From sequence record LR756508.1: a DNA stretch of 64,000 nt. The stretch is one strand, 5' to 3'. This document shows positions 1 through 64,000 of the stretch, one piece after another. Each line of letters opens with the position of its first letter. Positions within the stretch are counted from its first letter, which is position 1. Position numbers and translations under genes: made by a program. The notes under the pieces are model-generated. The model was not told the origin of the DNA. It searched no databases and saw nothing but the letters and a program-made list of their open reading frames with translations.

Positions 1-2
1 AC

Positions 3-599
3 CTTGAACTTAATAATTTTGAAGAAAAATACGTCAAGTCAAAGACGAGAAAACATTTAAAAAGAGACGTAGAAAAAGCAATTAAAGCCTCTAAATCTAA
101 TTCGAAGCTAAAAGATGAAAAAAGAGAAATAGAGACTTCAAGAATAGTATATTTTAAAGAGAAAAACAAAATACTCGAAGACCACAATTACATTGAGAGC
201 TTAACAATTCGACCGAATAACTTGTTAGACGGGTTTGAGCCTGCAGTAAAAGCTACAGGAAGCGACGTCAGTAAAATACGTCTTATGTTTAAACCAGTTT
301 CTATTCATTACTTCTTAAGTGAGTTTGAACACTGCTTAGGTCGTTTCGCTAAAGGAATAACTCTTTCCTGTGATTTAAAACGTCTTGTGGCCAGGCTTTT
401 GTGGGACAATCTTAAAGTTGAAAACTTTTTGTATAACACGCGATTCCATTCTAAAGTTTTTGATTCTGTGGATGACTTTTACTCCCGAAACACAACCCGT
501 GATCATAAAGACATTGAGGCGATGATAAGATTCCGTCCCCACTTAGATTCTGTTACCTATAACTTTTTTATATTTTACCAAAGTTACTTCACGAGTTAG
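3..599 (+). CDS. hypothetical protein, 5'-truncated by the window
   Basis: Frame of ORF 222..599 stays open back to position 3. Confidence 0.7.
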   Translation, partial: LELNNFEEKYVKSKTRKHLKRDVEKAIKASKSNSKLKDEKREIETSRIVYFKEKNKILEDHNYIESLTIRPNNLLDGFEPAVKATGSDVSKIRLMFKPVSIHYFLSEFEHCLGRFAKGITLSCDLKRLVARLLWDNLKVENFLYNTRFHSKVFDSVDDFYSRNTTRDHKDIEAMIRFRPHLDSVTYNFFIFYQSYFTS

Positions 600-764
600 T
601 AGTTTTTTAGAATTTAGAGGGATTTTCAATCTAAACCGAAAAAACAAAAACATAATCCTTTCTTCAAAAAATCTTTGTTTTTCGAAAATATGACTGTGGA
701 ACAGAGAATTGTCGGAATTGTTTAAGTGGTGCATTTTATTTGAACGGACCAGCATTCCACTACT

Positions 765-1847
765 ATGCCCGATCTTAAAGATCCAACCACGAAAACTGTA
801 AATGGCGTTGATTTGACTCGCATGGATGACGTTGAGATTCCGGATGAAGTATACGAGCCTATGAAGACAGGCATTCCAGTCTTTGACGATTTTCTTTCTA
901 CGAAAGGTGGTGTTCCAAAAGCCACAATAAACGTGTGGGCGGGAGAACCTGGCGTAGGAAAGACCACTGTGGCCTGTAAGGCGCTCGCTAAAATCAATGG
1001 GGCCGAGAACCGCACTCTTTTCATCTCCTCTGAAATGGACCACGTCGATTTCAACGAGTATAGTAAGCGGTTCCCCGAGTTTGGAAAGTTTTACACGTTT
1101 TTTCCTAACTTGGAAAATAACATTCTTGACTCGCTTGAAGACCTAATCGAGCACGGTTTCGATATGATCCTGCTCGATTCTTTCCTTGACATTAAAGACA
1201 AGATTGCAGAGCAGGAGGGAATTACGAAAAAGAAAGCTGAGCTTTTTCTTGTGGATCTTCTGAAGAAAGCCAAGGGAGGAGTTGAAACAGGAAGCGAAAC
1301 GTATTATACGACGTGGATTGTGATCCAGCAAATGACAAAGGGGGGGGACATGGCTGGCTCGAAGTACCTGCAGCACGTAATTACATCGGACCTTCGACTT
1401 GTAAACGAAAATGAGCAGGAGGAGGTCCGTTACATGACTTTCAAGAAGAACCGTAGGGGGCAAGCGTTCGAGAAGCTTTACTACGAAATTGACGACGATG
1501 AAATCAACTTTGACATTGAACGTCGAGAACGGGAAAAGGAAGCTCTGGATTTCCTTGAGGAAGAAAAAGATCGAAAAGAGAATGAGGAGTTTGCCTCAAT
1601 CGAAGATCTTGAAAACGACCTCAATATGAACGTGGAGTCTGAAGGCTCCGTTGAAAGTGATGAAAGTGAAGGTAAAGAGGAAGAAGAGAGAGTTGAGGAG
1701 ATTCGTAAGCTATTTGTAGAAAACGATGGAAACCGCAGGGCAACTATGAGGGACGCTGTGCGTGGTGGACTCTGGAATGAAGAAGATTCTTATCACTACT
1801 TCCGCATCCTCTTAACGGAGAACGGTATGGACGACTACAGGCAATGA
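765..1847 (+). CDS. RadA/Sms-like RecA-superfamily ATPase with acidic C-terminal tail
   Basis: Walker A GEPGVGKT, Walker B ILLDS, QMTKGGDMAGSKYLQHV resembles RadA HVTKxGxIAGPxxLEH; no Zn finger or Lon domain seen. Confidence 0.75.
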   Translation: MPDLKDPTTKTVNGVDLTRMDDVEIPDEVYEPMKTGIPVFDDFLSTKGGVPKATINVWAGEPGVGKTTVACKALAKINGAENRTLFISSEMDHVDFNEYSKRFPEFGKFYTFFPNLENNILDSLEDLIEHGFDMILLDSFLDIKDKIAEQEGITKKKAELFLVDLLKKAKGGVETGSETYYTTWIVIQQMTKGGDMAGSKYLQHVITSDLRLVNENEQEEVRYMTFKKNRRGQAFEKLYYEIDDDEINFDIERREREKEALDFLEEEKDRKENEEFASIEDLENDLNMNVESEGSVESDESEGKEEEERVEEIRKLFVENDGNRRATMRDAVRGGLWNEEDSYHYFRILLTENGMDDYRQ

Positions 1848-2122
1848 AATTAAAGAAGACTTTGATTGAGTAACATATGTTGAATTGTATCTACAATAGG
1901 TAATTTCATTAAAAATGAGAGCACAAAGTGGGAGTTACACTTACTAAAAAAGAAATCTTTTACCTCCAGCAATTTGGAATTGAATTTGTAAGCTTAGGTT
2001 GGACTTTTTCCAAGAAGAAGAGTTTGGTCCGTAATTACTACATTTCCTCACTGCCTTGCATGCTCAAAAGCTCAATGTAGGTGGGTTAAAAGAGCATTGG
2101 TTAAACGGTAAAATTAGCCGAG

Positions 2123-2716
2123 ATGAGAAACTTGGATGTCACTTTCACCATTGATGAAAAAAACTACGTTCGGAAAAATGTAGCTAAAAAATCTCATCAA
2201 ATATACAACAAAGCATTGAGAAAAATAAAAGAACAGGGTAACTATGATCTAAAAGATAATATTTGTTTTGAATCTAAGTTTCGTGGGGGTTTTAATAAGG
2301 CTAATAGGGAAAATACATTCTCAAGCTTGAAAATCTCATTTCCTGATTTTGAAACCTACGAAGCCGACAAAAAAATTAAAAACTTGGAGGGGGCGAATAG
2401 GGTTGTCTTGAAGTCCGAAAAGATATCACTTCTCCATCTTTTTCATCAGGAAGCTCCAACTCTAAGCAAAGTGATTCACGAAGATAACAAATTTTTAGAA
2501 AACCTACTGACTGCAAGATCTACCGAGCATCTTACATCCAAACTCTTTAAACATTACTTTTCGCATCATAGTCAGTTCAAAGAGAAGTGTGCAAGCAGGC
2601 TTAATGAGATTTTAATGGGGAATGGAATTCAAGTGGGGATGTGGAAATGTGAATTCTGGACCATCAATACGACAAATATGCAAGCAGGGTTTTCGTTTGG
2701 AATGATGAAAACGTGA
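2123..2716 (+). CDS. hypothetical protein
   Basis: 197-aa ORF. Confidence 0.65.
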   Translation: MRNLDVTFTIDEKNYVRKNVAKKSHQIYNKALRKIKEQGNYDLKDNICFESKFRGGFNKANRENTFSSLKISFPDFETYEADKKIKNLEGANRVVLKSEKISLLHLFHQEAPTLSKVIHEDNKFLENLLTARSTEHLTSKLFKHYFSHHSQFKEKCASRLNEILMGNGIQVGMWKCEFWTINTTNMQAGFSFGMMKT

Positions 2717-2811
2717 CATAAGAGCAGTTTTCGAGCTCTGGTATTGTGTTTGTGATATAAAAAAGTGCGAATCGAGTTGAATTTTTTGAATCAAACTATT
2801 AATTTAAAAAC

Positions 2812-4743
2812 ATGGGCAAGACAATTGGAATTGACCTAGGAACTACGAACTCTGTTGTTTCTGTAATGGAAGGCGAGGAACCTGAGGTTATTGAAAATGA
2901 GGAAGGGTCTCGAACTACGCCGTCAGTCGTAGCATACAAAGACGACGGCGAGCGGCTTGTCGGCGACCCCGCTAAGCGACAAGCTATTACAAACCCTGAG
3001 AAGACAGTTTCTTCTATCAAACGCTTCATGGGAAGAGAGTATAATGAAGTGGATGAAGAAAGGGGTGAAGTGTCTTATGAAGTTGTGAAGGATGGCAATG
3101 GAATGGCGCGAGTAGAGGTAGATGGCGAACAGTATGCGCCGCAAGAAATTTCAAGTATGATCCTCCAGAAACTTAAGAAAACCGCCGAAGACCATCTCGG
3201 GCAGGAGGTCACGGATGCCGTAATTACCGTTCCTGCCTACTTTAACGAGGCCCAACGGAAAGCAACCAAAGAAGCAGGAGAAATTGCTGGTCTTAACGTA
3301 GAGCGAATCATAAACGAGCCGACCGCAGCTTCCCTAGCTTATGGTCTTGACGATAAGTCTGATCAAGTGGTTGCTGTATACGACTTAGGTGGTGGAACCT
3401 TTGACGTGTCAATCCTTGAGTTGGGCGACGACGTTTACGAGGTTCTCGCTACCTATGGCGATACTCAACTCGGGGGTGACAACTTTGATCAAGAGCTTAT
3501 TAATCACATGGCCGACGAGTTTGAAGCTAAGCACGGAATTGATCTTCAAGACGATCCTATGGCCCTGCAGCGGCTCCGAGAAGCCGCAGAGCAAGCAAAG
3601 ATCGAGCTTTCCAGCACCAAAACGACGAACGTCAATCTTCCATTTATCACGGCTACCGACAATGGTCCCGTTCATTTGGACATTGATATCACGAGAGCGG
3701 AGTTCGAAAATATGATCGGTGGCCTCGTAGAGGAGACCATTCCTCAGATGGAGAAAGCCATGAACGACGCCGAAGTTTCAAACTCCGACATTGATGAAGT
3801 AATTTTTGTTGGAGGCTCAACTAGAGTGCCTCTCGTTCAAGAGAAAGTTGAAGACTTTTTTGGGCAACAGGCAAATAAGTCCGTAAACCCTGATGAAGTT
3901 GTTTCTCTTGGAGCTGCTATTCAAGGAGGAGTTCTTTCTGGAGACGTTGATGACGTTCTTCTTTTGGATGTTACTCCTCTCGATCTTGGAATCGAAACTA
4001 TGGGTGGCGTGAAGACGACGCTTATTCCTGCCAACACTACTATTCCAACGCAGGAGACAGAAACATTTACTACCGCCGCAGATAACCAGCAGTCGGTGGA
4101 AGTTCACGTCCTGCAAGGAGATCGTGAAATGGCGAGAGACAACCGGACGTTAAGTAAGTTTCACCTGACTGGCATTCCTCCTGCTCCCCGAGGTACTCCG
4201 AAGATTGAGGTTTCGTTTGATATCGATGCCGATGGCATTCTCTCGGTAACGGCTGAAGACCAGGAGACTGGCAAAGAGCACTCAATTGAAGTCGAGGCTT
4301 CTAGTGGCTTGTCTGAAGATGAAATTGAAAAAATGAGGGAGGAAGCCGAGAAGCACGCCGAGGAAGACGAACGTCGAAAAGAGCGTGCCGATACGATCAA
4401 CGAAGCAACCTCACTTAGTTACAGCATTGGACAGGGACTTGATGAGTGGGGCGATCAAATCTCCGATGAAAAGAGGGAAGAAATCGAGTCTCTTAGAGAG
4501 GAGTTGGATGAAGCCCTTGAAACTGCCTCTGCAGATGAAGATATAAGTGAGGTCGAAAACACGATGGAAGACTTGCAGGAGGTCTACAAGTCCGTCGGTC
4601 AAGAAATCTATGGCCAGCAAGCCGCTGGTCAGCAGAGAGCTGCAGGGCCTCAAGCTGAAGCTGCTGGCCAAAGTGCCCAACAAGCAGGTCAAGAAGTAGA
4701 TGATGAAGACGTGACCGACGCCGACTATGAGGTAGTCGATTAA
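2812..4743 (+). CDS. dnaK: Hsp70 chaperone DnaK
   Basis: [37 protein letters not shown] motifs; full length. Confidence 0.98.
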
Positions 4744-4768
4744 ACTTAGAACTGGCCGAGTGGGATTC

Positions 4769-4800
4769 AAGGTGGTGGGTTTCCACCACCTTTTTTGTTT
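4769..4800 (+). terminator. intrinsic terminator after dnaK
   Basis: AAGGTGGTGG-GTTT-CCACCACCTT hairpin followed by a T tract. Confidence 0.85.
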
Positions 4801-4822
4801 GGCTGTTCTTCAAAGATCAGAT

Positions 4823-4849
4823 GGAACTTCTTTATGCAGCGCTGGTTAA
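4823..4849 (+). promoter_or_regulatory. ECF-sigma-like promoter GGAAC-N17-GTTAA
   Basis: Same motif and spacing at four intergenic sites. Confidence 0.45.
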
Positions 4850-4903
4850 ATCTTTTAGAGCTAAAAATCTAATCTGCCGACATGTTAAAAGCAGCCTAAA
4901 TAA

Positions 4904-5296
4904 ATGATTTACCTCGACCTTTTCTTTCTTGTTGTTATACTGGGCCTTTCGTATAATGAGTTCTCAGAGAAACATCGTTCTCTGCCGACGAAGTTCTTCA
5001 TGTCTCTACTGGCCACGTCTCTGGTTGGAGCTATCTGGCTGGTAATCTTTTTGTTTTATCCTGTTGAAGTGTCCGAACAGAGACTTCCCTCAACAAAGTA
5101 TGAAGTTTTAAAGACAGACGATAAGGTTGTTTTTGCATTAAAAGAACGGGAGGAGCTCTTGTCTCAAAACGATTATTTTGTTTATCAAAATGCCAGAGAC
5201 ACTTCTCAGGTCTTTTTGAAAGAGGTAAAAGAGTATAACAGGTTTGGCGGAACTATTAAAAAAGAAGTGAAAGTTGAAACTGACAGATCTCAATAG
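4904..5296 (+). CDS. 2-TM membrane protein, paralog family copy 1
   Basis: Two hydrophobic helices, then YEV..VVF..YQNARDTSQV. Confidence 0.75.
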   Translation: MIYLDLFFLVVILGLSYNEFSEKHRSLPTKFFMSLLATSLVGAIWLVIFLFYPVEVSEQRLPSTKYEVLKTDDKVVFALKEREELLSQNDYFVYQNARDTSQVFLKEVKEYNRFGGTIKKEVKVETDRSQ

Positions 5297-5325
5297 TCAT
5301 ATCAAAATTATAAGATACTCGACCA

Positions 5326-5577
5326 GTGGACTTCGGCATATCAGGTAGTTCCGATCCTCGGCTTAGAGAAGATAAGTTCGAGGCGAATACAGAATACGAT
5401 GGGAAAATAAAAGAAATTGAAAAATCTTATGTATTTGAAAACATCGATGTCAAATTGGAAGAGAAGTTTGAACTGAATTGGATAGCCGAAAAGTCAAATG
5501 AGCCCTTCTGCGAACCCGAAGACCAAATTGAACTTTTTGTCCGAAAAATCAAACAGCTCATAAATGCTAATCATTGA
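5326..5577 (+). CDS. hypothetical protein
   Basis: 83-aa ORF filling the gap. Confidence 0.5.
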   Translation: MDFGISGSSDPRLREDKFEANTEYDGKIKEIEKSYVFENIDVKLEEKFELNWIAEKSNEPFCEPEDQIELFVRKIKQLINANH

Positions 5578-5950
5578 TCTAGTTTTCGGTTTCATCATCG
5601 TGGGCGCTACCTATATTATTTTTCAATTCGATAGTGAGAGCTTGTCTTTAAGATTTGGAGTAAGTCTCTTTTTCTCCTTTATCGCTCTACTTTTTTGGGC
5701 TCTCATCTCTGGAACCATCGCCGTTAAAGGTGAAAAAGAACGTGTTTCTAGGTCTCAATACGAAATTCATCGGAGCCATTCTAAAGTGTTCTTTTCTTTG
5801 GAAGGTAAGAGGGACCCCATAACGAGATCCGATCATTATATTTACGAAAACGCAGGAGACACAACAAAAGTCTACATCACCAGAGAAAGGGGGTGGAATA
5901 GGTTTGGATACTTAATTAAAGAAGACATAGATTTTCAAACCAAAAAATAA
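5564..5950 (+). CDS. 2-TM membrane protein, paralog family copy 2
   Basis: YEI..VFF..YENAGDTTKV. Confidence 0.75.
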   Translation: MLIIDLVFGFIIVGATYIIFQFDSESLSLRFGVSLFFSFIALLFWALISGTIAVKGEKERVSRSQYEIHRSHSKVFFSLEGKRDPITRSDHYIYENAGDTTKVYITRERGWNRFGYLIKEDIDFQTKK

Positions 5951-5954
5951 AAAC

Positions 5955-6365
5955 ATGAGTTCTATTCCTATAGCATACTGGCTCCTTGTTGGAATTATAC
6001 TCTTCGTCGCAATTTTCTTCCAATACAGAATCATGAAAACTGGTGGGAGCAAAATTAAGATATTCTTTAAACTCTTTTTTAATGTCGGCTGCGCTATTTT
6101 GGCTTTAATGCTTGCCGGATTAGCAACTGGAAAAACTGTAAATACCGAGAAGATTGATCCCGAAAGGTATGAGGTAGTTAAAAAGAAAGAGTACGTCATA
6201 TTTGCGTTTCCCGATGAATTTGAGAAGCGAAACAAAAAAAGAAGCTACTTCATCTGGAAGCACGCCGAAGACACGAGTAAAGTCTGGTTTGAGGTCTCAA
6301 CATTCAAACCAACATACGGAAGTAGTTTCAAGATGAGCAAAAGTTTGGAAACAACAAAAGAATGA
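5955..6365 (+). CDS. 2-TM membrane protein, paralog family copy 3
   Basis: YEV..VIF..WKHAEDTSKV. Confidence 0.75.
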   Translation: MSSIPIAYWLLVGIILFVAIFFQYRIMKTGGSKIKIFFKLFFNVGCAILALMLAGLATGKTVNTEKIDPERYEVVKKKEYVIFAFPDEFEKRNKKRSYFIWKHAEDTSKVWFEVSTFKPTYGSSFKMSKSLETTKE

Positions 6366-6366
6366 T

Positions 6367-6774
6367 ATGAACCAACTACTATTTTTCGGCATTAATGTAG
6401 GATTAGCGTTATTCGTAGGGTTTTTTATTTACTTTGTTCTCATTCCAGTCTTTAAAGATGATACTGGCCTTGGAGTGCTGATTTCTCTTTTCTTGTTAAT
6501 CCCCATGACTGTTTCCTATGCTCTTCACGTCGATGGAACGAAAGAGGTAAAAAGAAATCTGATTCCTAAAGAAAAGTATCAAGTCGCCCGAACCAGCGAG
6601 TCAGTCGTTTTTGTATTGGAGGGAGAAAAACCAATAAGGTCAAATCGTGCTTTCGTATATAATAACGCCAAAGACACATCTAAAGTGAAACTATACCGAA
6701 TTAAAAAAATCAACTGGTTTAACTCTGTGAGGAACGTAAACATTAAAATTGAAACAGTAGAATCAGACTCTTAA
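6367..6774 (+). CDS. 2-TM membrane protein, paralog family copy 4
   Basis: YQV..VVF..YNNAKDTSKV. Confidence 0.75.
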   Translation: MNQLLFFGINVGLALFVGFFIYFVLIPVFKDDTGLGVLISLFLLIPMTVSYALHVDGTKEVKRNLIPKEKYQVARTSESVVFVLEGEKPIRSNRAFVYNNAKDTSKVKLYRIKKINWFNSVRNVNIKIETVESDS

Positions 6775-6776
6775 AA

Positions 6777-7046
6777 ATGAAAGACTCCGATAAAGTCGAA
6801 GTTATTAAAACTTTGAGAAAAGAAATCAATAAGATCGATGAAGACATTATTGATCTTTTAGAGAGGCGGGTAGAAGTAGCTAAAAAAATAATAAAAAATA
6901 AAAGAAAACTAGGAAAATCTAAGCACTCACCTGATAGAGAAAATAAACTGCTTTCACATTTAACGGAATACTCTAACCTTCCTGAAAGATTTGTTCGGAA
7001 AGTCTATGATGAAATTCTCATTATGGTTAAAACTCTTGTTAAATGA
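6777..7046 (+). CDS. chorismate mutase type II (AroQ/CM_2)-like
   Basis: LRKEINKIDEDIIDLLERR..K..DRENKLL matches the AroQ pattern LR..ID.ID..I..LL..R..K..RE. Confidence 0.75.
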   Translation: MKDSDKVEVIKTLRKEINKIDEDIIDLLERRVEVAKKIIKNKRKLGKSKHSPDRENKLLSHLTEYSNLPERFVRKVYDEILIMVKTLVK

Positions 7047-7122
7047 CGGTACTCTTTAGGTAAAAGAAATTCTCTCCTCTCTTAATTAACTGATTGTTTT
7101 TCATAGTCATTCGTAAACTTTT

Positions 7123-7347
7123 ATGTCTAAAACAACCACTATTTCTCCCTCCAAAGATATCGAGATCGGTCAACTAGTAGAAATGACTGGTTTCTATCGC
7201 TACGATGGAGTTGAGTTTAAGCTCGGTGAACTCTGCAGGATTGTTCATGGAGAGAATAATGGAACGGAGACTCATCTCATGCGTCTCCATGATCAAGTGA
7301 CACTCTATGTGCCTGACAGCAAATTTCAAAAAAGAAATGGCTTTTAG
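7123..7347 (+). CDS. hypothetical protein
   Basis: 74-aa ORF. Confidence 0.6.
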   Translation: MSKTTTISPSKDIEIGQLVEMTGFYRYDGVEFKLGELCRIVHGENNGTETHLMRLHDQVTLYVPDSKFQKRNGF

Positions 7348-7535
7348 GTCCATAAAATATGGAATTATGACGGCTTAAAGTACATATGGTAGTTCACTAT
7401 TATCATTTCTATTAACTCTCTGAAAGCCATAATAATAGGGTTTGTAGCTTTTAGATAAAAGCTCTACGTCTTATCTAGAATTGTAGAATGTACTTGACCA
7501 ATTAAAGCTATTTCAAACTGCCTTCATACCTAAAC

Positions 7536-7562
7536 GGAACTTCTGTGGTTCATGTGCGTGAA
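7536..7562 (+). promoter_or_regulatory. ECF-sigma-like promoter GGAAC-N17-GTGAA
   Basis: CGGAAC-N16-CGTGAAAGA; same core as 27324. Confidence 0.55.
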
Positions 7563-7608
7563 AGAGATGGCTAAACGAGGTAAATCCTCACCAACCACAC
7601 ACAGAGCC

Positions 7609-9057
7609 ATGAGCCAGAATTTAAACTGGAGCAATTATCAAAAACGCATTTTTGACTGGATCGAGAATGGATCCGGTCACGCCATTGTGGACGCGAAGGC
7701 AGGCGCTGGTAAAACAACCACGCTTGTTGAAGCCGCAAACCGCATTAACGGTTCGGGGCTGTTTGTAGCGTTTAACAAGCACATTCAAAGGGAGCTTGAC
7801 GACAAGCTTTCGGACACGGAGTTCATCTGCAAGACCGTTCACTCCTGCGGATACGGCGCTCTCGCCTACGCTGGCCACGACCTAACTGTTGAAAAAGAAA
7901 AGTATAAAGACATTGTAGACGGTTTTACTGAAAACCTGAAGTTCGAAACGCACAAGAAAACGGCGAAAGCTCACCTCCGCAGGCTCGCCTCTCTTGTTCG
8001 GTTGAACCTGGTAAATCCCGACAACCTTGATGGAATCGCTCGCGTGGCCAATCACCACGGAATAGCAACTAAGGAGGTTTATCATTTAGTTCGACCCGTG
8101 ATTCGCAGAGGCACGAAGCTGGCTAAAGAGCAGGGGTTGATCGACTTTGATGATATGATCTACCTCCCTGTGATCTGGAACCTCAATTTCTACCGAAACG
8201 ATTGGGTTCTTGTCGATGAAGCGCAGGACCTTAACACCTGCGAACGAGAGGTCTGCTCACGGATGGTGAAAAGCGACGGACGGATGATTTTCGTTGGAGA
8301 CCCGAGGCAGGCCATTTATGGATTTGCGGGAGCCGATAGCGACTCGTTTGAGCGGATTAAAGAAGAGTTTGACTGCACCGAGCTTCCGCTTAACATTACG
8401 TATCGCTGCCCGAAAAGTCATGTCGAACACGCTCAGCGCCTCGTTCCTGAAATTGAGGCTCGCGAAGATGCGCCGGAAGGTGAAATTAAAGAAGGCTCGC
8501 TCTCGGAGCTTACCGATGTGGTTGAATCTGGCGACTACATCTTATGCCGTACGAACGCCCCTCTGATTAAAAATGCCATTCGGCTTGTGAAGGCAGGCAT
8601 TCAGGCTAACGTGGTAGGCCGCAATATTAAGGATCGCCTGCTCTCGATTGTAGATCAGGTTGGATTTTCCAACTTCATTGAGAACTTGAAAGATTACCAC
8701 CGCAAACGTACGGAGAAAGTTAAAGAAAACGACGGTGGCGGAGGAAAGCTAGAGATACTTAGAGACCAGTTCAATTGCATTCAAGCTGTTTACGAGGCAT
8801 TCGCTCCCGATACGAAAGGGCAGTTGAAAGCTGAAATTAAAGATCTTTTCGAAGACAGTGAGGATGCGGTGAAGCTAATGACAGTTCACAAAGCGAAGGG
8901 TCTTGGAAATGATCGCATTATCATTATTCGTCCCGACCTCATGCCCCTTGAATGGAGGGGGCAGAAAGACTGGGAGAAGGAGCAGGAGGAAAACGTTCAG
9001 TATATTTCTCGGAGTAGGAGTACCGATACACTTATTTACCTTTCAAAAAATATGTGA
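7609..9057 (+). CDS. UvrD/Rep-like SF1 helicase
   Basis: AKAGAGKTT, LVDEAQD, VGDPRQAIYGFAGA, YRCPK, TVHKAKGL; ORF track starts at 7552. Confidence 0.92.
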   Translation: MSQNLNWSNYQKRIFDWIENGSGHAIVDAKAGAGKTTTLVEAANRINGSGLFVAFNKHIQRELDDKLSDTEFICKTVHSCGYGALAYAGHDLTVEKEKYKDIVDGFTENLKFETHKKTAKAHLRRLASLVRLNLVNPDNLDGIARVANHHGIATKEVYHLVRPVIRRGTKLAKEQGLIDFDDMIYLPVIWNLNFYRNDWVLVDEAQDLNTCEREVCSRMVKSDGRMIFVGDPRQAIYGFAGADSDSFERIKEEFDCTELPLNITYRCPKSHVEHAQRLVPEIEAREDAPEGEIKEGSLSELTDVVESGDYILCRTNAPLIKNAIRLVKAGIQANVVGRNIKDRLLSIVDQVGFSNFIENLKDYHRKRTEKVKENDGGGGKLEILRDQFNCIQAVYEAFAPDTKGQLKAEIKDLFEDSEDAVKLMTVHKAKGLGNDRIIIIRPDLMPLEWRGQKDWEKEQEENVQYISRSRSTDTLIYLSKNM

Positions 9058-9081
9058 AAGAAATTGAAGTGAGTTAACTTT

Positions 9082-10167
9082 TTAATGGTTAGGGTTTAAA
9101 GGTTTTACATCTTTATGCTTCTCTATTCTTTCAAGTTTAATAGATCCCACAGTTTTTCTATCGCAATTAAATTTAGATCCAATCTCAGATTGACTTAAAT
9201 CTGTATTTTTTACGTACCATTTTATCTTTCTGACTTCCTCTTTACTTAGTAAACGTGTTTTTTTAAGGTCTGGAATTTCGTCTGGTTTAGAAGCATCTAC
9301 TTTTTTATGAATTTTGTCATCTCTAATTTCTCTCACAGTTTCATGACAGATATTAAACTCTTTTCCGATAGATTTTGAAGTAAATTTCGTATTTTGAGAA
9401 AGCCATTTAATTTTTGATACTTCTTTTTTTAAAAGGAAGTTGGTTTGTTTTTTACCTTCAGGAACATCATCGGGTTTTTTAGGTCTTAATTCTTTGTATT
9501 TTGAAGGATTTGAACTTATTTCTGAAACTGGACTTACTGAGAAATCATATTGAGCTGCAATTTTTTTCTGAGGAAGTTTTCTGTTATTTAAAAGCCATTT
9601 CACCTCAGATTTTTCACGTTTTGTAACGTGATAATCAGATTTTTTGATATCAGGAATATTATCTGGCTTTTCAGCTTCAATATGTGACCAGTTTCTCTCG
9701 GTTTTGATACAACTCAAAGTTTGTTCTGATACATTATAGTAGTCAGCTATTTTAGACTGATCAAAGCTTTTGTTTTGAATAAGCCATTTGATACATTTAA
9801 CTTCATCGTTCGTTAACTTACTGTGAGACCATTCATCTCCTTTTTTATCACAACCACCATGACAACTCTGGCTTAGATTGGATAAGTTCTCGAATATTTC
9901 GAGGTCTTGTAGGATAAATTCTTCTGCTTCTTTTGCGTCTTCAAGGGTTAGCTTATCCCATATTTTCCTTGGATACACCTTCCAGTCATTTCTCTGGCAT
10001 TTTTTAATAATATTGGTCTTGTGCGGATTACGTGTATTTTCGAGACTATATTTCGTAAAGTGTTTTCTCATCCTCCGGTCACTTCCTCTTCCAATATAAA
10101 AAACTTGTGGAATATGGTTGTTAGATGGTTTCTCGTGAAACAGTCCGTATATGTAACAGTCTGACAT
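9082..10167 (-). CDS. GIY-YIG homing endonuclease with four tandem HTH repeats
   Basis: YIYGL..FYIGRG..R..H N-terminus; four ~58-aa repeats (EV..IKW...N...Q..I...F.....V..I..KPD). Confidence 0.75.
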   Translation of the reverse strand: MSDCYIYGLFHEKPSNNHIPQVFYIGRGSDRRMRKHFTKYSLENTRNPHKTNIIKKCQRNDWKVYPRKIWDKLTLEDAKEAEEFILQDLEIFENLSNLSQSCHGGCDKKGDEWSHSKLTNDEVKCIKWLIQNKSFDQSKIADYYNVSEQTLSCIKTERNWSHIEAEKPDNIPDIKKSDYHVTKREKSEVKWLLNNRKLPQKKIAAQYDFSVSPVSEISSNPSKYKELRPKKPDDVPEGKKQTNFLLKKEVSKIKWLSQNTKFTSKSIGKEFNICHETVREIRDDKIHKKVDASKPDEIPDLKKTRLLSKEEVRKIKWYVKNTDLSQSEIGSKFNCDRKTVGSIKLERIEKHKDVKPLNPNH

Positions 10168-10298
10168 AATAGTGATAAATTTGTGATCATTTCTTTTAAG
10201 AAAATATGAATATAAATTTCAAAAACCCAAACTGCACACTGAATTCACACTCTACTTAAACTCGAAGTTTCTAACCAAAACAAAAAAGAGAAGTTTCC

Positions 10299-10487
10299 TT
10301 GTCTATGCTACTTTTTGAAGAGAAAGATCTGCTTGAGATTGTCCGGAACACACTAAAACAGTTTAATGACACCAATCTTGAGTCAGAAGCCGCCCGCGAA
10401 GTAATTGCCAGAAAGATTAAAGAGGGAGTAAAAGATACAAGCGGTGAAATTGATAATCAACAATTCTTTTCGGGTCACCAAAATTAA
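10299..10487 (+). CDS. hypothetical protein
   Basis: 62-aa ORF. Confidence 0.55.
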   Translation: MSMLLFEEKDLLEIVRNTLKQFNDTNLESEAAREVIARKIKEGVKDTSGEIDNQQFFSGHQN

Positions 10488-10490
10488 GAC

Positions 10491-11051
10491 ATGTCAATTG
10501 TATTTTGGCTTGTTATATCTATTCCATTTCTCTTCGTTATAGCTCCATACATTTATCGAAACTATAAAGAATTTAAAATCTTACTCTACAAGTCGAGGCT
10601 AAAAGGTAGCATGCCTCACAAATTGGTTGATAACTTGATTCAATGGGAAGATGGAGACCAGATTCTTTTGAAAGAACATAAGCTATATGAAGACCCATCG
10701 ACTTGGACACTTTATTATAGGGGCGTAACCGACCAGAAAGAATTTGTTTTTTCAAAACGTTCCTATAAAGGAAGTAATTTAAGAAAGATGGACATAGGAG
10801 AGTTTCTTGGACGTTATGAGTACGAAAATACCGACTTGAAAAGCAGGCAGGAGTCCGAGAAAAACATAAAAGAAGAGCTTGAAAACTCACAGTATAATAA
10901 ATTCTTGAAGCAGACCAAAAAAGAACTTGAAAAGATCGAAAAAGAGTGGAAGAACCGGAGCCATCGAAAGGATGAAGACGTTCTTGAGTTCGAAAAAAAC
11001 AATCAGTTAGAAAATTCAAATGCAAACCAAAAAACAAAAGTCAAGTCCTAA
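10491..11051 (+). CDS. membrane-anchored hypothetical protein, paralog of 24950..25606
   Basis: N-terminal TM; shares IQWEDGD / IHWQSGD and L.NSQY..FL. Confidence 0.7.
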   Translation: MSIVFWLVISIPFLFVIAPYIYRNYKEFKILLYKSRLKGSMPHKLVDNLIQWEDGDQILLKEHKLYEDPSTWTLYYRGVTDQKEFVFSKRSYKGSNLRKMDIGEFLGRYEYENTDLKSRQESEKNIKEELENSQYNKFLKQTKKELEKIEKEWKNRSHRKDEDVLEFEKNNQLENSNANQKTKVKS

Positions 11052-11053
11052 TC

Positions 11054-11530
11054 ATGGATAAAAAAGTTTTACTTAAAAAGGTTGATGAAAAAGATGAATA
11101 TCATATCTTTGACATTGAAAAAAATGATGAAAAGAAAACGTTCGATGAAGCAGTGAGTGAAGACCTACTATACATCGACAGCGAGGGCAAAGTTCGGGTC
11201 ACTGAAAATGGACGTGATTTCATTGATGACAGACAAGATCAACCTAATAAACCTCAAGATGTTGCTCCCGACGTTACCCCTGGCTTCTCGGACTATTTTG
11301 ATGCACACAACTCAAAGCTGGATGCGGAAGAAGCTTTGGAAGACCTCCGAAACCTGGCAGAAGAGACGCCAATCAACAAAGAGCTTGAATCTGACGCCCG
11401 AATGGCGTATTCGTTCGCCAAAGATGCAGAACTATCTTACAAAGAAAAGCAAAGAATTTATCGATTAGTTAATGACGTGCGATTTCTAGCACGTAAACTC
11501 AATGAATTCTCTGAACCAAAAAACATTTAA
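11054..11530 (+). CDS. hypothetical protein
   Basis: 158-aa acidic ORF. Confidence 0.65.
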   Translation: MDKKVLLKKVDEKDEYHIFDIEKNDEKKTFDEAVSEDLLYIDSEGKVRVTENGRDFIDDRQDQPNKPQDVAPDVTPGFSDYFDAHNSKLDAEEALEDLRNLAEETPINKELESDARMAYSFAKDAELSYKEKQRIYRLVNDVRFLARKLNEFSEPKNI

Positions 11531-11541
11531 CACGATAAAAC

Positions 11542-11763
11542 ATGGCTGACAAGATTACCAAAGAAGGACATGTAGTTAAGGTTCATCCGAACTCTCAGTA
11601 CAAAGTCGAGTTGGATAACGGAAAAGAAGCTACTGGCCACCTCTGTGGAACAATGAAGCAGCACAACATTAATGTCATGGTTGGAGATCGAGTTGAAATC
11701 GATCTTTCGCCCTACGACCTCTCCCGAGGAATTATCCAGCGCCGAATCTCTGATGACGATTAA
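11542..11763 (+). CDS. infA: translation initiation factor IF-1
   Basis: EGHVVKVHPNSQYKVELDNG..GHLCGTMKQHNINVMVGDRVEIDLSPYDLSRGII. Confidence 0.92.
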   Translation: MADKITKEGHVVKVHPNSQYKVELDNGKEATGHLCGTMKQHNINVMVGDRVEIDLSPYDLSRGIIQRRISDDD

Positions 11764-11774
11764 TAAAAACTACT

Positions 11775-12035
11775 ATGAGTGAAAAAGATTTGGAAGATAA
11801 ACTTATTGATCTCTTGAGTTTCGTCCCCCACCGAACTCCAGAAAGCGTATACGATGGAGAAGAGATTGAAGATAATGCTCCACTTTTCTCGGAAGCTTAC
11901 CTGTATCACTTTTTAGGAAAACAAGAAGCAAGAATTGTATTAGGACTAATCAATTCAATCGCTAAGGAGACTAGTAATACTCGTAGAGAACTCATGAAGG
12001 AAGCTCGTCGTAGAAAAAATGCAGGATCCTCATAA
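11775..12035 (+). CDS. hypothetical protein
   Basis: 86-aa ORF. Confidence 0.6.
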   Translation: MSEKDLEDKLIDLLSFVPHRTPESVYDGEEIEDNAPLFSEAYLYHFLGKQEARIVLGLINSIAKETSNTRRELMKEARRRKNAGSS

Positions 12036-12108
12036 AAAAAAACTAAAGATATTGTAATTTTCATTTCCTCAAATTCACCAGAAATTTTAAGAAATATAGT
12101 ATACGTTA

Positions 12109-12303
12109 ATGAGATCTTTTCTCTATGAGTGGCGCGAACTAATTCTCCTTGGAGTGCTGACCTGGTTTGTTTTGTCATATACTCCTGCTTGGCTTAGTTC
12201 AAACAGTAATTTGTTATGCACTTTGGCTTTAGTCATCCCTCTTGCTATTGGTTTGATCATTTATCATTTTGCTTCTGAGAAGGGACTGACTGATGAGACT
12301 TAA
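12109..12303 (+). CDS. small 2-TM membrane protein
   Basis: Two hydrophobic segments. Confidence 0.55.
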   Translation: MRSFLYEWRELILLGVLTWFVLSYTPAWLSSNSNLLCTLALVIPLAIGLIIYHFASEKGLTDET

Positions 12304-12377
12304 CAGATAACATGAAGAGTTAGAAATAAACTATTCATTAACTTATCACTAACTTTAAATTAACAAATATTAGTTCA

Positions 12378-13274
12378 ATGAAAAAGGTTACGATTGGAAT
12401 TGGAGTTCTCGTTTTTCTTATTCTTTTTATCCTCCCTTGGGGATGCACGAGAGTTGATCAGGGGTTTAGGGCAGCAAAAGTTGATCTTATGGCTTCAGGA
12501 AAGGGAAGTGTTCAAGAGATTGGTCCTGGCCGAACGTTTTACGTCCCATGGCGAACCGATGTAGTTCCACTTCCAGTTCATATTCAGAGATATGCTTACG
12601 TGGCTGACAAAAATGAGGAGGCTGCTCAAGACCAAAGTATAAACGCAGTTTCTTCCGACAACCTCACTTTTAAAGTTGGAGTAGCATTGCACTATAAGGT
12701 CAATTCTTTGAATGGCTGTATCACTCGAATTTACCGAGAGTATAAAATTCAAAATTTCCGAAATTTTTCTCAGCAACAAATGCGTGATATTGTGCGCAGC
12801 AGTGTGAGAAACGTGTACAGCCAGTATGAAGCTACTCAGATATATGGGGAAATGCAACCTATCGTAATGGAGGAAGTCACGAATAGGGTAACAAAGGTTG
12901 TCTCGCAGAGAGTTTCGGTTGACGGACAGTCGTGCTTGATCGTAGATAATGTTAGTATTGTGGATATTGATCCTCCAAATGCCGTCAAGAAAGCTGTTCA
13001 GCGGAAGATGGAGGCTCAACAACGAGCACAAGAGGAGCAGTCAAACCTGCGCAGAGCTAAAATTGCTGCTAGAAAAGACAGTGTGAAAGCTTCGCAGCAG
13101 GCAGAGAACAATCGAATGATTCGGCAAAGCGTAACACCTGAACTAATCGAATGGAAGAAGATGCAGAACCAGATGGAGATCCTCCGAAAGAAGTGGGATG
13201 GCACTCTTCCTATGGTTCAAGGTGGCGGACAAGGTTTCATGTTTGATATGAGTGGCATCCAGAATAATCAGTAA
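12378..13274 (+). CDS. SPFH/band-7 (prohibitin-like) protein
   Basis: N-terminal TM, SSDNL..V.VAL.Y, IDPPNAVKKAVQRK coiled coil, KKWDGTLP. Confidence 0.88.
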   Translation: MKKVTIGIGVLVFLILFILPWGCTRVDQGFRAAKVDLMASGKGSVQEIGPGRTFYVPWRTDVVPLPVHIQRYAYVADKNEEAAQDQSINAVSSDNLTFKVGVALHYKVNSLNGCITRIYREYKIQNFRNFSQQQMRDIVRSSVRNVYSQYEATQIYGEMQPIVMEEVTNRVTKVVSQRVSVDGQSCLIVDNVSIVDIDPPNAVKKAVQRKMEAQQRAQEEQSNLRRAKIAARKDSVKASQQAENNRMIRQSVTPELIEWKKMQNQMEILRKKWDGTLPMVQGGGQGFMFDMSGIQNNQ

Positions 13275-13343
13275 ATGATCTTCACTTTAAGAGGTTATCA
13301 CATAAACTAAATTAATCGAAATCATTAGGAGTAGTTCAGCTAA

Positions 13344-13532
13344 ATGCATTTAAATCTAACAAACAAAACCTCTACAGTTCACTTGGGAAAAGATGAATGT
13401 TGGAAATGTAAAGGGACTGGAGAAACATTAGTTTCTAAACTTCAAATACAAAACACTGTCAGCTTTGATGAGGTACGTAAAACAAAAGAGTGTAGTAAGT
13501 GCGGAAGAACTGGAATGGTTCCGAAACGTTAA
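13344..13532 (+). CDS. small DnaJ-type zinc-finger protein
   Basis: CWKCKGTG and CSKCGRTG. Confidence 0.6.
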   Translation: MHLNLTNKTSTVHLGKDECWKCKGTGETLVSKLQIQNTVSFDEVRKTKECSKCGRTGMVPKR

Positions 13533-13547
13533 CAAACTGGATTTATT

Positions 13548-13772
13548 ATGTCTTTTCCATTTGATTTTGATCCTGAAAACTTTCAAATTCGAGAAGGAGT
13601 TCAGGGCGTTTGGCATTATCATCTTGCAAAAGGTGACAAATCAAATACTCTTTGTGGAGAACCCTCAATGAGCACAAAAGTTAGCATCTATCAATGGGGG
13701 AGTAAAAATCCTAGTCATATTCCTATTAGCTACTGTAGAGATTGCCAGAAAAAAGCCGTAAAACTTTCGTAG
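13548..13772 (+). CDS. hypothetical protein, possibly Zn-binding
   Basis: H..TLCG..CRDC. Confidence 0.6.
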   Translation: MSFPFDFDPENFQIREGVQGVWHYHLAKGDKSNTLCGEPSMSTKVSIYQWGSKNPSHIPISYCRDCQKKAVKLS

Positions 13773-13796
13773 GCTTGCTTAGAATTATCTTATAAT

Positions 13797-14063
13797 ATGC
13801 CTGTTTCCGAATACCTCGTTGTAAGTGATAAAAGCAACATAGTAGGTAAGGGGAATGGAGTCATTGAAGCCCTGCGGGATGCGGGTTTGAAAGTCACCGA
13901 AGCTGCTCTCTCGCCTGATGAGGGCTTACGAGATCCTAACAACTTTCTCGTCGCCCATGCCTCCAAGAAACTAGAAGAGAATGATATACAAAACGAGACA
14001 TTTGAAGTAAAGGTGGGCGAGGGACTAGGAGTAGGCAGCTATTTTAAACTCTATCCTCAGTAA
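13797..14063 (+). CDS. hypothetical protein
   Basis: 88-aa ORF. Confidence 0.6.
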   Translation: MPVSEYLVVSDKSNIVGKGNGVIEALRDAGLKVTEAALSPDEGLRDPNNFLVAHASKKLEENDIQNETFEVKVGEGLGVGSYFKLYPQ

Positions 14064-14156
14064 ATTGAAAGGAAATTCGTTTTCAGTCTTTGGTAGCAAA
14101 TTGAACTGATCTTAAAGTCAATAACGCTATATAATTAAGAGAAGCGTGGAAGTTCA

Positions 14157-14227
14157 TGCTTGGTAGCTCATTCTGGTTGAGCGTCGGCTCCTAAAGCCGA
14201 AGGTAGGTTCAATCCCTAACCGAGCAT
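14157..14227 (+). tRNA. tRNA with CTA anticodon (amber suppressor candidate; alternatively aberrant Arg-CCT)
   Basis: Acceptor TGCTTGG/CCGAGCA, D arm GCTC/GAGC, anticodon stem TCGGC/GCCGA around TCCTAAA, T arm GTAGG-TTCAATC-CCTAA; 2-nt variable region. Confidence 0.6.
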
Positions 14228-14232
14228 CATAA

Positions 14233-14324
14233 AAGCTGCGTACAGCAACCATTACCCTGGTTTCGTTGGTTCGAATCCAACCCAAAAAGAGCGGTGAAGC
14301 AAAACACCTAAAAAGCCGCAGCTT
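14233..14324 (+). ncRNA. clamp cassette A (degenerate permuted tRNA-like)
   Basis: AAGCTGCG/CGCAGCTT stem, TACAGCAA, T arm GTTGG-TTCGAAT-CCAAC placed before a GGTG/CACC hairpin. Confidence 0.7.
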
Positions 14325-14530
14325 GATATTCATTTCTTTTAAATCATTTCTCAAAAAAAATGAAAATGCCTGCAGGTCCAAGTCCTAAAGAGGTCAAATA
14401 TTCCAAAAAGGCTAATAAATATCTATGTGAAGAAAAAGAAAGCAATTTAAACTCTGAACCTCTCAACTTTGTAGACCTGCAGCTCTTCACTGAACAATTG
14501 GAGATTTTGAACAAAAAATATAAATAGCTC

Positions 14531-15229
14531 ATGTCACAAGACACATCTAACTTTTCATCTAGCTTAAAAAATCACTTCAATCCATTTACAGGCGTAGCAA
14601 AATTAGCTGCAGAGAAGATTGAAAGTATTGAAGGTTATACTGAAAAATCACCTTCAAAAATCAACGGGAGCTGGTATCAAGCAAAAACACACGTCATTGA
14701 TGAACCTAAAAACGATCAAGACGGTGATTTTATTGACAAGGTATTTTTAAACTTAGATCAGCATATCCAAGAAAATTTCCAAAACGAAAACATTTACGTT
14801 ACCGAAATTGACATTCAGTATGCACTTGCAAGTGAGAACGGCAGTGAGCCAGATTTTCAAAAGTTCGATGGCGTTATTGTTCGCCTGATTGTTGAAAATG
14901 ATGAATATAAAGCTGACCTGCAGGAAGTAGGATCTGTTTCTGACGTTGAAAACCTGCTTAGAGAGCACGACTCAAAACTCAAAGAAAAAAACGACTTTTC
15001 AATTGACGTAGGATATGGATTTGGAGAGTTGGGTCTCGATGAGCAGCTTGAAGATATAAAGGTTGATAATCAGTTGGGTTTTAAGGGTGATAGCTGGACC
15101 GGCTTCTATCTTGGGTTTCGTGCGAATGATGATGCAGACAGCTTGGAAGACGTATCTTCCATTGACTATGAACTTAAATCTAGAAAATTCGTTCGGGAAG
15201 ATGATGGTCAGGTCTACGAGGTAATATGA
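14531..15229 (+). CDS. hypothetical acidic protein
   Basis: 232-aa ORF. Confidence 0.7.
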   Translation: MSQDTSNFSSSLKNHFNPFTGVAKLAAEKIESIEGYTEKSPSKINGSWYQAKTHVIDEPKNDQDGDFIDKVFLNLDQHIQENFQNENIYVTEIDIQYALASENGSEPDFQKFDGVIVRLIVENDEYKADLQEVGSVSDVENLLREHDSKLKEKNDFSIDVGYGFGELGLDEQLEDIKVDNQLGFKGDSWTGFYLGFRANDDADSLEDVSSIDYELKSRKFVREDDGQVYEVI

Positions 15230-15452
15230 GGTTTATGTCAACGACTGAGTTGGTATAAAATTTTTTCTTTTTGAGAAAGAAGAAAACTATATGAACGAAG
15301 AGTGACCTGTGCTTTCCTTGGAGTTTCTAAAGATACAAATAGTATTAAAGAAAAGTGTAAGACTCTCAGAAAAAAATAAAATTGAAGCTACGAGAGACAG
15401 TATTTAAATCAATGACTGTTAGGTGTTGAAATGTAACTTAGACTGAAATAAA

Positions 15453-15803
15453 ATGGGGACTCCTAAAGGGTATAAAGTTCATAAGTTGTATAAGCTGAAT
15501 GGCAGTGAAATTGAATCAGTCAAAATCGAGTTTGACGAGAGAAATAAACACCTGTACAATTTCGCAGTTTCTCATCCCGAGTATTTCGCCCAAGAACCAA
15601 TATCTGTAAAAGATGATAACCATCCTCACGGTCTAATCGCTGCGACATCCTTTTCTGAAAAAGCAGAAACTCTGATTCGCTCAAGACAAAGTATCTCATT
15701 TCAAGAAAATCCTTTTAAGATTCTAAAAGAAAATAAGGATTTGATAATACTCTTTCTTTCAGGGATTGTTTGTGCAGTTCTCTCATTATACTTCATATTT
15801 TGA
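15453..15803 (+). CDS. hypothetical protein with C-terminal TM
   Basis: 116-aa ORF. Confidence 0.6.
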   Translation: MGTPKGYKVHKLYKLNGSEIESVKIEFDERNKHLYNFAVSHPEYFAQEPISVKDDNHPHGLIAATSFSEKAETLIRSRQSISFQENPFKILKENKDLIILFLSGIVCAVLSLYFIF

Positions 15804-15868
15804 AGACTTCGATTCTATTCTAAGTCTTAATGTAGAACAGAGGATAGGAGAACAAATCAAAATCATAT

Positions 15869-16078
15869 ATGAGTTTTTATGTAAATGACTGGAATGCTCC
15901 TTTCGTATCTCTTTTAGAAAACGAGATAAAATACTTGAAGGAACGAATTAGGTTTCCATTTGGAGTTCCTCAGAATATAAACTCAATCGTTTTAAAATAT
16001 AAGGAATATAAGGAAGAAGGTAGAAGTGAAGCAATGAGGAATTATAGAAGAAATAAAAAGGCTGATCCATTATTTTGA
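15869..16078 (+). CDS. hypothetical protein
   Basis: 69-aa ORF. Confidence 0.5.
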   Translation: MSFYVNDWNAPFVSLLENEIKYLKERIRFPFGVPQNINSIVLKYKEYKEEGRSEAMRNYRRNKKADPLF

Positions 16079-16124
16079 GTGACAAAAATAGTATAACTTG
16101 TTTCTTTCTTTTAAATTGTGTAAC

Positions 16125-16661
16125 ATGTCTGAATACAAGTGCTACGAGTGCGAGGTTGGATTGGATAAACATGACTATTGTGAAGACTGGTTTGGATACA
16201 CTATGGACACTGGATATATTTGTCCTTCTTGTGGTACCCAATACGAGAAAAAAGAATACTCTGAATTGAAGAGAAGAGATAAAAAGGAAGTTTGTCTGGT
16301 TGGAAGTCAGCGGCTTCGTTTAAAACATTTGGACAGCTTCGAAATCAAAGTTCCGTGGAACACTTCCGATAAAATTGAGTTTGAAGGAGAGGTATTTAAG
16401 AAATCTAGTGAAAAAACTAAAGATGGACATTTCAAATATAAGCTAGTTGACAGTATCTACGAAACTCAGATCAGTATAAAAAACTTGGAATCTCGTTACA
16501 TTCGGAAAAATGTAAATCAAAACACTCCTCCAAATTTCCTCGATTGGGAAGCTCCACATTCAGATGTAAGGATTGAAAATGATTCAATCTGGTCCTTCTT
16601 AGGATCAGTTAGCCTTAACGATCTAAATGAACTGAACTACTTACATAGGTATGACAGATGA
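16125..16661 (+). CDS. hypothetical protein with N-terminal Zn ribbon
   Basis: CYEC..CPSC; ORF track starts at 16098. Confidence 0.65.
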   Translation: MSEYKCYECEVGLDKHDYCEDWFGYTMDTGYICPSCGTQYEKKEYSELKRRDKKEVCLVGSQRLRLKHLDSFEIKVPWNTSDKIEFEGEVFKKSSEKTKDGHFKYKLVDSIYETQISIKNLESRYIRKNVNQNTPPNFLDWEAPHSDVRIENDSIWSFLGSVSLNDLNELNYLHRYDR

Positions 16662-16950
16662 CAGTAGTTTGATGGATGAAATTGACGAAAACGTTCACGT
16701 GCCTGTTTTCAAAAAACGACTTATGCAGAGAAAGATGGCTTTTCTGCATCAAGTTGACGAGGCACTTGCGGAGAAAGATATGACCGAGAAAGAACTTTTA
16801 GAGTTTGTTGGAACTGGTAAGTCTAATATGGCAGAGCTTTTTAGTGCCGATTACGACCTTTCTCTAAGAGAAATCACTCAACTTGAGTCAGCCTTGGATG
16901 AAGACCTGTTTAAAGTTAAGCGGAATATCGGACTGGAAGACGATAGTTAA
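16651..16950 (+). CDS. XRE/Cro-type HTH protein
   Basis: LAEKDMTEKELLEFVGTGKSNMAELFS..LSLREITQLESALD. Confidence 0.6.
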   Translation: MTDDSSLMDEIDENVHVPVFKKRLMQRKMAFLHQVDEALAEKDMTEKELLEFVGTGKSNMAELFSADYDLSLREITQLESALDEDLFKVKRNIGLEDDS

Positions 16951-16969
16951 TATATATTAATAGAAAGCA

Positions 16970-17023
16970 AGGCTGCTAACAGCAATGTATTGGATTCCTC
17001 TGTAAAAGGAAAAAATGCAGTCT
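16970..17023 (+). ncRNA. clamp cassette B (isolated Tyr-GTA anticodon stem-loop)
   Basis: AGGCTGC/GCAGTCT stem, TAACAGCAA, TTCCT-CTGTAAA-AGGAA. Confidence 0.75.
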
Positions 17024-17093
17024 GATGATCTTTCAGGTTATATTACTTTTTCTTAAGAATATTTCTATTTGTTTTTAAATATTGTAAGACTGA

Positions 17094-17209
17094 AAGCTAC
17101 CTGCAGCAATTCTCTTACCTCCTCGTAAAGGGAGAGGTTATGGGTTCGAGTCCCATCGCGCTGGCTTTTGGCGCGTAGCTCAATTGGTAGAGCGCTAACT
17201 GAGTAGCTT
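17094..17209 (+). ncRNA. clamp cassette C (circularly permuted tRNA, anticodon GTA or CGT)
   Basis: AAGCTAC/GTAGCTT stem; order is anticodon arm, T arm ATGGG-TTCGAGT-CCCAT, acceptor 3' CGCGCTG, linker, acceptor 5' TGGCGCG, D arm GCTC-AATTGGTA-GAGC. Confidence 0.85.
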
Positions 17210-17229
17210 GATGAGGTCTTTTATTTTTA

Positions 17230-17339
17230 AGGCTGCTAACAGCAGAACTTCTTATTATGGAAGCAGAAACACGTAGGTTCAAATCCTACCACTAGTGTGT
17301 GGCCGAGTCTGGTTAAGCATCTGCATAAAAATGCAGCCT
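17230..17339 (+). ncRNA. clamp cassette D (tRNA-Pro-like, opened at anticodon loop, 3-bp acceptor)
   Basis: AGGCTGC/GCAGCCT stem; TGGAA-GCAGA, T arm GTAGG-TTCAAAT-CCTAC, CAC-TAGT-GTG, D arm, then TCTGC which pairs with GCAGA. Confidence 0.8.
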
Positions 17340-17348
17340 GATATATTG

Positions 17349-17432
17349 TGGGTGAAGGAGTGGGACGACCCGCTCGATGACGTTTTCTACTGAGTTTTCT
17401 CGGGAGGACGTCATTCCGTAAGGATAAGCTCA
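17349..17432 (+). ncRNA. candidate four-way-junction structured RNA
   Basis: GAGTGGG/CCCGCTC, ATGACGT/ACGTCAT, TCC-GTAA-GGA, closing TGGGT/GCTCA. Confidence 0.4.
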
Positions 17433-17437
17433 TGAAA

Positions 17438-17512
17438 GCGGCAGTAGTTCAGTTTGATCAGAACACCGCGATGCCACTGCGGAAGTCGTGAGTTTAAATC
17501 TCGCCTGCCGCT
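17438..17512 (+). tRNA. tRNA-Gly(GCC), atypical D and T loops
   Basis: GCGGCAG/CTGCCGC acceptor, CCGCG-ATGCCAC-TGCGG, T loop TTTAAAT. Confidence 0.8.
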
Positions 17513-17684
17513 CTTTTCTTACCTATTAAAGACAAAACAACATGAAATTAAAGTTTAACATTCGTAAGCCAAATTTGAGAGGCACTGACGAGCCAAGAAA
17601 AATCGACAGGAAAAATGTAGTTGCTGCCGAGTCTTCTTCGGCTTGTAGTAGAAAGAAAAAGAAAAAAGAAGATTCAAAACAAAA

Positions 17685-17759
17685 GCGTCGGTAGTTCAAT
17701 TTGTAGAACATCTGATCTTTCCGATCAGAAGGTTGGAGGTTCAAATCCTCCCCGTCGCT
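17685..17759 (+). tRNA. Arg-type tRNA body with a 9-nt anticodon loop (identity undetermined)
   Basis: GCGTCGG/CCGTCGC, TCTGA-TCTTTCCGA-TCAGA, GGAGG-TTCAAAT-CCTCC. Confidence 0.6.
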
Positions 17760-17851
17760 CATTTGAATAGTTTTTGTAGCTGTTTATCAATAGTATTAAA
17801 AATAAGTTTTTTTGATATGGAAATTGATGTAAGGTAAAGGAAGATGGTTCC

Positions 17852-18259
17852 GTGGAGGCTAAGTCATCCTTCAAGCAACTTCTTAGTAGAGAGAAAAACA
17901 AGAGCCTGCTATCTGCAGGTTTGAGTCAAAACGAGCTTCCGTTCCATTGGAAAATGGTTGAACTTCCAAGTTTTCTTTATGATGGTGAGCCATACACGGC
18001 TAGAGCAACAAGAATTGATGTTAATGGAAGTCTTCTTGACGATTTCTTTAATGTCCTAAAAAAAGAGGTAGCCGAGGAAGATCTTAATAAGGAAGTTAGA
18101 GGTGTCTATAGAAGCGTCTTGGATAGCGTGTGGGATGAAGTGACTGATAATCTTTCTGAGATGCACAGCGAAGATGAAATGATTGGCTTCTACGAATTTG
18201 ATCTGGCTGACGTGGATGGACAAAAGATTCTACTTCTGCGGTATGCCGTGATCGATTAA
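17852..18259 (+). CDS. hypothetical protein
   Basis: 135-aa ORF. Confidence 0.65.
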   Translation: MEAKSSFKQLLSREKNKSLLSAGLSQNELPFHWKMVELPSFLYDGEPYTARATRIDVNGSLLDDFFNVLKKEVAEEDLNKEVRGVYRSVLDSVWDEVTDNLSEMHSEDEMIGFYEFDLADVDGQKILLLRYAVID

Positions 18260-18320
18260 ATTTTTCTTCATGGAACAGTATGTATATTCACACATTGAGT
18301 TAGAGTGACTTTGATGGGTA

Positions 18321-18380
18321 AAACTGCTAACAGCAACGCTGATTTTTTACCTTATCATTCACCAGGTAAAAAAGCAGTTT
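18321..18380 (+). ncRNA. clamp cassette E (single 10-bp hairpin)
   Basis: AAACTGC/GCAGTTT stem, TAACAGCAA, TTTTTTACCT-TATCATTCACC-AGGTAAAAAA. Confidence 0.75.
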
Positions 18381-18415
18381 GATGATCCCAATTTTTTTTA
18401 AACAAGTTTAACCTT

Positions 18416-18495
18416 GGAGATATGATCTAGTCTAGTCTAGGATGCGAGTTTGTCAAACTCGATGTCCCGAGTGCAAATCTCGGTGTCTCCGCCAT
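18416..18495 (+). tRNA. tRNA-Asp(GTC), encoded CCA
   Basis: GGAGATA/TGTCTCC, CGAGT-TTGTCAA-ACTCG, T loop TGCAAAT, ends GCCA. Confidence 0.8.
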
Positions 18496-18760
18496 ATTAT
18501 GCACTTTGATAAACTTCGGACTTGGCATGCGAGCGTGCTTAAACCGAGGCACGAGAGGCTTCCGTAGAAGCCTTAGTAGGTTTCCAGTAACCCAAAACGT
18601 AGAGCCCTTTTTGTTAGTATTGTCTTAGAGAGGCAAGCGGCAATGAGAGGAATTCCCATACTGGAATCCTCCGACTGCGTTCCGAAAGGCAGGCCCTCTC
18701 GAAGGAGTGGGCGTACCAGAGCCTCCAGGCAAGAAAGTCAAAAAGGGAAAACTGGAATAA

Positions 18761-18832
18761 GAGGCAGTAGTTTAGCTGGCAAAACGTTTGGATGCCATCC
18801 AGAAGTCGCTGGATCATTTCCAGCCTGCTGCT
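18761..18832 (+). tRNA. tRNA-Gly(GCC), second degenerate copy
   Basis: GAGGCAG/CTGCTGC, TTTGG-ATGCCAT-CCAGA, T loop ATCATTT. Confidence 0.6.
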
Positions 18833-19101
18833 CTTTTGATGAAGTAACAAAGTTTCTGCATTTTATGGCCTCTCCTCAAAATATACAAGAAGTATTTAAT
18901 GCTTCCAGCAAAATAGACAAGCAGCTTGAGGGCATACGGCCTTGTCGATCACACGCGATTCCACGGGGGGTTTCAGAGTCGGACCAGTTAGCGAACGATC
19001 AAGAAGAAAAATGCAAGTCGAAAAGTTCTGGAATGCATGCTGTCCTACGTAAGAGGCGGGAAGTTCCTGCAAAACTTCAAACAGTCGGGAAGTTTTAATA
19101 T

Positions 19102-19184
19102 CGCGGAGTAGAGCAGTCTGGTGTGCTCACTTGGTTCATGTCCAAGAGGTCGTCTTTTAAACGGTTCAAATCCTACCTCCGCTA
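19102..19184 (+). tRNA. initiator-type tRNA-Met(CAT) with an insertion in the T stem
   Basis: CGCGGAG start with C1 mismatch, CTTGG-TTCATGT-CCAAG, T stem GT[CTTTTAAAC]GG/CCTAC. Confidence 0.6.
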
Positions 19185-19198
19185 CACTTAAAAGCTTA

Positions 19199-19316
19199 AG
19201 GCTGCTCACAGCAAATCCTATATATTTTTTCCACATAAGGAAGAGATATGGGTTCGAGTCCCATCGGGCTGGAGTTTGGCGCGTAGCTTAACTGGTAAAG
19301 CTCTAATATGCAGCCT
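19199..19316 (+). ncRNA. clamp cassette F (circularly permuted tRNA, anticodon CAT)
   Basis: AGGCTGC/GCAGCCT stem; TTTTC-CACATAA-GGAAG, ATGGG-TTCGAGT-CCCAT, CGGGCTG-GAGTT-TGGCGCG, D arm GCTT-AACTGGTA-AAGC. Confidence 0.85.
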
Positions 19317-19322
19317 GTTTCT

Positions 19323-19399
19323 GGTCCCGTGGCCGAGTCTGGTTAGGCGCTTGTCTGCAAAACAAGTTTTTGACGTTAGTTCAAATCTAACCGGGACCT
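19323..19399 (+). tRNA. tRNA-Cys(GCA)
   Basis: GGTCCCG/CGGGACC, CTTGT-CTGCAAA-ACAAG, GTTAG-TTCAAAT-CTAAC. Confidence 0.88.
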
Positions 19400-19451
19400 C
19401 TTTTTTGTGTCTACTAAAAACATTTACCATAATCCAGCTCTCCTTTAGATC

Positions 19452-19739
19452 TTGACATGCAGCCAAAAAAGAGCAAATTTGAGAAAGTTTGTCAGAAACT
19501 CTGATCAAGACCTTAGCTCTATAATAGAATCCTTAAAAAACGAAGAGGAGATCGGGGGACTATTCTACTCAAAAAATACCGATCAAGTAACATTTCTTTC
19601 TCTCGCTAGTCGGAAGTCTTCTAACTTAAACCCATCCAAAAATGAAAGGATTAAGGTAAATGCCGTAAATAGATTGAAAAAGAGTGAAGTTCTAAACACT
19701 CTCCAAGAAATCAAACAAACACAGGATGGAAAGCGTTAA
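19452..19739 (+). CDS. hypothetical protein
   Basis: 95-aa ORF. Confidence 0.5.
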   Translation: MTCSQKRANLRKFVRNSDQDLSSIIESLKNEEEIGGLFYSKNTDQVTFLSLASRKSSNLNPSKNERIKVNAVNRLKKSEVLNTLQEIKQTQDGKR

Positions 19740-19968
19740 AGTTTGGAGTCGTTTTATCCGAGATCGCTACCGATGGGGAGTCTATGTTGATAATGAACTG
19801 CATGCTTTTGGGGTAGAAACTCAGAGGGTAACTTGGAGAGAAATGGATAAAGATAGGGATCGGTATCTGGAAAAAGCCCTCGAAGGGAAGACCGAACCTA
19901 CTCCGCACGATCCTTATAAAGTTCCGAATACGCCTCCTGAAGGTGCAGTCGAAAAGCTAAATACATGA
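19726..19968 (+). CDS. hypothetical protein
   Basis: 80-aa ORF. Confidence 0.6.
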   Translation: MESVKVWSRFIRDRYRWGVYVDNELHAFGVETQRVTWREMDKDRDRYLEKALEGKTEPTPHDPYKVPNTPPEGAVEKLNT

Positions 19969-20148
19969 GATGAGAGTAGGATAAAGAGTAATCGTTCTTA
20001 TTTCCAAAGTGCCAGTTTTACATTTCTTCAAAAGTCACCTGAGTACAATTAAAAAAGATTTTGATGCTCAATTTAATATTTAAATGTAAAATGAGGTGGA
20101 GTGTAAGAATTTAATCAAAATAAAAGACTCTCATAGAAAAGAACTCAT

Positions 20149-20475
20149 ATGAGCCACAAAGAAAGTAAGTTAAGAAAACTTATTCGTGAAGAAGTAAGAA
20201 GTATTTTAGAAGAAGATCATCAAATTGAGATTGGTAGTGTCGTTAGTCTTAAGAAGGACATTGATAAGGGTAAAGAAGGCAATGAGGCCATCGTTGTCGG
20301 TCGGTCTCAGAAAAACTATGACTGGAAAATTCTTTTGAAAAGAGACCTTCAAGGATATGTTTCTGTTGGAGAACTTCTTGTTTCATCCGAAGAAATTGAA
20401 CCTATTGGACGGACTCTTTCCGACGAAGAGTTAGATGATATCTACTCTGGCCGTGGATATGAAACTTGGGTCTAA
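20149..20475 (+). CDS. hypothetical protein with LRKLIREE N-terminal motif
   Basis: 108-aa ORF. Confidence 0.65.
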   Translation: MSHKESKLRKLIREEVRSILEEDHQIEIGSVVSLKKDIDKGKEGNEAIVVGRSQKNYDWKILLKRDLQGYVSVGELLVSSEEIEPIGRTLSDEELDDIYSGRGYETWV

Positions 20476-20557
20476 AAGATAAGTAAAGTTTAACAATCTG
20501 TTTCCTTAGAAATCGAGCTTTCTCATCTTTGGAAAGGACATCTAAATTAGATATGTC

Positions 20558-21355
20558 GTGAGATTTAAAGATCTGTTATTTGAGTATTCCGACGAAGAAC
20601 TTGAGAATTTGGATAAGGTTGTTCAAGAAGGCAACTGGCTTTATAATTTTGATCGTCCCATCTATAGGGCAAGTAAAGTTCAAGAAGAAAACTTCAAAGT
20701 TAAAGAAACTACAGAAAGAGGGGGGACGCGAGATACAATTTTTTATGTTGATGAGCTGATCCATCTTTTTTATGAGCAATGTTTTTCAAACCTTCCTGAT
20801 CGGAGACACAGCCGTTTCGGCTCGGTGTTCAGAGACAATATAGAGACTTATTTAGACCCTACACAAAGCATGGAGAAAGAGTCTTATGTTGTTCTCCCAC
20901 ATGCTTCTGCTAAAATAAGCTCACGAATTGAAGATCCTTTTACAGTTTTAGACGAAATAAAAAGATTCGCGGATCGTATTTTCAAGTATCCCTTAGATGA
21001 AAACTTCAACGATCTAATGGGCTACATAAAAGAAAGATCACAGTACATCTATAAGTTCGTTAAATTTCTTGGCGATTTGAAAAATCAAAAGACACCTGAC
21101 GTATCGATAAATGAGCTCGGTTGTCCCGAAAAACTCGAAAGTAAGATAAAACGTGAGGTAAAAGCTCTTGAGAATGATAAACTCGAAAATTATATATTAA
21201 ATACTGCTCAGAATATCTACCTGTACTTTGACGATATCGAATCTGGATACCCAAAAAGCTCAAAACAGGGAGGTGAAGTGATGTGGGATGGAAAATATCT
21301 TCAAATCAAAGAAGACTTCTACGAACATTACGTCTATCATAAAACAGGTAAATGA
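20558..21355 (+). CDS. hypothetical protein
   Basis: 265-aa ORF. Confidence 0.7.
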   Translation: MRFKDLLFEYSDEELENLDKVVQEGNWLYNFDRPIYRASKVQEENFKVKETTERGGTRDTIFYVDELIHLFYEQCFSNLPDRRHSRFGSVFRDNIETYLDPTQSMEKESYVVLPHASAKISSRIEDPFTVLDEIKRFADRIFKYPLDENFNDLMGYIKERSQYIYKFVKFLGDLKNQKTPDVSINELGCPEKLESKIKREVKALENDKLENYILNTAQNIYLYFDDIESGYPKSSKQGGEVMWDGKYLQIKEDFYEHYVYHKTGK

Positions 21356-21361
21356 AAACAT

Positions 21362-21434
21362 ACGGGAGAAATCTCAATTGGCGAGAGGCGAGGCTCCAAC
21401 CCTCGCAGGCTGGGTTCGATCCCCAGATCCCGTG
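21362..21434 (+). tRNA. tRNA-Trp(CCA)
   Basis: GCGAGG-CTCCAAC-CCTCGC, CTGGG-TTCGATC-CCCAG, ACGGGA/TCCCGT acceptor. Confidence 0.8.
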
Positions 21435-21931
21435 CTACTTAATGTCATATAAGAAAACTGAATAACTATACTTCGTAAGGTATGGATGATAAAACTAAAA
21501 ATGCGCTGGAAGACTTAAGAAAAAACACTGGCAAACGTCGTCCTAAAGTAATCAAAAAGACGGAATACCATACTGTTGTGTATCAGCCTGAAAACAGAGA
21601 ACGGTTAAGTAAAAACTTCAAGTCTTCAGGAAATATTGATGATTCGTAGAGTTAATCGGTTAGGTGTAACTTAAGTGTATGGCGTAAATAACTTCAGTCT
21701 TAAACTATGGCAAAAAAGAAAACAACTGCTGCTGAGACCTATCACTCTAAGAAAGATCGAAAAAAATTTCTTGAGGTTGATAAGGCAGCTCGTCTTTTGA
21801 TTGAGAAAATAGAAAACAAGGAAGACGTGGGATAGAACCGAAGCTGTATTCATCTATAAACTGTTTAGTAAAGTTTCATAATTTCCTAAGAACATTATCT
21901 GAACACTATTGTAAAAATTAATGGATTAAAT

Positions 21932-22015
21932 GTGGAGCATTGGCAAGTCTGGTCGAAGCCGCTAGGTCGTGGTCCTAGTAATCCTCATTCGTTGGTTCAA
22001 ATCCAACTGCTCCAC
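21932..22015 (+). tRNA. tRNA-His(GTG) with 12-nt variable loop
   Basis: G-1 plus TGGAGCA/TGCTCCA, C73, CTAGG-TCGTGGT-CCTAG. Confidence 0.85.
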
Positions 22016-22114
22016 CTTTAAAATTAAATCAAGACAACATACTAAATTGAATACACACCGACTAAACGCTTATATAAATGCACAATTAAAAAAGTTATAA
22101 ATAAAGCAAATTTG

Positions 22115-22873
22115 ATGAGCAAATATAAAGATGACATAATACGACTCCGTAAGCAAGAAAAAACTTATGATGAAATCGAGGAAAAGCTTGACTGTTCAAG
22201 AGCTACGATATCTCTCCACTGTCAGAAAAAAGGTCTCGGAGGAAAACAGGAAAATATAAGCGATAAAAAAGCTAAAAAAATCGATTAGCTTCGTTTGGAT
22301 GGAATATCGATAAGAAAAATTAGTAAAAAATTAGATGTTTCTGAAGGTTCTGTTCAGAAATATACCTCTGAGGAAACGAAACAAAAATTGCAAAAAGAAA
22401 GAATAAAAACTGGAAGTGAAAAACGAAAATCAATTGACAGAGAAGAATTTATTGAGAGTAAATTTTATAAGGGGGTTGTAGCAGAAGAGAAAGTAAAAAC
22501 AAAATTCATTGAACTTGGATATAAAGTATATGAACCTTTGATTAGGTCGGTTGAAGATCTCATAGTTAAAATTGATACTGAATTCAAAAAGGTTCAGGTA
22601 AAACATGGAACTTATAGAAATGGATGTGTCGTAGCAGATTTAGGACGAAGTTGCAACTCTTATAACGATTCAATGAAAGCAAAATGTTATCATAAAGATG
22701 ATGTTGATATATTTGTAATTTATTCTTCGAAAATAGATAAAGTTTATTTTGTAAAGTTTGAGGATGCTCCTAATCATTCTATAAACTTGAGAGTTGAAGA
22801 TCCAAAGAAAAATGATGTTGGAAATATAAGATGGGCAAAAGACTACGAAATAAAAAGAGTTTTAGGTAGATAA
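22115..22873 (+). CDS. HTH plus PD-(D/E)XK homing endonuclease interrupted by an in-frame TAG (22286)
   Basis: ATG 22115 is in frame with ORF 22295; DLIV..KKVQVKH..VDIFVIY PD-(D/E)XK pattern; readthrough or pseudogene. Confidence 0.7.
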
Positions 22874-23114
22874 TAAGAACTTTTCTGGCATTGATAGGTT
22901 TAAAACTCAACTGTTTCATTCCTAAAAAAATTGAAAGTTTTTGGAAGATTTTTACTGAACTCAAAAATTTTTCGACTGTCCCAAAATTTTTTACTCCTTC
23001 AACCGACATCTTCAAAAAAACTAACAGTCTAATGATGTAACATATCAAAAAAACTTTAACCTAAAATATTCCAATCAAATCTTCGAGTTTAAACCCAAAA
23101 CTTAACCACTTCCG

Positions 23115-23471
23115 ATGGGAAAATTCAAAGATGCCTATCCTAACCCTTTCTTGTCTGAAGAAATCGATCAGTTCCTACAGAATGCAGATTTCAAACTAGG
23201 TTTTCCCGAATCTATTGAGTTTGAAAACAAAGTTGGTTATAAAAATGTGTTTGTGACAAAAGATGACAACTGCGTCCACATTCATATAAACTCAAATAAA
23301 TTAAGTGCTTATTTAGTTGAAAATATTTCTGGAAAAGAGGTTGCAACTGAAGCCTATAAAATAAAAGATATTCATAAAGAGTCTCAACAGTCTTTTGAAA
23401 ACTACTTAGACAGAGTTTTTGAAGAGTTAAAAATTGAAAGCATCTATGTTGACTACTGTCAACTGTGTTGA
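23115..23471 (+). CDS. hypothetical protein
   Basis: 118-aa ORF. Confidence 0.6.
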   Translation: MGKFKDAYPNPFLSEEIDQFLQNADFKLGFPESIEFENKVGYKNVFVTKDDNCVHIHINSNKLSAYLVENISGKEVATEAYKIKDIHKESQQSFENYLDRVFEELKIESIYVDYCQLC

Positions 23472-23553
23472 TGAGTTAGATAAACGTTAGTGGAGTGTTT
23501 GAATCTCCAAGAACTTTTTCTTAAACTGCTTTAGGCTCAACCAAAAGTTAAGT

Positions 23554-23994
23554 GTGAATTTTCTCAAAGACTTCCTTATCTACTTTAATTTAAACGGTGA
23601 GGAGAAAAAAGAAAAGTCATATGAAGGAGTAGAAGTCTCTGAAGATTATACCGAAACCTCCGACTATCTAAAACGAACAATAAACCGCTCTTTTCTTTAC
23701 TTCATCGAGGAGTGTGAATACGCCTGCCGAAGTTACGAAAAAGATGCGTCTAAAGAAGAAATTTTGAACTCTTTTGAGAAAAGGTTAGAAGAAGAGTTGA
23801 ATCGAAAGTATGCTCGGGACACTGCTGAAGCTTACTGGATTCTTCGCTTTAAAATTCCCGAACTAAATAAGAAGATGAAAGGTGCTCAAAAAGAAGGCGA
23901 CGACCGATGGGTTCGGTTTGAGTCTCAGATAACTTACCTGGAGTTTAAAGCGGCTGATTTGATATCTAATCATCTCCAAAATTTGTGGGTATGA
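23554..23994 (+). CDS. hypothetical protein
   Basis: 146-aa ORF. Confidence 0.6.
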   Translation: MNFLKDFLIYFNLNGEEKKEKSYEGVEVSEDYTETSDYLKRTINRSFLYFIEECEYACRSYEKDASKEEILNSFEKRLEEELNRKYARDTAEAYWILRFKIPELNKKMKGAQKEGDDRWVRFESQITYLEFKAADLISNHLQNLWV

Positions 23995-24269
23995 TGGAAG
24001 AAGAGTATGAAAGTGAGCTGAGTTTATTTAAGATTATTCCTAAAAGAATTAAAGATCTTGGTATCTCTTCTTTCGATTCAAAAAAAGAAATAATTGAACT
24101 CGCAACCCAAGAAATTCATGAAACTGGTGAGTTTAACCCTGTTCGTTACAAGGCACTCATGATTTTATTAAAAGAGATTATAAAAGGAGAGGTGGAGAAA
24201 GATTTAAACAAAAAAGTGGTCATAAAAAAAGGTCTTAAAAAATTAGCTAATCGCAGTGAAGATAGCTAA
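23985..24269 (+). CDS. hypothetical protein
   Basis: 94-aa ORF with overlapping start/stop junctions. Confidence 0.6.
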   Translation: MGMMEEEYESELSLFKIIPKRIKDLGISSFDSKKEIIELATQEIHETGEFNPVRYKALMILLKEIIKGEVEKDLNKKVVIKKGLKKLANRSEDS

Positions 24270-24969
24270 CATTTCTATTACTCAAAAAGAGAAAAAGTAT
24301 AGCAAACCCTTTCTCATTAAGGCCGTCCCTGAATTTTTTAATCAACGGTACAGTAAAATTTATGGCTTTCAAAAAGAAAAGTATGGTAAACGTTCTGGTG
24401 TAGATGAAAAAGAAGTCCGTTCGGATCTAAGAAACTGGACAAAAACCCAGGTAGGAGACATCGAAACTCACCTTAAAGATAAAGTTAATATAAACTCAAA
24501 AAATTTTACACTCTACGAATTTTTAAAAAAAGAGGAAAGTCTTTCACATTCTAGCATTTCGAAAAAGGATATTAGAGAAATACTTCTCCACGTTTATAAA
24601 GATATAACTGAGTCTTCAGTAATAAACAAATCCGACTTACTTACCTATTTTACTTATTACTCCAATTATGGTGATCCATCCAAAACGATGGATAATAGAG
24701 ACATTCCATTTAGAATACGAAGAACTTTCATACATATAGAAAGACAGTTGTTACAAGGTTTGTTCGCCCAATCTCAATTTTTTTATTTGTTTGAGAGTGG
24801 GATAAAAAAGATCATTGAGGACAAGTTTGATACTTCCGACTTGACAAAACAATCTCCAGAATTTTTGGTCAGTTACAAATCTACTACTAATGAGTTTTCA
24901 GACGTTGAACTTCAATTTATCATCAACTATAAAGATGAGACGTATCCAAATGTCACAGGGTCGTCCTGA
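24256..24969 (+). CDS. hypothetical protein
   Basis: 237-aa ORF. Confidence 0.65.
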   Translation: MKIANISITQKEKKYSKPFLIKAVPEFFNQRYSKIYGFQKEKYGKRSGVDEKEVRSDLRNWTKTQVGDIETHLKDKVNINSKNFTLYEFLKKEESLSHSSISKKDIREILLHVYKDITESSVINKSDLLTYFTYYSNYGDPSKTMDNRDIPFRIRRTFIHIERQLLQGLFAQSQFFYLFESGIKKIIEDKFDTSDLTKQSPEFLVSYKSTTNEFSDVELQFIINYKDETYPNVTGSS

Positions 24970-25606
24970 CTTAAAAGTTTTGGAAGAAGACGATTTAGTT
25001 CCAGAGCTTTATAAAACCTTAGAAACAGTCGGCTGGCCATTTTTTATAGGAGGTTTGATTGTTTTAGCCATTGGACTTTTTCTAGGTCTTCCGCTTTTTT
25101 TTGCGTTATTCATTACAATTATGGGAGGGGGGGCGTTAACTATCGCAAAGTACAAAGCGAATACAACTCTGCAAAGCCACGAGTTTAAAGCCAAGAAACT
25201 ACGTCCTCCACACCAGGTTCTAGAAAACTTTATTCACTGGCAAAGTGGCGATGAGCTTGAATATGACCTGTCTAACTATCTTTCAAGTTACAATATGCCT
25301 CGCTTCTATATTGGAGTTTTAGATGACAACTCTATTGTTTTAATGGACGAGCCAAAACCCGAATGGGCGAACGAAGCTGCGAGGGTATCTGCCGATTTTT
25401 TGAAAGATGTAAATGTAAAAAACAGAAGCTTCATAAAAAGGTCCAAAGAGAAGCAGGTTGAAACTTTGAATGAGGCGCTTAACGACTCTCAATATGAAGG
25501 CTTTTTAAATACTGTTCAGAGCGAGTTTGAGAAACTTGAATCGGAGAATGAGAGGAACATTGGAGGCGGTGATGGGTTAGATAAATTGGAAGATGGAGCC
25601 ATCTAA
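24950..25606 (+). CDS. 2-TM membrane protein, paralog of 10491..11051
   Basis: Two TM helices plus the shared WxxGD domain; ORF track starts at 24890. Confidence 0.7.
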   Translation: MSQGRPDLKVLEEDDLVPELYKTLETVGWPFFIGGLIVLAIGLFLGLPLFFALFITIMGGGALTIAKYKANTTLQSHEFKAKKLRPPHQVLENFIHWQSGDELEYDLSNYLSSYNMPRFYIGVLDDNSIVLMDEPKPEWANEAARVSADFLKDVNVKNRSFIKRSKEKQVETLNEALNDSQYEGFLNTVQSEFEKLESENERNIGGGDGLDKLEDGAI

Positions 25607-25656
25607 TAGGACTTTTAAGGCGATTTCAGTCCTTCCTGATAACAAAACTTAAGCCA

Positions 25657-25881
25657 ATGGCTAACACTCCGAGTTTTCGGCCACGCGACCGAGCTCCCAA
25701 GACCGATAAAGAGACTGTTGGAATCGGCGAGTGGATGCTTACCATTCCGTTTATGATGATCCCCATTCTGAACATTTTCATCGCCGCTCTGCTTGGATAC
25801 ATTGACAGAACCAGCAAGACAAAGCAAAATTTCTATCTTGCTGTTATCATCTACTCCACATTTCTAGTCTTTTTTCTTTAG
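25657..25881 (+). CDS. small membrane protein
   Basis: GEWMLTIPFMMIPILNI hydrophobic segment. Confidence 0.65.
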   Translation: MANTPSFRPRDRAPKTDKETVGIGEWMLTIPFMMIPILNIFIAALLGYIDRTSKTKQNFYLAVIIYSTFLVFFL

Positions 25882-25884
25882 CGC

Positions 25885-26571
25885 ATGAGAGGCGGCAGTG
25901 ACAAGTTCCAGAAAAGTGGCTTTGATCTGGTAAATTATCTTGCCGAAGAGGAGGGCATTCGTAATGGAGAAGCACCTTGGATGCGGGTAGCTGATGACAT
26001 CGGAAACGGAGATAAGCAAAAAGAGAAAGTGCTAGATCGAATCTTGTGTCTTTTTGTAGAGCAATATCATAAGTTTACTTACGAGGAACTTGACTTGATA
26101 TTTTTAATTCTGCTTTCCTCCGACGATTTATCTAACGTATCAAAATACGTTTTGAAAACTTTCGCTACAAAAGACTTTTTTTGGAATGCTTCTTTTTTTG
26201 AAAAAGAAGATCAAAAGAGCCTTCATTCCAGGGCGCTACAAGCTGTAATTTCTCAAGATATTGATCTTCCCAAATCATTTTGGATGAAACAGCTTAAGCG
26301 AGATCAACAAGAATACGGTCTGAAAACTTTTGTTGGGATTAGAAAAGCAGAAGGACTCAATGAAGCTTTAGATGTACTTCGAGAGTTGGACCTTAACCAA
26401 ACTGATTTAGTCACCGATCTGCACTCCGAGTGGAGAGGTCTTATTCGCGTAAAAGATTCAGGAGTAACGGAAGAAAATTTTGAAGAATCGTGGGAAGAGT
26501 TGAAAGACGAGTTTAACATCGTAGAAAAAGATTACCAATCTCGAAAAACTCCTTCCCACTCAAATTCATAA
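25885..26571 (+). CDS. hypothetical protein
   Basis: 228-aa ORF. Confidence 0.65.
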   Translation: MRGGSDKFQKSGFDLVNYLAEEEGIRNGEAPWMRVADDIGNGDKQKEKVLDRILCLFVEQYHKFTYEELDLIFLILLSSDDLSNVSKYVLKTFATKDFFWNASFFEKEDQKSLHSRALQAVISQDIDLPKSFWMKQLKRDQQEYGLKTFVGIRKAEGLNEALDVLRELDLNQTDLVTDLHSEWRGLIRVKDSGVTEENFEESWEELKDEFNIVEKDYQSRKTPSHSNS

Positions 26572-26581
26572 TACCTCAATT

Positions 26582-27280
26582 ATGAGATTGAAAAGCTGCG
26601 ATAAACTTCTGATAATTGGAGATGTTCACGGTCTCATCGGTGAATACTACGATCTTCTGGAGGAAAAAGTTGTTAGTTCTAATGAAACTATTAAGTCAAT
26701 TCAACTTGGAGACTTTGGATTTGAAAAAGAGTATAAGAAGCGGAATCAAATTTTTGAGAAATCTCCTAATTTAAACAAAAACCGTCATCTTTTCTTCGGT
26801 GGAAACCATGACGATTATAACTCACTTCCTGAGTTTCACATAGGAGACTTCGGCGAACTTCCTTTTATTGAAGATTCTTATTTTGTTCGCGGCGCAGAGT
26901 CTATAGATAAAGCAAAACGAACTCCTGGACACGACTGGTGGCCTGAAGAGGAACTGAATTGGAAGCAAGCCAGGAAGTGTGCCGCAGATTATGAAGAAAA
27001 GGACCCTTCTGTTGTAGTCACACACGACGCTCCTGGAAAAGTCTGCAGAAAGATATTTCCAGACAAAAAAATCAATAGTTCAACCACCAGTAAACTCCTT
27101 CAGGCGCAATACGAAGCCTCGCCTCCAGACCTTTGGATTTTCGGCCACTGGCATGAAGATAAAGTAAAAAAAGTGGACCAAACAATCTTCGTGTGCCTCG
27201 ATGAATTGAGCATATTTGAATTCGAAAGCGACAGAAGCCTGAAGGCCGACATTAAAACTCACGTTGAAAAACTGCAGTGA
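26582..27280 (+). CDS. calcineurin-like metallophosphoesterase
   Basis: GDVHG, LGDFG, GNHD, THDAP, FGHWH. Confidence 0.9.
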   Translation: MRLKSCDKLLIIGDVHGLIGEYYDLLEEKVVSSNETIKSIQLGDFGFEKEYKKRNQIFEKSPNLNKNRHLFFGGNHDDYNSLPEFHIGDFGELPFIEDSYFVRGAESIDKAKRTPGHDWWPEEELNWKQARKCAADYEEKDPSVVVTHDAPGKVCRKIFPDKKINSSTTSKLLQAQYEASPPDLWIFGHWHEDKVKKVDQTIFVCLDELSIFEFESDRSLKADIKTHVEKLQ

Positions 27281-27323
27281 TCTTTCGAATATTGAGCTAA
27301 CTATATTCATCTCTTAGCTGGTC

Positions 27324-27350
27324 GGAACAAAGTTCTGTTTTCAGCGTGAA
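27324..27350 (+). promoter_or_regulatory. ECF-sigma-like promoter GGAAC-N17-GTGAA
   Basis: CGGAAC-N16-CGTGAAAGA, as at 7536. Confidence 0.55.
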
Positions 27351-27388
27351 AGAAATGTAAGTTATCTGGTCTAATAGATACATAGCCC

Positions 27389-28000
27389 ATGACCACTCTC
27401 GAAGAGGTTACGACGGTTCCGAAAGAGTTCGAACTTCCACATCCTTCCGAGCTTGAAGATGAGAGCTGTGGGCAGGATCGCCTTTATACAATTCCAGATC
27501 TTGTTGAGTTTCTCCTCAACGTTCCAAAAAGGGCGAGTTTTGTTACTTTTCGCTCCCGAACCACCCCTCGCATGAGGAAAACTGGTAATCCATACTGGAA
27601 TCCGAACAACCGAGAATGGAATATCAGTAAGATTTCAATCGTCAATGGAATCATCAATTTCATCTACGCCAACTCCGTTGAAAACCAGCGAGAACGAGAG
27701 GGACTCGATCTTGACCAGTTCGAGCCGCAGCCTCGCCGATGGGGGAATCGCATTTTTAACACTCCGCTTGTTAGACACAAGGGAAGTTACTACCTAGAAG
27801 TAAAGGTTGAAAACGTCTTCGAAACCACCTACGTCAATTCTAACGGCGATGAAGTTGACCGCGAAGAGATTGAAGAATTCCTCTATTCTTCGTCACAGCC
27901 TTCTACGCAGAAGACTGAAGAAGAGATTGTGCTTCGCGACTACAAGATTCAAAACCTGGAGCAGGTCAAAATGTATGGAGATGTTTTTAATCTCTATTAG
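27389..28000 (+). CDS. hypothetical phage protein
   Basis: 203-aa ORF. Confidence 0.75.
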   Translation: MTTLEEVTTVPKEFELPHPSELEDESCGQDRLYTIPDLVEFLLNVPKRASFVTFRSRTTPRMRKTGNPYWNPNNREWNISKISIVNGIINFIYANSVENQREREGLDLDQFEPQPRRWGNRIFNTPLVRHKGSYYLEVKVENVFETTYVNSNGDEVDREEIEEFLYSSSQPSTQKTEEEIVLRDYKIQNLEQVKMYGDVFNLY

Positions 28001-28036
28001 ATGAATAAGAAAGTCACTGATAGAACAGTAATATAA

Positions 28037-28756
28037 ATGAGTAGTCTGTATGATTCTAAAAAACTAAGTAAAAAAGAGCATGACTTTCTTCTTCAGTTTC
28101 TTGAATTCAACCTTTATGAGATAAAATACTATAATACAGAAAGTAATACTAACAACCTCCGTGAAAAGTTTGAAGCATCGTATCAGAGTGCTTTCAATGA
28201 TCTAAATCTTTTCATTTCTAAAGAAGTTGAAAATCCTCTTCAAATTATAATAGTTCATTCTCACATTCGTCTCTTGAACACCTCAGATTTTCATAGAAAA
28301 AATTATGAAAGAGCAACACAAGAGCTTGAAAATCAAATTAAACCTGAACAAGAAATCATAATCCCCCATCCTGACATAACTGGGTATTTGTCTCTGAAAG
28401 ACGAATGTGCTAACATTCTTGCACGTCAAAATTGGAAAGAGATCTATAAGACAGCTCTTAAACAAGCCGGGTTATGGTTCACCTATACTCAATCTGGCTT
28501 TGAGCAAAACAGCTCAAAATTCGATGAGGACTTCAAAGCAAAATGGATATCCTCTATGAAATTTTTGAATGATAAAGTGGACTCTCTTATCGAAGAAAGA
28601 AGTATCGATAAGATGGTGGAACCTGAAGTAGTAAACTCGAATGATAAAAGACCAGACTCTTTTCTCTTCTCTTTTCAATCCAGGTTAGAAAAGAAAATTT
28701 ATGAGACTGGTTTCACATTTAAAGAGTTTTTTCCTGTAAAATTTAACCATACTTGA
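28037..28756 (+). CDS. hypothetical protein
   Basis: 239-aa ORF. Confidence 0.65.
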   Translation: MSSLYDSKKLSKKEHDFLLQFLEFNLYEIKYYNTESNTNNLREKFEASYQSAFNDLNLFISKEVENPLQIIIVHSHIRLLNTSDFHRKNYERATQELENQIKPEQEIIIPHPDITGYLSLKDECANILARQNWKEIYKTALKQAGLWFTYTQSGFEQNSSKFDEDFKAKWISSMKFLNDKVDSLIEERSIDKMVEPEVVNSNDKRPDSFLFSFQSRLEKKIYETGFTFKEFFPVKFNHT

Positions 28757-28801
28757 GATCTTTATAATCTTTAAGTTCTGTCTATAACAATAGTTTTTGA
28801 T

Positions 28802-29242
28802 ATGCAAAAAAGTTTTGCTCACATTTTATCTACAAAAGGACAATTGAACTGGATGAAAGGAGATATAATTGAAGACTTTAAGGTTATTGATCCCTGCGCG
28901 TTGGTGAGAAAAAGTGCGCAACATCCAAAAGGATATGAGATTTGTAGAGCAGTTCTTATTGGAATACAGAATCCTAACGGGGGATGGGAGAGTGAGCATT
29001 TCATTCCACGTTATAAGTCTGGAGACCAGCACTGGGATGATGAATTTAAGAATCAAGGATATCACAATGAGTTTACTTATCTAAGTGAAAAAGAGGCTAA
29101 TAAGCTAATAAGTAATCCAAATAAGATACAAAATATTATTGGAGTTAACTATAAGAATCAAAGGTTCACGATTGGGATGGAGGAAGAGACGCGAGAAGAG
29201 TTTCAAACTAAGTGGATGGACCCTGACTATCTTTTTGCTTAA
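28802..29242 (+). CDS. hypothetical protein
   Basis: 146-aa ORF. Confidence 0.65.
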   Translation: MQKSFAHILSTKGQLNWMKGDIIEDFKVIDPCALVRKSAQHPKGYEICRAVLIGIQNPNGGWESEHFIPRYKSGDQHWDDEFKNQGYHNEFTYLSEKEANKLISNPNKIQNIIGVNYKNQRFTIGMEEETREEFQTKWMDPDYLFA

Positions 29243-29363
29243 AGCTGGAGTTGAGCCCTTGAAGTTTTGGATGAAATTTGAGAGAGAAATATCAAAACTA
29301 AAATATTCCATTTTCAGTTTGATATTTAACAATGAATCCTCAGCTTAGATAAAGAGAATACCT

Positions 29364-30278
29364 TTGGACTACTCAAACTTTGCTAAAGATCTATTTACTG
29401 AAGACCAAAAGAAAAATCTCCAGGAAAAATTAATTCTTTACAATGACGGAGCCAGATACGGTCAAGCCGTCTTCTTAGCTGGTGGGACCGCTTCTGGAAA
29501 AAGTTTTGCGATCAAAAATTTTTTGGAAGGTGAAAAATTTAAAGTTTTGGATGTTGACAAATGGAAAGAGGTTTATTCCAATCTAAAAAAGAAGATGGAA
29601 AAATTTCCAAAACTAATGAAAAAAAGTGACCTGGCTGACAGGTATCCTGATATTCAAGACTTAGACCTTGATAATCCTCAAGATGTTAAGAAGCTCCATC
29701 AGTTCATTAAAGACAAAGAGATACATAAAAAATATATATCAAATCTTGTAGGAGAAAAAGATTCTGAGAGGCTGCCAAATATACTATTTGATGTAACCTT
29801 AAAAGACATATCTAAGGTTCACACCTTTCTTCCTCAGTTAAAAAAATCTGGTTATAAATCAAAAAACATCCACATAACCTGGGTTCTTACTGACTATGAG
29901 ATTGCCGTAGAAAGAAATCGCGAAAGAGATAGAATTGTCCCTGATGATATCGTTCTTAAATCTCACAAGGGTTCTGCAGAAACAATGATTGATATTGTTA
30001 AAAAAGGAACGCCCAAAGGGATCGACGGCTCCATTCGAATTATTCTTAACAATCCCGAAACAACAGTTTTTTGGAAAAGAGAAGGAGATCCAGTTCAAAC
30101 GTCAAAAGATGAAGATTACTTTGTTATTGATGACTTTGAGTATGTTACTTTGAAAGAAGCAGGAAAGTCATTCAAAGATACTCGTTCAATTAAAAAACAA
30201 TTGTTCAAATGGATAAAAAACAATGTTCCGAAAACTGCAGACATATGGAAGAAGATGAAAAAGAGCACAAAGAAGTAG
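29364..30278 (+). CDS. P-loop kinase, zeta-toxin/AAA_33-like
   Basis: VFLAGGTASGKSF, LDVD, ILFDVT, ERNRERDRIVP. Confidence 0.7.
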   Translation: MDYSNFAKDLFTEDQKKNLQEKLILYNDGARYGQAVFLAGGTASGKSFAIKNFLEGEKFKVLDVDKWKEVYSNLKKKMEKFPKLMKKSDLADRYPDIQDLDLDNPQDVKKLHQFIKDKEIHKKYISNLVGEKDSERLPNILFDVTLKDISKVHTFLPQLKKSGYKSKNIHITWVLTDYEIAVERNRERDRIVPDDIVLKSHKGSAETMIDIVKKGTPKGIDGSIRIILNNPETTVFWKREGDPVQTSKDEDYFVIDDFEYVTLKEAGKSFKDTRSIKKQLFKWIKNNVPKTADIWKKMKKSTKK

Positions 30279-30395
30279 ACAATAATGAAAACCAAAAATA
30301 TACAAAAGGGACGGTTAGTAGAGAAAGGTGGAAGGAAATTTTAAATAAAGCTGAATAGTTCTGTAAGAAAACAACAAAAAAAGTTAAATCTGGTT

Positions 30396-31082
30396 ATGAA
30401 GTATTTTTCACTTGATATAGAAACCACTGGCCTTGACAAAGAAAATCATCAAGTCCTTGAAATTGGCGGGGTTATTGACGATCTAGAAAACCCACTTCCT
30501 TTAAGTCAGCTTCCCGAGTTTCACTGTTACGTCACACACGACGTTTATAACGTTTCCGAGTACTGCCTGGGTCTCCATACCGAAACTGGAATTTTTGATG
30601 ACTTGTCAGATCGAAAAGACGAGTACAGATATCTAAGACCGAATCGTGTCGCGTATCATATAGGTAAGTTTGTCTACGATGAATACCTCTCCGAAGAAGA
30701 CCGTTATACCGATAAATTGGGAAACGTATTAGAATGGAAAAAAGTTTACGACGAGCTTCTAGAGTCGGGAGAGGGACGGCATATTATTCCCGTTGACGAC
30801 TTTCTGCCTATGACAGTAGTCGCCGCTGGCAAAAACTTCAACTCTTTTGATTCTGACTTTATCAATCAGATCCCTAACATTCAAAATATTATCCGTTTTC
30901 ATCATCGCGTTGTAGACCCTGGACCTATGTATTTGGAGTCTACAGACGAGAAGCCTCCAAACCTAAAAACCTGCCTGGAACGAGCCGGGATGGACGACGA
31001 AGTTCCTCACAATGCTGTAGACGATTCTAAATTAGTAGTCAAACTAATTCGAAATTATTTTGGAATAGAGTTAGAAGAGTAA
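30396..31082 (+). CDS. DEDDh 3'-5' exonuclease
   Basis: LDIETTG, GKNFNSFD, HNAVDD. Confidence 0.85.
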   Translation: MKYFSLDIETTGLDKENHQVLEIGGVIDDLENPLPLSQLPEFHCYVTHDVYNVSEYCLGLHTETGIFDDLSDRKDEYRYLRPNRVAYHIGKFVYDEYLSEEDRYTDKLGNVLEWKKVYDELLESGEGRHIIPVDDFLPMTVVAAGKNFNSFDSDFINQIPNIQNIIRFHHRVVDPGPMYLESTDEKPPNLKTCLERAGMDDEVPHNAVDDSKLVVKLIRNYFGIELEE

Positions 31083-31085
31083 GAA

Positions 31086-31367
31086 ATGCACATCAAAGTT
31101 TATAAGAATACTAAAGAATCCAAAAACAAAGGAATTAAAAACTGGCCATCAAACGCAAAGTATGTTTTTAGTGTCCAGTGCTATTCAGTGAGATCTGCTT
31201 TAAACCTGATTAAGAACTCAGATGAAGGAGATTTAGAAAAGCTGGATGTAAGTGATGGGGACTTTCTGGTTGCCGAAGATGGAGTTCCATATATTGTGTC
31301 TGATAACTGCTCAGTTGTAAAGCGCTTCAATGGAAAGAAACTTGAAGTCACGTCCTATGGCCAATAG
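31086..31367 (+). CDS. hypothetical protein
   Basis: 93-aa ORF. Confidence 0.6.
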   Translation: MHIKVYKNTKESKNKGIKNWPSNAKYVFSVQCYSVRSALNLIKNSDEGDLEKLDVSDGDFLVAEDGVPYIVSDNCSVVKRFNGKKLEVTSYGQ

Positions 31368-31381
31368 CATAAACTTAAGGA

Positions 31382-31717
31382 ATGAAGCCTAAAATTAATT
31401 CTTTAGTAGAAGCGAACACCGAAGATGAGGTAGTATCTATCCTCAAGTCTCTTGACCCCCTCCGGCTATATGAGCTTTGTCGACATGTAGCTAAAAACTT
31501 TGGAACTGAAATTGAAAGTGGTTTTGCATTTAAAGATCAGAGTTTGATAATCGATTTTTTCGAAGAAAATAAAAAGATAGTTTTCGCCATAGCTAAGCCA
31601 GAAAAAGGGTACCGAAAGGTTTTAGAATGGGGAGAAAATGGATTAACATACATCGATCCGATTCCGTTATGGCGAAATGTGCATAAACTTGAAGAGAAAT
31701 TCAATCAAAAAACTTAG
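31382..31717 (+). CDS. hypothetical protein
   Basis: 111-aa ORF. Confidence 0.6.
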   Translation: MKPKINSLVEANTEDEVVSILKSLDPLRLYELCRHVAKNFGTEIESGFAFKDQSLIIDFFEENKKIVFAIAKPEKGYRKVLEWGENGLTYIDPIPLWRNVHKLEEKFNQKT

Positions 31718-31721
31718 TTTT

Positions 31722-31970
31722 ATGGAAACTATATCGCTTAATGACGTTCAACAATACGAGAATATTACGGCTTCGGTCTCGAAAACTCCGACCGTTTCAA
31801 ACACCCTGAATGAACTCAGCAGAAAAGTGAAAGCGAGGGCTAATAATAAAGAAGGAAACTGGAAATTCCTCGGTGGAATTAAAACTTTTGATCGGGATGG
31901 CAACTTTTATGCTGCTCAAACTATAGTGAAAGTTGCCGAAGGAGAAGATGGCAAAGAACTTTTGACTTAG
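31722..31970 (+). CDS. hypothetical protein
   Basis: ATG at 31722; ORF track starts at 31677. Confidence 0.55.
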   Translation: METISLNDVQQYENITASVSKTPTVSNTLNELSRKVKARANNKEGNWKFLGGIKTFDRDGNFYAAQTIVKVAEGEDGKELLT

Positions 31971-32084
31971 CTGTTAACGGGTTCTCTAAGGCTTTAAAAC
32001 CCCTCTTTATGGTAGTTAAGTGTGTAAAAAAAGTTCTCAAGAGTGGAACCTAACCATAACTAATAAAAGGTTATACTTAATACT

Positions 32085-32840
32085 ATGCAAGCAAATCCGT
32101 CCAGCCGCTGGAAAAACGAAGCGGTAAAACTCGTTGAGAATCACGACTTTACTTACAAAACTTCCTACGACGCTGGCAGAGAGTTCAGGCAGGAAGACCA
32201 CCAGTGTGATTTCTGTGGAACCCATTTGAGGTACACAGTAGTTATTAAGGCGAAAGATAATCCAAACATCAAAAAAGAGATTGGATTAGACTGCCTTGAG
32301 CACGCTTTTGGAACTTCGTGGAGTAGACTTCAAGACGTAGAGCGAGATATTGAGGAGCTTAAAGAAGAAGCGAAAAAGAAAAGAAGAAAAGAAAAGTATC
32401 AAGAAGAGTTTGGAGAACTGATAGAGTGGATTAGAAATTACTTGGACGTAAAATATAACGGTTTCCTTGAAGACATGTTGGAGATCTTGGAAACGGGAAA
32501 AAGCGAGTGGACAAGAAACATGGAAGATGCAGTTCGTGAGATCGTAAATGAAACCGACTTGGAAGAACTGGAGCGTAAAAAAAGAGATCAAGAGCGAGAT
32601 AAGGAAAGCAAGACTAGAAAAATTAAGAAGCTGAAAACCTTAATTGAAGAAGTAGACGACAGGATTGATCCTGAAGATTCGGAAATGGAGAAAAGAGCGC
32701 TCTGTTCATCTTATGATTTTGCAGCCGACGTTTTGGAGTTTCTACAAAGAAGGGATTATATCACTGAGGGTCAGATGGAAGCTATAAACGATACCTGGAG
32801 CGACTACAAAGAAAAGGAAAAAGAGGAAGTACCAGCTTAA
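32085..32840 (+). CDS. hypothetical protein with Zn-binding N-terminus and coiled coil
   Basis: CDFCG..IGLDC. Confidence 0.7.
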   Translation: MQANPSSRWKNEAVKLVENHDFTYKTSYDAGREFRQEDHQCDFCGTHLRYTVVIKAKDNPNIKKEIGLDCLEHAFGTSWSRLQDVERDIEELKEEAKKKRRKEKYQEEFGELIEWIRNYLDVKYNGFLEDMLEILETGKSEWTRNMEDAVREIVNETDLEELERKKRDQERDKESKTRKIKKLKTLIEEVDDRIDPEDSEMEKRALCSSYDFAADVLEFLQRRDYITEGQMEAINDTWSDYKEKEKEEVPA

Positions 32841-33136
32841 CTCCTATCCTTTAGAAACTGTATTAGCTTCTTCTGCTTTTCTATCATTTCTTCTTTTGAG
32901 ACACTTCTAAGTAAGTCTTTGTACAAACTTCCGTTTTCATAAAACTTCCTCAGCCGAATTGAAATCATAAATGCGGCAATGTAGCATAAAGATAGGATAA
33001 CTAAGCCAGATAAGGTTTCAAACTGCAGACCCACGTACAAAAACCCTTGATTCAAAAGCAAAATAAGCAGAAACCCAATCGATCCACAGATGAAGTCCCG
33101 CAGCAGGTTTTGTACAAAGCTCAAAAAGTTTTTCAT
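32837..33136 (-). CDS. 2-TM membrane protein
   Basis: Minus-strand ORF with hydrophobic segments, convergent with its neighbour. Confidence 0.55.
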   Translation of the reverse strand: MKNFLSFVQNLLRDFICGSIGFLLILLLNQGFLYVGLQFETLSGLVILSLCYIAAFMISIRLRKFYENGSLYKDLLRSVSKEEMIEKQKKLIQFLKDRS

Positions 33137-33169
33137 ATCACTTGCACTTTTTGAAATAATTAAATACCA

Positions 33170-33427
33170 ATGTTAAATAGCTATATCTTGTCTAAACTAC
33201 GTAAAGCCCATAAGTTCTTAACGTTGAATGTAGTGGGATTCCCTTTTTGGATCATTCGACATGTAAATGGCTCTGAGTGGTTTGTAATTAAGAGTTTTTC
33301 GGTTTTCCAAGTTCCATTTGTCACTGCTTTTTTTGGCGTAAATGGTCCATACTACAAGAAAGAGGATGCCGAACAGGTTTTGAAGCTTGTGAAAAATGGA
33401 AAAGCCGAGATGGTTCCCTCCTCTTAA
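33170..33427 (+). CDS. hypothetical protein
   Basis: 85-aa ORF. Confidence 0.5.
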   Translation: MLNSYILSKLRKAHKFLTLNVVGFPFWIIRHVNGSEWFVIKSFSVFQVPFVTAFFGVNGPYYKKEDAEQVLKLVKNGKAEMVPSS

Positions 33428-33447
33428 AAATTCTTCATAGTTTCTAC

Positions 33448-33474
33448 GGAACGTCCATTCATTAGCTTTGTTAA
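33448..33474 (+). promoter_or_regulatory. ECF-sigma-like promoter GGAAC-N17-GTTAA
   Basis: Same motif and spacing, upstream of ORF 33514. Confidence 0.45.
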
Positions 33475-33513
33475 ATTAATACATCATATCAATCACCTAT
33501 ATCCTATTCAAAT

Positions 33514-34605
33514 ATGGCTTCTTACACTGAATTTAAAGAAGAGGCAATTGAAAATCAGCCTCGCTACTACAAAACGCGCCTAAAGCACTTCCGCCTGGAA
33601 TCTCCGAATAAGATCAATATCGAGGGAAAGAAGTTTCCTCTTTCCGATGATGGCCTCGATTCCATCCGAGATTTTGTTCGGATGCCGAAGAGGTTTTCCG
33701 CTCGAATGACAAAAAGACTCGGAGACGACGCAACGGTTTCACTTATGGATGCCCTTCGAAAAGGCAAGGCAAACATGAGTGAAGACAAGCAGGTGTTCGT
33801 TGTCTTTGATCCTGATTCTTCGGACGTGAAAGCAATCAAAAACCATTATCCACGTCTTACGAGGAAAGGGTATTTTGACCTTGTGGAGCGTGTAATTGAC
33901 GAATTCAATCTTGATATTATCGGATACTCCGAAGATGACGATGGTGAAAATATGCTTCGCGTGAAGACCGAAAAGAAAGGTGAAAAAGTTCGGATGGCAG
34001 ATGTGGAGAACGAGGTTTTTCGCGCTGGCCCCGCATTTGTTTCGGATTTTGGAAACCTTGGCATCCACTCATTTATGCTCCGAATGGTCTGCTCCAACGG
34101 AATGATTGTCCGTAGGGAGGAACAAGACTTTCAAGCCAAGCTTAACCGTGAAGACATGACGGAATTCTTCGAATACATGACCGAGCTTGAAGAGAATCAT
34201 TTCGTTCCCGAGTCTTTTCGCGATAACGTTTATCGGGCAATGGAGCACCCTGCATCCTTTCGGGAGCTTGAACAAGTTCGGAGCGTAATCCGAAATGATG
34301 GTGAATGGACCTCCGACGATGGCGAGGTCGACAGGTTCGTTCCTTACTACGAAAACGTCTCAGCGTATCGCGATGTTGGAGTAGATGTAAACGAGATGTC
34401 TCACCGAGAGAAGCGAAATGCCCGGACGAACATTGAGGTATGGGATCTTGTCAATAACTTGACGAGCTTCGCTACCCACGACCCGCTGGATATTGGGTTC
34501 TCCGAAAGCGATGAAGACCAGATGATTACAAAGGCTGGAGAGATTTTGAGTGGAAAGTTCGATACCGAAGACCTCCCACCCCAGCCGAACTTTCGGATGA
34601 ATTAG
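33514..34605 (+). CDS. DUF932-like phage protein
   Basis: LRMVCSNGMIV motif; WDLVNNLTSFATH. Confidence 0.7.
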   Translation: MASYTEFKEEAIENQPRYYKTRLKHFRLESPNKINIEGKKFPLSDDGLDSIRDFVRMPKRFSARMTKRLGDDATVSLMDALRKGKANMSEDKQVFVVFDPDSSDVKAIKNHYPRLTRKGYFDLVERVIDEFNLDIIGYSEDDDGENMLRVKTEKKGEKVRMADVENEVFRAGPAFVSDFGNLGIHSFMLRMVCSNGMIVRREEQDFQAKLNREDMTEFFEYMTELEENHFVPESFRDNVYRAMEHPASFRELEQVRSVIRNDGEWTSDDGEVDRFVPYYENVSAYRDVGVDVNEMSHREKRNARTNIEVWDLVNNLTSFATHDPLDIGFSESDEDQMITKAGEILSGKFDTEDLPPQPNFRMN

Positions 34606-34621
34606 GTTCCTCCGAGTTTTG

Positions 34622-34659
34622 AGGAGTGGGGGAGTGATCCCCCACTCCTTAACTTTTTG
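34622..34659 (+). terminator. intrinsic terminator
   Basis: AGGAGTGGGGG-AGTGAT-CCCCCACTCCT, then TAACTTTTT. Confidence 0.75.
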
Positions 34660-34859
34660 TTAGTCTATATTGAGTAAAAATACGTAAACTTAATACAGAA
34701 GTATGATAGAATATTTGATTCTCATCATAATCGTAACTGCCTCAATTTTGATCATTCCTCAAATGCTAACTAAAAAGATTTAGGTTTAGTTTAAAGTCCT
34801 ACAAACTGCTATATATCTTTGAGTTAAAAACACACTGATACAAAAAAGGTAACTTTATA

Positions 34860-36833
34860 ATGAGTGAAGAATCCGATTCAGTAGTAGAAAATTTCGGTAG
34901 AAATCTTACTGAATTAGCTAAGAAGGGCGAACTTGATCCGGTTATTGGTCGAGAACAAGAGATCAAGAGAGTCTCGCAGGTTCTGGTTCGTAGGAAGAAG
35001 AATAATCCCGTCCTTATTGGGAGTCCTGGCGTTGGAAAGTCGGCAATAATCGAGGGTCTTGCAAAAAAAATTGTCCAAAGAGATACAAATCGCTCCCTTT
35101 TTGATGTTGAAATTGTAGAGTTAAATTTGACATCCCTTGTAGCAGGAACAAGATACCGAGGGCAGTTTGAAGACCGAATGAGAGCAGTTATCGATGAGCT
35201 TGAAAATGAAGAGGACAAGCTTCTTTTCATCGATGAACTTCATACGATTATGGGAACAGGCCAGGCGAGAGGTGGACTGGATGCGTCCAACATGTTAAAA
35301 CCTGCGCTCGCGGACGGAAGGCTTCAATGCATCGGTGCAACAACCTTGGAAGAATATCGGAATATTGAAGATAATGGTGCCCTAGAGAGGAGGTTTCAAA
35401 AGGTAGTTGTTGATCCATCCAGCGAGGAGGAAACTAAAAACATCTTACGAAATATTCGGCAATACTACGAAGACTTCCACAATGTAAAGTATAGCGATGA
35501 AATTATTGACCGAGCCGTCCAGCTTGCTGCAAGATATATTACAAACAGGTATTTTCCCGATAAGGCGGTCGATATCATCGATGAGGTAGGCTCTCGTGTA
35601 AATATTGAAAACATCGAGCCTCCTGAAAAACTTATTGAGATTGAAGAAAAATATGATGAACTTGAAGAAGAAAAACAGGAGGCCGTGTCTGAGCAGGAGT
35701 TTGAAGCTGCTGCTGACCTGCGAGATAAACAGGAGCAGCTTGAAAATCTCTATGAACAAGAAAAAGAAAACTGGAAAGAGGTAAGAAATGAAAACTACTA
35801 CGACGTAAAGGAAGATGATATTGCAGAAGTGGTTTCTATGATTACCGATATTCCAAAAGAAAAGATTTCTGCAGACACGAAAGATAAGGTTCTCGGGCTC
35901 GACAAGAGAATGAAAGAACGTGTAGTTGGACAGGATCGAGCTATCGAGACCGTGACAAGTGCCATGAAAAGAGCCACGAGCGGTATTAAAGACCCTGATC
36001 GCCCGATTGGCACTTTTCTTTTTCTGGGTCCCACCGGGGTGGGGAAAACTCTGAGCGCTAAAGTTCTTACCGAAGAGATCTTTGAATCTCAAAAGAATCT
36101 TGTTCGGATTGACATGAGTGAGTACCAGGAAAAGTTTGAATCTACAAAACTCATGGGATCTCCTCCTGGTTACGTTGGGCACGAAGAGGGTGGCGATCTT
36201 ACCGAAAAGGTTCGTAGAAATCCGTACTCGGTCGTTCTACTTGATGAAATTGAGAAAGCCCACCCTGATATTTTTAATACCCTCCTGCAAATCATGGACG
36301 ATGGGATCATGACCGATGGAATGGGCCGAGAAGTTGACTTTACGAACACAATCCTCATCATGACCTCTAATGTTGGAAGTGAAGAGCTTGTATCAAGCGG
36401 TTCGGACATCGGGTTTAGTCCAGGAGATTCAGGTGACCCACTTTCTTATGAAACTATCAAGACAAAAGTTGAAGACAAGCTCGGTGACACATTTAAACCT
36501 GAGTTCCTGAATAGGTTAGATGACGTTGTAATCTTCAATGCTCTTAAAAAAGATCACATTAGAGAGATCATTGACATCGAGCTTGAAGACCTTCGAGATC
36601 GCCTAGATCTCCAAGAGATTACTTTGAACATCACTGATGGAGCTAAAGACGTATTGATTGAAAAAGGATATGACATGGAGTATGGAGCTAGGCCCCTCAA
36701 AAGGACGCTCCGAAAGCAAATTGAAGAGCCACTTTCTGATATGATTATCTCTGAAGATGTCGATGAAGGGGACGAAGTTCGAGTTAGAAAGAGAAGAAAC
36801 GAAATGGAAGTTGAAATTGATGTCAATCCTTGA
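34860..36833 (+). CDS. ClpC/ClpE-type Hsp100 ATPase lacking the N-domain
   Basis: Two AAA+ modules (GSPGVGKS; GPTGVGKT), UVR-like QEFEAAADLRD, GSPPGYVG, YGARPL. Confidence 0.9.
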   Translation: MSEESDSVVENFGRNLTELAKKGELDPVIGREQEIKRVSQVLVRRKKNNPVLIGSPGVGKSAIIEGLAKKIVQRDTNRSLFDVEIVELNLTSLVAGTRYRGQFEDRMRAVIDELENEEDKLLFIDELHTIMGTGQARGGLDASNMLKPALADGRLQCIGATTLEEYRNIEDNGALERRFQKVVVDPSSEEETKNILRNIRQYYEDFHNVKYSDEIIDRAVQLAARYITNRYFPDKAVDIIDEVGSRVNIENIEPPEKLIEIEEKYDELEEEKQEAVSEQEFEAAADLRDKQEQLENLYEQEKENWKEVRNENYYDVKEDDIAEVVSMITDIPKEKISADTKDKVLGLDKRMKERVVGQDRAIETVTSAMKRATSGIKDPDRPIGTFLFLGPTGVGKTLSAKVLTEEIFESQKNLVRIDMSEYQEKFESTKLMGSPPGYVGHEEGGDLTEKVRRNPYSVVLLDEIEKAHPDIFNTLLQIMDDGIMTDGMGREVDFTNTILIMTSNVGSEELVSSGSDIGFSPGDSGDPLSYETIKTKVEDKLGDTFKPEFLNRLDDVVIFNALKKDHIREIIDIELEDLRDRLDLQEITLNITDGAKDVLIEKGYDMEYGARPLKRTLRKQIEEPLSDMIISEDVDEGDEVRVRKRRNEMEVEIDVNP

Positions 36834-37129
36834 TGGCTAACCAATATTCTCTGAATATTAAAAAACGAGAAAGAGTCTACATTTTGAAAAGAAACTCTCT
36901 TCTGTTTCATAAGATCTCCGAAATTTTAAAAAATCGCACAGAAGGAAAGTTAAATCCCATGCTTAGATCAAGCGTAAACAGGGTATCGAGATCAATATTT
37001 AGTCTCGTTAAAAGATTCAAGCATGGCTCTAAACTTTTCCAGAACGAAAATGCAGATTTAAAGACCTTAAACCAAAATTTTGAGAGCATAAAAGATTATC
37101 CGAAGCGGTATAACATTCCATTCTATTAG
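36830..37129 (+). CDS. hypothetical protein
   Basis: 99-aa ORF. Confidence 0.5.
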   Translation: MMANQYSLNIKKRERVYILKRNSLLFHKISEILKNRTEGKLNPMLRSSVNRVSRSIFSLVKRFKHGSKLFQNENADLKTLNQNFESIKDYPKRYNIPFY

Positions 37130-37159
37130 TATTTCTAACTTAGTTTTAATAATTACATT

Positions 37160-37381
37160 ATGTCAAGAAAAAGATTTCAATACGGTCAAAGCGTCTACGT
37201 TCATTATAAAGGCGCTGGCTACGAAGGAGAGTATAAAGGCGTTGATACCTTTGAGCGAAACAAAAAGCATACTGTAGAAATTCCAAGTATGCATAGGGAG
37301 CTTTCTTTTGCAGATAACGATATTTTCGGTTCTTTAGAAGAACTTGAAGAAGCTCATCCCCAGGTAAGCTCCAACCTTTAG
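37160..37381 (+). CDS. hypothetical protein
   Basis: 73-aa ORF. Confidence 0.6.
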   Translation: MSRKRFQYGQSVYVHYKGAGYEGEYKGVDTFERNKKHTVEIPSMHRELSFADNDIFGSLEELEEAHPQVSSNL

Positions 37382-37477
37382 CTTTTCTTAACACGAGAGG
37401 CTGAAACTTTCTACTTTTCATCTCATTGAATGGGTGAATGAAAGATTGAATCCTAACCGATAACAAACCAAAAACCA

Positions 37478-38488
37478 ATGAAAGAATCGATTAACAAGGA
37501 GAAGAGTGCCATCACCATCACCGAAGAAGCAGAGGAGGCCGGAGAGTCTGTTCATCTCCCTGAAAACTTGAGTCAAATTCGCAGGTTTATTCGAAACGAG
37601 GCTCCTGACCTTCTTCCCGATGGCTTGAAGATGAAAGAGTCGAAGTGGAAGACGTTGATTCGTTCCATTCTTCGGGGGAAGAACATCTTGTTTACAGGGC
37701 ACTCTGGCTGCGGGAAAACCATCGCTGCCATGTCTGCAGTTCGCGCCTTGAAGCGAAAGTTTTTTTACTTTAACCTTGGCGCAACCCAGCGACCGCGAAC
37801 AAGCCTGATCGGAACTCGCGAAGTTGAAGATGGATCGACATACTTTTCTCCTTCCGTTTTCGTGGAAGCCATTCAAACTGAAGGGGCAGTAATCCTTCTC
37901 GATGAGCTTTCACGGGCGCACCCTGAAGCTATTAACATTCTCCTTACTCCTCTCGATCCGAAGCAGCGCTACCTGCGACTTGACGAGTCCGACGAGGAGG
38001 ATACTGTAAAGGTTCACGATAGCGTTTCCTTTGTCGGAACTGCCAACATTGGAAACGAGTATACTGCGGCACGGCGGATCGACAGGGCCATGTGGGATCG
38101 GTTCACGGTTATTGAAATGGATCTTCTCGGGCGAGAAGAAGAAAAAGATCTTATCCTGGAAACCTACCCCGAGTTGAAAGAAGAAACAGCCGCCAAGCTC
38201 GCTCGGATTGCGGAGCAAACGCGAGATCAAGCTCAAAGTAGCAGTCCCGAGGTTGAAACAATTATTTCTACTCGACAAAACCTGGAAGCCGCTGAAATGA
38301 TTCGGGACGGATTGTCGCTTGAAGAATCCGCTGAGGTAGCTTACTACCCAAACTACGATAAGGAAGGTGGAGTCGATTCTCCCCGAAACTACGTGAAGAA
38401 AGTTGTGCAGCGGGAAATTGATGATGAAAGCGACGATGAGCTATTCTCAAGTCGAGACATCGAGGAAGCTCCGCGCCGCAATAATTAA
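37478..38488 (+). CDS. MoxR-family (CbbQ/NirQ-like) AAA+ ATPase
   Basis: GHSGCGKT, ILLDELSRA, TANIG, AMWDRF. Confidence 0.88.
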   Translation: MKESINKEKSAITITEEAEEAGESVHLPENLSQIRRFIRNEAPDLLPDGLKMKESKWKTLIRSILRGKNILFTGHSGCGKTIAAMSAVRALKRKFFYFNLGATQRPRTSLIGTREVEDGSTYFSPSVFVEAIQTEGAVILLDELSRAHPEAINILLTPLDPKQRYLRLDESDEEDTVKVHDSVSFVGTANIGNEYTAARRIDRAMWDRFTVIEMDLLGREEEKDLILETYPELKEETAAKLARIAEQTRDQAQSSSPEVETIISTRQNLEAAEMIRDGLSLEESAEVAYYPNYDKEGGVDSPRNYVKKVVQREIDDESDDELFSSRDIEEAPRRNN

Positions 38489-38508
38489 ATCACAAACCAT
38501 TAGCGTTT

Positions 38509-40407
38509 ATGAAGCCTACCACTAAAAAATCCCAAAACTACTCCGATTGGTGGCTCGATGACATTACCAAGCGGAGCGTCAGAAAAGCCAGAAATGGCAA
38601 GAGTCAGTCGGAAAAAGACCTTGCCGCGCTTGCTTCCGTCAAGAGGTCCATAGCACAGTTTGTCCACATTCTTACGGGAAAGAGGCTGCGCGTGAAGTTC
38701 AAGGAAGAAGGCAAGGAGTCTTTCACCGACGGCGAGACCGTGGTTGTTTCTTCGGACATCGGTCCAGAGACTTACGATCAAACTGTCGGAATTGCCCTCC
38801 ACGAGGGCTCTCACATTGTGAAAACGGACTTCTACATCTTCAAAAACATTGAAGATTATATTCCAAGTCACATCGAAGACTTGGCTGACAAGAAGTTCGG
38901 AGAAACTGAGTTTTTGGAGCAAGTTCTCCATAAAATTCTAAATTACGTAGAAGACAGGCGGATCGATAATTGGGTGTTTTCTACCTCGCCTGGATACAAA
39001 GGCTACTACCATTCGATGTATGAAGCTCATTGGCACAACGAGAAGATTACCGAGCGCCTCAAGTCCGACGACTTTCGCGATGAGACGATGCAGTCCTATA
39101 TGTTTCGCCTCATTAACCTCACGAACGATGCAGGCGATCTGGATGCGTTGAACGGGCTCCGCGAGATCCATGATAGAATTGATCTCGATAACATCGCTCG
39201 TCTCCAAAGCACCGAAGATGTGTTGGAAGTCTCTCAAGACATCTTGGAGATTATTATCGAGAACGTCAATGACATTGAGTTCGAGGAAGGGGGCGACGTG
39301 AAGTTTGTTCCTGGCGAAGGCGATGGAGATGGCGATCCCATCGATTGGGACGAGCTTTCTGAAGAAGAAAAAGAAGCTCTTAAAGATGCCATTGAAGACC
39401 AGATGGACTTTTTGGATGGTAACATTGATAAAGAGCCAATTGATCCTGAAGACGCTGAAGAGCTTGAAGCTTTGGAAGACGCTGGCGTCTCTACGCACGA
39501 GGTGGGTGAGGGAACCGGCAATCCTCATGGCATTGATTGTGTAGTTATCGATAAGCTTACCGAGAGGCTTGTTAACAAGAGCAAGTTCCCGATCCTAAAA
39601 ACCTATGAGGTCGATAGGTCCAAAGAAGCCGTAAATCAAGGCGTTGTTCTTGGAAGGAAGCTCGGCAAAAAGCTCAAAGTTCGAGACACAAAACGAAATA
39701 CGAAATTTTCCCGCAGAAAAAGTGGACGATTGGATCAAGCTCTTCTCTCGGAGGTAGGCCACACCGAGCGCCTTTTCTATGAGGAAATTATTGATGAGTA
39801 CGATGACGCATTCGTTCATATAAGCGTGGACGCAAGTGGCTCGATGTCAAATGACAAGTGGAGCGAAGCCATGAAAACGTGCGTGGCCGTAGCTAAGGCT
39901 TGCTCTATGATTGGAAACGTTCGGGTCCAGATTTCTTTTCGGTCAACAACGAGCGCTGGATTTTCTTCGGGGGAAACCAAGCCTCTTATTTTGATGGCTT
40001 ACGATTCCGATGAAAGTTCGTTTAATCACGTCAAGAAGTACTTTCCGAACATTAATTCTGGAGGCACGACTCCTGCTGGCCTTACATTTGAGGCCATTCA
40101 AGAGAAAATTCTTCTTGTGAAAGACGACGAAGATGGGTATTTCGTAAACCTGTCTGATGGTAGGCCAAACTTTAGCGCAGATGATTTCCAATACGGATCT
40201 GAAAACGGGGCTGCTCACACTAGAAAACAGGTCCGGAAAATCAAAAAGAAAGGAATTGAAGTCGTCGCTTACTTCATTTCGTCAGGAAGTAGCAGCGTTG
40301 ACTCCGCATTTAGCAGGATGTATGGCCCTGACGACTACTACATCGATCCATCAAATATCACCCAAGTCTCGAAAACTCTAAACAAAAAGTTCCTTAAAGA
40401 AAAGTGA
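38509..40407 (+). CDS. VWA-domain protein with N-terminal HExxH domain (MoxR partner)
   Basis: ALHEGSH, NYVEDRRI, VDASGSM MIDAS, GGTTP, LSDG. Confidence 0.85.
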   Translation: MKPTTKKSQNYSDWWLDDITKRSVRKARNGKSQSEKDLAALASVKRSIAQFVHILTGKRLRVKFKEEGKESFTDGETVVVSSDIGPETYDQTVGIALHEGSHIVKTDFYIFKNIEDYIPSHIEDLADKKFGETEFLEQVLHKILNYVEDRRIDNWVFSTSPGYKGYYHSMYEAHWHNEKITERLKSDDFRDETMQSYMFRLINLTNDAGDLDALNGLREIHDRIDLDNIARLQSTEDVLEVSQDILEIIIENVNDIEFEEGGDVKFVPGEGDGDGDPIDWDELSEEEKEALKDAIEDQMDFLDGNIDKEPIDPEDAEELEALEDAGVSTHEVGEGTGNPHGIDCVVIDKLTERLVNKSKFPILKTYEVDRSKEAVNQGVVLGRKLGKKLKVRDTKRNTKFSRRKSGRLDQALLSEVGHTERLFYEEIIDEYDDAFVHISVDASGSMSNDKWSEAMKTCVAVAKACSMIGNVRVQISFRSTTSAGFSSGETKPLILMAYDSDESSFNHVKKYFPNINSGGTTPAGLTFEAIQEKILLVKDDEDGYFVNLSDGRPNFSADDFQYGSENGAAHTRKQVRKIKKKGIEVVAYFISSGSSSVDSAFSRMYGPDDYYIDPSNITQVSKTLNKKFLKEK

Positions 40408-40805
40408 TGTCTGAACAGAGAGAAAAAGCTCTCGAACTTGGAAGGGTAAAGGCTGTCCGTGAGCAAACGAAAATCCAAGTTTACAAAGATAAAAGCACGG
40501 AAAACGAAGATTATCTTGTTTCCCCAAAAGACTTAAGCGAAAAGACTGATTTAAGACTTGTGGACACCTTCGATTCGAGCCTGGAGTCTAAGGAAGATGA
40601 CGACGAGATCGTTTCCATTGAGAATTATTCAAACCTCAAAGAAGGCGATCAAGTATTGATAAATGAAGAGGAAAGTGATCAAGTTATTCGAGTTACTCAA
40701 AGGCAGCTTGTAACGCTTTCTGGCGATAAGTTTCGTAGGTCGGACGGGAAGCTATGGGGAAACAACAATAACGAACGTCAGATCACTCATAAGGTTTTGG
40801 TATAA
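40404..40805 (+). CDS. hypothetical protein
   Basis: 133-aa ORF. Confidence 0.6.
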   Translation: MMSEQREKALELGRVKAVREQTKIQVYKDKSTENEDYLVSPKDLSEKTDLRLVDTFDSSLESKEDDDEIVSIENYSNLKEGDQVLINEEESDQVIRVTQRQLVTLSGDKFRRSDGKLWGNNNNERQITHKVLV

Positions 40806-40806
40806 C

Positions 40807-41037
40807 ATGAACGGAGTGATAAGCGGCACTTGCGATTATGGCTGCGGGCAAAGTGCCTCTCACATATTCAAAAATGGGACAAAGTGCTGCTCGAAATATC
40901 CGGTCAAATGCCCGATGATTCGAGAGCGAATTTCCAGAAGCGTAAGTGAATACTATGATAAGACAAATGGAGGGATAAAGAAAACGAAAACAGTCACGTG
41001 CCAAGAAACTGACTTTTTCAAGAAACTGAAACAGTAA
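40807..41037 (+). CDS. small Cys-rich protein
   Basis: CDYGCG..CCSKYPVKCP. Confidence 0.55.
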   Translation: MNGVISGTCDYGCGQSASHIFKNGTKCCSKYPVKCPMIRERISRSVSEYYDKTNGGIKKTKTVTCQETDFFKKLKQ

Positions 41038-41318
41038 TGTCTGAATCCGAAGAGCAGAGTCAAAATGAAATAGCACAAAGTTTTCTTGAGGGACTTCCAC
41101 AGGAAAATCTTGATGTTCCCAAACTTAATGAACCCCAATTTCTTTTTGCTAATCTCTTGTACAAAACTGATTTCTCCGAGTCGGAGATTTCTGATATCTT
41201 GGAGTGGACTCCTACTGAAGATGACCTCGACCAGATATATGAAGTAATCGATTACTGGATTGAATCTGAAATTTCCTCGCGCCGTAATAATCAAATTCAA
41301 TCAACAATTATTCTTTAG
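41037..41318 (+). CDS. hypothetical acidic protein
   Basis: 93-aa ORF. Confidence 0.6.
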   Translation: MSESEEQSQNEIAQSFLEGLPQENLDVPKLNEPQFLFANLLYKTDFSESEISDILEWTPTEDDLDQIYEVIDYWIESEISSRRNNQIQSTIIL

Positions 41319-41322
41319 AATC

Positions 41323-41640
41323 ATGAATAGCGACGTTCTTGAAACTGATGAGTTTTATAAACTCGTAGTTCGGAATAACGATAAAACCATCGTCTTGGAT
41401 CTTCCAAACAAGTGGGTCCGAATTCGAGTAACGGATCAAAATTATATTGATCCGCAGGTTGCACCTACTTTTCAAGACCTTGATATTCCTCAAAAGGCGT
41501 TTGACGAGGCGAAAAAATCAGACAACCTGAAATCAGCAGTGAGGCAGGTATTTGGGAACTACCAGATCAAGAGGGCTTACGTGGTAGAAAACGAAACCAT
41601 CGAAAGAAAACGGCAAACCGAAAGTAAAAGAGTGACGTAA
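41323..41640 (+). CDS. hypothetical protein
   Basis: ATG 41323; ORF track starts at 41260. Confidence 0.6.
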   Translation: MNSDVLETDEFYKLVVRNNDKTIVLDLPNKWVRIRVTDQNYIDPQVAPTFQDLDIPQKAFDEAKKSDNLKSAVRQVFGNYQIKRAYVVENETIERKRQTESKRVT

Positions 41641-42086
41641 TGGAAGATCAGACGTTTCTTAGGTGCGCAAATGTAATCTCAAAAGAATCCTATTGCGTTT
41701 CCGAAAAAGTAGGTTGCCTTATCGTTTTAGACGACAGAATTGTTTCTGTCGGTTATAACGGCACTCCATCGGGGTATACAAACTGCAATGAAAAGTTTGA
41801 GGGGACAAGTAAGGCCCATACCGAGTGGTCTCAAAAATACGAAATACACGCCGAAATGAACGCTCTCTTGTATGCTGCCAAGAATGGAATTTCAGTCAAT
41901 GGTGCTACCTTGTACTCGACGCTACGACCTTGTTGGCAGTGCTCGAAAAATGTGATACAAGCTGGCGTCGAAGAAGTGGTTTATGCCAAAGAGTATGATC
42001 GATTAGAGTCAAAAGAAGAAAAGTTAAGAAAATTTTTGGAAGAAAATGGAGTTTCTATCAATCACGTTCCAATGGATTTCTCTTGA
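41640..42086 (+). CDS. dCMP deaminase
   Basis: VGCLIV..GYNGTP, HAEMNA, PCWQC. Confidence 0.92.
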   Translation: MEDQTFLRCANVISKESYCVSEKVGCLIVLDDRIVSVGYNGTPSGYTNCNEKFEGTSKAHTEWSQKYEIHAEMNALLYAAKNGISVNGATLYSTLRPCWQCSKNVIQAGVEEVVYAKEYDRLESKEEKLRKFLEENGVSINHVPMDFS

Positions 42087-42161
42087 GGAACAATAGTCAG
42101 TTTTAACCTTTTAACCGAGTAGTATCAATAATCATAACCCAATCAATCACAAAGCAGAGTT

Positions 42162-42416
42162 ATGAACTCTAACAGCCAAGCAGAAGAGCAGGAAGAGAAG
42201 ATTCACACTCTCGCCGAACTCGTAATCGACAACGACGAGGAAGGTCGCGATGAAGTGGAAGAGCTTATCCATCCCGACTTTATTTCGGCAATGGAAGCCC
42301 TGGCTGAACTTCAAAAGCAAGGCGACCTCTCAAAGAAGACGATGAAGGAGGTAAACGATCTTTACCGTAAGCACAAGAGCATCATGGAAGAGAGCGAGGT
42401 AACAAGCGATGCCTAA
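42162..42416 (+). CDS. hypothetical acidic protein
   Basis: 84-aa ORF. Confidence 0.6.
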   Translation: MNSNSQAEEQEEKIHTLAELVIDNDEEGRDEVEELIHPDFISAMEALAELQKQGDLSKKTMKEVNDLYRKHKSIMEESEVTSDA

Positions 42417-42942
42417 GATGAAAGATCATTACGTCGAATTCGAGGAGGAGAAATCCTATCTGGAGAATAAGGTAGATCCAATCAAGAAAGAAATTGATGA
42501 TACTCTCTCCTTGAAAAAGACGAAGACGGATTATGCCAGAGTCGTCGTGAATGCCATAAAACTTCAGGAGAGGTGGATCGATAAGTGCCTCCTGGATACG
42601 CCTCACGAAGCTGTGATGAACTTTCGCAAGAAAGTTGACCAGCTCGAAGAAGTTAAATCCCTCCACGGTGAAAATAAAATCAAGGATATTGATAAATTTA
42701 TTGAGTCATTTCGGAGAGTGGTTAGGCGAAACTTGTCGAGCAAAAAACTCGATGCTACTCCTGAGCAGCGCGTCGAAAATGTAAAAACTTTTCTGCTTAA
42801 AAACCTCGGTTTAGAAGAAGAGGAAGGTTTTATTTCCAAGAAGATCGATAAACTCGTCAAGCAGACGCTCGTACAGGAAACCTTTAAAGAAATCTACGAC
42901 GACTCTGAGATTCCTAGACACGTATACGAATATCTAAGCTAA
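42409..42942 (+). CDS. hypothetical protein
   Basis: 177-aa ORF. Confidence 0.65.
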   Translation: MPKMKDHYVEFEEEKSYLENKVDPIKKEIDDTLSLKKTKTDYARVVVNAIKLQERWIDKCLLDTPHEAVMNFRKKVDQLEEVKSLHGENKIKDIDKFIESFRRVVRRNLSSKKLDATPEQRVENVKTFLLKNLGLEEEEGFISKKIDKLVKQTLVQETFKEIYDDSEIPRHVYEYLS

Positions 42943-42946
42943 ATGA

Positions 42947-43555
42947 ATGGATACAAAATTTCACGTAGGCGTTGATTGTGATGGGATTCTTCGAAACTTC
43001 CACGAGTCGGCATTTAGATTTTTCTTTCAAGAGTATCCTCATCTTAAAGAATATTTTAAAAGTCCTCCCGTCCCCACCGCCTGGGGACTCAAAAGCGCAA
43101 TGAAAACTTTCGATGAGGAGGTATACAGCCAATTTAGAGAATTTGCATTTGAAAACGTAGAGTCCAGCTACAAAGTCTTCCGCCGAGCAGAGCCTTTTGA
43201 CGAAGTCTCGGAGTTTTCGAGATATTATAATATGCTTAAAAAGGCAGGTGGGCGAGTTTCTATCTGCACTACACAGAAAGAAGCCTGGCACCGGGTAGCT
43301 ACAGTTCAGTGGCTTGAAAACTCCGCCGTCAACTTTGATGAAATAATTCTTTCTGGCGGTGAAAAAGGACACTTCGGTTTAGATTATCACATCGATGACA
43401 AGTGGCAGAATATAGCCGCCGTGGAATCTTCTGGTGGTGAGGGTTATATGCTCCTTCGGAAATGGAATAAAGACTCAACAAACCGAGTTGATAACACGGT
43501 CTCTGATATCAAAGAATTCGTTGATAGAATTCTTAACGAAGAAGTCAAAAGTTGA
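42947..43555 (+). CDS. HAD-family 5'(3')-deoxyribonucleotidase-like
   Basis: VDCDGIL, ICT, HIDDK, WN. Confidence 0.8.
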   Translation: MDTKFHVGVDCDGILRNFHESAFRFFFQEYPHLKEYFKSPPVPTAWGLKSAMKTFDEEVYSQFREFAFENVESSYKVFRRAEPFDEVSEFSRYYNMLKKAGGRVSICTTQKEAWHRVATVQWLENSAVNFDEIILSGGEKGHFGLDYHIDDKWQNIAAVESSGGEGYMLLRKWNKDSTNRVDNTVSDIKEFVDRILNEEVKS

Positions 43556-43770
43556 AGCTTATCTTTTTTCTCTCTATTTGTGAGGTAGACTGATAGAAAT
43601 TCATAATTAGAATTATATTTAACTCGTCTCATGCTGTCTGCCTCTCAAACACCTCTAATATTTAGTCTAAAAAGTTCTAATTCAAGATAGGGGTAGCTAC
43701 TTTTTCTTTTCTCAGTCTTAGAGATGTCCCTATCATCACTAACACACAAACTTAAAACTAAGGTCTTAGC

Positions 43771-44229
43771 ATGTACCGCAGCACAAAAGATATTGAAGAT
43801 GCTCCCGACGTCGAGAAAGTTGCAGAGGAAGTTATATCTGATAAGAACATTGACTTATCAATGTGTGAAGTGAGCTATATTAAAGTATATCCAAACATCT
43901 CTAAGACTACAGTCGGAAAGTGTAGAGTTGCAGGTCGGCGAGAACATTTCTTCTCTGGCGCAGACTATATCATCTCAATGAGTGGTGATATCTGGGATGA
44001 GCTTGGAGATGAACGTAAGTATATTCTTACCTGGCATGAGCTTGAACACATTGCTCCAGAATACTCTGAATCTAGAGGAGAATGGAATTATAAAGTTAAA
44101 GGGCACGACGTCGAGGACTTCATTGATATTATTGAAGAGCATGGAGTTGACTGGTTCAATGATATGAAGGATATCGTTATGTCTTTTCACGATCTGAATC
44201 CGAAGAAAAAGAAAAACATTTCCGCATGA
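43771..44229 (+). CDS. putative phage metallopeptidase
   Basis: GKC, HELEHI, HDVEDF. Confidence 0.75.
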   Translation: MYRSTKDIEDAPDVEKVAEEVISDKNIDLSMCEVSYIKVYPNISKTTVGKCRVAGRREHFFSGADYIISMSGDIWDELGDERKYILTWHELEHIAPEYSESRGEWNYKVKGHDVEDFIDIIEEHGVDWFNDMKDIVMSFHDLNPKKKKNISA

Positions 44230-44230
44230 T

Positions 44231-44578
44231 ATGGATGAAACGACTGAATTTTTGAATAACTTAGAATTTGACGAAGCTCAAAATTCCAAAGATGCTGCCC
44301 TATCTTTTTGGAAAGCTTTAGAAGAGGGGGATAGCTTTCGTAAACCAACTATTGGGGTTGGTGTCGAGGGAAATATCCATTTTAGCTGGAGAGAGGATCA
44401 AAACTACCTGGAGTGCGAATTCTTTGATTCAGACTATATTGAAGCTTTTCACGAGAAAAACCTAGGTAAAGAAAAGGCAGATTTTGTGAAAGAGGTAGAA
44501 AACAAGAAATTCCGGAGCCCTAAAAGCGCCGCCAATTGGATAAAACATAAAACAGAAAATGAGCAACCAAGAATTTAA
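44231..44578 (+). CDS. hypothetical protein
   Basis: 115-aa ORF. Confidence 0.6.
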   Translation: MDETTEFLNNLEFDEAQNSKDAALSFWKALEEGDSFRKPTIGVGVEGNIHFSWREDQNYLECEFFDSDYIEAFHEKNLGKEKADFVKEVENKKFRSPKSAANWIKHKTENEQPRI

Positions 44579-44777
44579 AACAAATAAACAAACGGTTGAA
44601 AATCCAGACACATTTTCTGTCGTGTTTCACAATCACGAAGGAGATGAGGCTGGAAAACTTATTATAAGACCGAATAAACCTACTAAGTTTGAGGGGGACG
44701 TTGAAGAAAGTGCTGAGATGTTTTTTGATCACCTAAAAGAAAAAATTGATCATTATATTCTTGACAATAAGATTTGA
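44559..44777 (+). CDS. hypothetical protein
   Basis: 72-aa ORF. Confidence 0.55.
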   Translation: MSNQEFKTNKQTVENPDTFSVVFHNHEGDEAGKLIIRPNKPTKFEGDVEESAEMFFDHLKEKIDHYILDNKI

Positions 44778-45508
44778 AAAGCTTTTTGGACTATCATCTC
44801 ATATTCTCCAATCCAAGATCGGGATCAACCACACTCGCTCACTTCTTGGATGAAGCAATAAATGGACGGTTTGTTGATGAACCGTTTCATCCTGAAAAGC
44901 AAGATGACCTTTTTAGTTTCAATTCAAGAAAAAGACTAAAATCTGGAGAGTCGATAGAATCTGTTTTGACCGATGTTCAAAAAGAGTTTGATGGTTTCAA
45001 ATATTTATATGGAGTCTCAGATCCTTTGATGATTCAATATGATGAAGACGTAGTAAGAAATGCAAACAAGATTGTTTTTCTTTATCGTAGAAACGTGTTT
45101 AAGGCAACACTTTCTTTAAAAGTAGCTTTTTTTACTGACAAGTTCCAAGTTTATGACGATAAAGAAATCGGCTCATCTTCGCTCCACATCAAACCAGCAA
45201 ATTTTGAAAAAAGATTTGAGAAATTTAAAAATTTTTATCCATTCGTAAGATCTCTAAGGAGTGATGTAGAATCTATTACTTTAACATACAAAAATCTTTA
45301 CTTTAATAAAACAGAGGAAAAGGTTAACGAGATCTTAAACTTTTTTGATTTAGATTATAAGGCCAAAGATAAAATTAAAAGCTTAAAAGAAAAGTGGTTT
45401 TCTAAGACTAACAAGTTAAACTCGGAATCTTCTTACTGTAATATCGTTGAAAATTTAGAGGAGATAAAGAATAAATTTGGATCAAAAAAGTGGGGAACAC
45501 TTGGATGA
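44774..45508 (+). CDS. Stf0-like sulfotransferase, copy 1
   Basis: PRSGST PAPS-binding loop, EPFH, LYRRN..S. Confidence 0.72.
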   Translation: MKSFLDYHLIFSNPRSGSTTLAHFLDEAINGRFVDEPFHPEKQDDLFSFNSRKRLKSGESIESVLTDVQKEFDGFKYLYGVSDPLMIQYDEDVVRNANKIVFLYRRNVFKATLSLKVAFFTDKFQVYDDKEIGSSSLHIKPANFEKRFEKFKNFYPFVRSLRSDVESITLTYKNLYFNKTEEKVNEILNFFDLDYKAKDKIKSLKEKWFSKTNKLNSESSYCNIVENLEEIKNKFGSKKWGTLG

Positions 45509-46548
45509 ACATAGCTTTTCTCGTTAGAGATCATCCGTTTGAGTGGGATGAAGGTTCTTTAGAGAATGGAATGCTCGGAGGAACTGAGGAATGTGTAGTA
45601 AGAGTTTCTTCTTTTTTAGCTAAAGAGTTAGAAGCAGAAGTTTTCGTTTTTAACCAGCCTCCAGAAAACAAAGATTTCAACCATGGAGATGGTACAGTCA
45701 AGTATAGAAACTACAAAGAGTTTAACTGCTTTTCTGGCTGGGACGATTTATATTTTTTGGACTTTAATTATCTTCATGATGAAGACCTGATAGATTTAGA
45801 CGGACCCAGAAAGTTTTTCTGGGTTCATAACAATGTGAAAGATCAATTTTATCTAAATCAAAAAGATAATTTTGACAAGTTCCTTTTTGTAAGCGAATGG
45901 CAGAAGAATTCTGTTCCAGATATTCCAAATAAACTAGTTGTAGGAAATGGCGTGAACGTAAAAAATTTCAACGAAAAAAGAAAAAAGAATCCCAGTTATT
46001 GTATTAACACTTCATCTCCAAGAAGAGGACTGCTTACATTAGTAAGGGGCATATGGCCACGAATTAAAAATAAGGTCGATGCTGAACTGCACTGGTTCTA
46101 CGGGTGGGAAATTTTCGACTGGACTGGTGGCGATCAAGACTATAAAAATAAAGTAAAAAAAGAAATTGAAAGAACGGATGGGTTCTACTCACATGGAAGG
46201 ATCTCAACAACCGAACTAAAAGAGAAGTTTGAAAAAGCGAATATCTGGCTTTATCCAACTGAGTTTAAAGAGACATGCTGTATTTCAGCCCTGGAAGCTC
46301 AAGCTGCAAAAGCTCTGCCTATTACTACCGGTATAGCGGCCCTAAATCAAAACGTTCAATTTGGATACAAGTCGTCTTGTCCAGATATATACTCCAACTC
46401 TAACTGCCAAAAAGAAATAGCTAGTAAAGCTGTATATTATATTGAGAATTTTGACGAAGCTCGAAAAGAGATGGAAGGTAGTAGAGAGTGGGTAAAAGAG
46501 AATAGGAGCTGGCGGAGAGTATACAATAATTTTTTGACTTTGTATTAA
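45505..46548 (+). CDS. GT-B (family 4-like) glycosyltransferase
   Basis: GGTE, NGV, SSPRRGL, YPTEFKETCCISALEAQA. Confidence 0.85.
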   Translation: MNIAFLVRDHPFEWDEGSLENGMLGGTEECVVRVSSFLAKELEAEVFVFNQPPENKDFNHGDGTVKYRNYKEFNCFSGWDDLYFLDFNYLHDEDLIDLDGPRKFFWVHNNVKDQFYLNQKDNFDKFLFVSEWQKNSVPDIPNKLVVGNGVNVKNFNEKRKKNPSYCINTSSPRRGLLTLVRGIWPRIKNKVDAELHWFYGWEIFDWTGGDQDYKNKVKKEIERTDGFYSHGRISTTELKEKFEKANIWLYPTEFKETCCISALEAQAAKALPITTGIAALNQNVQFGYKSSCPDIYSNSNCQKEIASKAVYYIENFDEARKEMEGSREWVKENRSWRRVYNNFLTLY

Positions 46549-46554
46549 GCTCAG

Positions 46555-47472
46555 TTGCATATGAAAGAAAGAGGGATTGTTTTTCTTGCAGTAGATAATG
46601 CCATTTTCCTTTATCTTGCTTATAATGCAGCCGCCTCTATTAGAGTTAATAATAAAAACATTCCAATCACACTTTTTTATGATCCCAATTCAAATATACC
46701 AAAACACATACGAGAGACTGATCACGTCTCTTTGATGTTCGATGAGCTCGTTGAAATCCCAACCGAGGAGTATGTATTTGATGGAAAAAAAGAGATTGGC
46801 GTTATAAAAAGTGATCTATACTCTTCTACCCGATATGAAAAAACTATTTTTATTGATGCCGATTCTCAAATAACCCAAGGCTTTGACATCTCTGAAGCTT
46901 TTAAGCTGTTTGAAAACTCATCTCTATGGTTTAACGTGGATAAAACTTATAGCAGAAAACAGTTAGAATCTGATAGCGACTCATTTCACAACACCCTAAG
47001 CTGGGTCAATTTTGAGGAAATTAAAAAAAGAGAAACTAGAAAATACCAGAGATATCCCCAACTGGGTAGCTTTTTTCATGGTTTTAAAAAGGGGGGAGAA
47101 TGCGATAATTTTTTTGAAACAGTTGAAAATGTTCAGGTTAAATTTCTAAACAACGATCTCTGGTATAACGACTTCTGGCATGGAATGATTCCCGATGAGG
47201 CCATATTCATAAGCTCACTTGTGAAGCACCCCGAACTCTTTAGAAATAACAACGAGGTGAAACATCATTTCTTCTGCGATCAGATTGGAACTATAGATGA
47301 GTATGGCCTTGATAAAGTCAACGATGAATTCATGGGCATTACTTATTCTGGTGATGAAATGTCTGGTAAAGACATTTTCTATTATGAAAAGATGAACCGA
47401 GAAAACTTTTGTAATCTTGATATCGAATATAATTCTGCCCCCAACTATAAGTTCAGTCTTTTCAGACATTAA
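46555..47472 (+). CDS. GT-A fold glycosyltransferase, paralog of 48262
   Basis: IDAD DxD motif, AASIR, PDEA. Confidence 0.7.
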   Translation: MHMKERGIVFLAVDNAIFLYLAYNAAASIRVNNKNIPITLFYDPNSNIPKHIRETDHVSLMFDELVEIPTEEYVFDGKKEIGVIKSDLYSSTRYEKTIFIDADSQITQGFDISEAFKLFENSSLWFNVDKTYSRKQLESDSDSFHNTLSWVNFEEIKKRETRKYQRYPQLGSFFHGFKKGGECDNFFETVENVQVKFLNNDLWYNDFWHGMIPDEAIFISSLVKHPELFRNNNEVKHHFFCDQIGTIDEYGLDKVNDEFMGITYSGDEMSGKDIFYYEKMNRENFCNLDIEYNSAPNYKFSLFRH

Positions 47473-47474
47473 TA

Positions 47475-48269
47475 ATGGCTACAAGTGATGTTTTATTTTT
47501 GTCAATGGCTTTTGGAGAATCCTACTCTAAAAGTTATAAAAAATATGCACTTCCGACTCAGAAAGAGTATGCTTTAAACAACAACTTTGATTTTGATCTA
47601 ATAACAAAAAGAGAGGATTCGAGAAGACATGTCACCTGGCAGAAGATAGTTGAAATTAAAAAAAGAATTCTGGATTACAACTTTGTAGTCTGGTTAGACT
47701 CAGACGTCATGATAATGAATCAAATGAAAGATATTTTTGATTATTATGATCAGTCGTGTAGATTAACAATATCTGAAGACTTAGACTACAGGAAGATTGA
47801 AAACAATAAAATTCGAGTTAATACTGGCATAATGATTTGGAAGGGGGGGCAGAAGAGTAAGGAGATGTTAGAAAAGATATGGTCTGCTGATAACTGGTAT
47901 GTGAACAATTCAGAAAAACATCCTTACGAACAGGGGTCCTTAATGTGGTGTATGAGAAGCGACAAAAGCTTCTCAAACAATGTAAATGTAGATAACGCTG
48001 GTCAGCTAAGTAACTACTGGTTCCCTGCATCTAATAGCCTAAAAATGGAGGACATTCTTCTAAATAATAGAGATCCGTCTTCTTTAGAAAGAATTTTATA
48101 TGACTTATCCCCGCCCGAAAAAATTAAAACAAGAGCATTTAAAGAAACGTGGAATAGAAATTTACTCTTTGAAAAAAATGATTTTATAGTTCATTTTGCA
48201 GGCATTAGACAGGACGAAAGAAATAAATTGTATAAAAAGTTCTCAAACCATGTAAGATGGCATGAGTGA
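47475..48269 (+). CDS. GT34/GMA12-MNN10-like glycosyltransferase, copy 1
   Basis: TWQKI, WLDSD, NTG, EQG, VHFAG. Confidence 0.78.
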   Translation: MATSDVLFLSMAFGESYSKSYKKYALPTQKEYALNNNFDFDLITKREDSRRHVTWQKIVEIKKRILDYNFVVWLDSDVMIMNQMKDIFDYYDQSCRLTISEDLDYRKIENNKIRVNTGIMIWKGGQKSKEMLEKIWSADNWYVNNSEKHPYEQGSLMWCMRSDKSFSNNVNVDNAGQLSNYWFPASNSLKMEDILLNNRDPSSLERILYDLSPPEKIKTRAFKETWNRNLLFEKNDFIVHFAGIRQDERNKLYKKFSNHVRWHE

Positions 48270-49143
48270 TAAAGGAATTTTACTTATTGCCGCAGATAAT
48301 AAGAAGTATCTGCACATGGCCTGTAACTTATCTGCTTCAATTCGGCAGAGTAATGAAAAAGTACCCATCGCTCTTTATTATGATAAAGAAAGCAATATAG
48401 AAGAGAGGATCGAAGAGCTGAGTTTTGTTGATGGTCTCTTTGATATTATCCATCCAATTAATAACAAACACTTTAAATATGGTGGCCAAAAAGAAGTCGG
48501 ATACCTAAAAAATAATGTCTATAATTTTTCTCCATTTAAGAAAACTCTTTACATTGATGTTGATTCTCTAATTTTTAGAGATAATAACATCTCAGATTTA
48601 TTCAGTCTGGTTAATTCAAGGTCTTTTTGTTTTCCTCACACACTTGTTAAGAGTTATGGTTCACTGAGGAGTGGAGATAACAGTTTGGACTGGTTCGATT
48701 TTAGTGACATCGAACCTTTTTTAAGTCCAAAGTTAAATGCAGTAAATGAATTAAAGTCTTATTTTTTTCTTTTCAAAAAATGCAAAGAAACCTCAACTTT
48801 TTTTGAAAGAGTTAATTATTACTTTAAAAAAATGTATGATGGTAAAATCCAACAAACTTTTGACTGGCATCATTCTGTAAGTGATGAACCAGTTTTTATT
48901 TTGGCTCTACATGATGATAAAGAGTGGAAAGATTTTACGATTAAAAATAACTACATGTTTAATCATTTTAATGGCAACACAACTAAAAATGTAAGAAAAA
49001 AGTATTACGGAGTTACATATTCTGGAGTAAAAATTTCTAGTGAACATATTTTTGAATATGAAAACTGTAATAGAAGAAACTTTGATAATCTCTCCATCCC
49101 ATATGACACTAAGTTAAAATATAATTTTGTAAACTTTGACTGA
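48262..49143 (+). CDS. GT-A fold glycosyltransferase, paralog of 46555
   Basis: IDVD, SASIR, SDEP. Confidence 0.7.
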   Translation: MSDKGILLIAADNKKYLHMACNLSASIRQSNEKVPIALYYDKESNIEERIEELSFVDGLFDIIHPINNKHFKYGGQKEVGYLKNNVYNFSPFKKTLYIDVDSLIFRDNNISDLFSLVNSRSFCFPHTLVKSYGSLRSGDNSLDWFDFSDIEPFLSPKLNAVNELKSYFFLFKKCKETSTFFERVNYYFKKMYDGKIQQTFDWHHSVSDEPVFILALHDDKEWKDFTIKNNYMFNHFNGNTTKNVRKKYYGVTYSGVKISSEHIFEYENCNRRNFDNLSIPYDTKLKYNFVNFD

Positions 49144-49847
49144 TGGCTGAGTATAATACCTTTCCCTTAATATTTGCCGAGCCCAGGTCAGGGTCAACGT
49201 CATTATCGAAAATATGCCACGCTTCTCAAGAGATTGACTTTTATAACGAACCTTTCAATGGAATAAACAAAGACTGGAAAGATAGAATAGAGAAAGGGGA
49301 AGAAAGCGTTTTTTACTACCTAAAAAACTTTGACCTGCAAAATAACGGTTTTAAACATTGCCCACCTAACATTTCCCCAGGTATTAACAATCTCCTACTT
49401 TTTAACTCTTCTCGCATCCTTTTTTTAGAGCGGAAAAATGTAGTAAGTCAAATTATATCCTGGCAGGTAGCAGACAGATCTGATAAATGGCACAAGTTTC
49501 TTGATGGAAACCATGAAGAAGTGAACTACTCACCTCTAAAAATGAAGGAGGTAAAAGAAAAGATTAAAAAATTGCGAAAATATAAAGAATATAAGAAGAT
49601 GGTAAAAGAATGGGCGGGATGGCAAGGAAGTACAAAAACGTTTCATTATGAAAAAATATTTGGAGAAGAAAGAAATTTAAAACTAAAACAAGTTTATAAT
49701 TTCTTTGATTTAGACTGGAACAAAAAGGATAAAGCTGAAGTAAACAAATGGAAAAATAGAAAAAACAAAATAGTAAAAGAAAATGAAAAAAGAAAAATCG
49801 AGAACTATACAGAGATTAAAAATTTGATAAATTCGATTTTAGAATGA
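49143..49847 (+). CDS. Stf0-like sulfotransferase, copy 2
   Basis: PRSGST, EPFN, LERKN..S. Confidence 0.72.
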   Translation: MAEYNTFPLIFAEPRSGSTSLSKICHASQEIDFYNEPFNGINKDWKDRIEKGEESVFYYLKNFDLQNNGFKHCPPNISPGINNLLLFNSSRILFLERKNVVSQIISWQVADRSDKWHKFLDGNHEEVNYSPLKMKEVKEKIKKLRKYKEYKKMVKEWAGWQGSTKTFHYEKIFGEERNLKLKQVYNFFDLDWNKKDKAEVNKWKNRKNKIVKENEKRKIENYTEIKNLINSILE

Positions 49848-50935
49848 ATACAAGTTTTGATGTTTTTCAAGTTTTTAATAATCTAACTAAAAGAGATCAC
49901 ATCTGGAAGTTTGAAAATTTTAAAGGAGTAGAACTACCTGCTGTAACACAAAATTTGAAAGGTCTAAATCGCGACGAGGATATGGTTATTGTCGCACACG
50001 TCTGGGATGACCTTCGGTACATGAAGTCTCTTTACCTTTCGCTTATTTCAGCTTACCTGTATACTGATATAAAGAAGTTTGATATCAAACTTTTCTTCTC
50101 AAAGTCGCTAGAAGAATTCAAACCATTTCTTAATACGTTATTCTCGCCTCTCGTAACTCACACATCTTATAAACACCATAGGTTTAAATACTTCACCAGT
50201 TTTTATGAAGAAACCCAGAACTATGATTTTATAAGTCACCTCGATTCTGATTTATTTTTTTGCGGCACCAAGGAGCCGTTTTTTTCCAGGTTAAAGAAAA
50301 TGCATGTTAATTACAGAAATAACGGATACTACAGCCCTTATATCTGTTTTAACTATTATCCTTACAGGTCCTCAGAATTTAGAGTGTGTGATCATCTCCA
50401 AGACCAGTTAGATCTCGAAAGTTATTCAGATGTTAAAAACTGGTTAGCCGAAAACTCAACGTTAGATACTAACGTAGAAAATTTGGAGAACTGGATTGGA
50501 GAAGAAGAATGGCCCTGGAACGTTTTTTACTCTTACGACGCAGAAGCTTTTCGTAAAGAAAGTTTTCAAGAACTCGTTAAATGGTGGTATGATGATACCG
50601 ATGAATGGTGGGAAGAAGAAAAACTTTACTGGTTTTGGATGAACAACAATGACTTTCCCTATTTCCCTTTGAATCGGGTTCTTGATGACCCTTCAATAAA
50701 TCCAATTAATCCTTACTACTTTACCGATAAGATTCCAGAAGGAGTTACAAAGGATGATTATGATGTTCTTGATCAACTTAATATTAAAAATACATTAGAA
50801 GAAATTCCCTGGGAAAATCAAAGTAAGCTATACCTCGTTCACCCCTTCGAGTATCATAGCCAACTTATGGGCGAAAACGAAACAAATAAGAGGTTTATTA
50901 AGTTTTTAGCTGAGAAAAGAAAAGAACTTCCATGA
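49844..50935 (+). CDS. GT-A-like protein (family with 53237 and 55451)
   Basis: HLDSD DxD; KSLYLSLISAYLYTDI shared segment. Confidence 0.55.
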   Translation: MNTSFDVFQVFNNLTKRDHIWKFENFKGVELPAVTQNLKGLNRDEDMVIVAHVWDDLRYMKSLYLSLISAYLYTDIKKFDIKLFFSKSLEEFKPFLNTLFSPLVTHTSYKHHRFKYFTSFYEETQNYDFISHLDSDLFFCGTKEPFFSRLKKMHVNYRNNGYYSPYICFNYYPYRSSEFRVCDHLQDQLDLESYSDVKNWLAENSTLDTNVENLENWIGEEEWPWNVFYSYDAEAFRKESFQELVKWWYDDTDEWWEEEKLYWFWMNNNDFPYFPLNRVLDDPSINPINPYYFTDKIPEGVTKDDYDVLDQLNIKNTLEEIPWENQSKLYLVHPFEYHSQLMGENETNKRFIKFLAEKRKELP

Positions 50936-51642
50936 AAATAGCCATAGTAACTTTATATACCCCCGATCTCTTAACTCCTGCGTTTATATCCAAAAGATTA
51001 CCGAATCTTAGAAGTTACGCTAATAAACACGGATATTACCTTAAAGAGTATAAAAAGAATTTGGACAAAAACCGAGATCCTCAATGGTCAAAAATCAAAG
51101 CTGTCTTTAATGTATTAAAAACTGGCGAATTTGACTGGATATTCTGGTGTGATGCGGATACATTGTTTTTGGATAAAGAGCGAAAAATCGAGAGCTTTAT
51201 AGATCCAAACTTTAACTTTATTTTCTGCTCCGATTTATCTTCAACTCTCTGGATTAACACTGGAGCCTTTCTCGTTAAAAACACTTCCTATTCACTTCAA
51301 TTTCTAAAAAAAATATACTATGATGATAATTACTACGCTCGTCAAAAAACCGAGTTCGACCATGAGCAGGGATCTTTGAGAGAACTTCTTTATGAAGATA
51401 GAAGAAATGAAAAGATTAAGATTACCGAGACTGAAGATTCAAATGAGCGTTTTCAACACTTCTGGTATATGAATGATCCCGAGCCACTCTTCAAACGTGA
51501 CGACAATTATTTTAGTAAAGAAAAACTTAACCTAAACCTGACCTATTCTCCTGGCGACTTTCTTGTCCATTTTGCTGGGTGTGACAATGAAGACACTTTG
51601 TATCGCAAATTCACCTCACTAAAGAATAATGGAGTATTATGA
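50932..51642 (+). CDS. GT34/GMA12-MNN10-like glycosyltransferase, copy 2
   Basis: WSKI, WCDAD, NTG, EQG, VHFAG. Confidence 0.8.
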   Translation: MKIAIVTLYTPDLLTPAFISKRLPNLRSYANKHGYYLKEYKKNLDKNRDPQWSKIKAVFNVLKTGEFDWIFWCDADTLFLDKERKIESFIDPNFNFIFCSDLSSTLWINTGAFLVKNTSYSLQFLKKIYYDDNYYARQKTEFDHEQGSLRELLYEDRRNEKIKITETEDSNERFQHFWYMNDPEPLFKRDDNYFSKEKLNLNLTYSPGDFLVHFAGCDNEDTLYRKFTSLKNNGVL

Positions 51643-51724
51643 TATATGGAGAATTGGTGGAACAAAATGGCTGGCTCATATTATAAATTTAAGCCTTAAA
51701 GCTTTCTAAAACCAAAACACATCA

Positions 51725-52876
51725 ATGGAAAAGCCTTTGGAAATTCAAACTTTTTTGAGAGGTGAGGGCTCTATGAGTGAACTTAAGAAAGAGCCCTACA
51801 ATTTGAAGATTAATACCGATGACAAAGGAAGACGCATTCTTTTCAAATACAACCAGATCAAGTCAGATCTAAGTCTTAAAATTACGAGAGAAGCAAGAGG
51901 ATTAATTCTTGATCGAAAAAACAACTGGAAAGTGGTAAGTTTTCCTTTCAAAAAGTTCTTTAACTGGGAAGAAGACTTTGCTGTTGATATAGACTGGGAA
52001 ACTGCTAAAGTGTATGACAAGTTGGATGGAACTTGCTCAATCATTTATTTATATGATGGCGAGTGGATAATGCATACTCTTGGAACCGTCGAGGGCGGCG
52101 GACCTGTCCACACCGACGAGTTAATCTCACTTCCTTTTGATGGAACCTTTTCCGATCTTTTCTTTCACGCCTGGAAGAAAGAGTATGGAGAAGAAAAATT
52201 TGAGTCTTTAAACAAAGACTACATCTACGTTTTTGAGCTCATGACTCCATACAACATCGTTGTAAAGGAACACAGCGATTATAAAATCTCTCTACTTGCC
52301 GTAAGAGATCGTAAGACATTAAATGAACTGCCAGTTGAACAATTTTCCGACCAGTTTAAAACTCCAAGAACCTATAGTTTTTCGGATTTGACTCCCGAAA
52401 AATTAAAGAAAACACTGGAGGATTTTCCTCCTGATGAAGAAGGGTACGTGGTCCGGGACGATAACTTTAACAGGATAAAGTTAAAGAATCCTGGCTACGT
52501 AATGAAGCATAGAATGAAAAATAATGCCGTTAATAGAAAACACGGCATTTTAGAAATTGTTCTTAACGAGGAAGAAGATGACTTTATATCCTCTTTTCCC
52601 GGCCTAAAAAAACAGATCGAAGGCGTCAAAGATGACCTGGATGAACTGATTGGTTTTTTGGAGCAGAAGTATCAAAACTTTAATGGTGAAAGCGTAGACC
52701 CACAGGACAGTCAAGAACGAAAAGAGTTTGCCCTGAAAGTTCAAGATCAAATTCCATCAAGTCTGCAAGGGTATATGTTTGCCAGGCTTTCAACCGATGA
52801 TAGCTTCGAAGAAATACTAAAAGACTCTAACGTTTCAAATGTAGCCACCTCTTTAAATAATTTCAACGATAGGTAG
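51725..52876 (+). CDS. T4 Rnl1-like RNA ligase
   Basis: REARG, FPFKKFFN, motif I KLDG, FELM, EGYV, IKLKN. Confidence 0.85.
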   Translation: MEKPLEIQTFLRGEGSMSELKKEPYNLKINTDDKGRRILFKYNQIKSDLSLKITREARGLILDRKNNWKVVSFPFKKFFNWEEDFAVDIDWETAKVYDKLDGTCSIIYLYDGEWIMHTLGTVEGGGPVHTDELISLPFDGTFSDLFFHAWKKEYGEEKFESLNKDYIYVFELMTPYNIVVKEHSDYKISLLAVRDRKTLNELPVEQFSDQFKTPRTYSFSDLTPEKLKKTLEDFPPDEEGYVVRDDNFNRIKLKNPGYVMKHRMKNNAVNRKHGILEIVLNEEEDDFISSFPGLKKQIEGVKDDLDELIGFLEQKYQNFNGESVDPQDSQERKEFALKVQDQIPSSLQGYMFARLSTDDSFEEILKDSNVSNVATSLNNFNDR

Positions 52877-52937
52877 TTCGGTAATTCTCTACTTAAATGC
52901 GAGTGTAATATCTTCATGTAATCATAATTGAAGTCCC

Positions 52938-53231
52938 ATGAAAAAGAAGTCAGATAGTAAAGAGGTCTTGAAGTCTCTTTTGAAAGAGGAAATATCTCCT
53001 TCTGAAAAAGAAGAGATTGAAGAAAAGCTCTGCAAAAACATCGAAAAGTTAGTAGATTATATTCTTGTCCAGTTTGACTGTCATAAAAAAGGACTTTCCG
53101 AGCAACAAGCAGGATATCTTTTTCATAAAGTTGTTGAAACTTTGGACGGAAAGATTAAAGAATTCACAACTAAGAAAAGGCCATCAAACCTCAGCAACTT
53201 TGAAGAAATAATTGAAAAACTAGATATTTAA
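52938..53231 (+). CDS. hypothetical protein
   Basis: 97-aa ORF. Confidence 0.55.
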   Translation: MKKKSDSKEVLKSLLKEEISPSEKEEIEEKLCKNIEKLVDYILVQFDCHKKGLSEQQAGYLFHKVVETLDGKIKEFTTKKRPSNLSNFEEIIEKLDI

Positions 53232-53236
53232 GTTAG

Positions 53237-54460
53237 ATGTACACAAAAACGTTTACAGAGGTTGCAAAAGAAAATGGTTTTGGTGACATTAATGAAACTG
53301 AAGACGAGAAGTTTTCTACTGTAAAAGATTATGTAGTAAATGTTTATAAGACCCATGAGGAAGTTGGCTTTGTGGACAACCTGGACCATCCACATACATC
53401 TGATATTTCTGATGTCAACCACTCGACATATTTAAAGGAAGAGGCAGTTCAAGATGTGACTGTCTGCTATACGCTCTGGCAAAATCCTCTCTACGTCAAA
53501 CTTCTTTATCTTTCTTTTTTATCTCAGATTCTATACAGTGACATTTTGAATGTCAAAAAATTTGTGATCGTTACTGATTACAAACTTGAACCACTCGTTT
53601 GGGATGTCTTTCGTCCATTTGCACAGGATCATTCAGGAAACTTCGAGTTAGAAGTGAAAGCAGTTGACAGGCAAAGAGTGGTCTGGTCTGATGTTGCTCC
53701 AAACGTAAGAATGCCTGTAAGATTGAATAAATATGTCGTTTCCACGTTTGATGACTTAAGAAAAACTGATCTACTTGTTTTATCTGACTGCGAAAGCTTT
53801 ATCTTTGGAGAAAAAAGTCAGATTTATAGTCAACTACATTCGCAGTATTCGGAATCAGATAATTTTCCAGTTCTCGGCTGCGAAGAAAATCACAACAGCT
53901 CTTCCGTCTTCCTGCAGCGGCGAGAAGATCTGGCTAATATGATGCACGACAATGAAGAGTATGTCAACTGGTGTGCAAAAAGATTGGAGGTATCTAAAGA
54001 TAATTTTGTAGATAAAGTAGTAAAAAGAAACAATTGGTTTTTAACCTGCTGGTTCGTATTTGATAATGAAAAATATAAGCTCAATGATTCTCACTGGCAA
54101 GATTACGTTGAATGGTCAAACCTTTACTCGATGTACTGCGACGAGTCCATTTATTTAACTTATGGATGGTGCGCAGAAGATTACACAGTTAAAGACGTTA
54201 AAGTTATTAACGGGTTAGAATTTATTCATTCTCCTTACTGCGAGTCTTTTTTTGAACAAGACGAGTATGATAAAACAGGAATTGTCCATCCGCTGCACGG
54301 AAAATGGGCTGAAGATTTCTGGGTTCATGATTTCTATGACTCGATTCAAGATGGATTCGAGGCGGAGTTGAAACAAGCTATGAGTGAAAAAGTAAGCTTA
54401 AGGGAGTTACTGCCTCAATATAAAGATAGCTACTATACTGAGCCAATTCAAAACGAATGA
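53237..54460 (+). CDS. GT-A-like protein (family with 49844 and 55451)
   Basis: KLLYLSFLSQILYSDI, LSDCE, CDE, HP. Confidence 0.5.
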   Translation: MYTKTFTEVAKENGFGDINETEDEKFSTVKDYVVNVYKTHEEVGFVDNLDHPHTSDISDVNHSTYLKEEAVQDVTVCYTLWQNPLYVKLLYLSFLSQILYSDILNVKKFVIVTDYKLEPLVWDVFRPFAQDHSGNFELEVKAVDRQRVVWSDVAPNVRMPVRLNKYVVSTFDDLRKTDLLVLSDCESFIFGEKSQIYSQLHSQYSESDNFPVLGCEENHNSSSVFLQRREDLANMMHDNEEYVNWCAKRLEVSKDNFVDKVVKRNNWFLTCWFVFDNEKYKLNDSHWQDYVEWSNLYSMYCDESIYLTYGWCAEDYTVKDVKVINGLEFIHSPYCESFFEQDEYDKTGIVHPLHGKWAEDFWVHDFYDSIQDGFEAELKQAMSEKVSLRELLPQYKDSYYTEPIQNE

Positions 54461-55449
54461 TCACTCTTGCCAACGAGTTTTCTCGCGCTATCGATAAAAT
54501 GCGAGATACACCTCAACCTAAACAATATCATCCCGAGGTTTGGGTGTGGAATCACGAATCTCTCGTTTTTTATAGCATTCTAAACAATACTTCTCACCTC
54601 TCTAATACTCAACAAAAAGAACTCTTGTGGACCGCTCTTTTCCACGATCTGGGGAAAATTGATAAAACCTGGTATAGAGAAAAGAAGGAACGTTACGTCT
54701 CTTACGGTCACGAAAAAGCCGCACTTCCTTATTATGATGCCACAAAAGAAGCACTTGTTGATAAAGACCTTCGACCTGAGGTAATCCGTTTTCTTATAAG
54801 ACAGCATATGAAGCCGAAATTTATAGATAGGATGAATGAAGGCACGGTCGAAAAGTTAAAAAAAGAAGCGAACAATATTAGTGAAGACGTTTGGAATCTC
54901 CTCATGGAATTTGCCGAACACGACGATGCCTCCAAGCTTTACAAGAATTCTGACAAAACCGATAGATACGAAGCTCAATGGCTTTTTCATAACTTCTGTG
55001 AAAAAGCCATAGAAAAAATCAATTTAACTTATTCTAACGAAAAGGACAGTTTCACTGGTGAACTGTTTATTCTGAGAGGTGCATCTGGATCCGGAAAATC
55101 AACGGTTGCTCAGCTTCTTGAAAATAATGGAGCCTATCAAATTTCTGCTGATCAGTTTTTCATAAGAGAGGACGGTAAGTATCGTTATGACGGGAGCAAA
55201 ATTTCAGAAGCTCACGACTATTCCAAACGTAGAACTGAAGATGGAATGGTTGCTGAGAGAGAAACCATTGCCGTTCATAACACCTTTACCGAAGACTGGC
55301 AGATGATCTATTATTTTTATCTGGCAGCAAAGTATAACTACAGGGTTCATACCTTACTGGTTGAAAACAGGCATGAAAGCGATACTATACATAATGTTCC
55401 CGAAAACAAAATTGAAGATCAGAGGGAAGAAATGGAACTGAAACTTTAG
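54457..55449 (+). CDS. HD-domain phosphoesterase fused to a polynucleotide kinase (HD-Pnk-like)
   Basis: YHPE..H, LFHDLGK, GHE, HM; LRGASGSGKS, SADQF, VHNTF. Confidence 0.82.
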   Translation: MITLANEFSRAIDKMRDTPQPKQYHPEVWVWNHESLVFYSILNNTSHLSNTQQKELLWTALFHDLGKIDKTWYREKKERYVSYGHEKAALPYYDATKEALVDKDLRPEVIRFLIRQHMKPKFIDRMNEGTVEKLKKEANNISEDVWNLLMEFAEHDDASKLYKNSDKTDRYEAQWLFHNFCEKAIEKINLTYSNEKDSFTGELFILRGASGSGKSTVAQLLENNGAYQISADQFFIREDGKYRYDGSKISEAHDYSKRRTEDGMVAERETIAVHNTFTEDWQMIYYFYLAAKYNYRVHTLLVENRHESDTIHNVPENKIEDQREEMELKL

Positions 55450-55450
55450 T

Positions 55451-56395
55451 ATGCTTTTCAGAGATCTGATAAAGCCATATGGTTTTTCTCTCGATAGTTT
55501 GAATGGCTATGATCTTGAAACACTCCGCAACCTAAAGCTTCCTGTTGTTGAAAATTTAAGTCTAAAAAAACCTGAATCTTACCTTTCGATTAATATAGCC
55601 TATCCAGTTCGTGATAAACTCCTATTTTTAAAGGGGGTTTATGTATCTATACTTTCTCAGATTGCGAACACAGATTTTTTGCGGGTAGGAAGTGTTACAT
55701 TATTTCTCCCGAAAAGATATCATAGTTTTACTAAAGACTTATTCTCTGGACTTAGTAGTCACTTAAGTTTGAGTATTTATACGAGAAAACCGTTTCGAAA
55801 ACACTATGGTTACTATAGGCTTACTAGAAGGTCGATTTTAAGACATGGACTGGTTCGCTCTAATGGCCCTTACGTTTCACCTTCTCAGTTTTTTTTCGCA
55901 GAAAAAATTCCTCAGAACTTTTATAAGAGGTTATACAAGTTCTTAAAAAACAAAGATGTAGTATGTGGAGTTGAAAGCTCAAAAAGAGAGGCGCTTAATA
56001 GAGAGTATGTCAAAAACGGTTTCTTTTATGATTTTGATGAGTACACTTCTCTTTTGGAACGAATAGAAAAGAAATTGAATAAATCGGATAAGACTTTTTT
56101 AAAAAGAAAAAAGTGGCTTGGTAATAATTTTGTAGCACTTTCTGAAGACACGTTGAGAAAAAAGAGTTGTTTGTGGAACGAGTGGAAAAAACACGAGTCG
56201 TTAGTTGCTCAATACCAGTTCCATGACCTCGGTGTTCTGTTAACACCCTTTTTAGTTCAAAAGTCCAAAAACCCAGTCTTTTTAAGTCAAATTTTCGAAA
56301 AAGAAAAGATTAAAACGTATAATTTAGCGGAAGATAATCTAAATGCTTCCTATTTAAATAATGAAGTGAATAATATCATTAACAAAATAACTTGA
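55451..56395 (+). CDS. divergent member of the 49844/53237 family
   Basis: KGVYVSILSQIANTDF segment. Confidence 0.45.
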   Translation: MLFRDLIKPYGFSLDSLNGYDLETLRNLKLPVVENLSLKKPESYLSINIAYPVRDKLLFLKGVYVSILSQIANTDFLRVGSVTLFLPKRYHSFTKDLFSGLSSHLSLSIYTRKPFRKHYGYYRLTRRSILRHGLVRSNGPYVSPSQFFFAEKIPQNFYKRLYKFLKNKDVVCGVESSKREALNREYVKNGFFYDFDEYTSLLERIEKKLNKSDKTFLKRKKWLGNNFVALSEDTLRKKSCLWNEWKKHESLVAQYQFHDLGVLLTPFLVQKSKNPVFLSQIFEKEKIKTYNLAEDNLNASYLNNEVNNIINKIT

Positions 56396-56401
56396 AAGAA
56401 T

Positions 56402-56680
56402 ATGTCTCTTAGTACTGCTTCCACAATGGAAAACTTTACACTCGATAGCACTGAAAACGATTCAAGTGATATTGAGTATCGTGCTTCCTGGGAAGGCGGT
56501 TATCCTCCTTACCAGTATGAACTGCGTGAACGTGAATCTTTGAAAGTTGTTGATTCAGGAAGCACCGATGAACAATCTGTAAGAGGAGTGCTTTCCGACC
56601 CCGATACCGACAAGTATACAATTCGAGTAACTGACGCGGGTGGAGATGTTATTTCATCAACGACAGTCCACGTTTCTTGA
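56402..56680 (+). CDS. small Ig-like (SprB-repeat-like) protein
   Basis: GGYPPYQY..YTIRVTDAG. Confidence 0.5.
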   Translation: MSLSTASTMENFTLDSTENDSSDIEYRASWEGGYPPYQYELRERESLKVVDSGSTDEQSVRGVLSDPDTDKYTIRVTDAGGDVISSTTVHVS

Positions 56681-57591
56681 TGGTTTACGTCCACATTGAT
56701 GATTATGTAAATGACAGCTGGGGCAAGTCATTTGCTAATGTTTTAGAAAAAGAAAAGATAGAATTTCAGACGTTAGATCTCTTAAAATTCAATTCTTTTT
56801 CTAAAGTAGAAGAAGGTTCTACTCTTGTAGCAAGGTTTGGACATGACCCGAAAGAGAAAAGGAAGCTGAAACCTAAACTCCCGAAAATTTATAATACATG
56901 GGAAACCATCTTCCCATCAAAAAAGGCTTATAATCTTTACGATAATAAGTGGAAAGAATATAAATTTTTACGTAAAAACGATCTTCCAGTTGTAAAGACT
57001 GAAAACGTAAGTAACAAACCAGAACTTATAAGCTTTCTGGTCGAAAACCAGATCGATTTTCCAGTAGTCGTAAAGAAAAACGAAGGTGCTGGATCAAATA
57101 AAGTCTGGTTAAAACACACTTTATCAAACTTCTCAAGTGATTTATTCCCACTTCTTATTCAGCCTTACGTTTCTTCAAACTTTGATCTACGCATCTTTTA
57201 TCTAAACGGTAAAGTCTTTGGATTTAAAAGAAAACATGAAAAAGGTTCTAATTTTCCCTATGGGGGAAAATGGTATGAGGGAGAAGCTGAAAAGATCGAC
57301 GTTTTAGATTACATTTCGGAAGAGTTTATCAAAAAAGTGCACTCTACCTTCCAAAACAGTGTTCCCTCACCTACTATGTCTTTTGATCTTGTTTTTGATG
57401 AAAATAATTCACCTAAGATTTTAGAGTTTTCTTACTGTTTTGCAAAAAACCAAGTCTTAGAATGCGACTCCTATTATCAACTGCCAACTATGAAAAGAAA
57501 TATATACTTTGAGGATGGCAGGTATGATAACGTTGACTACCTTAAAAATCTTGTAGCTTATGAAACTTTAAAGTGGCTTGATGTTCTCTAA
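56677..57591 (+). CDS. ATP-grasp ligase (RimK-like)
   Basis: DNKWKEY, FPVVVK, GAGS, IQPYV, DLRI, FDLV, ILEFS. Confidence 0.8.
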   Translation: MMVYVHIDDYVNDSWGKSFANVLEKEKIEFQTLDLLKFNSFSKVEEGSTLVARFGHDPKEKRKLKPKLPKIYNTWETIFPSKKAYNLYDNKWKEYKFLRKNDLPVVKTENVSNKPELISFLVENQIDFPVVVKKNEGAGSNKVWLKHTLSNFSSDLFPLLIQPYVSSNFDLRIFYLNGKVFGFKRKHEKGSNFPYGGKWYEGEAEKIDVLDYISEEFIKKVHSTFQNSVPSPTMSFDLVFDENNSPKILEFSYCFAKNQVLECDSYYQLPTMKRNIYFEDGRYDNVDYLKNLVAYETLKWLDVL

Positions 57592-57877
57592 CCTGTTTTC
57601 GATAATAAGAAATTTTTTTACGAATGGAGAAAACCAGGATAACCTCATAAAAAGAGAAGTTTCTTTTCAAGAATACAAAAAAATTCTTAAAAAAAGCAGC
57701 GACTTAGATAAAATTGAAGAAGTAACCATTGAGTTCTCCACAACAGATCCAGGTGAAGGAACTGTTTTGATGAAATTAGAAAAGCCAGATAACTACAGCG
57801 AAACAAAAAGAATAACATATCAGGATAAACCCATCACAATGAGAAAACCCAAATTTGAAGAGTATGACCGAGGATGA
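57578..57877 (+). CDS. hypothetical protein
   Basis: 99-aa ORF. Confidence 0.55.
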   Translation: MMFSNLFSIIRNFFTNGENQDNLIKREVSFQEYKKILKKSSDLDKIEEVTIEFSTTDPGEGTVLMKLEKPDNYSETKRITYQDKPITMRKPKFEEYDRG

Positions 57878-57911
57878 GTTTAAAATTTAAAGAAATATCT
57901 GCAACCGACGA

Positions 57912-58361
57912 ATGAAAAAGTTCTTTCAAGAGACAAACATAAAGGAAGAAAAAGGTGATCTTTTTTCTGTTAAAAATTCAAGTCCTATTTTTGCTCACTG
58001 CGTCAGTTCGGACGGGAAAATGGGTGCTGGAATTGCTAAACAGTTTGTGAGGCGATATGGGAGTAGCCTGCGAGATTCAGTAGACGGATTTGAGGTTGGG
58101 GATGCTGCTCCTTATAAAAATGGCGATACAAAAATTTATAATTTGATCACAAAAGAAAAATACTGGAAAAAACCGACTTTTAAATCAATCCAATCTTCTT
58201 TAAAATCTCTTAGAAAAAGGCTTGCCGAAAATAACGAAGAGAAAATTTACATGCCTCGAATAGCCTCCGGTCTAGATGGAAAAGACTGGAACAAGGTCAA
58301 GACGAAAATTAAAGACGTTTTCGATGGTTCTGATATTCAGATAACAATAAGGTTCTTATGA
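57912..58361 (+). CDS. macrodomain, TARG1/OARD1/DarG-like
   Basis: AHCVSSDGKMGAGIAKQF, YNLITKEKYW.KPT, MPRIASGLDG. Confidence 0.88.
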   Translation: MKKFFQETNIKEEKGDLFSVKNSSPIFAHCVSSDGKMGAGIAKQFVRRYGSSLRDSVDGFEVGDAAPYKNGDTKIYNLITKEKYWKKPTFKSIQSSLKSLRKRLAENNEEKIYMPRIASGLDGKDWNKVKTKIKDVFDGSDIQITIRFL

Positions 58362-58588
58362 CTCGCAAGGAGAACGAAACTGTTATTGTCCATGATTATG
58401 CAAAAGAAAAGGTTTTTTTCTACACGACACGAAAAGGTGAACGAAGAAATCTACTAAAAAGAATTGGAGAAGAAAACGTAAAAATCAACACGAAAAGAAA
58501 CCGCTCGGGAGATGAAATTGCCTGGGAAATTGAAATTGATATGGAGTATTGTAGAGATGCATACATGGTAACAAAAGTTATTAATTAG
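58358..58588 (+). CDS. hypothetical protein
   Basis: 76-aa ORF. Confidence 0.6.
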   Translation: MTRKENETVIVHDYAKEKVFFYTTRKGERRNLLKRIGEENVKINTKRNRSGDEIAWEIEIDMEYCRDAYMVTKVIN

Positions 58589-58601
58589 ACATAAAGATGT
58601 T

Positions 58602-59414
58602 ATGTTTGTAAAAGTAAAAGGAAAACAAGACTTGTGGCATGTCTTCGGTGAAACAAGAAACGTCACATATAGTGAAAACGTAGATGATGAAGACGTAGCA
58701 CTTGAATCTAAAGTTAGTGCTGCCGATCATTCCGATACAATTAACACTGGAGAAGAGAGTCAACACTTTCTCTTTTTTACTGCAGGCGGCGAAGATCATG
58801 CACTGATTTTTGATACTGTAGCCTATCTTAATAGCAACTCCGGAGAAGTTTTGGAAACTGTTGGAGAATTGGATGATGAAAGAAATGGTTCCGAACAAGT
58901 TAAGGATCAAAATAAGTACAAAATGGGAGATGGCCTAAGTGACCTTCAAGACTTTTTTGAAAGAGTAGACGAGGAAGGTAGCGATCCAATGAAAAAAAGA
59001 CTTCAAAAACTGGCTGGTTTCGATCCAATTAAAGATAGAGATACTCAAGATAGCAATCATTCAGTTTTTGACCCTGAAAGGAACGAGTTCTTTCAAGCGG
59101 TCCAAGAAAACATTAGTTTTATGAAGCGCGTGAGGGAGTTTATCGAGGAAGAAAGTGTTTTGGAAGGATCTCCAGATTCTTTTACCAGCATGGATGAGTT
59201 GGATAACTGGCTTGAAGGTCATGGAGTGGACACGGAACGCGAATTTGAAAACTTCCAAGACTTGAAAAACTTTGAAGCTCAATCTGCTTCTGATCTTAAT
59301 GAAGAACAACAACGCAGGAATGGAGATCAACACAGTGCAGATTCTGAAAAAGAAGATACTTCAAGAGTTGAGTTTTCTAATCGTCATAGTGGCTTTCAAC
59401 CCGATAAGAATTGA
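58602..59414 (+). CDS. hypothetical acidic protein
   Basis: 270-aa ORF. Confidence 0.7.
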   Translation: MFVKVKGKQDLWHVFGETRNVTYSENVDDEDVALESKVSAADHSDTINTGEESQHFLFFTAGGEDHALIFDTVAYLNSNSGEVLETVGELDDERNGSEQVKDQNKYKMGDGLSDLQDFFERVDEEGSDPMKKRLQKLAGFDPIKDRDTQDSNHSVFDPERNEFFQAVQENISFMKRVREFIEEESVLEGSPDSFTSMDELDNWLEGHGVDTEREFENFQDLKNFEAQSASDLNEEQQRRNGDQHSADSEKEDTSRVEFSNRHSGFQPDKN

Positions 59415-59420
59415 ATTAAT

Positions 59421-59825
59421 GTGAGACTGCTACCTTTGCTTTTAGAGGAAGTGTCAGAGAACGATCAAGAGTATTATATGTCAGAAGGCTGCACTTACTT
59501 CGCTTTAGCTCTTAACGAGGTATTTGATTATGAAATTCTTCTTCTCAAAGACGGGGCGAGAATGTGGGATGAAAATTTTCAAATGATCCCTCATGTGTTC
59601 TGTAATGATGATTACCTTCAGCCAGTCGATGTAAAAGGAAAAAGAAGCTTCCAAAGGGTTTTAAGCGATTTTCCTGAAGTTGAAGATCCAAGAACTGAAA
59701 AGGTTACATCTTCACGTCTAATTGAAAACTACATGGGACCTAGCAAACCTTTCTTCGATTACGACTCGGATGAAGTAAAAAGAGCTAAAGAAATAATTCA
59801 AAATAACAAAAAGTTGTTCAATTGA
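59421..59825 (+). CDS. hypothetical protein
   Basis: GCTYFALAL..PHVF. Confidence 0.65.
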   Translation: MRLLPLLLEEVSENDQEYYMSEGCTYFALALNEVFDYEILLLKDGARMWDENFQMIPHVFCNDDYLQPVDVKGKRSFQRVLSDFPEVEDPRTEKVTSSRLIENYMGPSKPFFDYDSDEVKRAKEIIQNNKKLFN

Positions 59826-59826
59826 T

Positions 59827-60072
59827 ATGGGCAAAGCTCCATTTTCACCACTAGCTAGACGTCTTTTTTCTGATAGAGAAACAGGCCATAAGATTGTGAA
59901 TGCGGCTCGAAAGGGGGGTGGGACGATTGAAGCTCACGACGGAAAAAAATATAAAGTTCGACCCGCTTCAAGATACAACCCAAAAGAACACGAAGAAGAT
60001 AACAATGATGAGTCTTTTTGGAGTAAACTTAAAAACTGCTTCTCTCCTCACATCAAATTCTCCGAAAGTTGA
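59827..60072 (+). CDS. hypothetical protein
   Basis: 81-aa ORF. Confidence 0.6.
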   Translation: MGKAPFSPLARRLFSDRETGHKIVNAARKGGGTIEAHDGKKYKVRPASRYNPKEHEEDNNDESFWSKLKNCFSPHIKFSES

Positions 60073-60219
60073 GTAACAGAAAATTCAGATCGAAGAGCCT
60101 GCTTACAACTACCCTCATCCTGCAGATCTTTGAACTACTGGTTAAGTTCTGCTTTGAGAGTGAATTTCTAAGAATATCTGAATATTTATAGACAGATTTT
60201 AAAATAAACTGCTGTTTTC

Positions 60220-60327
60220 ATGAGCCGATTTCATACGCTGCCACTTATTAATATTCTCAACGCCAACCTAGCACTGGCGAATAACAATCCTATATCTCTT
60301 TCTGGCAGTTCGGCTCTTGACGCTTAA
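60220..60327 (+). CDS. candidate Asn/Leu-rich attenuator leader peptide (35 aa)
   Basis: MSRFHTLPLINILNANLALANNNPISLSGSSALDA*; overlaps pairing segments 1 and 2. Confidence 0.5.
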   Translation: MSRFHTLPLINILNANLALANNNPISLSGSSALDA

Positions 60328-60390
60328 AACCTCATAATTATTGTTGTTTATAAGCCGAGCTGCCGAGAGGCGGTTCGGCTTTTGCTTTTG
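60222..60390 (+). promoter_or_regulatory. attenuator-like 1:2 / 2:3 / 3:4 structure with terminator hairpin
   Basis: Seg1 GAGCCGA..GCTGCCA, seg2 TGGCAGTTCGGCTC, seg3 AAGCCGAGCTGCC, seg4 GGCGGTTCGGCTT plus TTGCTTTTG. Confidence 0.6.
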
Positions 60391-60408
60391 CTTCAAACTT
60401 TCAAAACC

Positions 60409-60741
60409 ATGACAGAATATACTTTAAAAAGAGTAGAAGGCTTGTCTGAAGAGACTGAAACTGAAACTGTTGAGTATGAAGGACTAATTTACCTTGTTGA
60501 TATGCCGAAAAGCAGCCTGCCACTTTCAGATAAAATTAAGCTTCGAATATATTCAAATTTTGTTCGGAGTGAATTCTATAGAAAGCATGAAGATGTAAAC
60601 ACTAGCGAGTATGATGAAACAATGATCACTAACCTGTTGTATGTATGGTGGAATAAAAAAGATGGAGTAATTGAATATGACGTGATCTCAAAAGATTTTG
60701 AAATTTTGGACACAAACTGGTTTCATTTTGGTGGCGAATAG
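60409..60741 (+). CDS. hypothetical protein
   Basis: ATG 60409; ORF track starts at 60382. Confidence 0.6.
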   Translation: MTEYTLKRVEGLSEETETETVEYEGLIYLVDMPKSSLPLSDKIKLRIYSNFVRSEFYRKHEDVNTSEYDETMITNLLYVWWNKKDGVIEYDVISKDFEILDTNWFHFGGE

Positions 60742-60778
60742 TGATTCCGATTCGGTTTCTTGAACTCTAGTTTCTGGT

Positions 60779-61039
60779 ATGCTCAAGCCTTTTGAACATG
60801 GTTATGTATTGTCCCGCATTGACCAGGAGATTTTAAAGGAACAAGAAAAAGGAGGTTTCGTCAATAGAAGAAAAAAGGAACTGCAAGACCGAAAAGATGT
60901 AATGCAAATAAAGTTGAGTGAATACTTTGCTGAACGAATTGCATTCTCAACTTACGTTGAGGCTATAAGAGACTCCGTTGATAAAGTGAAGAAAGCAGGA
61001 AGTATAGGAACTTTTGATGAATTGAAAAAAGAGTTGTAA
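60779..61039 (+). CDS. hypothetical protein
   Basis: 86-aa ORF. Confidence 0.55.
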   Translation: MLKPFEHGYVLSRIDQEILKEQEKGGFVNRRKKELQDRKDVMQIKLSEYFAERIAFSTYVEAIRDSVDKVKKAGSIGTFDELKKEL

Positions 61040-61050
61040 CTTCATAAGAT

Positions 61051-61137
61051 GCCCGAGTGACGGAATAAGGAATACGTACGAGGCCGAGATTCTCGTGGCT
61101 GAGATAAGCCGTGTGGGTTCGAGTCCCTCCTCGGGCA
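61051..61137 (+). tRNA. tRNA-Leu(GAG)
   Basis: GCCCGAG/CTCGGGC, CGAGG-CCGAGAT-TCTCG, long variable arm GGCT/AGCC. Confidence 0.88.
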
Positions 61138-61157
61138 CTTCAAACTTTAAAAACTAT

Positions 61158-61230
61158 TCCTCGGTAATTCAACTGGTAGAATGCCGCACTGTTAATGCGG
61201 TCGTTGCTGATTCAAGTTCAGCCCGAGGAG
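61158..61230 (+). tRNA. tRNA-Asn(GTT)
   Basis: TCCTCGG/CCGAGGA, CCGCA-CTGTTAA-TGCGG. Confidence 0.9.
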
Positions 61231-61276
61231 CTTAATTTAATTGATAAAAAGAAAGCGTGAAGAAACTAAAACACGG

Positions 61277-61305
61277 TTGACAATCAACCCTCTCTTTTTT
61301 AAACT
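61277..61305 (+). promoter_or_regulatory. sigma70-like promoter upstream of the large ncRNA
   Basis: TTGACA-N17-TAAACT. Confidence 0.55.
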
Positions 61306-61311
61306 AAGTAT

Positions 61312-61940
61312 TCCACTAGTTGAGGAAGAGAGACTTGAAAAAAGATTCTTTGACATAATGCGAAAAGAGGCAGTAGGTCCGAGCAAGGGACAGGACCAAA
61401 AGCAGGCGCAGGTCTCCGTTCAGATCGGTTCGAATCCGATTTAGCCATGAGCCCTATAGGTAACGAGACTTGGCGGTTCGATTCCGCAACTGTTGGTAGC
61501 GACAAAACTGCTGGTTTCGTGCTGGCAAGTTGACGAAGCACGCACCACTGCGCTCACACAGTCACCTGAAAAGAGCGTAGTTTCCGACTGGATAGCTTAT
61601 CTGGTCGAGAGAGGTTACTGAAGCCATAGGTTTTCAAAAACACTGTGAGTTGAAACCCTCTATAAAAAGTTAATGGCCGGGTTGAAGGAGAAGTCGCCCT
61701 CGAAGCGGCTGCATGGTCAGGTTCAAATTCCACCCAACCCGGCTGGCCCGTTGCGGCCTACCATCGGATTTCAATCAGGATCGGCTGTGAAGCGTCTGAT
61801 CAACATGTGAAAGAAGAACCCCAATTGAAGTTCGGTCAGCAAACGCAACAAAATGGACTGCGAACTTGGAGGCTTTATAGGCTACGGTTCGAATCCGTTT
61901 TTCTGGCAAAAAAGAGGTTCAACTCCTCTCCAGTCCACAT
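61312..61940 (+). ncRNA. GOLLD-like giant structured RNA
   Basis: About 600 nt, GC-elevated, no convincing ORF; five T-loop-like hairpins; AAAACTGCTG..CGTGC and GTAGTT..CCGAC..GATAG..GGTCGAGAGA segments recalled from GOLLD; TGGACTG/CAGTCCA closing stem; follows tRNAs. Confidence 0.62.
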
Positions 61941-62149
61941 TCATTCAGAACCTATTATTTTACGTTTGATGAGTAGTATCTCGTGTTTTTCCAATTCATT
62001 AAACTATATTATGAAGCTGTTTCGACTTCGTCCGAATCCGAGTAGAGATTTAAAACGAATAGTAAAGGAAATATCTGCGGCCCATTTCCAGCTACGACAT
62101 TAAAACTAGATCCGTCGTTTGCGCAGAATTAGAGGAGGAGGTTCGTAAG

Positions 62150-62350
62150 ATGATTGAAGAAAACGCTGGTGATGAGATCTACGCCACCTATGGAAAGTGG
62201 TCTAACGGTGACACAGTTCGTGAAGAGCTGGAAGAAGACGAGTTTGTTCACTACGAAGGAGTCTGGACAAATGAAAACCTCGTTGAGTGCGTTGAACTTA
62301 GCGGAGAAGGTGAAGAAGGAATCGTTTTGAGTAGCTATAAACGCGAGTAA
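62150..62350 (+). CDS. hypothetical acidic protein
   Basis: 66-aa ORF; may be the 3' part of a frameshifted gene from ATG 62010. Confidence 0.5.
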   Translation: MIEENAGDEIYATYGKWSNGDTVREELEEDEFVHYEGVWTNENLVECVELSGEGEEGIVLSSYKRE

Positions 62351-62619
62351 AACACCGAAACATAATTTGGTTCCAATTTAAAGTCGATCATTAGTAATTG
62401 ACGTTTTGCAGTAAAACTAATAACTTTTTAAACAAATAATCTACATTCCAACCCCATGAAAACATTTTATCTCGTACAAGACAGGCAATCTTACGACTTA
62501 CTTTTTCAACCGAAAGATGGGCATACAAACCTTCCAGAAGTAACCATGAAAAACCTTCCACCCTCGGAGCTTGAGAATAATATCGTGTAGAGTTTGAGAA
62601 GGGCTTATATTCGGTTTTA

Positions 62620-63923
62620 ACCGAGTGATATATAAACCCTCTCTCATGATTCTGCACTGCAGAACCTTATAGAGGTACGACTGTTACTGACACTATCATG
62701 ACACACGAGATCAAGCGCACATATCAGTATCGGATTTATCCGAACGAGGGGCAGAGGCAAGAACTCGCTCGCACGTTCGGATGTAGCCGATGGGTGTATA
62801 ACTGGGCGCTTGAGACCAAAACGAAGGCGTACTACCAGGATGAAAAGTCGCTTTCGTTCACCGATCTCAGCAGCCGTCTCACTTCCAAGAAGAAAGAAGA
62901 GGAGACGGAGTGGCTTTCGGAGGTCAGTGCGGTCACGCTCCAACAGAGCCTTCGTAACCTGAATCAAGCGTTCATTAACTTCTTTGAGGGGCGGGCCGAG
63001 TATCCGTCCTTCAAATCGAAGAAGGGCGATCAGACAGCTCGATACGTCGGAAGCTCCTTCGACACCCGAAAGGAAAATGGAAAACGGAAGCTCTGGCTCT
63101 CGAAGATGCCAGGACTGGTTAATATTCGATGGTCGAGGGAGCTTCCTTCCGAGCCGAGTAGCTGCACCGTCACGAAAAACGCGGCGGGGCAGTACCACGT
63201 CTGCTTCGTCTGCAGCGAAGAGATCCAGACTCTCCCGAGAGTCAACGGAGAGGATGGCGATCTTCGGTTTGTGGGCGTAGACCTCGGCATAGAGAGCCTT
63301 TTGACGCTTTCGACTGGCGAGAAAGTCGGGAATCCGCGCTGGTTCGAAAACAAATATGATCGGCTTCGCAGAGAGCAACAGAAGCTCTCTCGAAAAGAGA
63401 AAGGATCGAACAACTGGGTGCGGCAGAAAAAACGTGTAGCGAAAGTCCACCAGCGCATTCAGGATCGGCGCAAAGACTTCATCGAGAAGCTGACCACACG
63501 ACTTGTCGAAAGCTGGGATGTGATCGTCGTTGAGGACCTTTCGGTGAAGGCGATGCAGCAGAACGAGAGTCTTGCTCGTCACATGGGACAAGCAGGATGG
63601 GGACAGATTGTCCGTCGCCTTAGAGACAAGTGCAGGTGGTACGGTCGCACGCTTGTGATCGCCGACAAGTGGTTCCCTTCCAGCCAGCGCTGTTCTGAAT
63701 GTGGAAATGTCGATGACAAGAAGCCGCTTGACGTTCGAGATTGGACGTGTCCTGAATGTGGAGAACATCACGACAGAGACATCAATGCAGCGAGGAATCT
63801 CAGTAGGGTCGGGCAGATCCGACTTCAAGCACCTGGAGACCTGGGTAAACCCGACGCGTTTGAGGTCGTCGGTTCCGGTCGATGAATGGTAGAATCCCTT
63901 GGATTTATCCTGGGGAGTGTCAA
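62620..63923 (+). mobile_element. IS200/IS605-family (IS1341-like) element, TnpB only
   Basis: Right-end hairpin TCCCTTGG-ATTTAT-CCTGGGGA, then GTGTCAA ending at 63923; left end uncertain (hairpin TTCTGC/GCAGAA at 62650-62664). Confidence 0.8.
62698..63885 (+). CDS. tnpB: TnpB RNA-guided endonuclease
   Basis: YRIYPN HTH, GVDLG, VEDL, CSECG..CPECG, DRDINAARN; RuvC D-E-D intact. Confidence 0.95.
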   Translation: MTHEIKRTYQYRIYPNEGQRQELARTFGCSRWVYNWALETKTKAYYQDEKSLSFTDLSSRLTSKKKEEETEWLSEVSAVTLQQSLRNLNQAFINFFEGRAEYPSFKSKKGDQTARYVGSSFDTRKENGKRKLWLSKMPGLVNIRWSRELPSEPSSCTVTKNAAGQYHVCFVCSEEIQTLPRVNGEDGDLRFVGVDLGIESLLTLSTGEKVGNPRWFENKYDRLRREQQKLSRKEKGSNNWVRQKKRVAKVHQRIQDRRKDFIEKLTTRLVESWDVIVVEDLSVKAMQQNESLARHMGQAGWGQIVRRLRDKCRWYGRTLVIADKWFPSSQRCSECGNVDDKKPLDVRDWTCPECGEHHDRDINAARNLSRVGQIRLQAPGDLGKPDAFEVVGSGR

Positions 63924-64000
63924 CGCGATAGCGATGAGGCCGAGAGGTTTGTCAATCGACACCCTGAACGACCCGGATTCCAAGTCCGTCAAGTCCAGAT

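What the first reader, a model, noticed from the sequence alone, without database searches (positions are those of the whole stretch)
14233..19316. Six-copy family of RNA clamp cassettes carrying tRNA parts inside the tRNA arrays
Seen: six elements (14233, 16970, 17094, 17230, 18321, 19199) share the layout stem5'-(T/C)nnCAGCA(A)-cargo-stem3', usually followed by GAT(G/A). The closing stems vary with compensation: AAGCTGCG/CGCAGCTT, AGGCTGC/GCAGTCT, AAGCTAC/GTAGCTT, AGGCTGC/GCAGCCT (twice) and AAACTGC/GCAGTTT. CAGCA stays invariant, which suggests a recognition or catalytic motif. The cargo ranges from a full permuted tRNA (C, F), to one opened at the anticodon loop (D), to a degenerate one (A), to a lone stem-loop (B, E). 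Copies sit within a few nt of normal tRNAs, so they are probably co-transcribed. I cannot match this scaffold to a named RNA family. Inference: it is a modular system that either processes or circularises permuted tRNAs, or displays anticodon loops as decoys for host anticodon nucleases.
Basis: partly seen in the sequence, partly recalled or inferred. Interest (0 to 1): 0.95.

Follow-up and report, generated by a model that had tools for sequence, protein, structure and literature searches.

The report
Ro-like protein's tRNA-mimic RNA family
The six repeats are genes for small RNAs that join one conserved "handle" to pieces of tRNA. They appear to be the so far undescribed RNA partners of a Ro60-like ring protein (Pfam DUF2828) that this phage and hundreds of others, including laboratory phages of E. 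coli, encode beside their tRNA genes.

Summary
Six elements in the window, plus a seventh elsewhere in the same 484-kb phage genome, share three features. These are a covarying 7-bp terminal helix, an invariant NN-R-CAGCA-R junction, and a G after the 3' strand. The cargo is either a tRNA-like body (variable arm, T arm, closed acceptor stem, D arm) or a short hairpin.

In fact copies C and F match Rfam YrlA (Y RNA-like), below its threshold but better than a genuine Ro60-adjacent phage YrlA does.

The decisive result is a gene association. In 74 of 80 viral loci encoding a DUF2828+vWA protein, the same cassettes sit in tandem just upstream on the same strand, about 240-fold above background. 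This phage encodes such a protein, in two pieces. Its predicted fold best matches phage Ro60 (PDB 9KOP).

I conclude that these are Y-RNA-like partners of a Ro60-like protein. The handle binds the protein, and the cargo displays tRNA bodies or anticodon-loop mimics. Binding and function are inferred. Processing or circularising permuted tRNAs is not supported. The decoy idea stays open. This is a new variant of a known kind.

The parts
14233..14325 (+). Cassette A. Helix AAGCUGC(G)/(C)GCAGCUU, junction (G)UACAGCAA, trailing G. Cargo is a degenerate tRNA-like piece: T arm GUUGG-UUCGAAU-CCAAC plus one hairpin. It starts 5 nt after the tRNA with anticodon CUA (14157-14228).
16970..17024 (+). Cassette B. 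Helix AGGCUGC/GCAGUCU (one G-U), junction UAACAGCAA, trailing G. Cargo is a 5-bp hairpin with the 7-nt loop CUGUAAA, which looks like an anticodon loop (triplet GUA).
17094..17210 (+). Cassette C. Helix AAGCUAC/GUAGCUU, junction CUGCAGCAA, trailing G. Cargo is a variable-arm hairpin, a T arm, an acceptor stem closed by a loop, and a D arm. An outer helix AAGAC/GUCUU and a U-run flank it.
   Evidence: Rfam YrlA 43.8 bits, E 1.7e-7; fold
17230..17340 (+). Cassette D. Helix AGGCUGC/GCAGCCU, junction UAACAGCAG, trailing G. Cargo is a hairpin, a T arm GUAGG-UUCAAAU-CCUAC, a short closed stem and a class-II-type D-arm remnant.
18321..18381 (+). Cassette E. Helix AAACUGC/GCAGUUU, junction UAACAGCAA, trailing G. 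Cargo is a long hairpin with an 11-nt loop. An outer helix UGGG/CCCA and a run of eight U follow.
19199..19317 (+). Cassette F. Helix AGGCUGC/GCAGCCU, junction UCACAGCAA, trailing G. Cargo is a variable-arm hairpin, a T arm, a closed acceptor stem and a D arm. It lies between tRNA-Met (ends 19185) and the next tRNA (starts 19323).
   Evidence: Rfam YrlA 27.5 bits

Best explanation
The cassettes are genes for small non-coding RNAs of the Y-RNA type, transcribed with the phage's tRNAs.

Each RNA has a constant handle. The handle is a 7-bp helix formed by its two ends, the single-stranded junction NN-R-CAGCA-R leading out of the helix, and a G after the 3' strand. I propose that the handle is the binding site for a Ro60-like ring protein: a helical-repeat domain (Pfam DUF2828) followed by a vWA/MIDAS domain (DUF7788). 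The same phage encodes this protein outside the window, at record positions about 85.2-86.8 kb.

The variable cargo is one of two things. It is either a tRNA-like body without an anticodon arm (copies C and F, with degenerate versions in A and D) or a hairpin (B, E and the seventh copy). B's hairpin has an anticodon-like loop, and many short-cargo copies across the family mimic an anticodon stem-loop.

By analogy with Ro60 and its Y RNAs, the handle would dock the RNA on the protein. The cargo would then recruit, tether or trap factors that recognise tRNA, such as exonucleases like PNPase, tRNA enzymes, or host nucleases that target tRNA. The complex would act in RNA surveillance or repair, or in counter-defence, during infection.

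Shown here: the family, its helix, its invariant motif, the tRNA-like cargo, the tight genomic coupling to DUF2828 genes, and the protein's Ro60-like fold.
Inferred: physical binding, co-transcription, and the biological role.
For: 1. Family and structure.

2. YrlA-type cargo. There are sub-threshold but significant Rfam YrlA hits on C and F, and on a DUF2828-adjacent cassette, L238 3707-3807. A bona fide Ro60-adjacent YrlA in Bxz1 scores only 32.5 bits, and it has a small hairpin-only sibling with the same handle. So the two-flavour design is already known for Ro60 partners (PMC4201824).

3. Gene association.
- In a Bacillota genome contig, one small and one tRNA-like cassette lie in tandem directly upstream of a DUF2828+DUF7788 gene.
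- In 74 of 80 viral loci encoding this protein, 1-5 strict cassettes lie within 800 nt upstream on the same strand. The density is 2.31 per kb, against 0.0097 per kb elsewhere.
- After dereplication, 14 of 15 clusters at 90% identity keep a cassette or a close variant next to the gene.
- The same holds in a Paraclostridium prophage-like region and in a 341-kb scaffold.
- In E. coli phage wV8 the gene opens the 22-tRNA array, which holds four cassettes.
- The canonical Ro60 locus of Bxz1 has none.

4. The phage's own protein. The 484-kb phage has a DUF2828/DUF7788 gene at L002 36208-36675 plus 36695-37756. It has no canonical TROVE gene.

5. Fold. The AlphaFold2 model has pLDDT 83.6. Its only PDB hit below E 1e-3 is 9KOP, the Ro60 of Thermus phage phiLo (E 1.6e-7, TM 0.56/0.59, full length). 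A Ro60 sequence profile finds 9KOP. 9KOP binds two Y-like RNAs encoded upstream of its gene, and it binds host PNPase (PMC12135203). A TROVE protein of a crAss-like phage also matches the model.

6. Circular permutation. Non-permuted versions exist: roughly 115-nt tRNAs whose anticodon loop is replaced by a hairpin plus NNACAGCAA. They are interleaved with cassettes upstream of DUF2828 genes.

7. Phenotype in a relative. A Ro60-like protein directly upstream of the tRNA genes of the E. coli phage Bas63 counters the Ppl defence system. Its authors guessed that some of the annotated tRNAs are Y RNAs (bioRxiv 10.1101/2024.10.10.617714).
Against: - There are no binding or expression data of any kind.
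- In this genome the protein gene is not adjacent to the cassettes. It lies about 14 kb from the seventh copy and more than 80 kb from the window copies.
- The gene is in two frames, separated by a stop and 16 nt, so it may be a pseudogene.
- The YrlA scores are below Rfam's gathering threshold, and they come mostly from the T and D arms.
- The junction motif differs from the Ro60 motif GNCGAA.
- Profile-profile comparison of DUF2828 with TROVE aligns only the vWA metal-site region (probability 16%). Pfam TROVE does not hit the protein. The fold match is moderate (TM about 0.57), and the classic Ro60 entries are not in the top 50.
- Most of the 80 associated loci are close relatives.
- I could not check whether the other tRNA-array contigs that carry cassettes (L012, L059, L217) encode the protein.
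Confidence: 0.7

Rival explanations
1. Decoys. The RNAs, alone or on the protein, display anticodon stem-loops and tRNA bodies as baits that soak up or mislead host nucleases that cut tRNA. This is a rival about the role. It is compatible with the Ro-like complex.
For: 38 of 79 hairpin loops in short cargo are 7 nt long, and 28 of those fit YU-NNN-R-N (CUGUUAA, CUGCUAA, CUUUUAA, CUGUAAA and others), usually on 5-bp stems. One orthologous cassette switches between GUU, GCU and UUU in near-identical phages while its flanks stay fixed. A Ro60-like protein directly upstream of the tRNA genes of phage Bas63, probably an ortholog, is a counter-defence gene. The window also encodes Rnl1 and an HD-kinase, which are RNA-repair enzymes.
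Against: Many cargo loops are not anticodon-like, including copy E and the seventh copy (UUUUUUU). The triplet changes are single substitutions and could be drift. The reported phenotype is against Ppl, which is thought to act on DNA, not on tRNA. No nuclease target is known.
Confidence: 0.25
2. Permuted tRNA precursors. The helix brings the ends together so that cutting, ligation (Rnl1 with HD-Pnk) and trimming give working tRNAs, as in the red alga Cyanidioschyzon merolae.
For: In C and F the T arm, the two acceptor strands and the D arm are in permuted order and their acceptor strands pair. The phage has Rnl1 (51725-52876) and an HD-kinase (54457-55449).
Against: No anticodon arm can be formed: the flanks outside the helix are unconserved apart from one G. 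17 nt and 9 nt separate the helix from the core in C. There is no bulge-helix-bulge motif. Half the members carry no tRNA body. Non-permuted relatives have their anticodon loop destroyed by the same module. The same layout is known for YrlA, which is not a tRNA precursor (PMC4201824).
Confidence: 0.04
3. Ordinary Y RNAs that use the host's canonical Ro60 (Rsr), with no phage protein involved.
For: YrlA-like hits on C and F. The phage has no canonical TROVE gene.
Against: The Ro60 motif GNCGAA is absent. The canonical Ro60 locus of Bxz1 has no ACAGCAA cassette. The cassettes track DUF2828 genes instead.
Confidence: 0.05
4. Protein-binding operators or processing punctuation, not stable RNAs. 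The helix plus motif would serve only to autoregulate the DUF2828 mRNA or to guide cutting of the tRNA transcript.
For: In several loci a leader-type copy (TCGATAC-TAACAGCAT...GTATCGA-GGAG) overlaps the ribosome-binding site of the DUF2828 gene (L312 1928-1970; L235 and L236 3950-3989). All copies sit between tRNAs.
Against: The window copies are far from the gene. The elaborate, conserved tRNA-like cargo and the tandem arrays of up to five distinct copies are not needed for an operator. No ribozyme family matches at E up to 10.
Confidence: 0.05

Closest known systems
Bacterial Ro60 (Rsr) with its Y RNAs YrlA and YrlB (Rfam RF02553; Chen et al. 2014, PMC4201824)
   Same: A terminal helix formed by the two RNA ends, with a short conserved motif just inside it. 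There are two flavours: a tRNA-like module (variable arm, T arm, closed acceptor, D arm) or a simple hairpin. The RNAs are encoded in tandem upstream of a ring protein with a C-terminal vWA domain. C and F align to the model end to end.
   Different: The motif is NN-R-CAGCA-R, not GNCGAAN0-1G. Scores are below the gathering threshold. The partner protein is Pfam DUF2828+DUF7788, not TROVE+vWA_Ro60. There are seven copies scattered through tRNA arrays rather than one or two next to the gene. Many short cargos look like anticodon arms.
Ro60 of Thermus phage phiLo with Yrl1 and Yrl2 (PDB 9KOP, 9L5Y; PMC12135203)
   Same: A phage-encoded ring protein with a vWA domain. It is the best structural match of the DUF2828 model. 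Its two partner RNAs are encoded upstream of the gene. It assembles with host PNPase.
   Different: Only 17% sequence identity. Its RNAs carry the CGAA motif and no tRNA-like module is reported. It is detectable as TROVE by sequence, which DUF2828 is not.
Ro-like protein gp130 of E. coli phage Bas63 (bioRxiv 10.1101/2024.10.10.617714)
   Same: A Ro60-like fold, a gene directly upstream of the phage tRNA array (as in wV8), and a stated suspicion that some annotated tRNAs are Y RNAs. It supplies a phenotype: it counters the Ppl defence system.
   Different: No RNA partner was identified there. I did not confirm that gp130 is a DUF2828 member; I infer it from the wV8 locus.
Permuted tRNA genes (Cyanidioschyzon merolae and some other algae and archaea); from my own knowledge
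   Same: The 3' half of the tRNA precedes the 5' half, and a helix joins the transcript ends.
   Different: Those rebuild a complete tRNA through a bulge-helix-bulge cut and a circular intermediate. Here there is no anticodon arm and no such motif, and the acceptor stem is capped.
Phage T4 stable RNAs rnaC and rnaD (species 1 and 2)
   Same: Small RNAs of unknown role at the end of a phage tRNA cluster. rnaC ends in a T arm plus acceptor strand.
   Different: No terminal helix plus ACAGCAA handle, and no YrlA hit. T4 was not checked for a DUF2828 gene.

Membership tests
Rfam YrlA (RF02553) | Score at or above the curated gathering threshold (69 bits) | tested here: not met
   C scores 43.8 bits and F 27.5 bits. 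A, B, D and E have no hit. The genuine Bxz1 YrlA also fails, at 32.5 bits.
Rfam YrlA (RF02553) | tRNA-like module in the order variable arm, T arm, closed acceptor stem, D arm, enclosed by a stem made of the RNA ends | tested here: met
   Met for C and F (alignments; fold). Partial in A and D. Absent in B and E.
Rfam YrlA (RF02553) | 5' motif GNCGAAN0-1G | tested here: not met
   All copies have NN-R-CAGCA-R instead.
Rfam YrlA (RF02553) | Encoded within about 4 kb of a TROVE (Ro60) gene on the same strand | tested here: not met
   No TROVE gene in the 484-kb genome.
Y RNA in the functional sense (RNA partner of a Ro60-type ring protein) | Physically bound by the ring protein | not testable with these tools
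   Only genomic coupling is shown: 74 of 80 loci, about 240-fold enrichment.
Y RNA in the functional sense (RNA partner of a Ro60-type ring protein) | Partner protein has the Ro60 architecture: a helical-repeat ring plus a vWA domain with a metal site | tested here: met
   Top PDB fold hit is 9KOP (E 1.6e-7, TM 0.56/0.59). The DTSGSM metal-site motif is kept, also in the phage's own C-terminal piece.
TROVE protein family (Pfam PF05731), for the partner protein | Sequence match to the TROVE profile | tested here: not met
   Pfam gives DUF2828, DUF7788 and a weak vWA hit only, even at E up to 10. My TROVE HMM finds nothing. hhalign aligns only the vWA motif.
Permuted tRNA gene | A complete cloverleaf, including the anticodon arm, can be rebuilt after joining the ends; a bulge-helix-bulge motif lies at the junction | tested here: not met
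   The flanks are unconserved apart from one G. Long unpaired linkers separate the helix from the core. ARAGORN and the Rfam tRNA model do not call them.
Small self-cleaving ribozymes (hammerhead, twister, twister-sister, hatchet, pistol, HDV-like) | Match to the family covariance model | tested here: not met
   No such hit at E up to 10 in 14000-19600. The GAUGA that follows some copies is not conserved across the family.

The most novel reading that the evidence does not exclude
The Ro-like protein and its cassettes form a programmable display system. One protein-binding handle carries a changeable library of tRNA surrogates, either anticodon loops of chosen identity or anticodon-less tRNA bodies. 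The phage uses these to trap, mislead or redirect host factors that read tRNA, above all defence nucleases. The loop triplet would be swapped quickly as an arms race proceeds. Circular permutation of tRNA would be the evolutionary route by which new cargo is made.
Probability: 0.25. Interest if true: 0.9.

Novelty: new variant of a known kind. Interest (0 to 1): 0.8.

Why it matters
Ro60 and its Y RNAs are a classic but poorly understood RNA-protein system, and in bacteria only one RNA family (YrlA) is catalogued.

This finding points to a second, much larger branch. The partner is a protein family that Pfam still calls a domain of unknown function. It is present in at least 700 sequenced phages, in prophages and in giant viruses. 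Its RNA family is sharply defined and matches no other Rfam 15 family; only its tRNA-like members give sub-threshold YrlA hits.

It would explain stretches of phage tRNA arrays that are now unannotated or called odd tRNAs or pseudo-tRNAs. It names the likely missing RNA partner for a counter-defence gene already reported in an E. coli phage. It also offers natural examples of tRNA circular permutation.

Because Felix O1-like phages of E. coli K-12 carry the system, every step is testable with standard laboratory strains.

Tried and rejected
- Ribozyme reading (CUGAUGA-like tails, UAAC as in twister). No Rfam ribozyme hit, and the tail is not conserved.
- Canonical Ro60 in the phage. tblastn with Bxz1 gp220, an HMM of 60 TROVE proteins and a search of the phage collection all found nothing.
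- The 632-aa ORF at 38509-40407, next to a MoxR-type ATPase, as a hidden Ro60. It has only a weak vWA hit and no PDB sequence hit. I did not pursue it.
- Relatives found through the neighbouring UvrD-like helicase. The 80 loci were too distant and held only chance-level hits.
- Protein similarity between this phage's tRNA regions and those of L012 and L059. None was found.
- The 14-mer scan of viral contigs. Most hits were chance or a different long inverted-repeat element.
- T4 rnaC and rnaD. They have a different architecture.
- Promoter and terminator scan. Nothing above shuffled expectation.
- Close relatives of the phage's own DUF2828 piece in viral contigs. None found.
- Non-permuted module-in-tRNA forms in this genome. 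None convincing.
- Two reviews that might discuss DUF2828 (PMC5062991, PMC10870794) are not held.
- I did not build a covariance model, because the variable cargo defeats a simple alignment. I used explicit pattern-plus-pairing scans with controls instead.

Full report
**Source.** The window is the last 64 kb of LR756508.1, an unannotated 484,177-bp uncultured phage genome. Window position equals record position minus 420,177.

- The pattern GCTRCNNNCAGCA occurs five times, against 0.10 expected.
- I fetched the rest of the genome in pieces. A structural scan over all of it finds the six, a seventh copy between tRNA-Gly and tRNA-Ser at L002 22209-22263, and two probable chance hits.
- All seven lie in the tRNA arrays that span the record ends. 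ARAGORN distinct tRNAs plus a tmRNA there.

**The family extends beyond this phage.** A 14-mer scan of viral contigs mostly returned noise. It also found contigs of 108-183 kb whose tRNA arrays hold several cassettes with quite different helices and the same junction. The helices include UAGAUGC/GCAUCUA, AGGUUAC/GUAACCU, UGGAUAC/GUAUCCA and AGGAUGG/CCAUCCU. These phages share no detectable protein similarity with the window's tRNA region.

**The helix is supported by covariation.** On 21 cassettes, 98% of cells pair and 6 of 7 pairs change on both sides. No shuffle out of 500 reaches the observed covariation score, and slid registers collapse. The members were found by requiring pairing, so I also ran an unbiased test that starts from the motif alone. 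It gave 21 of 68 with a partner at the true offset. Shifted offsets gave 5 and 6 of 68, and the opposite strand gave 0 of 39.

**Invariant features**:
- CAGCA;
- a purine in 20 of 21 copies at each flank of CAGCA;
- a U-A pair at helix position 5;
- a G right after the 3' strand.

**First lead: Y RNA.** A permissive Rfam scan gave one non-tRNA family on the cassettes, YrlA. C scores 43.8 bits (E 1.7e-7) and F 27.5 bits, both end to end on the model.
- The published YrlA layout is a motif near the 5' end, a variable arm, a T arm, an acceptor stem closed by a loop, a D arm, and a 3' strand that pairs with the 5' end (PMC4201824).
- As a yardstick I took mycobacteriophage Bxz1. Its gp220 is a true TROVE+vWA_Ro60 protein. 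The YrlA just upstream of it scores only 32.5 bits. It is followed by a small hairpin-only RNA with the same handle.
- So sub-threshold scores and a two-flavour design are normal for phage Y RNAs.
- However, the Ro60 motif GNCGAA is missing here, and the phage has no TROVE gene by tblastn, by HMM or by collection search.

**Decisive step.** One scan of bacterial genomes for the commonest handle gave 12 hits, close to chance.
- One hit, in a Bacillota contig, was intergenic and clearly genuine. It was a small cassette with the loop CUGCUAA, followed by a tRNA-like cassette (AAGACAC-UAACAGCAG...GUGUCUU-G). Both lie directly upstream of a 492-aa gene with Pfam DUF2828 and DUF7788.
- Searching that protein against six-frame translations of everything I held found a homolog in the phage itself, at L002 36208-36675 and 36695-37756 (E 2.4e-25 and 1e-62).
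- The two pieces align to residues 18-144 and 149-492 of the Bacillota protein. The break falls in a predicted loop, with a TAA, 16 nt and a frame change between the pieces.
- I searched the pieces separately and did not join them. Whether this is a split gene, a frameshift or decay is open.

**Testing the association.** A DUF2828 alignment retrieved at least 545 viral loci, of which 80 were kept.
- Strict cassettes lie within 800 nt upstream on the same strand in 74 of the 80. There are one to five per locus. The density is 2.31 per kb, against 0.0097 per kb for the rest of those loci, and the median gap between a cassette's end and the gene start is 104 nt.
- Control helicase loci give 0.008 per kb, and the Bxz1 Ro60 locus gives none.
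- The 80 loci collapse to about 12 clusters at 90% identity. With three further contexts this makes 15 clusters, of which 14 keep a cassette or a close variant beside the gene.
- In several loci a promoter-like site precedes the array. A leader-type copy overlaps the gene's ribosome-binding site.

**Permuted and unpermuted forms coexist.** Between the cassettes there are roughly 115-nt RNAs that Infernal calls tRNA. Their acceptor, D and T arms are in normal order, but the anticodon loop is replaced by a hairpin followed by NNACAGCAA. The same module therefore occurs at the anticodon position in both forms. This fits a tRNA origin and argues against a precursor role.

**What the protein is.**
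- Pfam sees only DUF2828, DUF7788 and a weak vWA match.
- Profile-profile comparison with TROVE aligns only the vWA metal site.
- An AlphaFold2 model (pLDDT 83.6, pTM 0.79) has a single PDB match below E 1e-3. This is 9KOP over its full length (E 1.6e-7, TM 0.56/0.59).
- 9KOP is the Ro60 homolog of Thermus phage phiLo. A Ro60 sequence profile detects it. It binds two Y-like RNAs encoded upstream of its gene, and it forms a complex with host PNPase (PMC12135203).
- Among predicted viral structures, the model matches DUF2828 proteins of jumbo phages and giant viruses. It also matches a TROVE protein of a crAss-like phage.
- 700 records in the phage collection carry a homolog, and many are already annotated as Ro-like RNA-binding protein.
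- In E. coli phage wV8 the gene sits directly upstream of the 22-tRNA array. That array contains four cassettes, one with a T arm, a closed acceptor stem and a D arm.
- A preprint reports that a Ro60-like protein directly upstream of the tRNA genes of phage Bas63 counters the Ppl defence system. Its authors guessed that some of the annotated tRNAs might be Y RNAs, but named none.
- I found no paper on DUF2828 in bacteria or phages. No Rfam family other than YrlA matched the cassettes.

**The cargo.** Among 83 unique short cassettes, 38 of 79 hairpin loops are 7 nt long. Of those, 28 fit the anticodon-loop pattern YU-NNN-R-N, typically on 5-bp stems: CUGUUAA, CUGCUAA, CUUUUAA, CUGUAAA. Copy B in the window is of this kind.
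- One orthologous cassette in near-identical phages reads GUU, GCU or UUU at the middle triplet, with fixed flanks.
Other loops are unlike anticodon loops.

**Conclusion.** The cassettes are best read as Y-RNA-like partners of a Ro60-like (DUF2828+vWA) protein. The handle is for docking, and the cargo is a tRNA surrogate.
- Shown: the family, the helix, the motif, the association and the fold.
- Inferred: binding, co-transcription and role.

The kind of system is known. This branch of it appears undescribed in its protein family, RNA motif, multi-copy dispersal in tRNA arrays and anticodon-like cargo.

Noticed in passing
window 14157-14228; also L059 7047-7122: A tRNA with anticodon CUA, which reads the UAG stop codon (ARAGORN labels it Pyl). 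It sits just before cassette A, and a similar one lies in an unrelated cassette-bearing phage contig. This hints at stop-codon suppression or recoding.
   Followed up: no
L002 36208-36675 and 36695-37756 (outside the window; record about 85.2-86.8 kb): The phage's DUF2828+vWA gene is in two adjacent frames, separated by TAA and 16 nt. Together the pieces cover the whole homolog, and the break falls in a predicted loop. It could be a split gene, a frameshift or a pseudogene.
   Followed up: partly
L002 35607-36120: By eye, the gene just upstream of the DUF2828 gene reads like a RelA/SpoT-type HD hydrolase (HD...LHDTVEDT). This would be a possible alarmone hydrolase.
   Followed up: no
window 51725-52876 and 54457-55449: A T4 Rnl1-type RNA ligase, and a protein with an N-terminal HD domain and a C-terminal P-loop kinase domain.
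   Followed up: partly
window 18495-18760 and 17340-17437: G+C-rich intergenic stretches inside the tRNA array that look structured. No Rfam match at E up to 10. They could be further non-coding RNAs.
   Followed up: no
window 37478-38488 and 38509-40407: A MoxR/CbbQ-type AAA+ ATPase followed by a 632-aa protein with only a weak C-terminal vWA match. It is probably a NorQ/NorD-like pair rather than a Ro60.
   Followed up: partly
window 62698-63885: An IS605 OrfB/TnpB-type gene (HTH, OrfB_IS605 and zinc-ribbon domains) inside the phage genome.
   Followed up: no
window 2812-4743 and 34860-36833: The phage encodes full-length DnaK (Hsp70) and ClpB-like chaperones.
   Followed up: no
L017, L024, L034, L040, L049, L056, L066, L102, L111, L117 (viral contigs): A different recurring element shares the 14-mer. 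It is AAACGGCTGCTAACAGCA, followed by a long covarying inverted repeat around an A+T-rich loop of about 70 nt, ending in ...CTGC-NNN-ACGTTAG. Its nature is unknown.
   Followed up: partly
L312 1928-1970; L235 and L236 3950-3989; L240 just upstream of 4001: A leader-type cassette (for example TCGATAC-TAACAGCAT...GTATCGA-GGAG) whose 3' strand runs into the ribosome-binding site of the DUF2828 gene. The protein may autoregulate its own translation.
   Followed up: no
L232 3456-3570 and 3711-3825; L279 3181-3623; L314 about 4300-4830: RNAs called tRNA, of about 115 nt, in which the anticodon loop is replaced by a hairpin plus NNACAGCAA. Annotation pipelines would list them as tRNAs with introns or as pseudo-tRNAs.
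   Followed up: partly
L315 (phage wV8) 7039-7126, 8352-8422, 11027-11102: Three features annotated tRNA-OTHER (pseudo) in the Felix O1-like tRNA array. I did not check whether they belong to this RNA family.
   Followed up: no
L217 minus strand, for example around 3790-3830 and 3520-3590: Isolated T-arm plus acceptor fragments and other odd tRNA-like pieces between normal tRNAs. The tRNA genes there encode their own CCA ends.
   Followed up: no

What the first reader, a model, noticed from the sequence alone, without database searches (positions are those of the whole stretch)
16970..18380. Minimal cassettes B and E display only a stem-loop
Seen: B encloses a perfect Tyr anticodon stem-loop (TTCCT-CTGTAAA-AGGAA). 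E encloses a 10-bp hairpin with an 11-nt loop (TATCATTCACC) containing CAT. Both keep the intact scaffold and the downstream GATGA. Inference: the scaffold is under selection without a tRNA body, which favours an anticodon-display or decoy role.
Basis: partly seen in the sequence, partly recalled or inferred. Interest (0 to 1): 0.7.

Follow-up and report, generated by a model that had tools for sequence, protein, structure and literature searches.

The report
Phage Y-RNA-like small RNAs, short forms
Cassettes B and E are two short members of an undescribed family of phage small RNAs that share a fixed "handle", are encoded beside a Ro60-like protein gene, and carry swappable "heads" (in B an exact copy of a tRNA-Tyr anticodon loop), which looks like a new branch of the Ro60/Y-RNA system.

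Summary
B (16971-17024) and E (18322-18381) each have a 6-bp closing stem, the motif UAACAGCAA just after its 5' strand, one hairpin, and UG after the 3' strand.

They belong to a family of 7 cassettes in this 484-kb phage (LR756508.1). I found dozens more in other large phages, usually in tRNA arrays or tandem arrays. The closing stem covaries: 31 different sequences, and 30 of 36 independent 5' motifs have a perfect partner against about 1% by chance.

A roughly 470-aa protein (Pfam DUF2828 + DUF7788) is encoded next to the cassettes in 8 RNA-first loci, 6 of 6 protein-first loci, and in phages A511, REP8, Faith1 and KVP40. Its AlphaFold model matches full-length Ro60. This genome also has a copy.

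I therefore read the cassettes as Y-RNA-like partners of a Ro60-like protein. Longer siblings C and F carry YrlA-type tRNA-like heads.

B's head belongs to a subgroup whose 7-nt loops equal canonical anticodon loops (Lys, Ser, Arg, Tyr, Asp): 6 of 35 against 0.1 expected. Anticodon display is therefore supported for B. It is not supported for E. A decoy role is untested.

The handle also matches every defining feature of dictyostelid Class I RNAs.

The parts
16971..17024 (+). Cassette B, a short handle + head RNA. P1 is 16971-16976 paired with 17017-17022. Motif UAACAGCAA is 16977-16985. The head is a 5-bp stem (16995-16999 / 17007-17011) with the 7-nt loop CUGUAAA (17000-17006). UG tail is 17023-17024.
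   Evidence: The loop equals the canonical tRNA-Tyr(GUA) anticodon loop as I recall it. Homologous heads appear.
18322..18381 (+). Cassette E, a short handle + head RNA. P1 is 18322-18327 paired with 18374-18379, with an A:U closing pair. Motif UAACAGCAA is 18328-18336. The head is a 10-bp hairpin (18343-18352 / 18364-18373) with an 11-nt loop (18353-18363). UG tail is 18380-18381.
   Evidence: z -3.8. No homologous head was found in other loci.
14234..14325 (+). Cassette A. P1 is AGCTGC/GCAGCT and the motif is GTACAGCAA. The head contains a T-arm-like hairpin. It lies directly after the suppressor-type tRNA(CUA).
17095..17210 (+). Cassette C. P1 is AGCTAC/GTAGCT, a compensatory variant. The head is a permuted tRNA-like body: hairpin, T arm, closed acceptor, D arm.
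   Evidence: YrlA RF02553 43.8 bits, below the gathering score of 69
17231..17340 (+). Cassette D. P1 is GGCTGC/GCAGCC and the core variant is CAGCAG. The head has a T arm and a class-II-like D arm. It starts 20 nt after C.
19200..19317 (+). Cassette F. P1 is GGCTGC/GCAGCC and the motif is TCACAGCAA. It has a tRNA-like head and abuts tRNA-Cys (19323).
   Evidence: YrlA 27.5 bits
17438..17760 (+). tRNA-Gly(GCC) 17438-17513 and tRNA-Glu(UUC) 17685-17760. These ordinary tRNA genes of the array lie on the same strand between cassettes D and E.

Best explanation
B and E are genes for two small (about 55-60 nt) structured RNAs of a phage family built as a constant handle plus a variable head.

The handle:
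- A 6-bp stem joins the two ends. Its structure is conserved, not its sequence, apart from a near-invariant G1:C pair.
- Its 5' strand is followed at once by a single-stranded N-N-A-CAGCAA.
- The 3' strand is followed by UG(U/A).

Proposed mechanism (inferred): the handle is the docking site for a phage-encoded Ro60-like ring protein (Pfam DUF2828 + DUF7788). The conserved 5'-strand nucleotides would play the part that GGUCCGA or GNCGAA plays in classical Y RNAs.

The head is a swappable module that copies part of a tRNA, or is a plain hairpin:
- In siblings C and F it is a YrlA-type tRNA-like body.
- In B it is a 5-bp / 7-nt copy of the tRNA-Tyr anticodon arm.
- In E it is a generic 10-bp hairpin, comparable to the hairpin-type Y RNAs (YrlB, Yrn2).

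The RNAs are probably cut out of the tRNA-array transcript. By analogy with Ro60/Y-RNA particles, the head would tether or occupy a second factor. For B that would be an anticodon-binding enzyme or nuclease. The handle holds the RNA on the ring.

Shown: the anatomy, the covariation, the genomic linkage to the protein gene, the protein's Ro60 fold, and the anticodon-loop identity of B-type heads.

Inferred: physical binding, the RNA ends, and what the head recruits or blocks.
For: 1. Family and structure. There are 7 cassettes in LR756508.1 and dozens in other large-phage contigs. I counted 31 different P1 sequences. 30 of 36 non-seed 5' motifs have a perfect partner followed by TG, against 0.97% in controls. 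The cassettes lie on the same strand as every tRNA of the arrays. Tandem arrays occur with spacers of about 13 nt, behind a sigma-70-like promoter that I read by eye in the L132 sequence.

2. Y-RNA likeness. Heads of C and F, and of L132, match Rfam YrlA at 43.8, 27.5 and 32.9 bits. A bona fide phage YrlA (Phabba, with GGUCGA) scores 40.1 bits.

3. Partner gene.
- A roughly 470-aa DUF2828 + DUF7788 protein lies next to the cassettes in 8 RNA-first loci.
- Handle elements lie beside the gene in 6 of 6 protein-first look-ups.
- Cassettes flank the gene in Listeria phage A511, E. coli phage REP8 and mycobacteriophage Faith1. KVP40 has one in its tRNA region, about 3 kb upstream.
- KVP40 (handle-like fold with tail AG, enclosing the ribosome site and ATG) and L286 (head-less element in the 5' leader) have handle elements by the gene's start. 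That fits the protein recognising the handle.
- LR756508.1 has a homologue at genome 85208-86759 (E 1.7e-53), beside a CCA-adding enzyme gene.

4. Protein fold. The AlphaFold2 model has pLDDT 87.5 and pTM 0.88. Its only full-length PDB matches are Ro60 (9nep_A, E 6e-9, TM 0.61) and Thermus phage phiLo Ro60 (9l5y_A, E 9e-7). Some family members also hit Pfam vWA_Ro60. Some GenBank records already call the gene 'Ro-like RNA binding protein'.

5. Head of B. Homologous heads keep a 5-bp stem with compensatory changes and a 7-nt loop equal to canonical anticodon loops.
Against: - No binding, expression or end-mapping data exist.
- The classical Rsr-binding motif GNCGAAN0-1G (PMC4201824) is absent from the handle.
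- No TROVE-domain Ro60 is found in this genome.
- The DUF2828-like gene of LR756508.1 is split by a frameshift in the assembly. It lies about 350 kb from cassettes A-F along the linear record, though only 14 kb from cassette G.
- Profile comparison with a true Ro60 sequence aligns only the vWA part. The Ro60 relationship therefore rests on a predicted fold.
- B alone is not thermodynamically unusual (z -1.3).
- E lacks the G:C closing pair, and its motif can be partly sequestered.
- My homologue sample is biased towards P1 = GGCUGC, because of the search patterns used.
Confidence: 0.7

Rival explanations
1. Free-standing anticodon decoys. The scaffold only stabilises a displayed anticodon stem-loop. 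That loop competes with host or phage tRNAs for anticodon nucleases (PrrC, RloC, PARIS, retron-linked or colicin-like enzymes), with no dedicated protein partner.
For: B-type heads copy canonical anticodon loops, including Lys-UUU and Tyr-GUA. From my own knowledge these are known nuclease targets. The same head stem, UUUGA/UCAAA, carries different triplets. The window encodes an Rnl1-like RNA ligase and a kinase-like protein, which are possible tRNA-repair genes.
Against: - Most heads are not anticodon-like: E, cassette G (UUUUUUU), tetraloops, AUGGG loops and tRNA-like bodies.
- Several anticodon-like loops have C where U33 should be: CCUUUAA, CCGUUAA, CCCUUAA.
- The idea does not explain the invariant ACAGCAA.
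- It does not explain the tight linkage to the Ro60-like gene.
- No cleavage data exist.
Confidence: 0.12
2. Processing punctuation. The stem plus motif is only a signal for RNase P, RNase E or RNase III cleavage of the long tRNA-array transcript, and the enclosed hairpins have no role.
For: The cassettes sit between tRNAs, abut tRNA 5' ends (F next to tRNA-Cys), and start with G after AA, as RNase P products do.
Against: - Heads are conserved across phages with compensatory changes and exact loop sequences.
- Arrays of cassettes occur without any tRNA between them (L132, L287, A511).
- The same design occurs inside an intron of a marine eukaryote.
Confidence: 0.06
3. Trans-acting riboregulators. 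The exposed ACAGCAA is a seed that pairs with a UUGCUGU target in some RNA, and the protein linkage is incidental.
For: The motif is predicted to be single-stranded and is invariant.
Against: I identified no conserved complementary target. A 7-nt seed shared by all copies would make the many paralogues redundant. The linkage to the Ro60-like gene and the handle mimics in its leader point to protein recognition.
Confidence: 0.05
4. Decayed remnants or DNA-level elements. B and E are tRNA-like cassettes that lost their body, or small mobile or recombination elements defined by inverted repeats.
For: B's hairpin resembles the first hairpin of cassette C (CCUCUGUAAAAGG against CCUCGUAAAGGG). The ends are inverted repeats.
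Against: - Short forms are conserved in many phages.
- P1 tolerates G-U pairs, which would be A-C mismatches on the other strand (B).
- The strand is always that of the tRNAs.
- I saw no target-site duplications or transposase linkage.
- Only 1 of 37 pattern hits in 185,579 reference cellular genomes looks genuine.
Confidence: 0.04

Closest known systems
Bacterial and phage Y RNAs with Ro60/Rsr: YrlA (Rfam RF02553), YrlB, Yrn1/Yrn2, and Yrl1/Yrl2 of Thermus phage phiLo
   Same: - The ends pair into a stem, with the conserved recognition nucleotides on its 5' strand.
- There are several paralogous RNAs per genome.
- One class carries a permuted tRNA-like module (T arm, closed acceptor, D arm). 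Another class is a simple hairpin.
- The RNAs are encoded beside, and on the strand of, a ring-shaped HEAT + vWA protein gene.
- They often lie in phage tRNA arrays (Phabba).
   Different: - The recognition motif is NNACAGCAA, not GNCGAAN0-1G or GGUCCGA.
- The protein is DUF2828/DUF7788, not Pfam TROVE.
- Some heads are bare anticodon-arm copies.
- The RNAs form tandem arrays of up to 6.
- Rfam scores stay below the gathering threshold.
- The earlier survey looked only in TROVE-annotated genomes.
Dictyostelid Class I RNAs (Rfam RF01414; PMC7919456)
   Same: - About 60 nt long.
- They begin AAG, with an invariant G.
- A 6-bp terminal stem is conserved in structure only.
- A motif lies next to the 5' strand, with the same invariant positions (U3, C6, C9, A10, A11 of CCUUACAGCAA against GCUAACAGCAA in B and E).
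- The middle is variable and the end is C-UG(U).
- The Rfam model scores phage cassettes at 29.1, 19.6, 18.0, 16.8 and 16.6 bits. The authors' candidate cut-off was 25 bits plus a stem.
   Different: - The phage motif is one nucleotide shorter.
- All scores are below the gathering score of 41.5.
- Class I RNAs have their own upstream DUSE promoter and are reported only from Dictyostelia.
- Their known direct binder is an RRM protein (Rnp1A/CIBP).
- No tRNA-like versions are described.
tRNA anticodon stem-loops and phage tRNAs that counter tRNA-targeting defences
   Same: B's head is a 5-bp stem with loop C-U-G-U-A-A-A, as in tRNA-Tyr. Relatives carry Lys, Ser, Arg and Asp loops.
   Different: There is no acceptor, D or T arm in B and E. 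ARAGORN and the Rfam tRNA model do not call them. They cannot be charged or decode.

Membership tests
Y RNA / YrlA (RF02553) | The 5' and 3' ends pair to form the stem that carries the Ro60-binding site | tested here: met
   P1 in B and E. Covariation across the family.
Y RNA / YrlA (RF02553) | Rsr-binding motif GNCGAAN0-1G (bacteria) or GGUCCGA (animals) on the 5' strand | tested here: not met
   The handle reads GGCUGC-UAACAGCAA. The motif definition comes from PMC4201824. Phabba YrlA has GGUCGA.
Y RNA / YrlA (RF02553) | tRNA-like module (T arm, closed acceptor, D arm) | tested here: not met
   Absent in B and E. Present in siblings C and F. YrlB/Yrn2-type Y RNAs also lack it.
Y RNA / YrlA (RF02553) | Rfam gathering score (69 bits) | tested here: not met
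   B and E give no hit. C scores 43.8 and F 27.5 bits. A genuine phage YrlA also scores only 40.1 bits.
Y RNA / YrlA (RF02553) | Encoded near a Ro60 (TROVE) gene and bound by it | tested here: inconclusive
   No TROVE homologue is found in the genome. A Ro60-fold DUF2828 protein is tightly linked to the family and present in this genome. Binding cannot be tested here.
Dictyostelid Class I RNA (RF01414) | Short (6-bp) stem joining the ends, conserved in structure and not in sequence, with an invariant 5' G | tested here: met
   B meets it with G1:C. E has A:U instead.
Dictyostelid Class I RNA (RF01414) | 11-nt motif CCUUACAGCAA next to the 5' strand, with invariant U3, C6, C9, A10, A11 | tested here: met
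   B and E read (G)CUAACAGCAA. All five invariant positions are present, and the motif is one nucleotide shorter in register.
Dictyostelid Class I RNA (RF01414) | Ends AAG... and ...CUGU; length about 60 nt | tested here: inconclusive
   Genomic flanks are AA-G and C-UG-A/U. Cassette lengths are 54 nt (B) and 60 nt (E), counted from P1 to the UG tail. The RNA ends are not mapped.
Dictyostelid Class I RNA (RF01414) | Rfam gathering score (41.5 bits); upstream DUSE promoter; dictyostelid origin | tested here: not met
   B scores 19.6 bits and the best phage cassette 29.1 bits. The origin is phage, and no DUSE applies.
tRNA | Cloverleaf with acceptor, D, anticodon and T arms | tested here: not met
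   ARAGORN and Rfam tRNA give no call at B or E. Only an anticodon-arm-like hairpin is present in B.

The most novel reading that the evidence does not exclude
The phage cassettes, the dictyostelid Class I RNAs and the intron-encoded look-alikes of a marine protist would be one ancient RNA class: the Y RNAs of DUF2828-type Ro60-like proteins. That protein family is shared by phages and plants (one search shows DUF2828 in plant genomes).

The unknown Class I RNA-associated protein DDB_G0281243 would then be the first candidate for the dictyostelid partner.

In phages, heads that copy anticodon arms or whole tRNA bodies would let the ring particle capture or blunt tRNA-directed enzymes, including host anticodon nucleases.
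Probability: 0.3. Interest if true: 0.9.

Novelty: new variant of a known kind. Interest (0 to 1): 0.8.

Why it matters
- It would give a function and an RNA partner to a large uncharacterised protein family. DUF2828 has more than 7000 sequence clusters, occurs in 709 cultured phage genomes including Felix O1-like, KVP40-like and A511-like phages, and is also found in plants.
- It would add a second, unrecognised branch to the Ro60/Y-RNA world, with a different recognition motif.
- It would explain unannotated gaps in phage tRNA arrays.
- It would offer a concrete, testable hypothesis for dictyostelid Class I RNAs. Their mechanism is still unknown, and they were thought to be confined to social amoebae.
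- Heads that copy anticodon arms make a new possibility directly testable: that phages use an RNA-protein particle to engage tRNA-directed enzymes.

Tried and rejected
Only 1 passed the 3'-partner filter (L020); one more (L057) later proved to carry cassettes.
- AAGGCTGCTNACAGCAA mostly hit coding KAADSK-type sequence.
- A neighbouring ORF (20558-21355) used as bait for related phages found nothing.
- blastn with cassette B found nothing but itself. Cassettes C+D hit only tRNAs and YrlA-like bodies.
- tblastn with a true Ro60 (Phabba) found no TROVE gene in the genome.
- phmmer of the DUF2828 protein against PDB sequences gave no hit.
- hhalign against a single Ro60 sequence aligned only the vWA part.
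- The promoter and terminator scan around the cassettes was no better than shuffles.
- The pattern scan of 185,579 reference cellular genomes gave 37 hits, and only one (L253) looks genuine.
- Ideas considered and dropped: hammerhead or other ribozymes, C/D-box or k-turn RNA (because of TGATGA), retron ncRNA, CRISPR-like repeats, integron attC sites, and true permuted tRNA genes. Reasons: no Rfam support at E up to 5, GATGA is not conserved, or short forms lack a tRNA body.
- MAFFT misaligned B's hairpin, so I tabulated head-stem covariation by hand rather than with the pair counter.
- The supplementary tables of PMC4201824 were not available.
Full report
**1. The observation**

The window is the last 64 kb (420178-484177) of LR756508.1, an unannotated 484,177-bp 'uncultured phage' genome.

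- Cassette B, 16971-17024: GGCUGC | UAACAGCAA | ugu auu gga | UUCCU-CUGUAAA-AGGAA | aaaau | GCAGUC | UG.
- Cassette E, 18322-18381: AACUGC | UAACAGCAA | cgcuga | UUUUUUACCU-UAUCAUUCACC-AGGUAAAAAA | GCAGUU | UG.

Unconstrained folding reproduces these structures. B alone is not unusual (z -1.3). E is (z -3.8).

The same scaffold encloses four longer cargos in the window: A 14234-14325, C 17095-17210, D 17231-17340 and F 19200-19317. A seventh, short copy (G) lies at genome position 71210-71264. All lie on the strand of the tRNA genes of the 14-22 kb array.

**2. It is an RNA family, not a chance repeat**

The closing stem (P1) changes by compensation inside the window: GGCUGC/GCAGCC, GGCUGC/GCAGUC, AGCUAC/GUAGCU and AACUGC/GCAGUU.

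Pattern scans of IMG/VR and of JGI/ENA metagenomes brought in related loci. I then scanned their neighbourhoods for any P1.

- In phage-type loci, 36 occurrences of the 5' half alone (A-G-N5-N3-CAGCAA, seed-type P1 excluded) were tested. Thirty have a perfect 6-bp partner followed by UG within 15-230 nt. Shuffled downstream sequence gives 0.97%.
- Sixty-four cassettes carry 31 different P1 sequences.
- Their logo is U-W-A-A | G-R-N-U-N-N | Y-W-A | CAGCAA ... N5-C | U-G-U/A-U.
- UG is the commonest tail even when it is not required (64 of 120).
- The cassettes are co-oriented with all tRNAs of the arrays that hold them.
- They can form tandem arrays with spacers of about 13 nt. L132 has six in a row behind what I read as a TTGCAA-N-TAATAT promoter. 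L287 has five.
- A G-U pair in P1 of B, together with the strand bias, argues for RNA-level rather than DNA-level structure.
- The same pattern in 185,579 reference bacterial and archaeal genomes gave 37 hits, and only one looks genuine.

**3. What the heads are**

The Rfam YrlA model (Y RNA-like) hits the heads of C (43.8 bits), F (27.5) and an L132 cassette (32.9). These heads have the permuted order T arm, closed acceptor, D arm that defines YrlA. A genuine phage YrlA, in the tRNA array of mycobacteriophage Phabba, scores 40.1 bits with the same model.

The short cassettes fall into recurring types:

- (i) A second helix P2, then a 5-bp stem closing a 7-nt loop.
- (ii) Loops AUGGG or AUUGG.
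- (iii) Long hairpins with GNRA-type tetraloops.
- (iv) Others, including E.

Type (i) is B's type. Its loops include:

- CUUUUAA, on several different stems.
- CUGCUAA and CUUCUAA.
- CUGUAAA (B) and AUGUAAA.
- CUGUCAC.
- CCUUUAA, CCGUUAA and CCCUUAA.
- CUCGUAAA.

From my own knowledge of E. coli tRNAs, CUUUUAA, CUGCUAA, CUUCUAA, CUGUAAA and CUGUCAC are the anticodon loops of tRNA-Lys, Ser(GCU), Arg(UCU), Tyr and Asp. The last includes the Asp-specific C38.

Closely related cassettes keep the head stem UUUGA/UCAAA while the triplet changes. Other copies show compensatory stems: UUAGA/UCUAA, UUCAA/UUGAA, AAAGA/UCUUU, UUUCA/UGAAA and UUCCU/AGGAA.

Among 35 non-redundant short phage cassettes:

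- 6 have a stem of at least 4 bp and a 7-nt Y-U-NNN-R-N loop in the minimum-energy fold. Dinucleotide shuffles give 0.095 on average, with a maximum of 1 in 200.
- 7-nt loops number 12 against 1.5 expected.

Caveat: many of these share P1 = GGCUGC because of my search pattern. They are therefore related copies, not independent events.

E has no anticodon-like features, and I found no homologue of its head.

**4. The partner**

Clustering the ORFs of cassette-bearing loci gave one recurrent protein of about 470 aa in 8 loci. It lies directly downstream of the six-cassette array in L132 and next to the cassettes in L144 and L227.

- Domains: it carries Pfam DUF2828 (PF11443) and DUF7788 (PF25043).
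- Family size: more than 7000 clusters, mostly from phage-like metagenomic contigs. Some members also hit Pfam vWA_Ro60.
- Predicted fold: an AlphaFold2 model built on 32 sequences has pLDDT 87.5 and pTM 0.88.
- Fold matches: its only full-length matches in the PDB are Ro60 (9nep_A, E 6.3e-9, TM 0.61; also 9nf8 and 9nfa) and the Ro60 of Thermus phage phiLo (9l5y_A, E 9.3e-7). Every other match covers only the vWA domain.

Going the other way, I started from six proteins of this family on long contigs. All six loci have handle elements beside the gene:

- L287: five cassettes upstream.
- L285: one about 1.4 kb downstream and one in the tRNA array.
- L288, L289 and L290: cassettes abutting the gene.
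- L286: a head-less mini-cassette in the 5' leader, behind what I read as a TTGACA/TAATAT promoter.

The protein occurs in 709 cultured phage genomes, where it is annotated 'RNA-binding protein', 'Ro-like RNA binding protein', 'vWFA protein' or hypothetical. Cultured phages with the gene also carry cassettes:

- Listeria phage A511: three cassettes just upstream of gp57.
- E. coli phage REP8, a Felixounavirus: four in the tRNA array just after the gene.
- Mycobacteriophage Faith1: three just after gp55.
- Vibrio phage KVP40: one long cassette in the tRNA region about 3 kb upstream of the gene, and a handle-like fold (tail AG, not UG) that encloses the ribosome-binding site and start codon of KVP40.0300.

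The KVP40 fold and the L286 leader suggest autoregulation through the same recognition.

LR756508.1 itself has a homologue at genome 85208-86759 (tblastn E 1.7e-53). In the assembly it is split into two ORFs by a frameshift. It lies next to an HD-domain gene and a CCA-adding-enzyme gene, and 14 kb from cassette G. No TROVE-type Ro60 is detectable in the genome.

**5. Best explanation**

B and E are short members of a Y-RNA-like family. A constant handle docks on a Ro60-like ring protein, and a variable head is presented to a second factor.

This mirrors what is established for Ro60/Y RNA (PMC4201824; PMC12135203):

- The conserved nucleotides are on the 5' strand of the terminal stem.
- There are several paralogous RNAs per genome.
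- One class is tRNA-like and one class is hairpin-like.
- The RNA genes lie beside the protein gene.
- Heads tether partners such as PNPase.

Shown here: the anatomy, the covariation, the linkage, the fold, and the anticodon-loop identity of B-type heads. Inferred: binding, RNA ends, and the head's target.

'Decoy' is one possible use of such a head, but the handle is not an anticodon-specific device.

**6. Comparison with known families**

- Against YrlA / Y RNA: the architecture and context are the same. The defining Rsr motif GNCGAAN0-1G is absent, the gathering score is not reached, and the protein is not Pfam TROVE. It works like a Y RNA but is not a member of RF02553. The earlier survey searched only TROVE-annotated genomes, and I found no paper on the function of DUF2828.
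- Against dictyostelid Class I RNAs: every feature listed by Kjellin et al. (PMC7919456) is present in the phage handle. These are the AAG start with invariant G, a 6-bp structural stem, the adjacent motif with invariant U3/C6/C9/A10/A11, a variable middle, a CUGU end, and a length of about 60 nt. The Rfam model finds B at 19.6 bits and four L132 cassettes at 29.1, 18.0, 16.8 and 16.6 bits. All are below the gathering score of 41.5. The best is above the 25-bit working cut-off of that paper.

Class I RNA DdR-21 pulled down Rnp1A/CIBP, GuaB, NdkC and the uncharacterised DDB_G0281243. I could not test whether the last is a DUF2828 protein.

**7. A further branch**

A set of metagenomic hits lies in DNA of about 65% GC, as AT-rich islands. 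One sits inside a GT...AG intron of a gene whose product matches only marine-eukaryote transcript catalogues (MERC, MMETSP). The RNA design therefore also exists in a marine protist.

**8. Verdict**

- The feature is a new variant of a known kind (Ro60/Y-RNA-type particles). It has an unrecognised handle, an uncharacterised partner family, and heads that include bare anticodon-arm copies.
- Confidence in the handle-plus-Ro60-like-partner reading is about 0.7.
- Interest is 0.8.

Noticed in passing
L188 1178-1229 and 1596-1658; L210 (minus strand) about 110-165 and 525-590; also L175, L184, L186, L201-L203, L205, L207, L213, L215, L217, L225, L230, L235: Cassettes of the same design (aaGGCUGC-UCACAGCAA ... 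GCAGCC-UGU) lie as AT-rich islands in DNA of about 65% GC from marine metagenomes. One is inside a GT...AG intron of a gene whose product matches only MERC/MMETSP marine-eukaryote transcripts. This is a eukaryotic branch of the RNA family outside Dictyostelia.
   Followed up: partly
L123 36208-37759 (LR756508.1 genome 85208-86759); neighbours 35557-36120 and 38173-39288: The DUF2828/Ro60-like gene of this phage is split into two overlapping ORFs (156 and 365 aa) in different frames. This could be a frameshift, an assembly error or a pseudogene. It lies between an HD-domain gene and a CCA-adding-enzyme-like gene.
   Followed up: partly
L291 3918-3959 (Vibrio phage KVP40) and L286 about 9945-9985: Handle-like elements (P1 + UNACAGCAA) sit in the 5' leader of the DUF2828 gene. 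In KVP40 the fold (tail AG, not UG) encloses the ribosome-binding site and the ATG. In L286 the element is head-less and lies behind a consensus-like promoter. This may be autoregulation.
   Followed up: partly
window 14157-14228: A tRNA with anticodon CUA (called tRNA-Pyl by ARAGORN), an amber-suppressor type, is followed after 5 nt by cassette A. It hints at TAG recoding in this phage or its host.
   Followed up: no
window 51725-52876 and 54457-55449: An Rnl1-type RNA ligase (PF09511) and a protein with an AAA_33 kinase-like domain. These are possible tRNA-repair genes of the kind phages use against anticodon nucleases.
   Followed up: no
window 62698-63885: A complete TnpB/IS605 OrfB-type gene (HTH_OrfB_IS605, OrfB_IS605 and Cas12f1-like TNB domains) at the end of the record.
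   Followed up: no
window 2812-4743, 34860-36833, 37478-38488: The phage encodes Hsp70/DnaK, a ClpB-type double AAA+ chaperone, and a MoxR/CbbQ-type AAA_5 ATPase. The ATPase is followed by a 632-aa ORF (38509-40407) with no Pfam match.
   Followed up: no
window 17345-17437 and 18495-19100: Comparatively G+C-rich stretches between tRNAs and cassettes show obvious local pairing and have no Rfam match. Part overlaps a 151-aa ORF (18643-19098). They could be further structured RNAs.
   Followed up: no
L120 3976-4118 (Mycobacterium phage Phabba): An unannotated YrlA-like RNA with the classical GGUCGA motif sits inside the tRNA array, about 37 kb from the annotated Ro gene (L121 33006-34670). It scores only 40.1 bits against Rfam YrlA, so the curated threshold misses genuine phage Y RNAs.
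   Followed up: partly
L288 about 9905-9975 and L290 about 9925-9985: The last cassette before the DUF2828 gene carries a core variant, UUCCGCAA, instead of NNACAGCAA. L132 has variants CAGCGA and tail CG. REP8 uses tail UGG and Faith1 uses tail AG with 5' flank UGU. The handle therefore has lineage-specific dialects.
   Followed up: no

What the first reader, a model, noticed from the sequence alone, without database searches (positions are those of the whole stretch)
17094..19316. Two paralogous circularly permuted tRNA genes (cassettes C and F) in a phage
Seen: both read anticodon arm, variable loop, identical T arm (ATGGG-TTCGAGT-CCCAT), acceptor 3' strand, 5-nt linker (GCTTT or GAGTT), acceptor 5' strand TGGCGCG, TA, D arm, then CTAA. 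The bodies are nearly identical, but the anticodon arms differ (TCGTAAA versus CACATAA), as if the anticodon were a swappable part. Established: permuted tRNA genes are described in red and green algae and in the archaeon Thermofilum, where bulge-helix-bulge motifs guide processing. I see no such motif here and know of no phage example. The acceptor ends are weak (U1-G72, G2-U71), so aminoacylation is uncertain.
Basis: partly seen in the sequence, partly recalled or inferred. Interest (0 to 1): 0.9.

Follow-up and report, generated by a model that had tools for sequence, protein, structure and literature searches.

The report
Phage tRNA-mimic RNAs for Ro-like protein
The two "permuted tRNA genes" are real, but they belong to a large, unannotated family of phage small RNAs that carry a rearranged tRNA body on a conserved clamp and sit next to a Ro60-like protein gene, so they are most likely Y-RNA-type tRNA mimics rather than working tRNAs.

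Summary
Cassettes C (17092-17211) and F (19197-19318) read hairpin, T arm, closed 7-bp acceptor hairpin, U-A and D arm. That is a tRNA permuted at position 26/27. Their ends are clamped by a 7-bp stem followed by (N)CAGCAA.

Four more units in the window share this clamp, and so do hundreds in other phage tRNA arrays. 126 tRNA-like members turned up in 100 IMG/VR loci. All four helices covary. Profiles built without the window find C and F at E 1e-14 to 1e-17.

A third of members keep a canonical anticodon arm. C and F do not.

The RNAs lie beside, and on the same strand as, a DUF2828+DUF7788 gene: 44 of 118 cassette loci against 1 of 265 background loci. Its model matches Ro60/TROVE structures. 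This phage encodes one, about 335 kb upstream in the linear record.

The closest known kind is the bacterial Y RNA YrlA, but the hits are below Rfam threshold and the clamp motif differs. The clamp instead matches Dictyostelium Class I RNAs.

My reading: these are Y-RNA-like tRNA mimics of a phage Ro-like particle, probably used in counter-defence. Maturation into decoding tRNAs is unlikely. This is a new variant of a known kind.

The parts
17092..17211 (+). Cassette C: clamp plus permuted tRNA-like body (full unit)
   Evidence: R1 covariance model 90.4 bits (C is in the seed). Leave-out nhmmer E 3.6e-17 and 6.3e-16. Rfam YrlA 43.8 bits, E 1.9e-7, below the gathering score of 69.
17094..17100 (+). 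C: clamp helix P1, 5' strand AAGCUAC. Pairs with 17203-17209 GUAGCUU.
   Evidence: Read from the sequence. The helix covaries across the family: 7 of 7 pairs show compensatory changes.
17103..17109 (+). C: clamp motif GCAGCAA (family consensus (A/U)CAGCAA)
   Evidence: CAGCAA was part of the search pattern, so it is fixed in all 118 tRNA-like members. The flanking preferences were not selected. The same motif occurs in cassettes of L147/L148/L049 that were found by other patterns.
17117..17138 (+). C: hairpin at the anticodon-arm position (8 bp with a bulged A, 5-nt loop GUAAA). Not a canonical anticodon arm.
   Evidence: RNAfold.
17140..17156 (+). C: T arm ATGGG-TTCGAGT-CCCAT
   Evidence: consensus helix 2.
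17157..17175 (+). C: closed acceptor hairpin CGCGCUG-GCUUU-UGGCGCG (7 bp, two of them G-U)
   Evidence: consensus helix 3 shows compensatory changes in 6 of 6 pairs.
17176..17194 (+). C: U8-A9, D arm GCUC-AAUUGGUA-GAGC, and N26
   Evidence: consensus helix 4. The D arm was not a selection criterion apart from the TGGTA loop word.
17203..17209 (+). C: clamp helix P1, 3' strand, followed by the tail GAUGAGG
19197..19318 (+). Cassette F: clamp plus permuted tRNA-like body. P1 is 19199-19205 with 19310-19316; motif ACAGCAA 19208-19214; hairpin 19224-19247; T arm 19248-19264; acceptor hairpin 19265-19283; U-A and D arm 19284-19301.
   Evidence: R1 88.2 bits (F is in the seed). Leave-out nhmmer E 1.8e-14 and 5.5e-14. 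Rfam YrlA 27.5 bits. Six nucleotides separate its clamp from tRNA-Cys at 19323.
17228..17341 (+). Cassette D: same clamp (GGCUGC/GCAGCC, ACAGCAG), T arm and D arm, but only a vestigial acceptor hairpin
   Evidence: R1 49.9 bits, E 5e-8, not in the seed. nhmmer E 1e-6.
14231..14326 (+). Cassette at 14.2 kb: same clamp (AGCUGCG/CGCAGCU, ACAGCAA) with a T arm only. It starts 3-4 nt after the suppressor tRNA(CUA).
   Evidence: R1 36.1 bits, E 3.5e-5.
16968..17025 (+). Cassette A: clamp plus a 5-bp hairpin with the 7-nt loop CUGUAAA (looks like a tRNA-Tyr anticodon stem-loop)
   Evidence: R1 25 bits. Rfam Dicty_Class_I_RNA 19.6 bits..
18320..18381 (+). Cassette E: clamp (AAACUGC/GCAGUUU, ACAGCAA) plus a 10-bp hairpin

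Best explanation
C and F are two members of a large family of phage small non-coding RNAs. The family works like bacterial Y RNAs of the YrlA type.

Each RNA has two modules:
1. A clamp. This is a 6-8 bp helix joining the 5' and 3' ends, with an unpaired (U)N(A/U)CAGCAA right after the 5' strand, an A-rich run before the 3' strand, and a short U/G-rich tail.
2. A payload. In C and F the payload is a tRNA body whose acceptor stem is closed by a short loop and whose chain is opened between the D arm and the anticodon arm.

Shown:
- the fold, with covariation in all four helices;
- family membership of C and F;
- the position inside tRNA arrays on the tRNA strand;
- the tight, same-strand linkage of the family to a gene for a DUF2828+DUF7788 protein whose predicted structure is Ro60-like (TROVE ring plus vWA domain);
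- the presence of that gene in this phage.

Inferred:
- The cassettes are co-transcribed with the tRNAs and freed by the tRNA-processing nucleases that cut the neighbouring tRNAs. F ends 6 nt before tRNA-Cys, and the 14.2-kb unit starts 3-4 nt after a tRNA.
- The clamp is the binding site of the Ro-like protein.
- The tRNA-shaped payload engages a tRNA-recognising partner. This could be a host tRNA-directed nuclease or modification or processing enzyme, or an exonuclease such as PNPase. It either tethers that partner to the Ro-like ring or sequesters it.
- The likely pay-off is counter-defence or RNA quality control during infection. A homologous protein (Bas63 gp130) is reported to counter the Ppl defence system.

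C and F, with closed acceptors and non-canonical anticodon hairpins, are not expected to be charged or to decode.
For: Fold and family:
- The RNAalifold consensus of 49 members gives clamp, T arm, closed acceptor and D arm. 20 of 22 pairs show compensatory changes.
- 95.6% of cells are paired against 63% in shuffles. The covariation score is 0.871, against 0.228 in shuffles and 0.09-0.18 for slid registers.
- The model finds 126 hits at E<=1e-5 in 100 IMG/VR loci and 40 at E<=1e-3 in 100 genome or MAG loci.
- Profiles that exclude the window still find C and F at E 1e-14 to 1e-17. D, the 14.2-kb unit and A score without being in the seed.

Kind:
- The only Rfam family hitting C and F is YrlA, at 43.8 and 27.5 bits. 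Nine more family members hit YrlA at 28-49 bits.

Protein partner:
- 27 of 71 loci carry a protein of about 470 aa = PF11443 DUF2828 + PF25043 DUF7788.
- The nearest cassette is on the same strand in 27 of 27 loci. It lies within 300 nt in 12 of them, usually 90-180 nt upstream.
- By profile search the gene is in 44 of 118 cassette loci against 1 of 265 background viral loci. In genome or MAG loci it is in 15 of 120; 14 of these lie in the 100 loci searched with the RNA model, and all 14 hold an RNA hit.
- The AlphaFold model (pLDDT 77) matches Thermus phage phiLo Ro60 (E 2e-8, TM 0.54-0.55), D. radiodurans Rsr and human Ro60 as the top five PDB hits.
- PHROG 850 is named 'RNA-binding protein'. 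Mycobacteriophage homologues are annotated 'Ro-like RNA binding protein'.

This phage: LR756508.1 has the gene at about 85.2-86.8 kb plus a seventh cassette at 71.2 kb.

Precedents:
- YrlA RNAs lie within 4 kb of Ro60 on the same strand and mimic tRNA (PMC4201824).
- phiLo Ro60 binds two Y-like RNAs encoded upstream of its gene, and it binds host PNPase (PMC12135203).
- Bas63 gp130 is Ro60-like, sits directly upstream of the tRNA array and counters Ppl (10.1101/2024.10.10.617714).
- The homologous E. coli phage garuso has one strong unannotated family member (79.7 bits) and three short cassettes in that array.
Against: - No binding, expression or end-mapping data exist for any member.
- In this phage the Ro-like gene is not adjacent. 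It lies about 335 kb from C in the linear record, or about 130 kb across the record ends. It also reads in two frames (164-aa and 365-aa pieces), so it may be a pseudogene, an assembly error or a programmed shift.
- The clamp does not carry the GNCGAA(N)G Ro60-binding motif of YrlA. The conserved motif is unpaired rather than part of a bulged helix, so the mode of protein binding is not established.
- The YrlA hits are below Rfam's gathering score.
- About 60% of cassette loci show no Ro-like gene within the few kb fetched.
- A third of members keep a perfect anticodon arm, which a mere scaffold would not need.
- The clamp and acceptor pairings were used to select the alignment rows, which inflates their pairing statistics. 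The T stem, the D stem and the leave-out tests are free of this.
Confidence: 0.72

Rival explanations
1. True permuted tRNA genes. The transcript is cut at the clamp and the D-arm end is ligated to the anticodon-arm start, for example by the phage Rnl1-type ligase with a kinase/phosphatase, or by host RtcB. This gives a circle. RNase P and 3' trimming then open the acceptor loop, CCA is added, and a decoding tRNA results.
For: - The topology is exactly that of a 26/27-permuted tRNA.
- ARAGORN calls circularised C and F, and 53 of 70 re-permuted family members.
- 25-28 of 75 members have a canonical anticodon arm in register.
- The window encodes an Rnl1-family RNA ligase (51725-52876) and an HD+AAA_33 kinase-like protein (54457-55449).
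- AAA_33 kinases and phosphoesterases recur near cassettes.
- M. smegmatis YrlA, which has a 7-bp acceptor, is cut by RNase P and receives CCA (PMC4201824).
Against: - C and F lack U33 and a 7-nt loop; their hairpins are 8 and 9-11 bp with 5- and 6-nt loops.
- The ARAGORN call survives shuffling of the anticodon segment in 47 of 70 constructs, and the isotype of C changes with the junction chosen.
- The same conserved clamp carries hairpins that could never be tRNAs: A, E and about 130 short units.
- One subfamily keeps the same body while the triplet varies (GAA, ACG, AUG, GCA, GUA, GGA). That is hard to reconcile with synthetase identity.
- There is no bulge-helix-bulge motif, and no bacterial or phage enzyme is known for such a cut.
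- Few acceptor loops start with CCA.
- The linkage is to a Ro-like RNA-binding protein, not to a splicing enzyme.
Confidence: 0.07
2. Processing punctuation. The clamp and motif are a self-cleaving ribozyme or a nuclease recognition element that helps cut the tRNA array apart. The payloads are incidental tRNA debris.
For: - Units are wedged between tRNAs, often 3-12 nt from tRNA ends.
- HDV-like theta ribozymes are known next to phage tRNAs (PMC10879173).
- 'P1 followed by ACAGCA' resembles the start of the CPEB3 ribozyme (my own recollection).
Against: - No ribozyme family is hit in Rfam at E<=5-10.
- There is no downstream complement for an HDV-type P2 in 18 curated units.
- The hammerhead core CUGAUGA is not conserved (CUGAUAU, UUGAUGA and CUGUUUC all occur).
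- The payload helices covary strongly, so they are under selection.
- The linkage to a Ro-like protein is not explained.
Confidence: 0.08
3. The RNAs act alone as decoys, without the Ro-like protein. The clamp only protects the ends from exonucleases, while the tRNA body or anticodon loop soaks up a host tRNA-cleaving defence nuclease or a tRNA-modifying enzyme.
For: - Many short units present C-U-NNN-A-A loops identical in form to anticodon loops, such as CUGUAAA, CUGCUAA, CUUUUAA and CUGUUAA.
- More than half of the cassette loci show no Ro-like gene in the DNA fetched.
- In this phage the gene is distant and possibly broken.
Against: - An end-protecting helix would not need an invariant unpaired CAGCAA.
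- The 44/118 against 1/265 enrichment and the 27/27 same-strand arrangement argue for a protein partner.
- The flanks fetched were only a few kb, so absence of the gene is weakly informative.
Confidence: 0.1
4. Decaying tRNA fragments produced by recombination within a tRNA array, with no function.
For: D and the 14.2-kb unit look like partial tRNA bodies. F has a G-G mismatch in its acceptor.
Against: There are hundreds of copies in unrelated contigs with compensatory changes in every helix and an invariant motif. The order and spacing of parts are conserved.
Confidence: 0.02

Closest known systems
YrlA-type bacterial Y RNAs with Ro60/Rsr (Rfam RF02553; Chen et al. 2014, PMC4201824)
   Same: - The 5' and 3' ends are joined in a stem that leads into a multiloop carrying T arm, closed acceptor-like hairpin and D arm in that order.
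- The conserved tRNA nucleotides are present (U8, A14, G18G19, T loop).
- The RNA is encoded next to, and on the same strand as, a Ro60-type protein gene.
- The kind is also known from phages.
- YrlA is the only Rfam family that hits C and F.
   Different: - The scores are below the gathering threshold: 43.8 and 27.5 against 69.
- The basal module is a plain 6-8 bp helix followed by an unpaired (A/U)CAGCAA, not a bulged helix holding GNCGAA(N)G.
- The protein partner is Pfam DUF2828+DUF7788, not the Pfam TROVE family. Its similarity to Ro60 shows only by structure.
- Many members keep an extra hairpin, often a full anticodon arm, between the clamp and the T arm.
- The same clamp also carries tiny non-tRNA payloads.
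- The RNAs sit inside tRNA arrays, several per genome.
Thermus phage phiLo Ro60 with Yrl1/Yrl2 (PMC12135203; PDB 9KOP, 9L5Y)
   Same: - A phage-encoded Ro60-fold protein with Y-like RNAs encoded just upstream of its gene.
- It is the best structural match of the DUF2828 protein model.
- It is proposed to hijack a host RNA enzyme (PNPase) against host defence.
   Different: - Yrl1 and Yrl2 were defined by a CGAA motif in a stem-bulge-stem and are not described as tRNA-like.
- Sequence identity to the protein here is about 16-17%.
Class I RNAs of dictyostelid social amoebae (Rfam RF01414; PMC7919456)
   Same: - A short stem joins the ends.
- A conserved unpaired motif ..UUACAGCAA lies directly after the 5' strand. 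The invariant C6, C9, A10 and A11 are all present here.
- The 3' side is A-rich and the 3' end reads ...UG.
- The body is variable, and size is 42-65 nt, like the short phage units.
- Rfam's model hits cassette A (19.6 bits) and at least 13 other phage units at 22.6-30.8 bits.
   Different: - All hits are below the gathering score of 41.5.
- C and F are twice the size and carry a tRNA body.
- There is no DUSE promoter, and the units are transcribed within phage tRNA arrays.
- The Class I partner known so far is the RRM protein Rnp1A.
- Class I RNAs were reported as unique to Dictyostelia.
- Homology against convergence is undecided.
Circularly permuted tRNA genes of Cyanidioschyzon merolae, green algae and Thermofilum
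   Same: The 3' part of the tRNA lies upstream of the 5' part. The acceptor ends are joined by a short linker. A helix brings the two outer ends together.
   Different: - Those genes have a bulge-helix-bulge motif cut by the splicing endonuclease and give charged, decoding tRNAs.
- Here there is no such motif. The outer helix carries a conserved protein-type motif, the breakpoint is always 26/27, and C and F have no usable anticodon loop.

Membership tests
YrlA (Y RNA-like, RF02553) | tRNA-like domain: T arm, closed acceptor-like stem-loop and D arm inside a multiloop closed by the terminal stem | tested here: met
YrlA (Y RNA-like, RF02553) | Ro60-binding stem containing GNCGAA(N0-1)G (PMC4201824) | tested here: not met
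   The clamp is a helix of variable sequence followed by unpaired (A/U/G)CAGCAA. cmscan aligns ACAGCAAAU onto acggCgaAU but without the pairing partner.
YrlA (Y RNA-like, RF02553) | Encoded within about 4 kb of, and on the same strand as, a Ro60 (Pfam TROVE) gene | tested here: not met
   - Window: no TROVE or DUF2828 gene in 64 kb. The phage's Ro-like gene is about 335 kb away in the record.
- Family level: the analogous rule holds for a DUF2828-type Ro-like gene (27/27 same strand, 23 within 4 kb). That protein is not in Pfam TROVE.
YrlA (Y RNA-like, RF02553) | Score at or above Rfam's gathering threshold (69 bits) | tested here: not met
   43.8 bits (C) and 27.5 bits (F).
Dictyostelid Class I RNA (RF01414) | Short stem joining the 5' and 3' ends, with the conserved 11-nt motif (CCUUACAGCAA; T3, C6, C9, A10, A11 nearly invariant) next to the 5' strand | tested here: met
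   Stem plus NN-(A/G)CAGCAA in all six window units. C6, C9, A10 and A11 are present. T3 is present in A, C, D, E and F (TA, CT, TA, TA, TC) and absent in the 14.2-kb unit (GT).
Dictyostelid Class I RNA (RF01414) | Length 42-65 nt with a variable, unstructured or small-hairpin body | tested here: not met
   C and F are about 115-120 nt with a tRNA body. A (about 54 nt) and E (about 58-60 nt) would fit.
Dictyostelid Class I RNA (RF01414) | Rfam gathering score of 41.5 bits; a DUSE promoter about 60 nt upstream; dictyostelid genome | tested here: not met
   The best phage hits reach 30.8 bits, and cassette A 19.6 bits. The context is a phage tRNA array. DUSE was not searched.
Circularly permuted tRNA gene (algal/archaeal type) | 3' half upstream of the 5' half, with the acceptor ends linked | tested here: met
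Circularly permuted tRNA gene (algal/archaeal type) | Bulge-helix-bulge motif at the junction of the outer ends | tested here: not met
   The outer ends form a continuous 6-8 bp helix. A 9-nt unpaired segment sits on one side only, and there are no paired 3-nt bulges.
Circularly permuted tRNA gene (algal/archaeal type) | Canonical anticodon arm, giving a defined isotype after re-permutation | tested here: not met
   C and F do not have one. The isotype is unstable, and the call is independent of the anticodon segment. The feature is met in about one third of other family members.
Circularly permuted tRNA gene (algal/archaeal type) | Circular intermediate and a mature, CCA-ended, aminoacylated product | not testable with these tools
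   Needs RNA work: junction RT-PCR, RACE and acid-urea Northern blots.
Standard tRNA | Detected as a linear tRNA by ARAGORN or Rfam RF00005 | tested here: not met
   Neither C nor F is called. Only a spurious 25.4-bit hit spans the 5' half of C and the T arm of D.

The most novel reading that the evidence does not exclude
The clamp (terminal helix, unpaired UUACAGCAA, 3' UG) is the recognition module of the DUF2828 branch of the Ro60 superfamily wherever that branch occurs. On this reading the abundant Class I RNAs of Dictyostelium, whose function is unknown and which were thought unique to social amoebae, are the eukaryotic counterparts of these phage RNAs. They would be Y-type RNAs of a Ro-like particle, related by descent or transfer.

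In phages the module is used as a display handle. It presents whole tRNA bodies, or bare anticodon stem-loops of chosen tRNAs, to tRNA-directed host defence enzymes, and so forms a programmable decoy or tethering system behind the anti-Ppl activity of Bas63 gp130.
Probability: 0.25. Interest if true: 0.92.

Novelty: new variant of a known kind. Interest (0 to 1): 0.8.

Why it matters
- It turns two odd sequences into a family of hundreds of unannotated structured RNAs. These are spread over phages of many bacterial phyla, including FelixO1-like coliphages that can be handled in E. coli K-12.
- It gives a concrete RNA partner to a very common phage protein that is usually labelled hypothetical. 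DUF2828/PHROG 850 occurs in 711 isolated phage genomes. A homologue, Bas63 gp130, has been reported to defeat a defence system, and its authors could only guess that some 'tRNAs' might be Y RNAs.
- It extends the Ro60/Y RNA principle to a second protein branch with a different RNA handle.
- It shows tRNA mimics that still keep anticodon loops, which suggests that specific tRNAs are being imitated.
- The shared handle with Dictyostelium Class I RNAs offers a testable lead for a 20-year-old orphan RNA class.
- Practically, tRNA annotation pipelines miss these genes, and gaps in phage tRNA arrays should be re-examined.

Tried and rejected
**Ribozyme and structural motifs**
- Hammerhead ribozyme. 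CUGAUGA follows the clamp in cassette A only. The core is not conserved in C, D, E or F, and there is no Rfam hit.
- HDV-like or theta ribozyme. No P2 partner lies downstream in 18 units, and there is no Rfam hit.
- Twister. The resemblance goes no further than 'UAACA'.
- Kink-turn or box C/D. Cassette C can form CUGA/UGAUGA with flanking pairs, but the other units cannot. The SNORD hits are weak chance matches.
- A local hairpin GCUG-CUAA-CAGC in place of the long-range clamp. This is refuted by compensatory changes such as AGCUAC/GUAGCU, GAGUAGU/ACUACUC and GGUUACU/AGUAACC.
- A pseudoknot between CAGCAA and the 3' tail. It is sterically implausible with a zero-length loop, and the tail varies.

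**Searches that led nowhere**
- The exact 14-mer and the AT-rich pattern scans of IMG/VR gave only chance hits.
- The exact 37-nt core of C and F has no match in IMG/VR.
- BLAST with the YrlA consensus against phages hit only junctions of adjacent tRNAs.
- A sequence-profile search of the DUF2828 alignment against PDB missed Ro60. Only the fold search found it.
- My 6-bp clamp test was too permissive: decoy strands passed in 30-45% of cases. I therefore relied on the covariance model and on 7-bp criteria.
- The paper by Burroughs and Aravind on ROT/TROVE repair systems could not be fetched. What I say of it is from memory.

Full report
**1. Where the window comes from**

The window is the last 64 kb of LR756508.1, an unannotated 484,177-bp 'uncultured phage'. 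It holds no N runs. ARAGORN and Rfam find 11 and 9 ordinary tRNAs on the + strand, including a CUA suppressor. Neither calls anything at the two cassettes.

**2. The observation**

- an identical T arm (ATGGG-TTCGAGT-CCCAT);
- an acceptor 3' strand, a 5-nt linker and the acceptor 5' strand UGGCGCG, forming a closed 7-bp hairpin with U1-G72 and G2-U71 (F also has a G-G mismatch at 5-68);
- U-A, then a D arm with A14 and G18G19, then N-CUAA.

Two corrections are needed. First, the 'anticodon arms' are long hairpins: 8 bp with a 5-nt loop in C, and 9-11 bp with a 6-nt loop in F. They lie 0-2 nt from the T arm and lack U33. Second, each unit is closed by a terminal helix, 17094-17100 with 17203-17209 in C and 19199-19205 with 19310-19316 in F. 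The 5' strand of that helix is followed after two bases by GCAGCAA or ACAGCAA.

**3. The clamp is shared**

Four more units in the window have the same ends: at 14231-14326, 16968-17025 (A), 17228-17341 (D) and 18320-18381 (E). CTGCNNRCAGCAR occurs 5 times against 0.05 expected.

The helix sequence differs between units in a compensatory way: GGCUGC/GCAGCC, AGCUAC/GUAGCU, AACUGC/GCAGUU and AGCUGCG/CGCAGCU.

The payloads differ:
- a tRNA body in C and F;
- a T arm and D arm with a vestigial acceptor in D;
- a T arm only at 14.2 kb;
- a hairpin with the loop CUGUAAA in A;
- a plain hairpin in E.

**4. The family outside the window**

Pattern scans of IMG/VR first gave noise. Then they gave three contigs in which identical units sit between tRNA genes on the tRNA strand, with further helix variants such as GACUGC/GCAGUC, GAGUAGU/ACUACUC and GGUUACU/AGUAACC.

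These yielded 118 distinct clamped units, 82 of them with a closed acceptor hairpin of at least 6 bp.

An alignment of 49 units, including C and F, gives an RNAalifold consensus of clamp (7 bp), T arm (5), acceptor hairpin (6) and D arm (4). 20 of 22 pairs show compensatory changes. On this alignment 95.6% of cells pair, against 63% in shuffles. The covariation score is 0.871, against 0.228 in shuffles and 0.09-0.18 when partners are slid.

One caveat applies. Clamp and acceptor pairing were selection criteria, and the T loop was part of the search pattern. The T stem and D stem were not selected.

The covariance model R1 finds:
- 126 hits at E<=1e-5 in 100 viral loci;
- 40 hits at E<=1e-3 in 100 bacterial or archaeal genome and MAG loci. 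These include Clostridia, Lachnospiraceae, Prevotellaceae, Saccharibacteria, Chitinophagaceae, a Flavobacterium chromosome and one Promethearchaeota MAG;
- in the window, D (49.9 bits), the 14.2-kb unit (36.1) and A (25.0), none of which was in the seed.

Profiles built without any window sequence find C at E 3.6e-17 and 6.3e-16, and F at 1.8e-14 and 5.5e-14, both over their full length. C and F are therefore members of a large, conserved RNA family.

**5. Is it a tRNA?**

ARAGORN calls a tRNA on circularised C and F and on most junction variants. It also of 70 re-permuted family members.

The test does not discriminate, however. With the anticodon-arm segment shuffled, 47 of 70 are still called, and C changes from Asp to Thr, Tyr or Phe with the junction chosen.

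At family level the tRNA ancestry is clear. 25-28 of 75 non-redundant members have a 5-bp stem, a 7-nt loop with U33 and R37, and a 4-5 nt variable loop (often NGGUC) exactly where a tRNA has them. Shuffles give a mean of 5.3 and a maximum of 12.

One subfamily keeps the same body and the stem UCUUU/AAAGA while the triplet in CU-NNN-AA is GAA, ACG, AUG, GCA, GUA or GGA. So the permutation point is always 26/27 and the anticodon loop is often kept, but in C and F it is not.

**6. What kind of RNA**

The only Rfam family that hits C and F is YrlA, the tRNA-mimicking bacterial Y RNA: 43.8 bits (E 1.9e-7) and 27.5 bits, against a gathering score of 69. Nine other members hit it at 28-49 bits.

YrlA has the same order of T arm, closed acceptor-like hairpin and D arm. 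It is encoded within 4 kb of Ro60 on the same strand and is known from mycobacteriophages (PMC4201824).

The basal module differs, though. YrlA has a bulged helix with GNCGAA(N)G. Here there is a plain helix followed by unpaired (A/U)CAGCAA.

Ribozyme readings were tested and rejected:
- no Rfam ribozyme hit;
- no HDV-type P2 partner;
- no conserved hammerhead core.

**7. The protein partner**

I clustered ORFs around 71 cassette loci. This gave one dominant neighbour, a protein of about 470 aa in 27 loci. It is Pfam DUF2828 plus DUF7788, with a DxSGSM motif of the vWA type.

- The nearest cassette is on the same strand in 27 of 27 loci. It lies within 300 nt in 12, usually 90-180 nt upstream of the gene.
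- With a profile of this protein, 44 of 118 cassette loci are positive against 1 of 265 background viral loci.
- 15 of 120 genome loci are positive. 14 of these lie in the 100 loci searched with the RNA model, and all 14 hold an RNA hit.
- A sequence profile does not reach Ro60 in the PDB.
- The AlphaFold model (pLDDT 77) has Ro60/TROVE structures as its top five matches: Thermus phage phiLo Ro60 (E 2e-8, TM 0.54-0.55), D. radiodurans Rsr and human Ro60.
- PHROGs calls the family 'RNA-binding protein'.
- It occurs in 711 isolated phage records. Mycobacteriophage copies are annotated 'Ro-like RNA binding protein'.

Other recurrent neighbours are AAA_33 kinases, metallophosphoesterases and a dual-specificity phosphatase. 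These are RNA end-healing types. The window itself has an Rnl1-type ligase and an HD+AAA_33 protein.

**8. This phage**

The window has no such gene. The rest of LR756508.1 has one at about 85.2-86.8 kb on the + strand. It reads in two frames as a 164-aa piece and a 365-aa piece, each scanned apart: DUF2828 on the first, DUF2828+DUF7788 on the second. A seventh, short cassette lies at 71.2 kb. The gene is thus present but distant, and possibly interrupted.

**9. What the literature adds**

- phiLo Ro60 binds two Y-like RNAs encoded just upstream of its gene and forms a complex with host PNPase. This is proposed to be a way to escape host defence (PMC12135203).
- In the Felixounavirus Bas63, gp130 is Ro60-like by structure, lies directly upstream of the tRNA array and counters the Ppl defence system. 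The authors suggested only that 'some tRNA genes are possibly Y RNAs' (10.1101/2024.10.10.617714).
- In the related E. coli phage garuso, the homologous gene (58262-59677) is followed by the tRNA array. In unannotated gaps of that array the model finds a strong tRNA-like member (60723-60852, 79.7 bits, E 1e-14), and the scanner finds three short cassettes.

I found no paper that describes these RNAs.

**10. The handle and Class I RNAs**

Rfam's model of Dictyostelium Class I RNAs has the consensus GaUcuC-CUUACAGCAA-...AAAAA...-GagAuC-UG. That is a terminal stem, the same motif directly after the 5' strand, an A-rich 3' side and a final UG.

It hits a phage unit at 30.8 bits (E 4.5e-4 in a 331-nt search), cassette A at 19.6 bits, and at least 12 more short units at 22.6-30.8 bits. 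All are below the gathering score of 41.5.

Short units of 50-70 nt are numerous: 229 register hits against about 17 expected. Many carry a 5-bp stem with a C-U-NNN-A-A loop, which is an anticodon stem-loop look-alike.

Class I RNAs are defined by just these features. They were reported as absent outside Dictyostelia, and no Ro or Y RNA link was considered (PMC7919456). I could not test whether dictyostelids encode a DUF2828 protein.

**11. Mechanism**

Shown:
- the fold;
- family membership;
- the context in tRNA arrays;
- the linkage to a Ro60-fold protein.

Inferred:
- The units are co-transcribed with tRNAs and released when RNase P and the 3' processing enzymes cut the neighbouring tRNAs. 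F ends 6 nt before tRNA-Cys, and the 14.2-kb unit begins 3-4 nt after a tRNA.
- The clamp binds the Ro-like protein.
- The tRNA-shaped payload engages a tRNA-recognising enzyme or an exonuclease, tethering or sequestering it for counter-defence or RNA surveillance.

Because their acceptors are closed and their anticodon hairpins are non-canonical, C and F should not decode.

The main rival is maturation by cutting, ligation into a circle and reopening at the acceptor. It remains possible for members with perfect anticodon arms, but it does not explain the shared clamp on non-tRNA payloads or the protein linkage. I give it about 7%.

**12. Verdict**

- The thing is a new variant of a known kind, a Y-RNA-like tRNA mimic. 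It has a different handle and a different Ro-branch partner, it is very widespread, and it has so far gone unannotated.

Noticed in passing
window 14157-14228: A tRNA with anticodon CUA (ARAGORN labels it 'Pyl'; Rfam tRNA 43.5 bits). This is an amber suppressor, so the phage may read UAG as sense in some genes. Recoding TAG lengthens ORFs only modestly in this window.
   Followed up: partly
window 51725-52876 and 54457-55449: An Rnl1-family RNA ligase and an HD plus AAA_33 kinase-like protein. Together they look like an RNA end-healing and sealing set, about 33-35 kb downstream of the cassettes.
   Followed up: partly
L513 36184-37760 (LR756508.1 about 85184-86760): The phage's only DUF2828+DUF7788 (Ro-like) gene reads in two overlapping frames, as 164-aa and 365-aa pieces that are both otherwise intact. 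It could be an assembly indel, a programmed shift or a fresh pseudogene. The gene just upstream looks like an HD-domain hydrolase.
   Followed up: partly
window 17086-17100 with 17203-17220: Only in cassette C do the flanks outside the clamp also pair (AAGACU with AGGUCUU). This leaves GAA opposite UGAUG, an arrangement like a kink-turn or box C/D (CUGA...UGAUGA). The other cassettes do not share it.
   Followed up: partly
window 17345-17437 and 18495-18760: Each of the two tRNA-Gly(GCC) copies is preceded by a GC-richer leader containing GAAGGAGUGGG(A/C)CG. This may be a conserved structured leader or a small ribozyme. There was no Rfam hit at E<=5.
   Followed up: no
window 19102-19185, 21933-22016, 18416-18494: Several array tRNAs are oversized or irregular. 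Examples are an 84-nt 'tRNA-Met' with an insertion before the T arm (Rfam 31.2 bits) and an 84-nt tRNA-His that only ARAGORN calls.
   Followed up: no
window 62698-63885: A TnpB/IS605 OrfB-type gene (OrfB_IS605, Cas12f-like TNB, HTH) lies 1.5 kb downstream of the tRNA-Leu/tRNA-Asn pair. A weak R1 hit lies at 61825-61984.
   Followed up: no
window 2812-4743, 34860-36833, 37478-40407: The phage encodes Hsp70 (DnaK-like), a ClpB-like double AAA+ protein, and a MoxR-type AAA+ ATPase followed by a 632-aa ORF with no Pfam match.
   Followed up: no
L521 5716-5781, 5882-5940, 6338-6405, 6423-6552 (Escherichia phage garuso MN850566.1): Four unannotated cassettes, three short and one tRNA-like, sit in gaps of the Felixounavirus tRNA array just downstream of the 'vWFA protein' gene. 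This gives a tractable E. coli K-12 system.
   Followed up: partly
L403 1120-1243 (Promethearchaeota MAG SDNL01000006.1): A family member (57.3 bits) with a CAU anticodon-like loop and a DUF2828-like ORF lies on a contig binned as an Asgard archaeon. It may be a virus of archaea, or it may be a binning error.
   Followed up: no
L121 5001-5054 (Mycobacterium phage Kahlid) and relatives: BLAST with the YrlA consensus hits the junction between an unannotated T-arm-like stretch and the annotated tRNA-Trp in several actinophages. This may be another unannotated tRNA-like element, or just tightly packed tRNAs.
   Followed up: no
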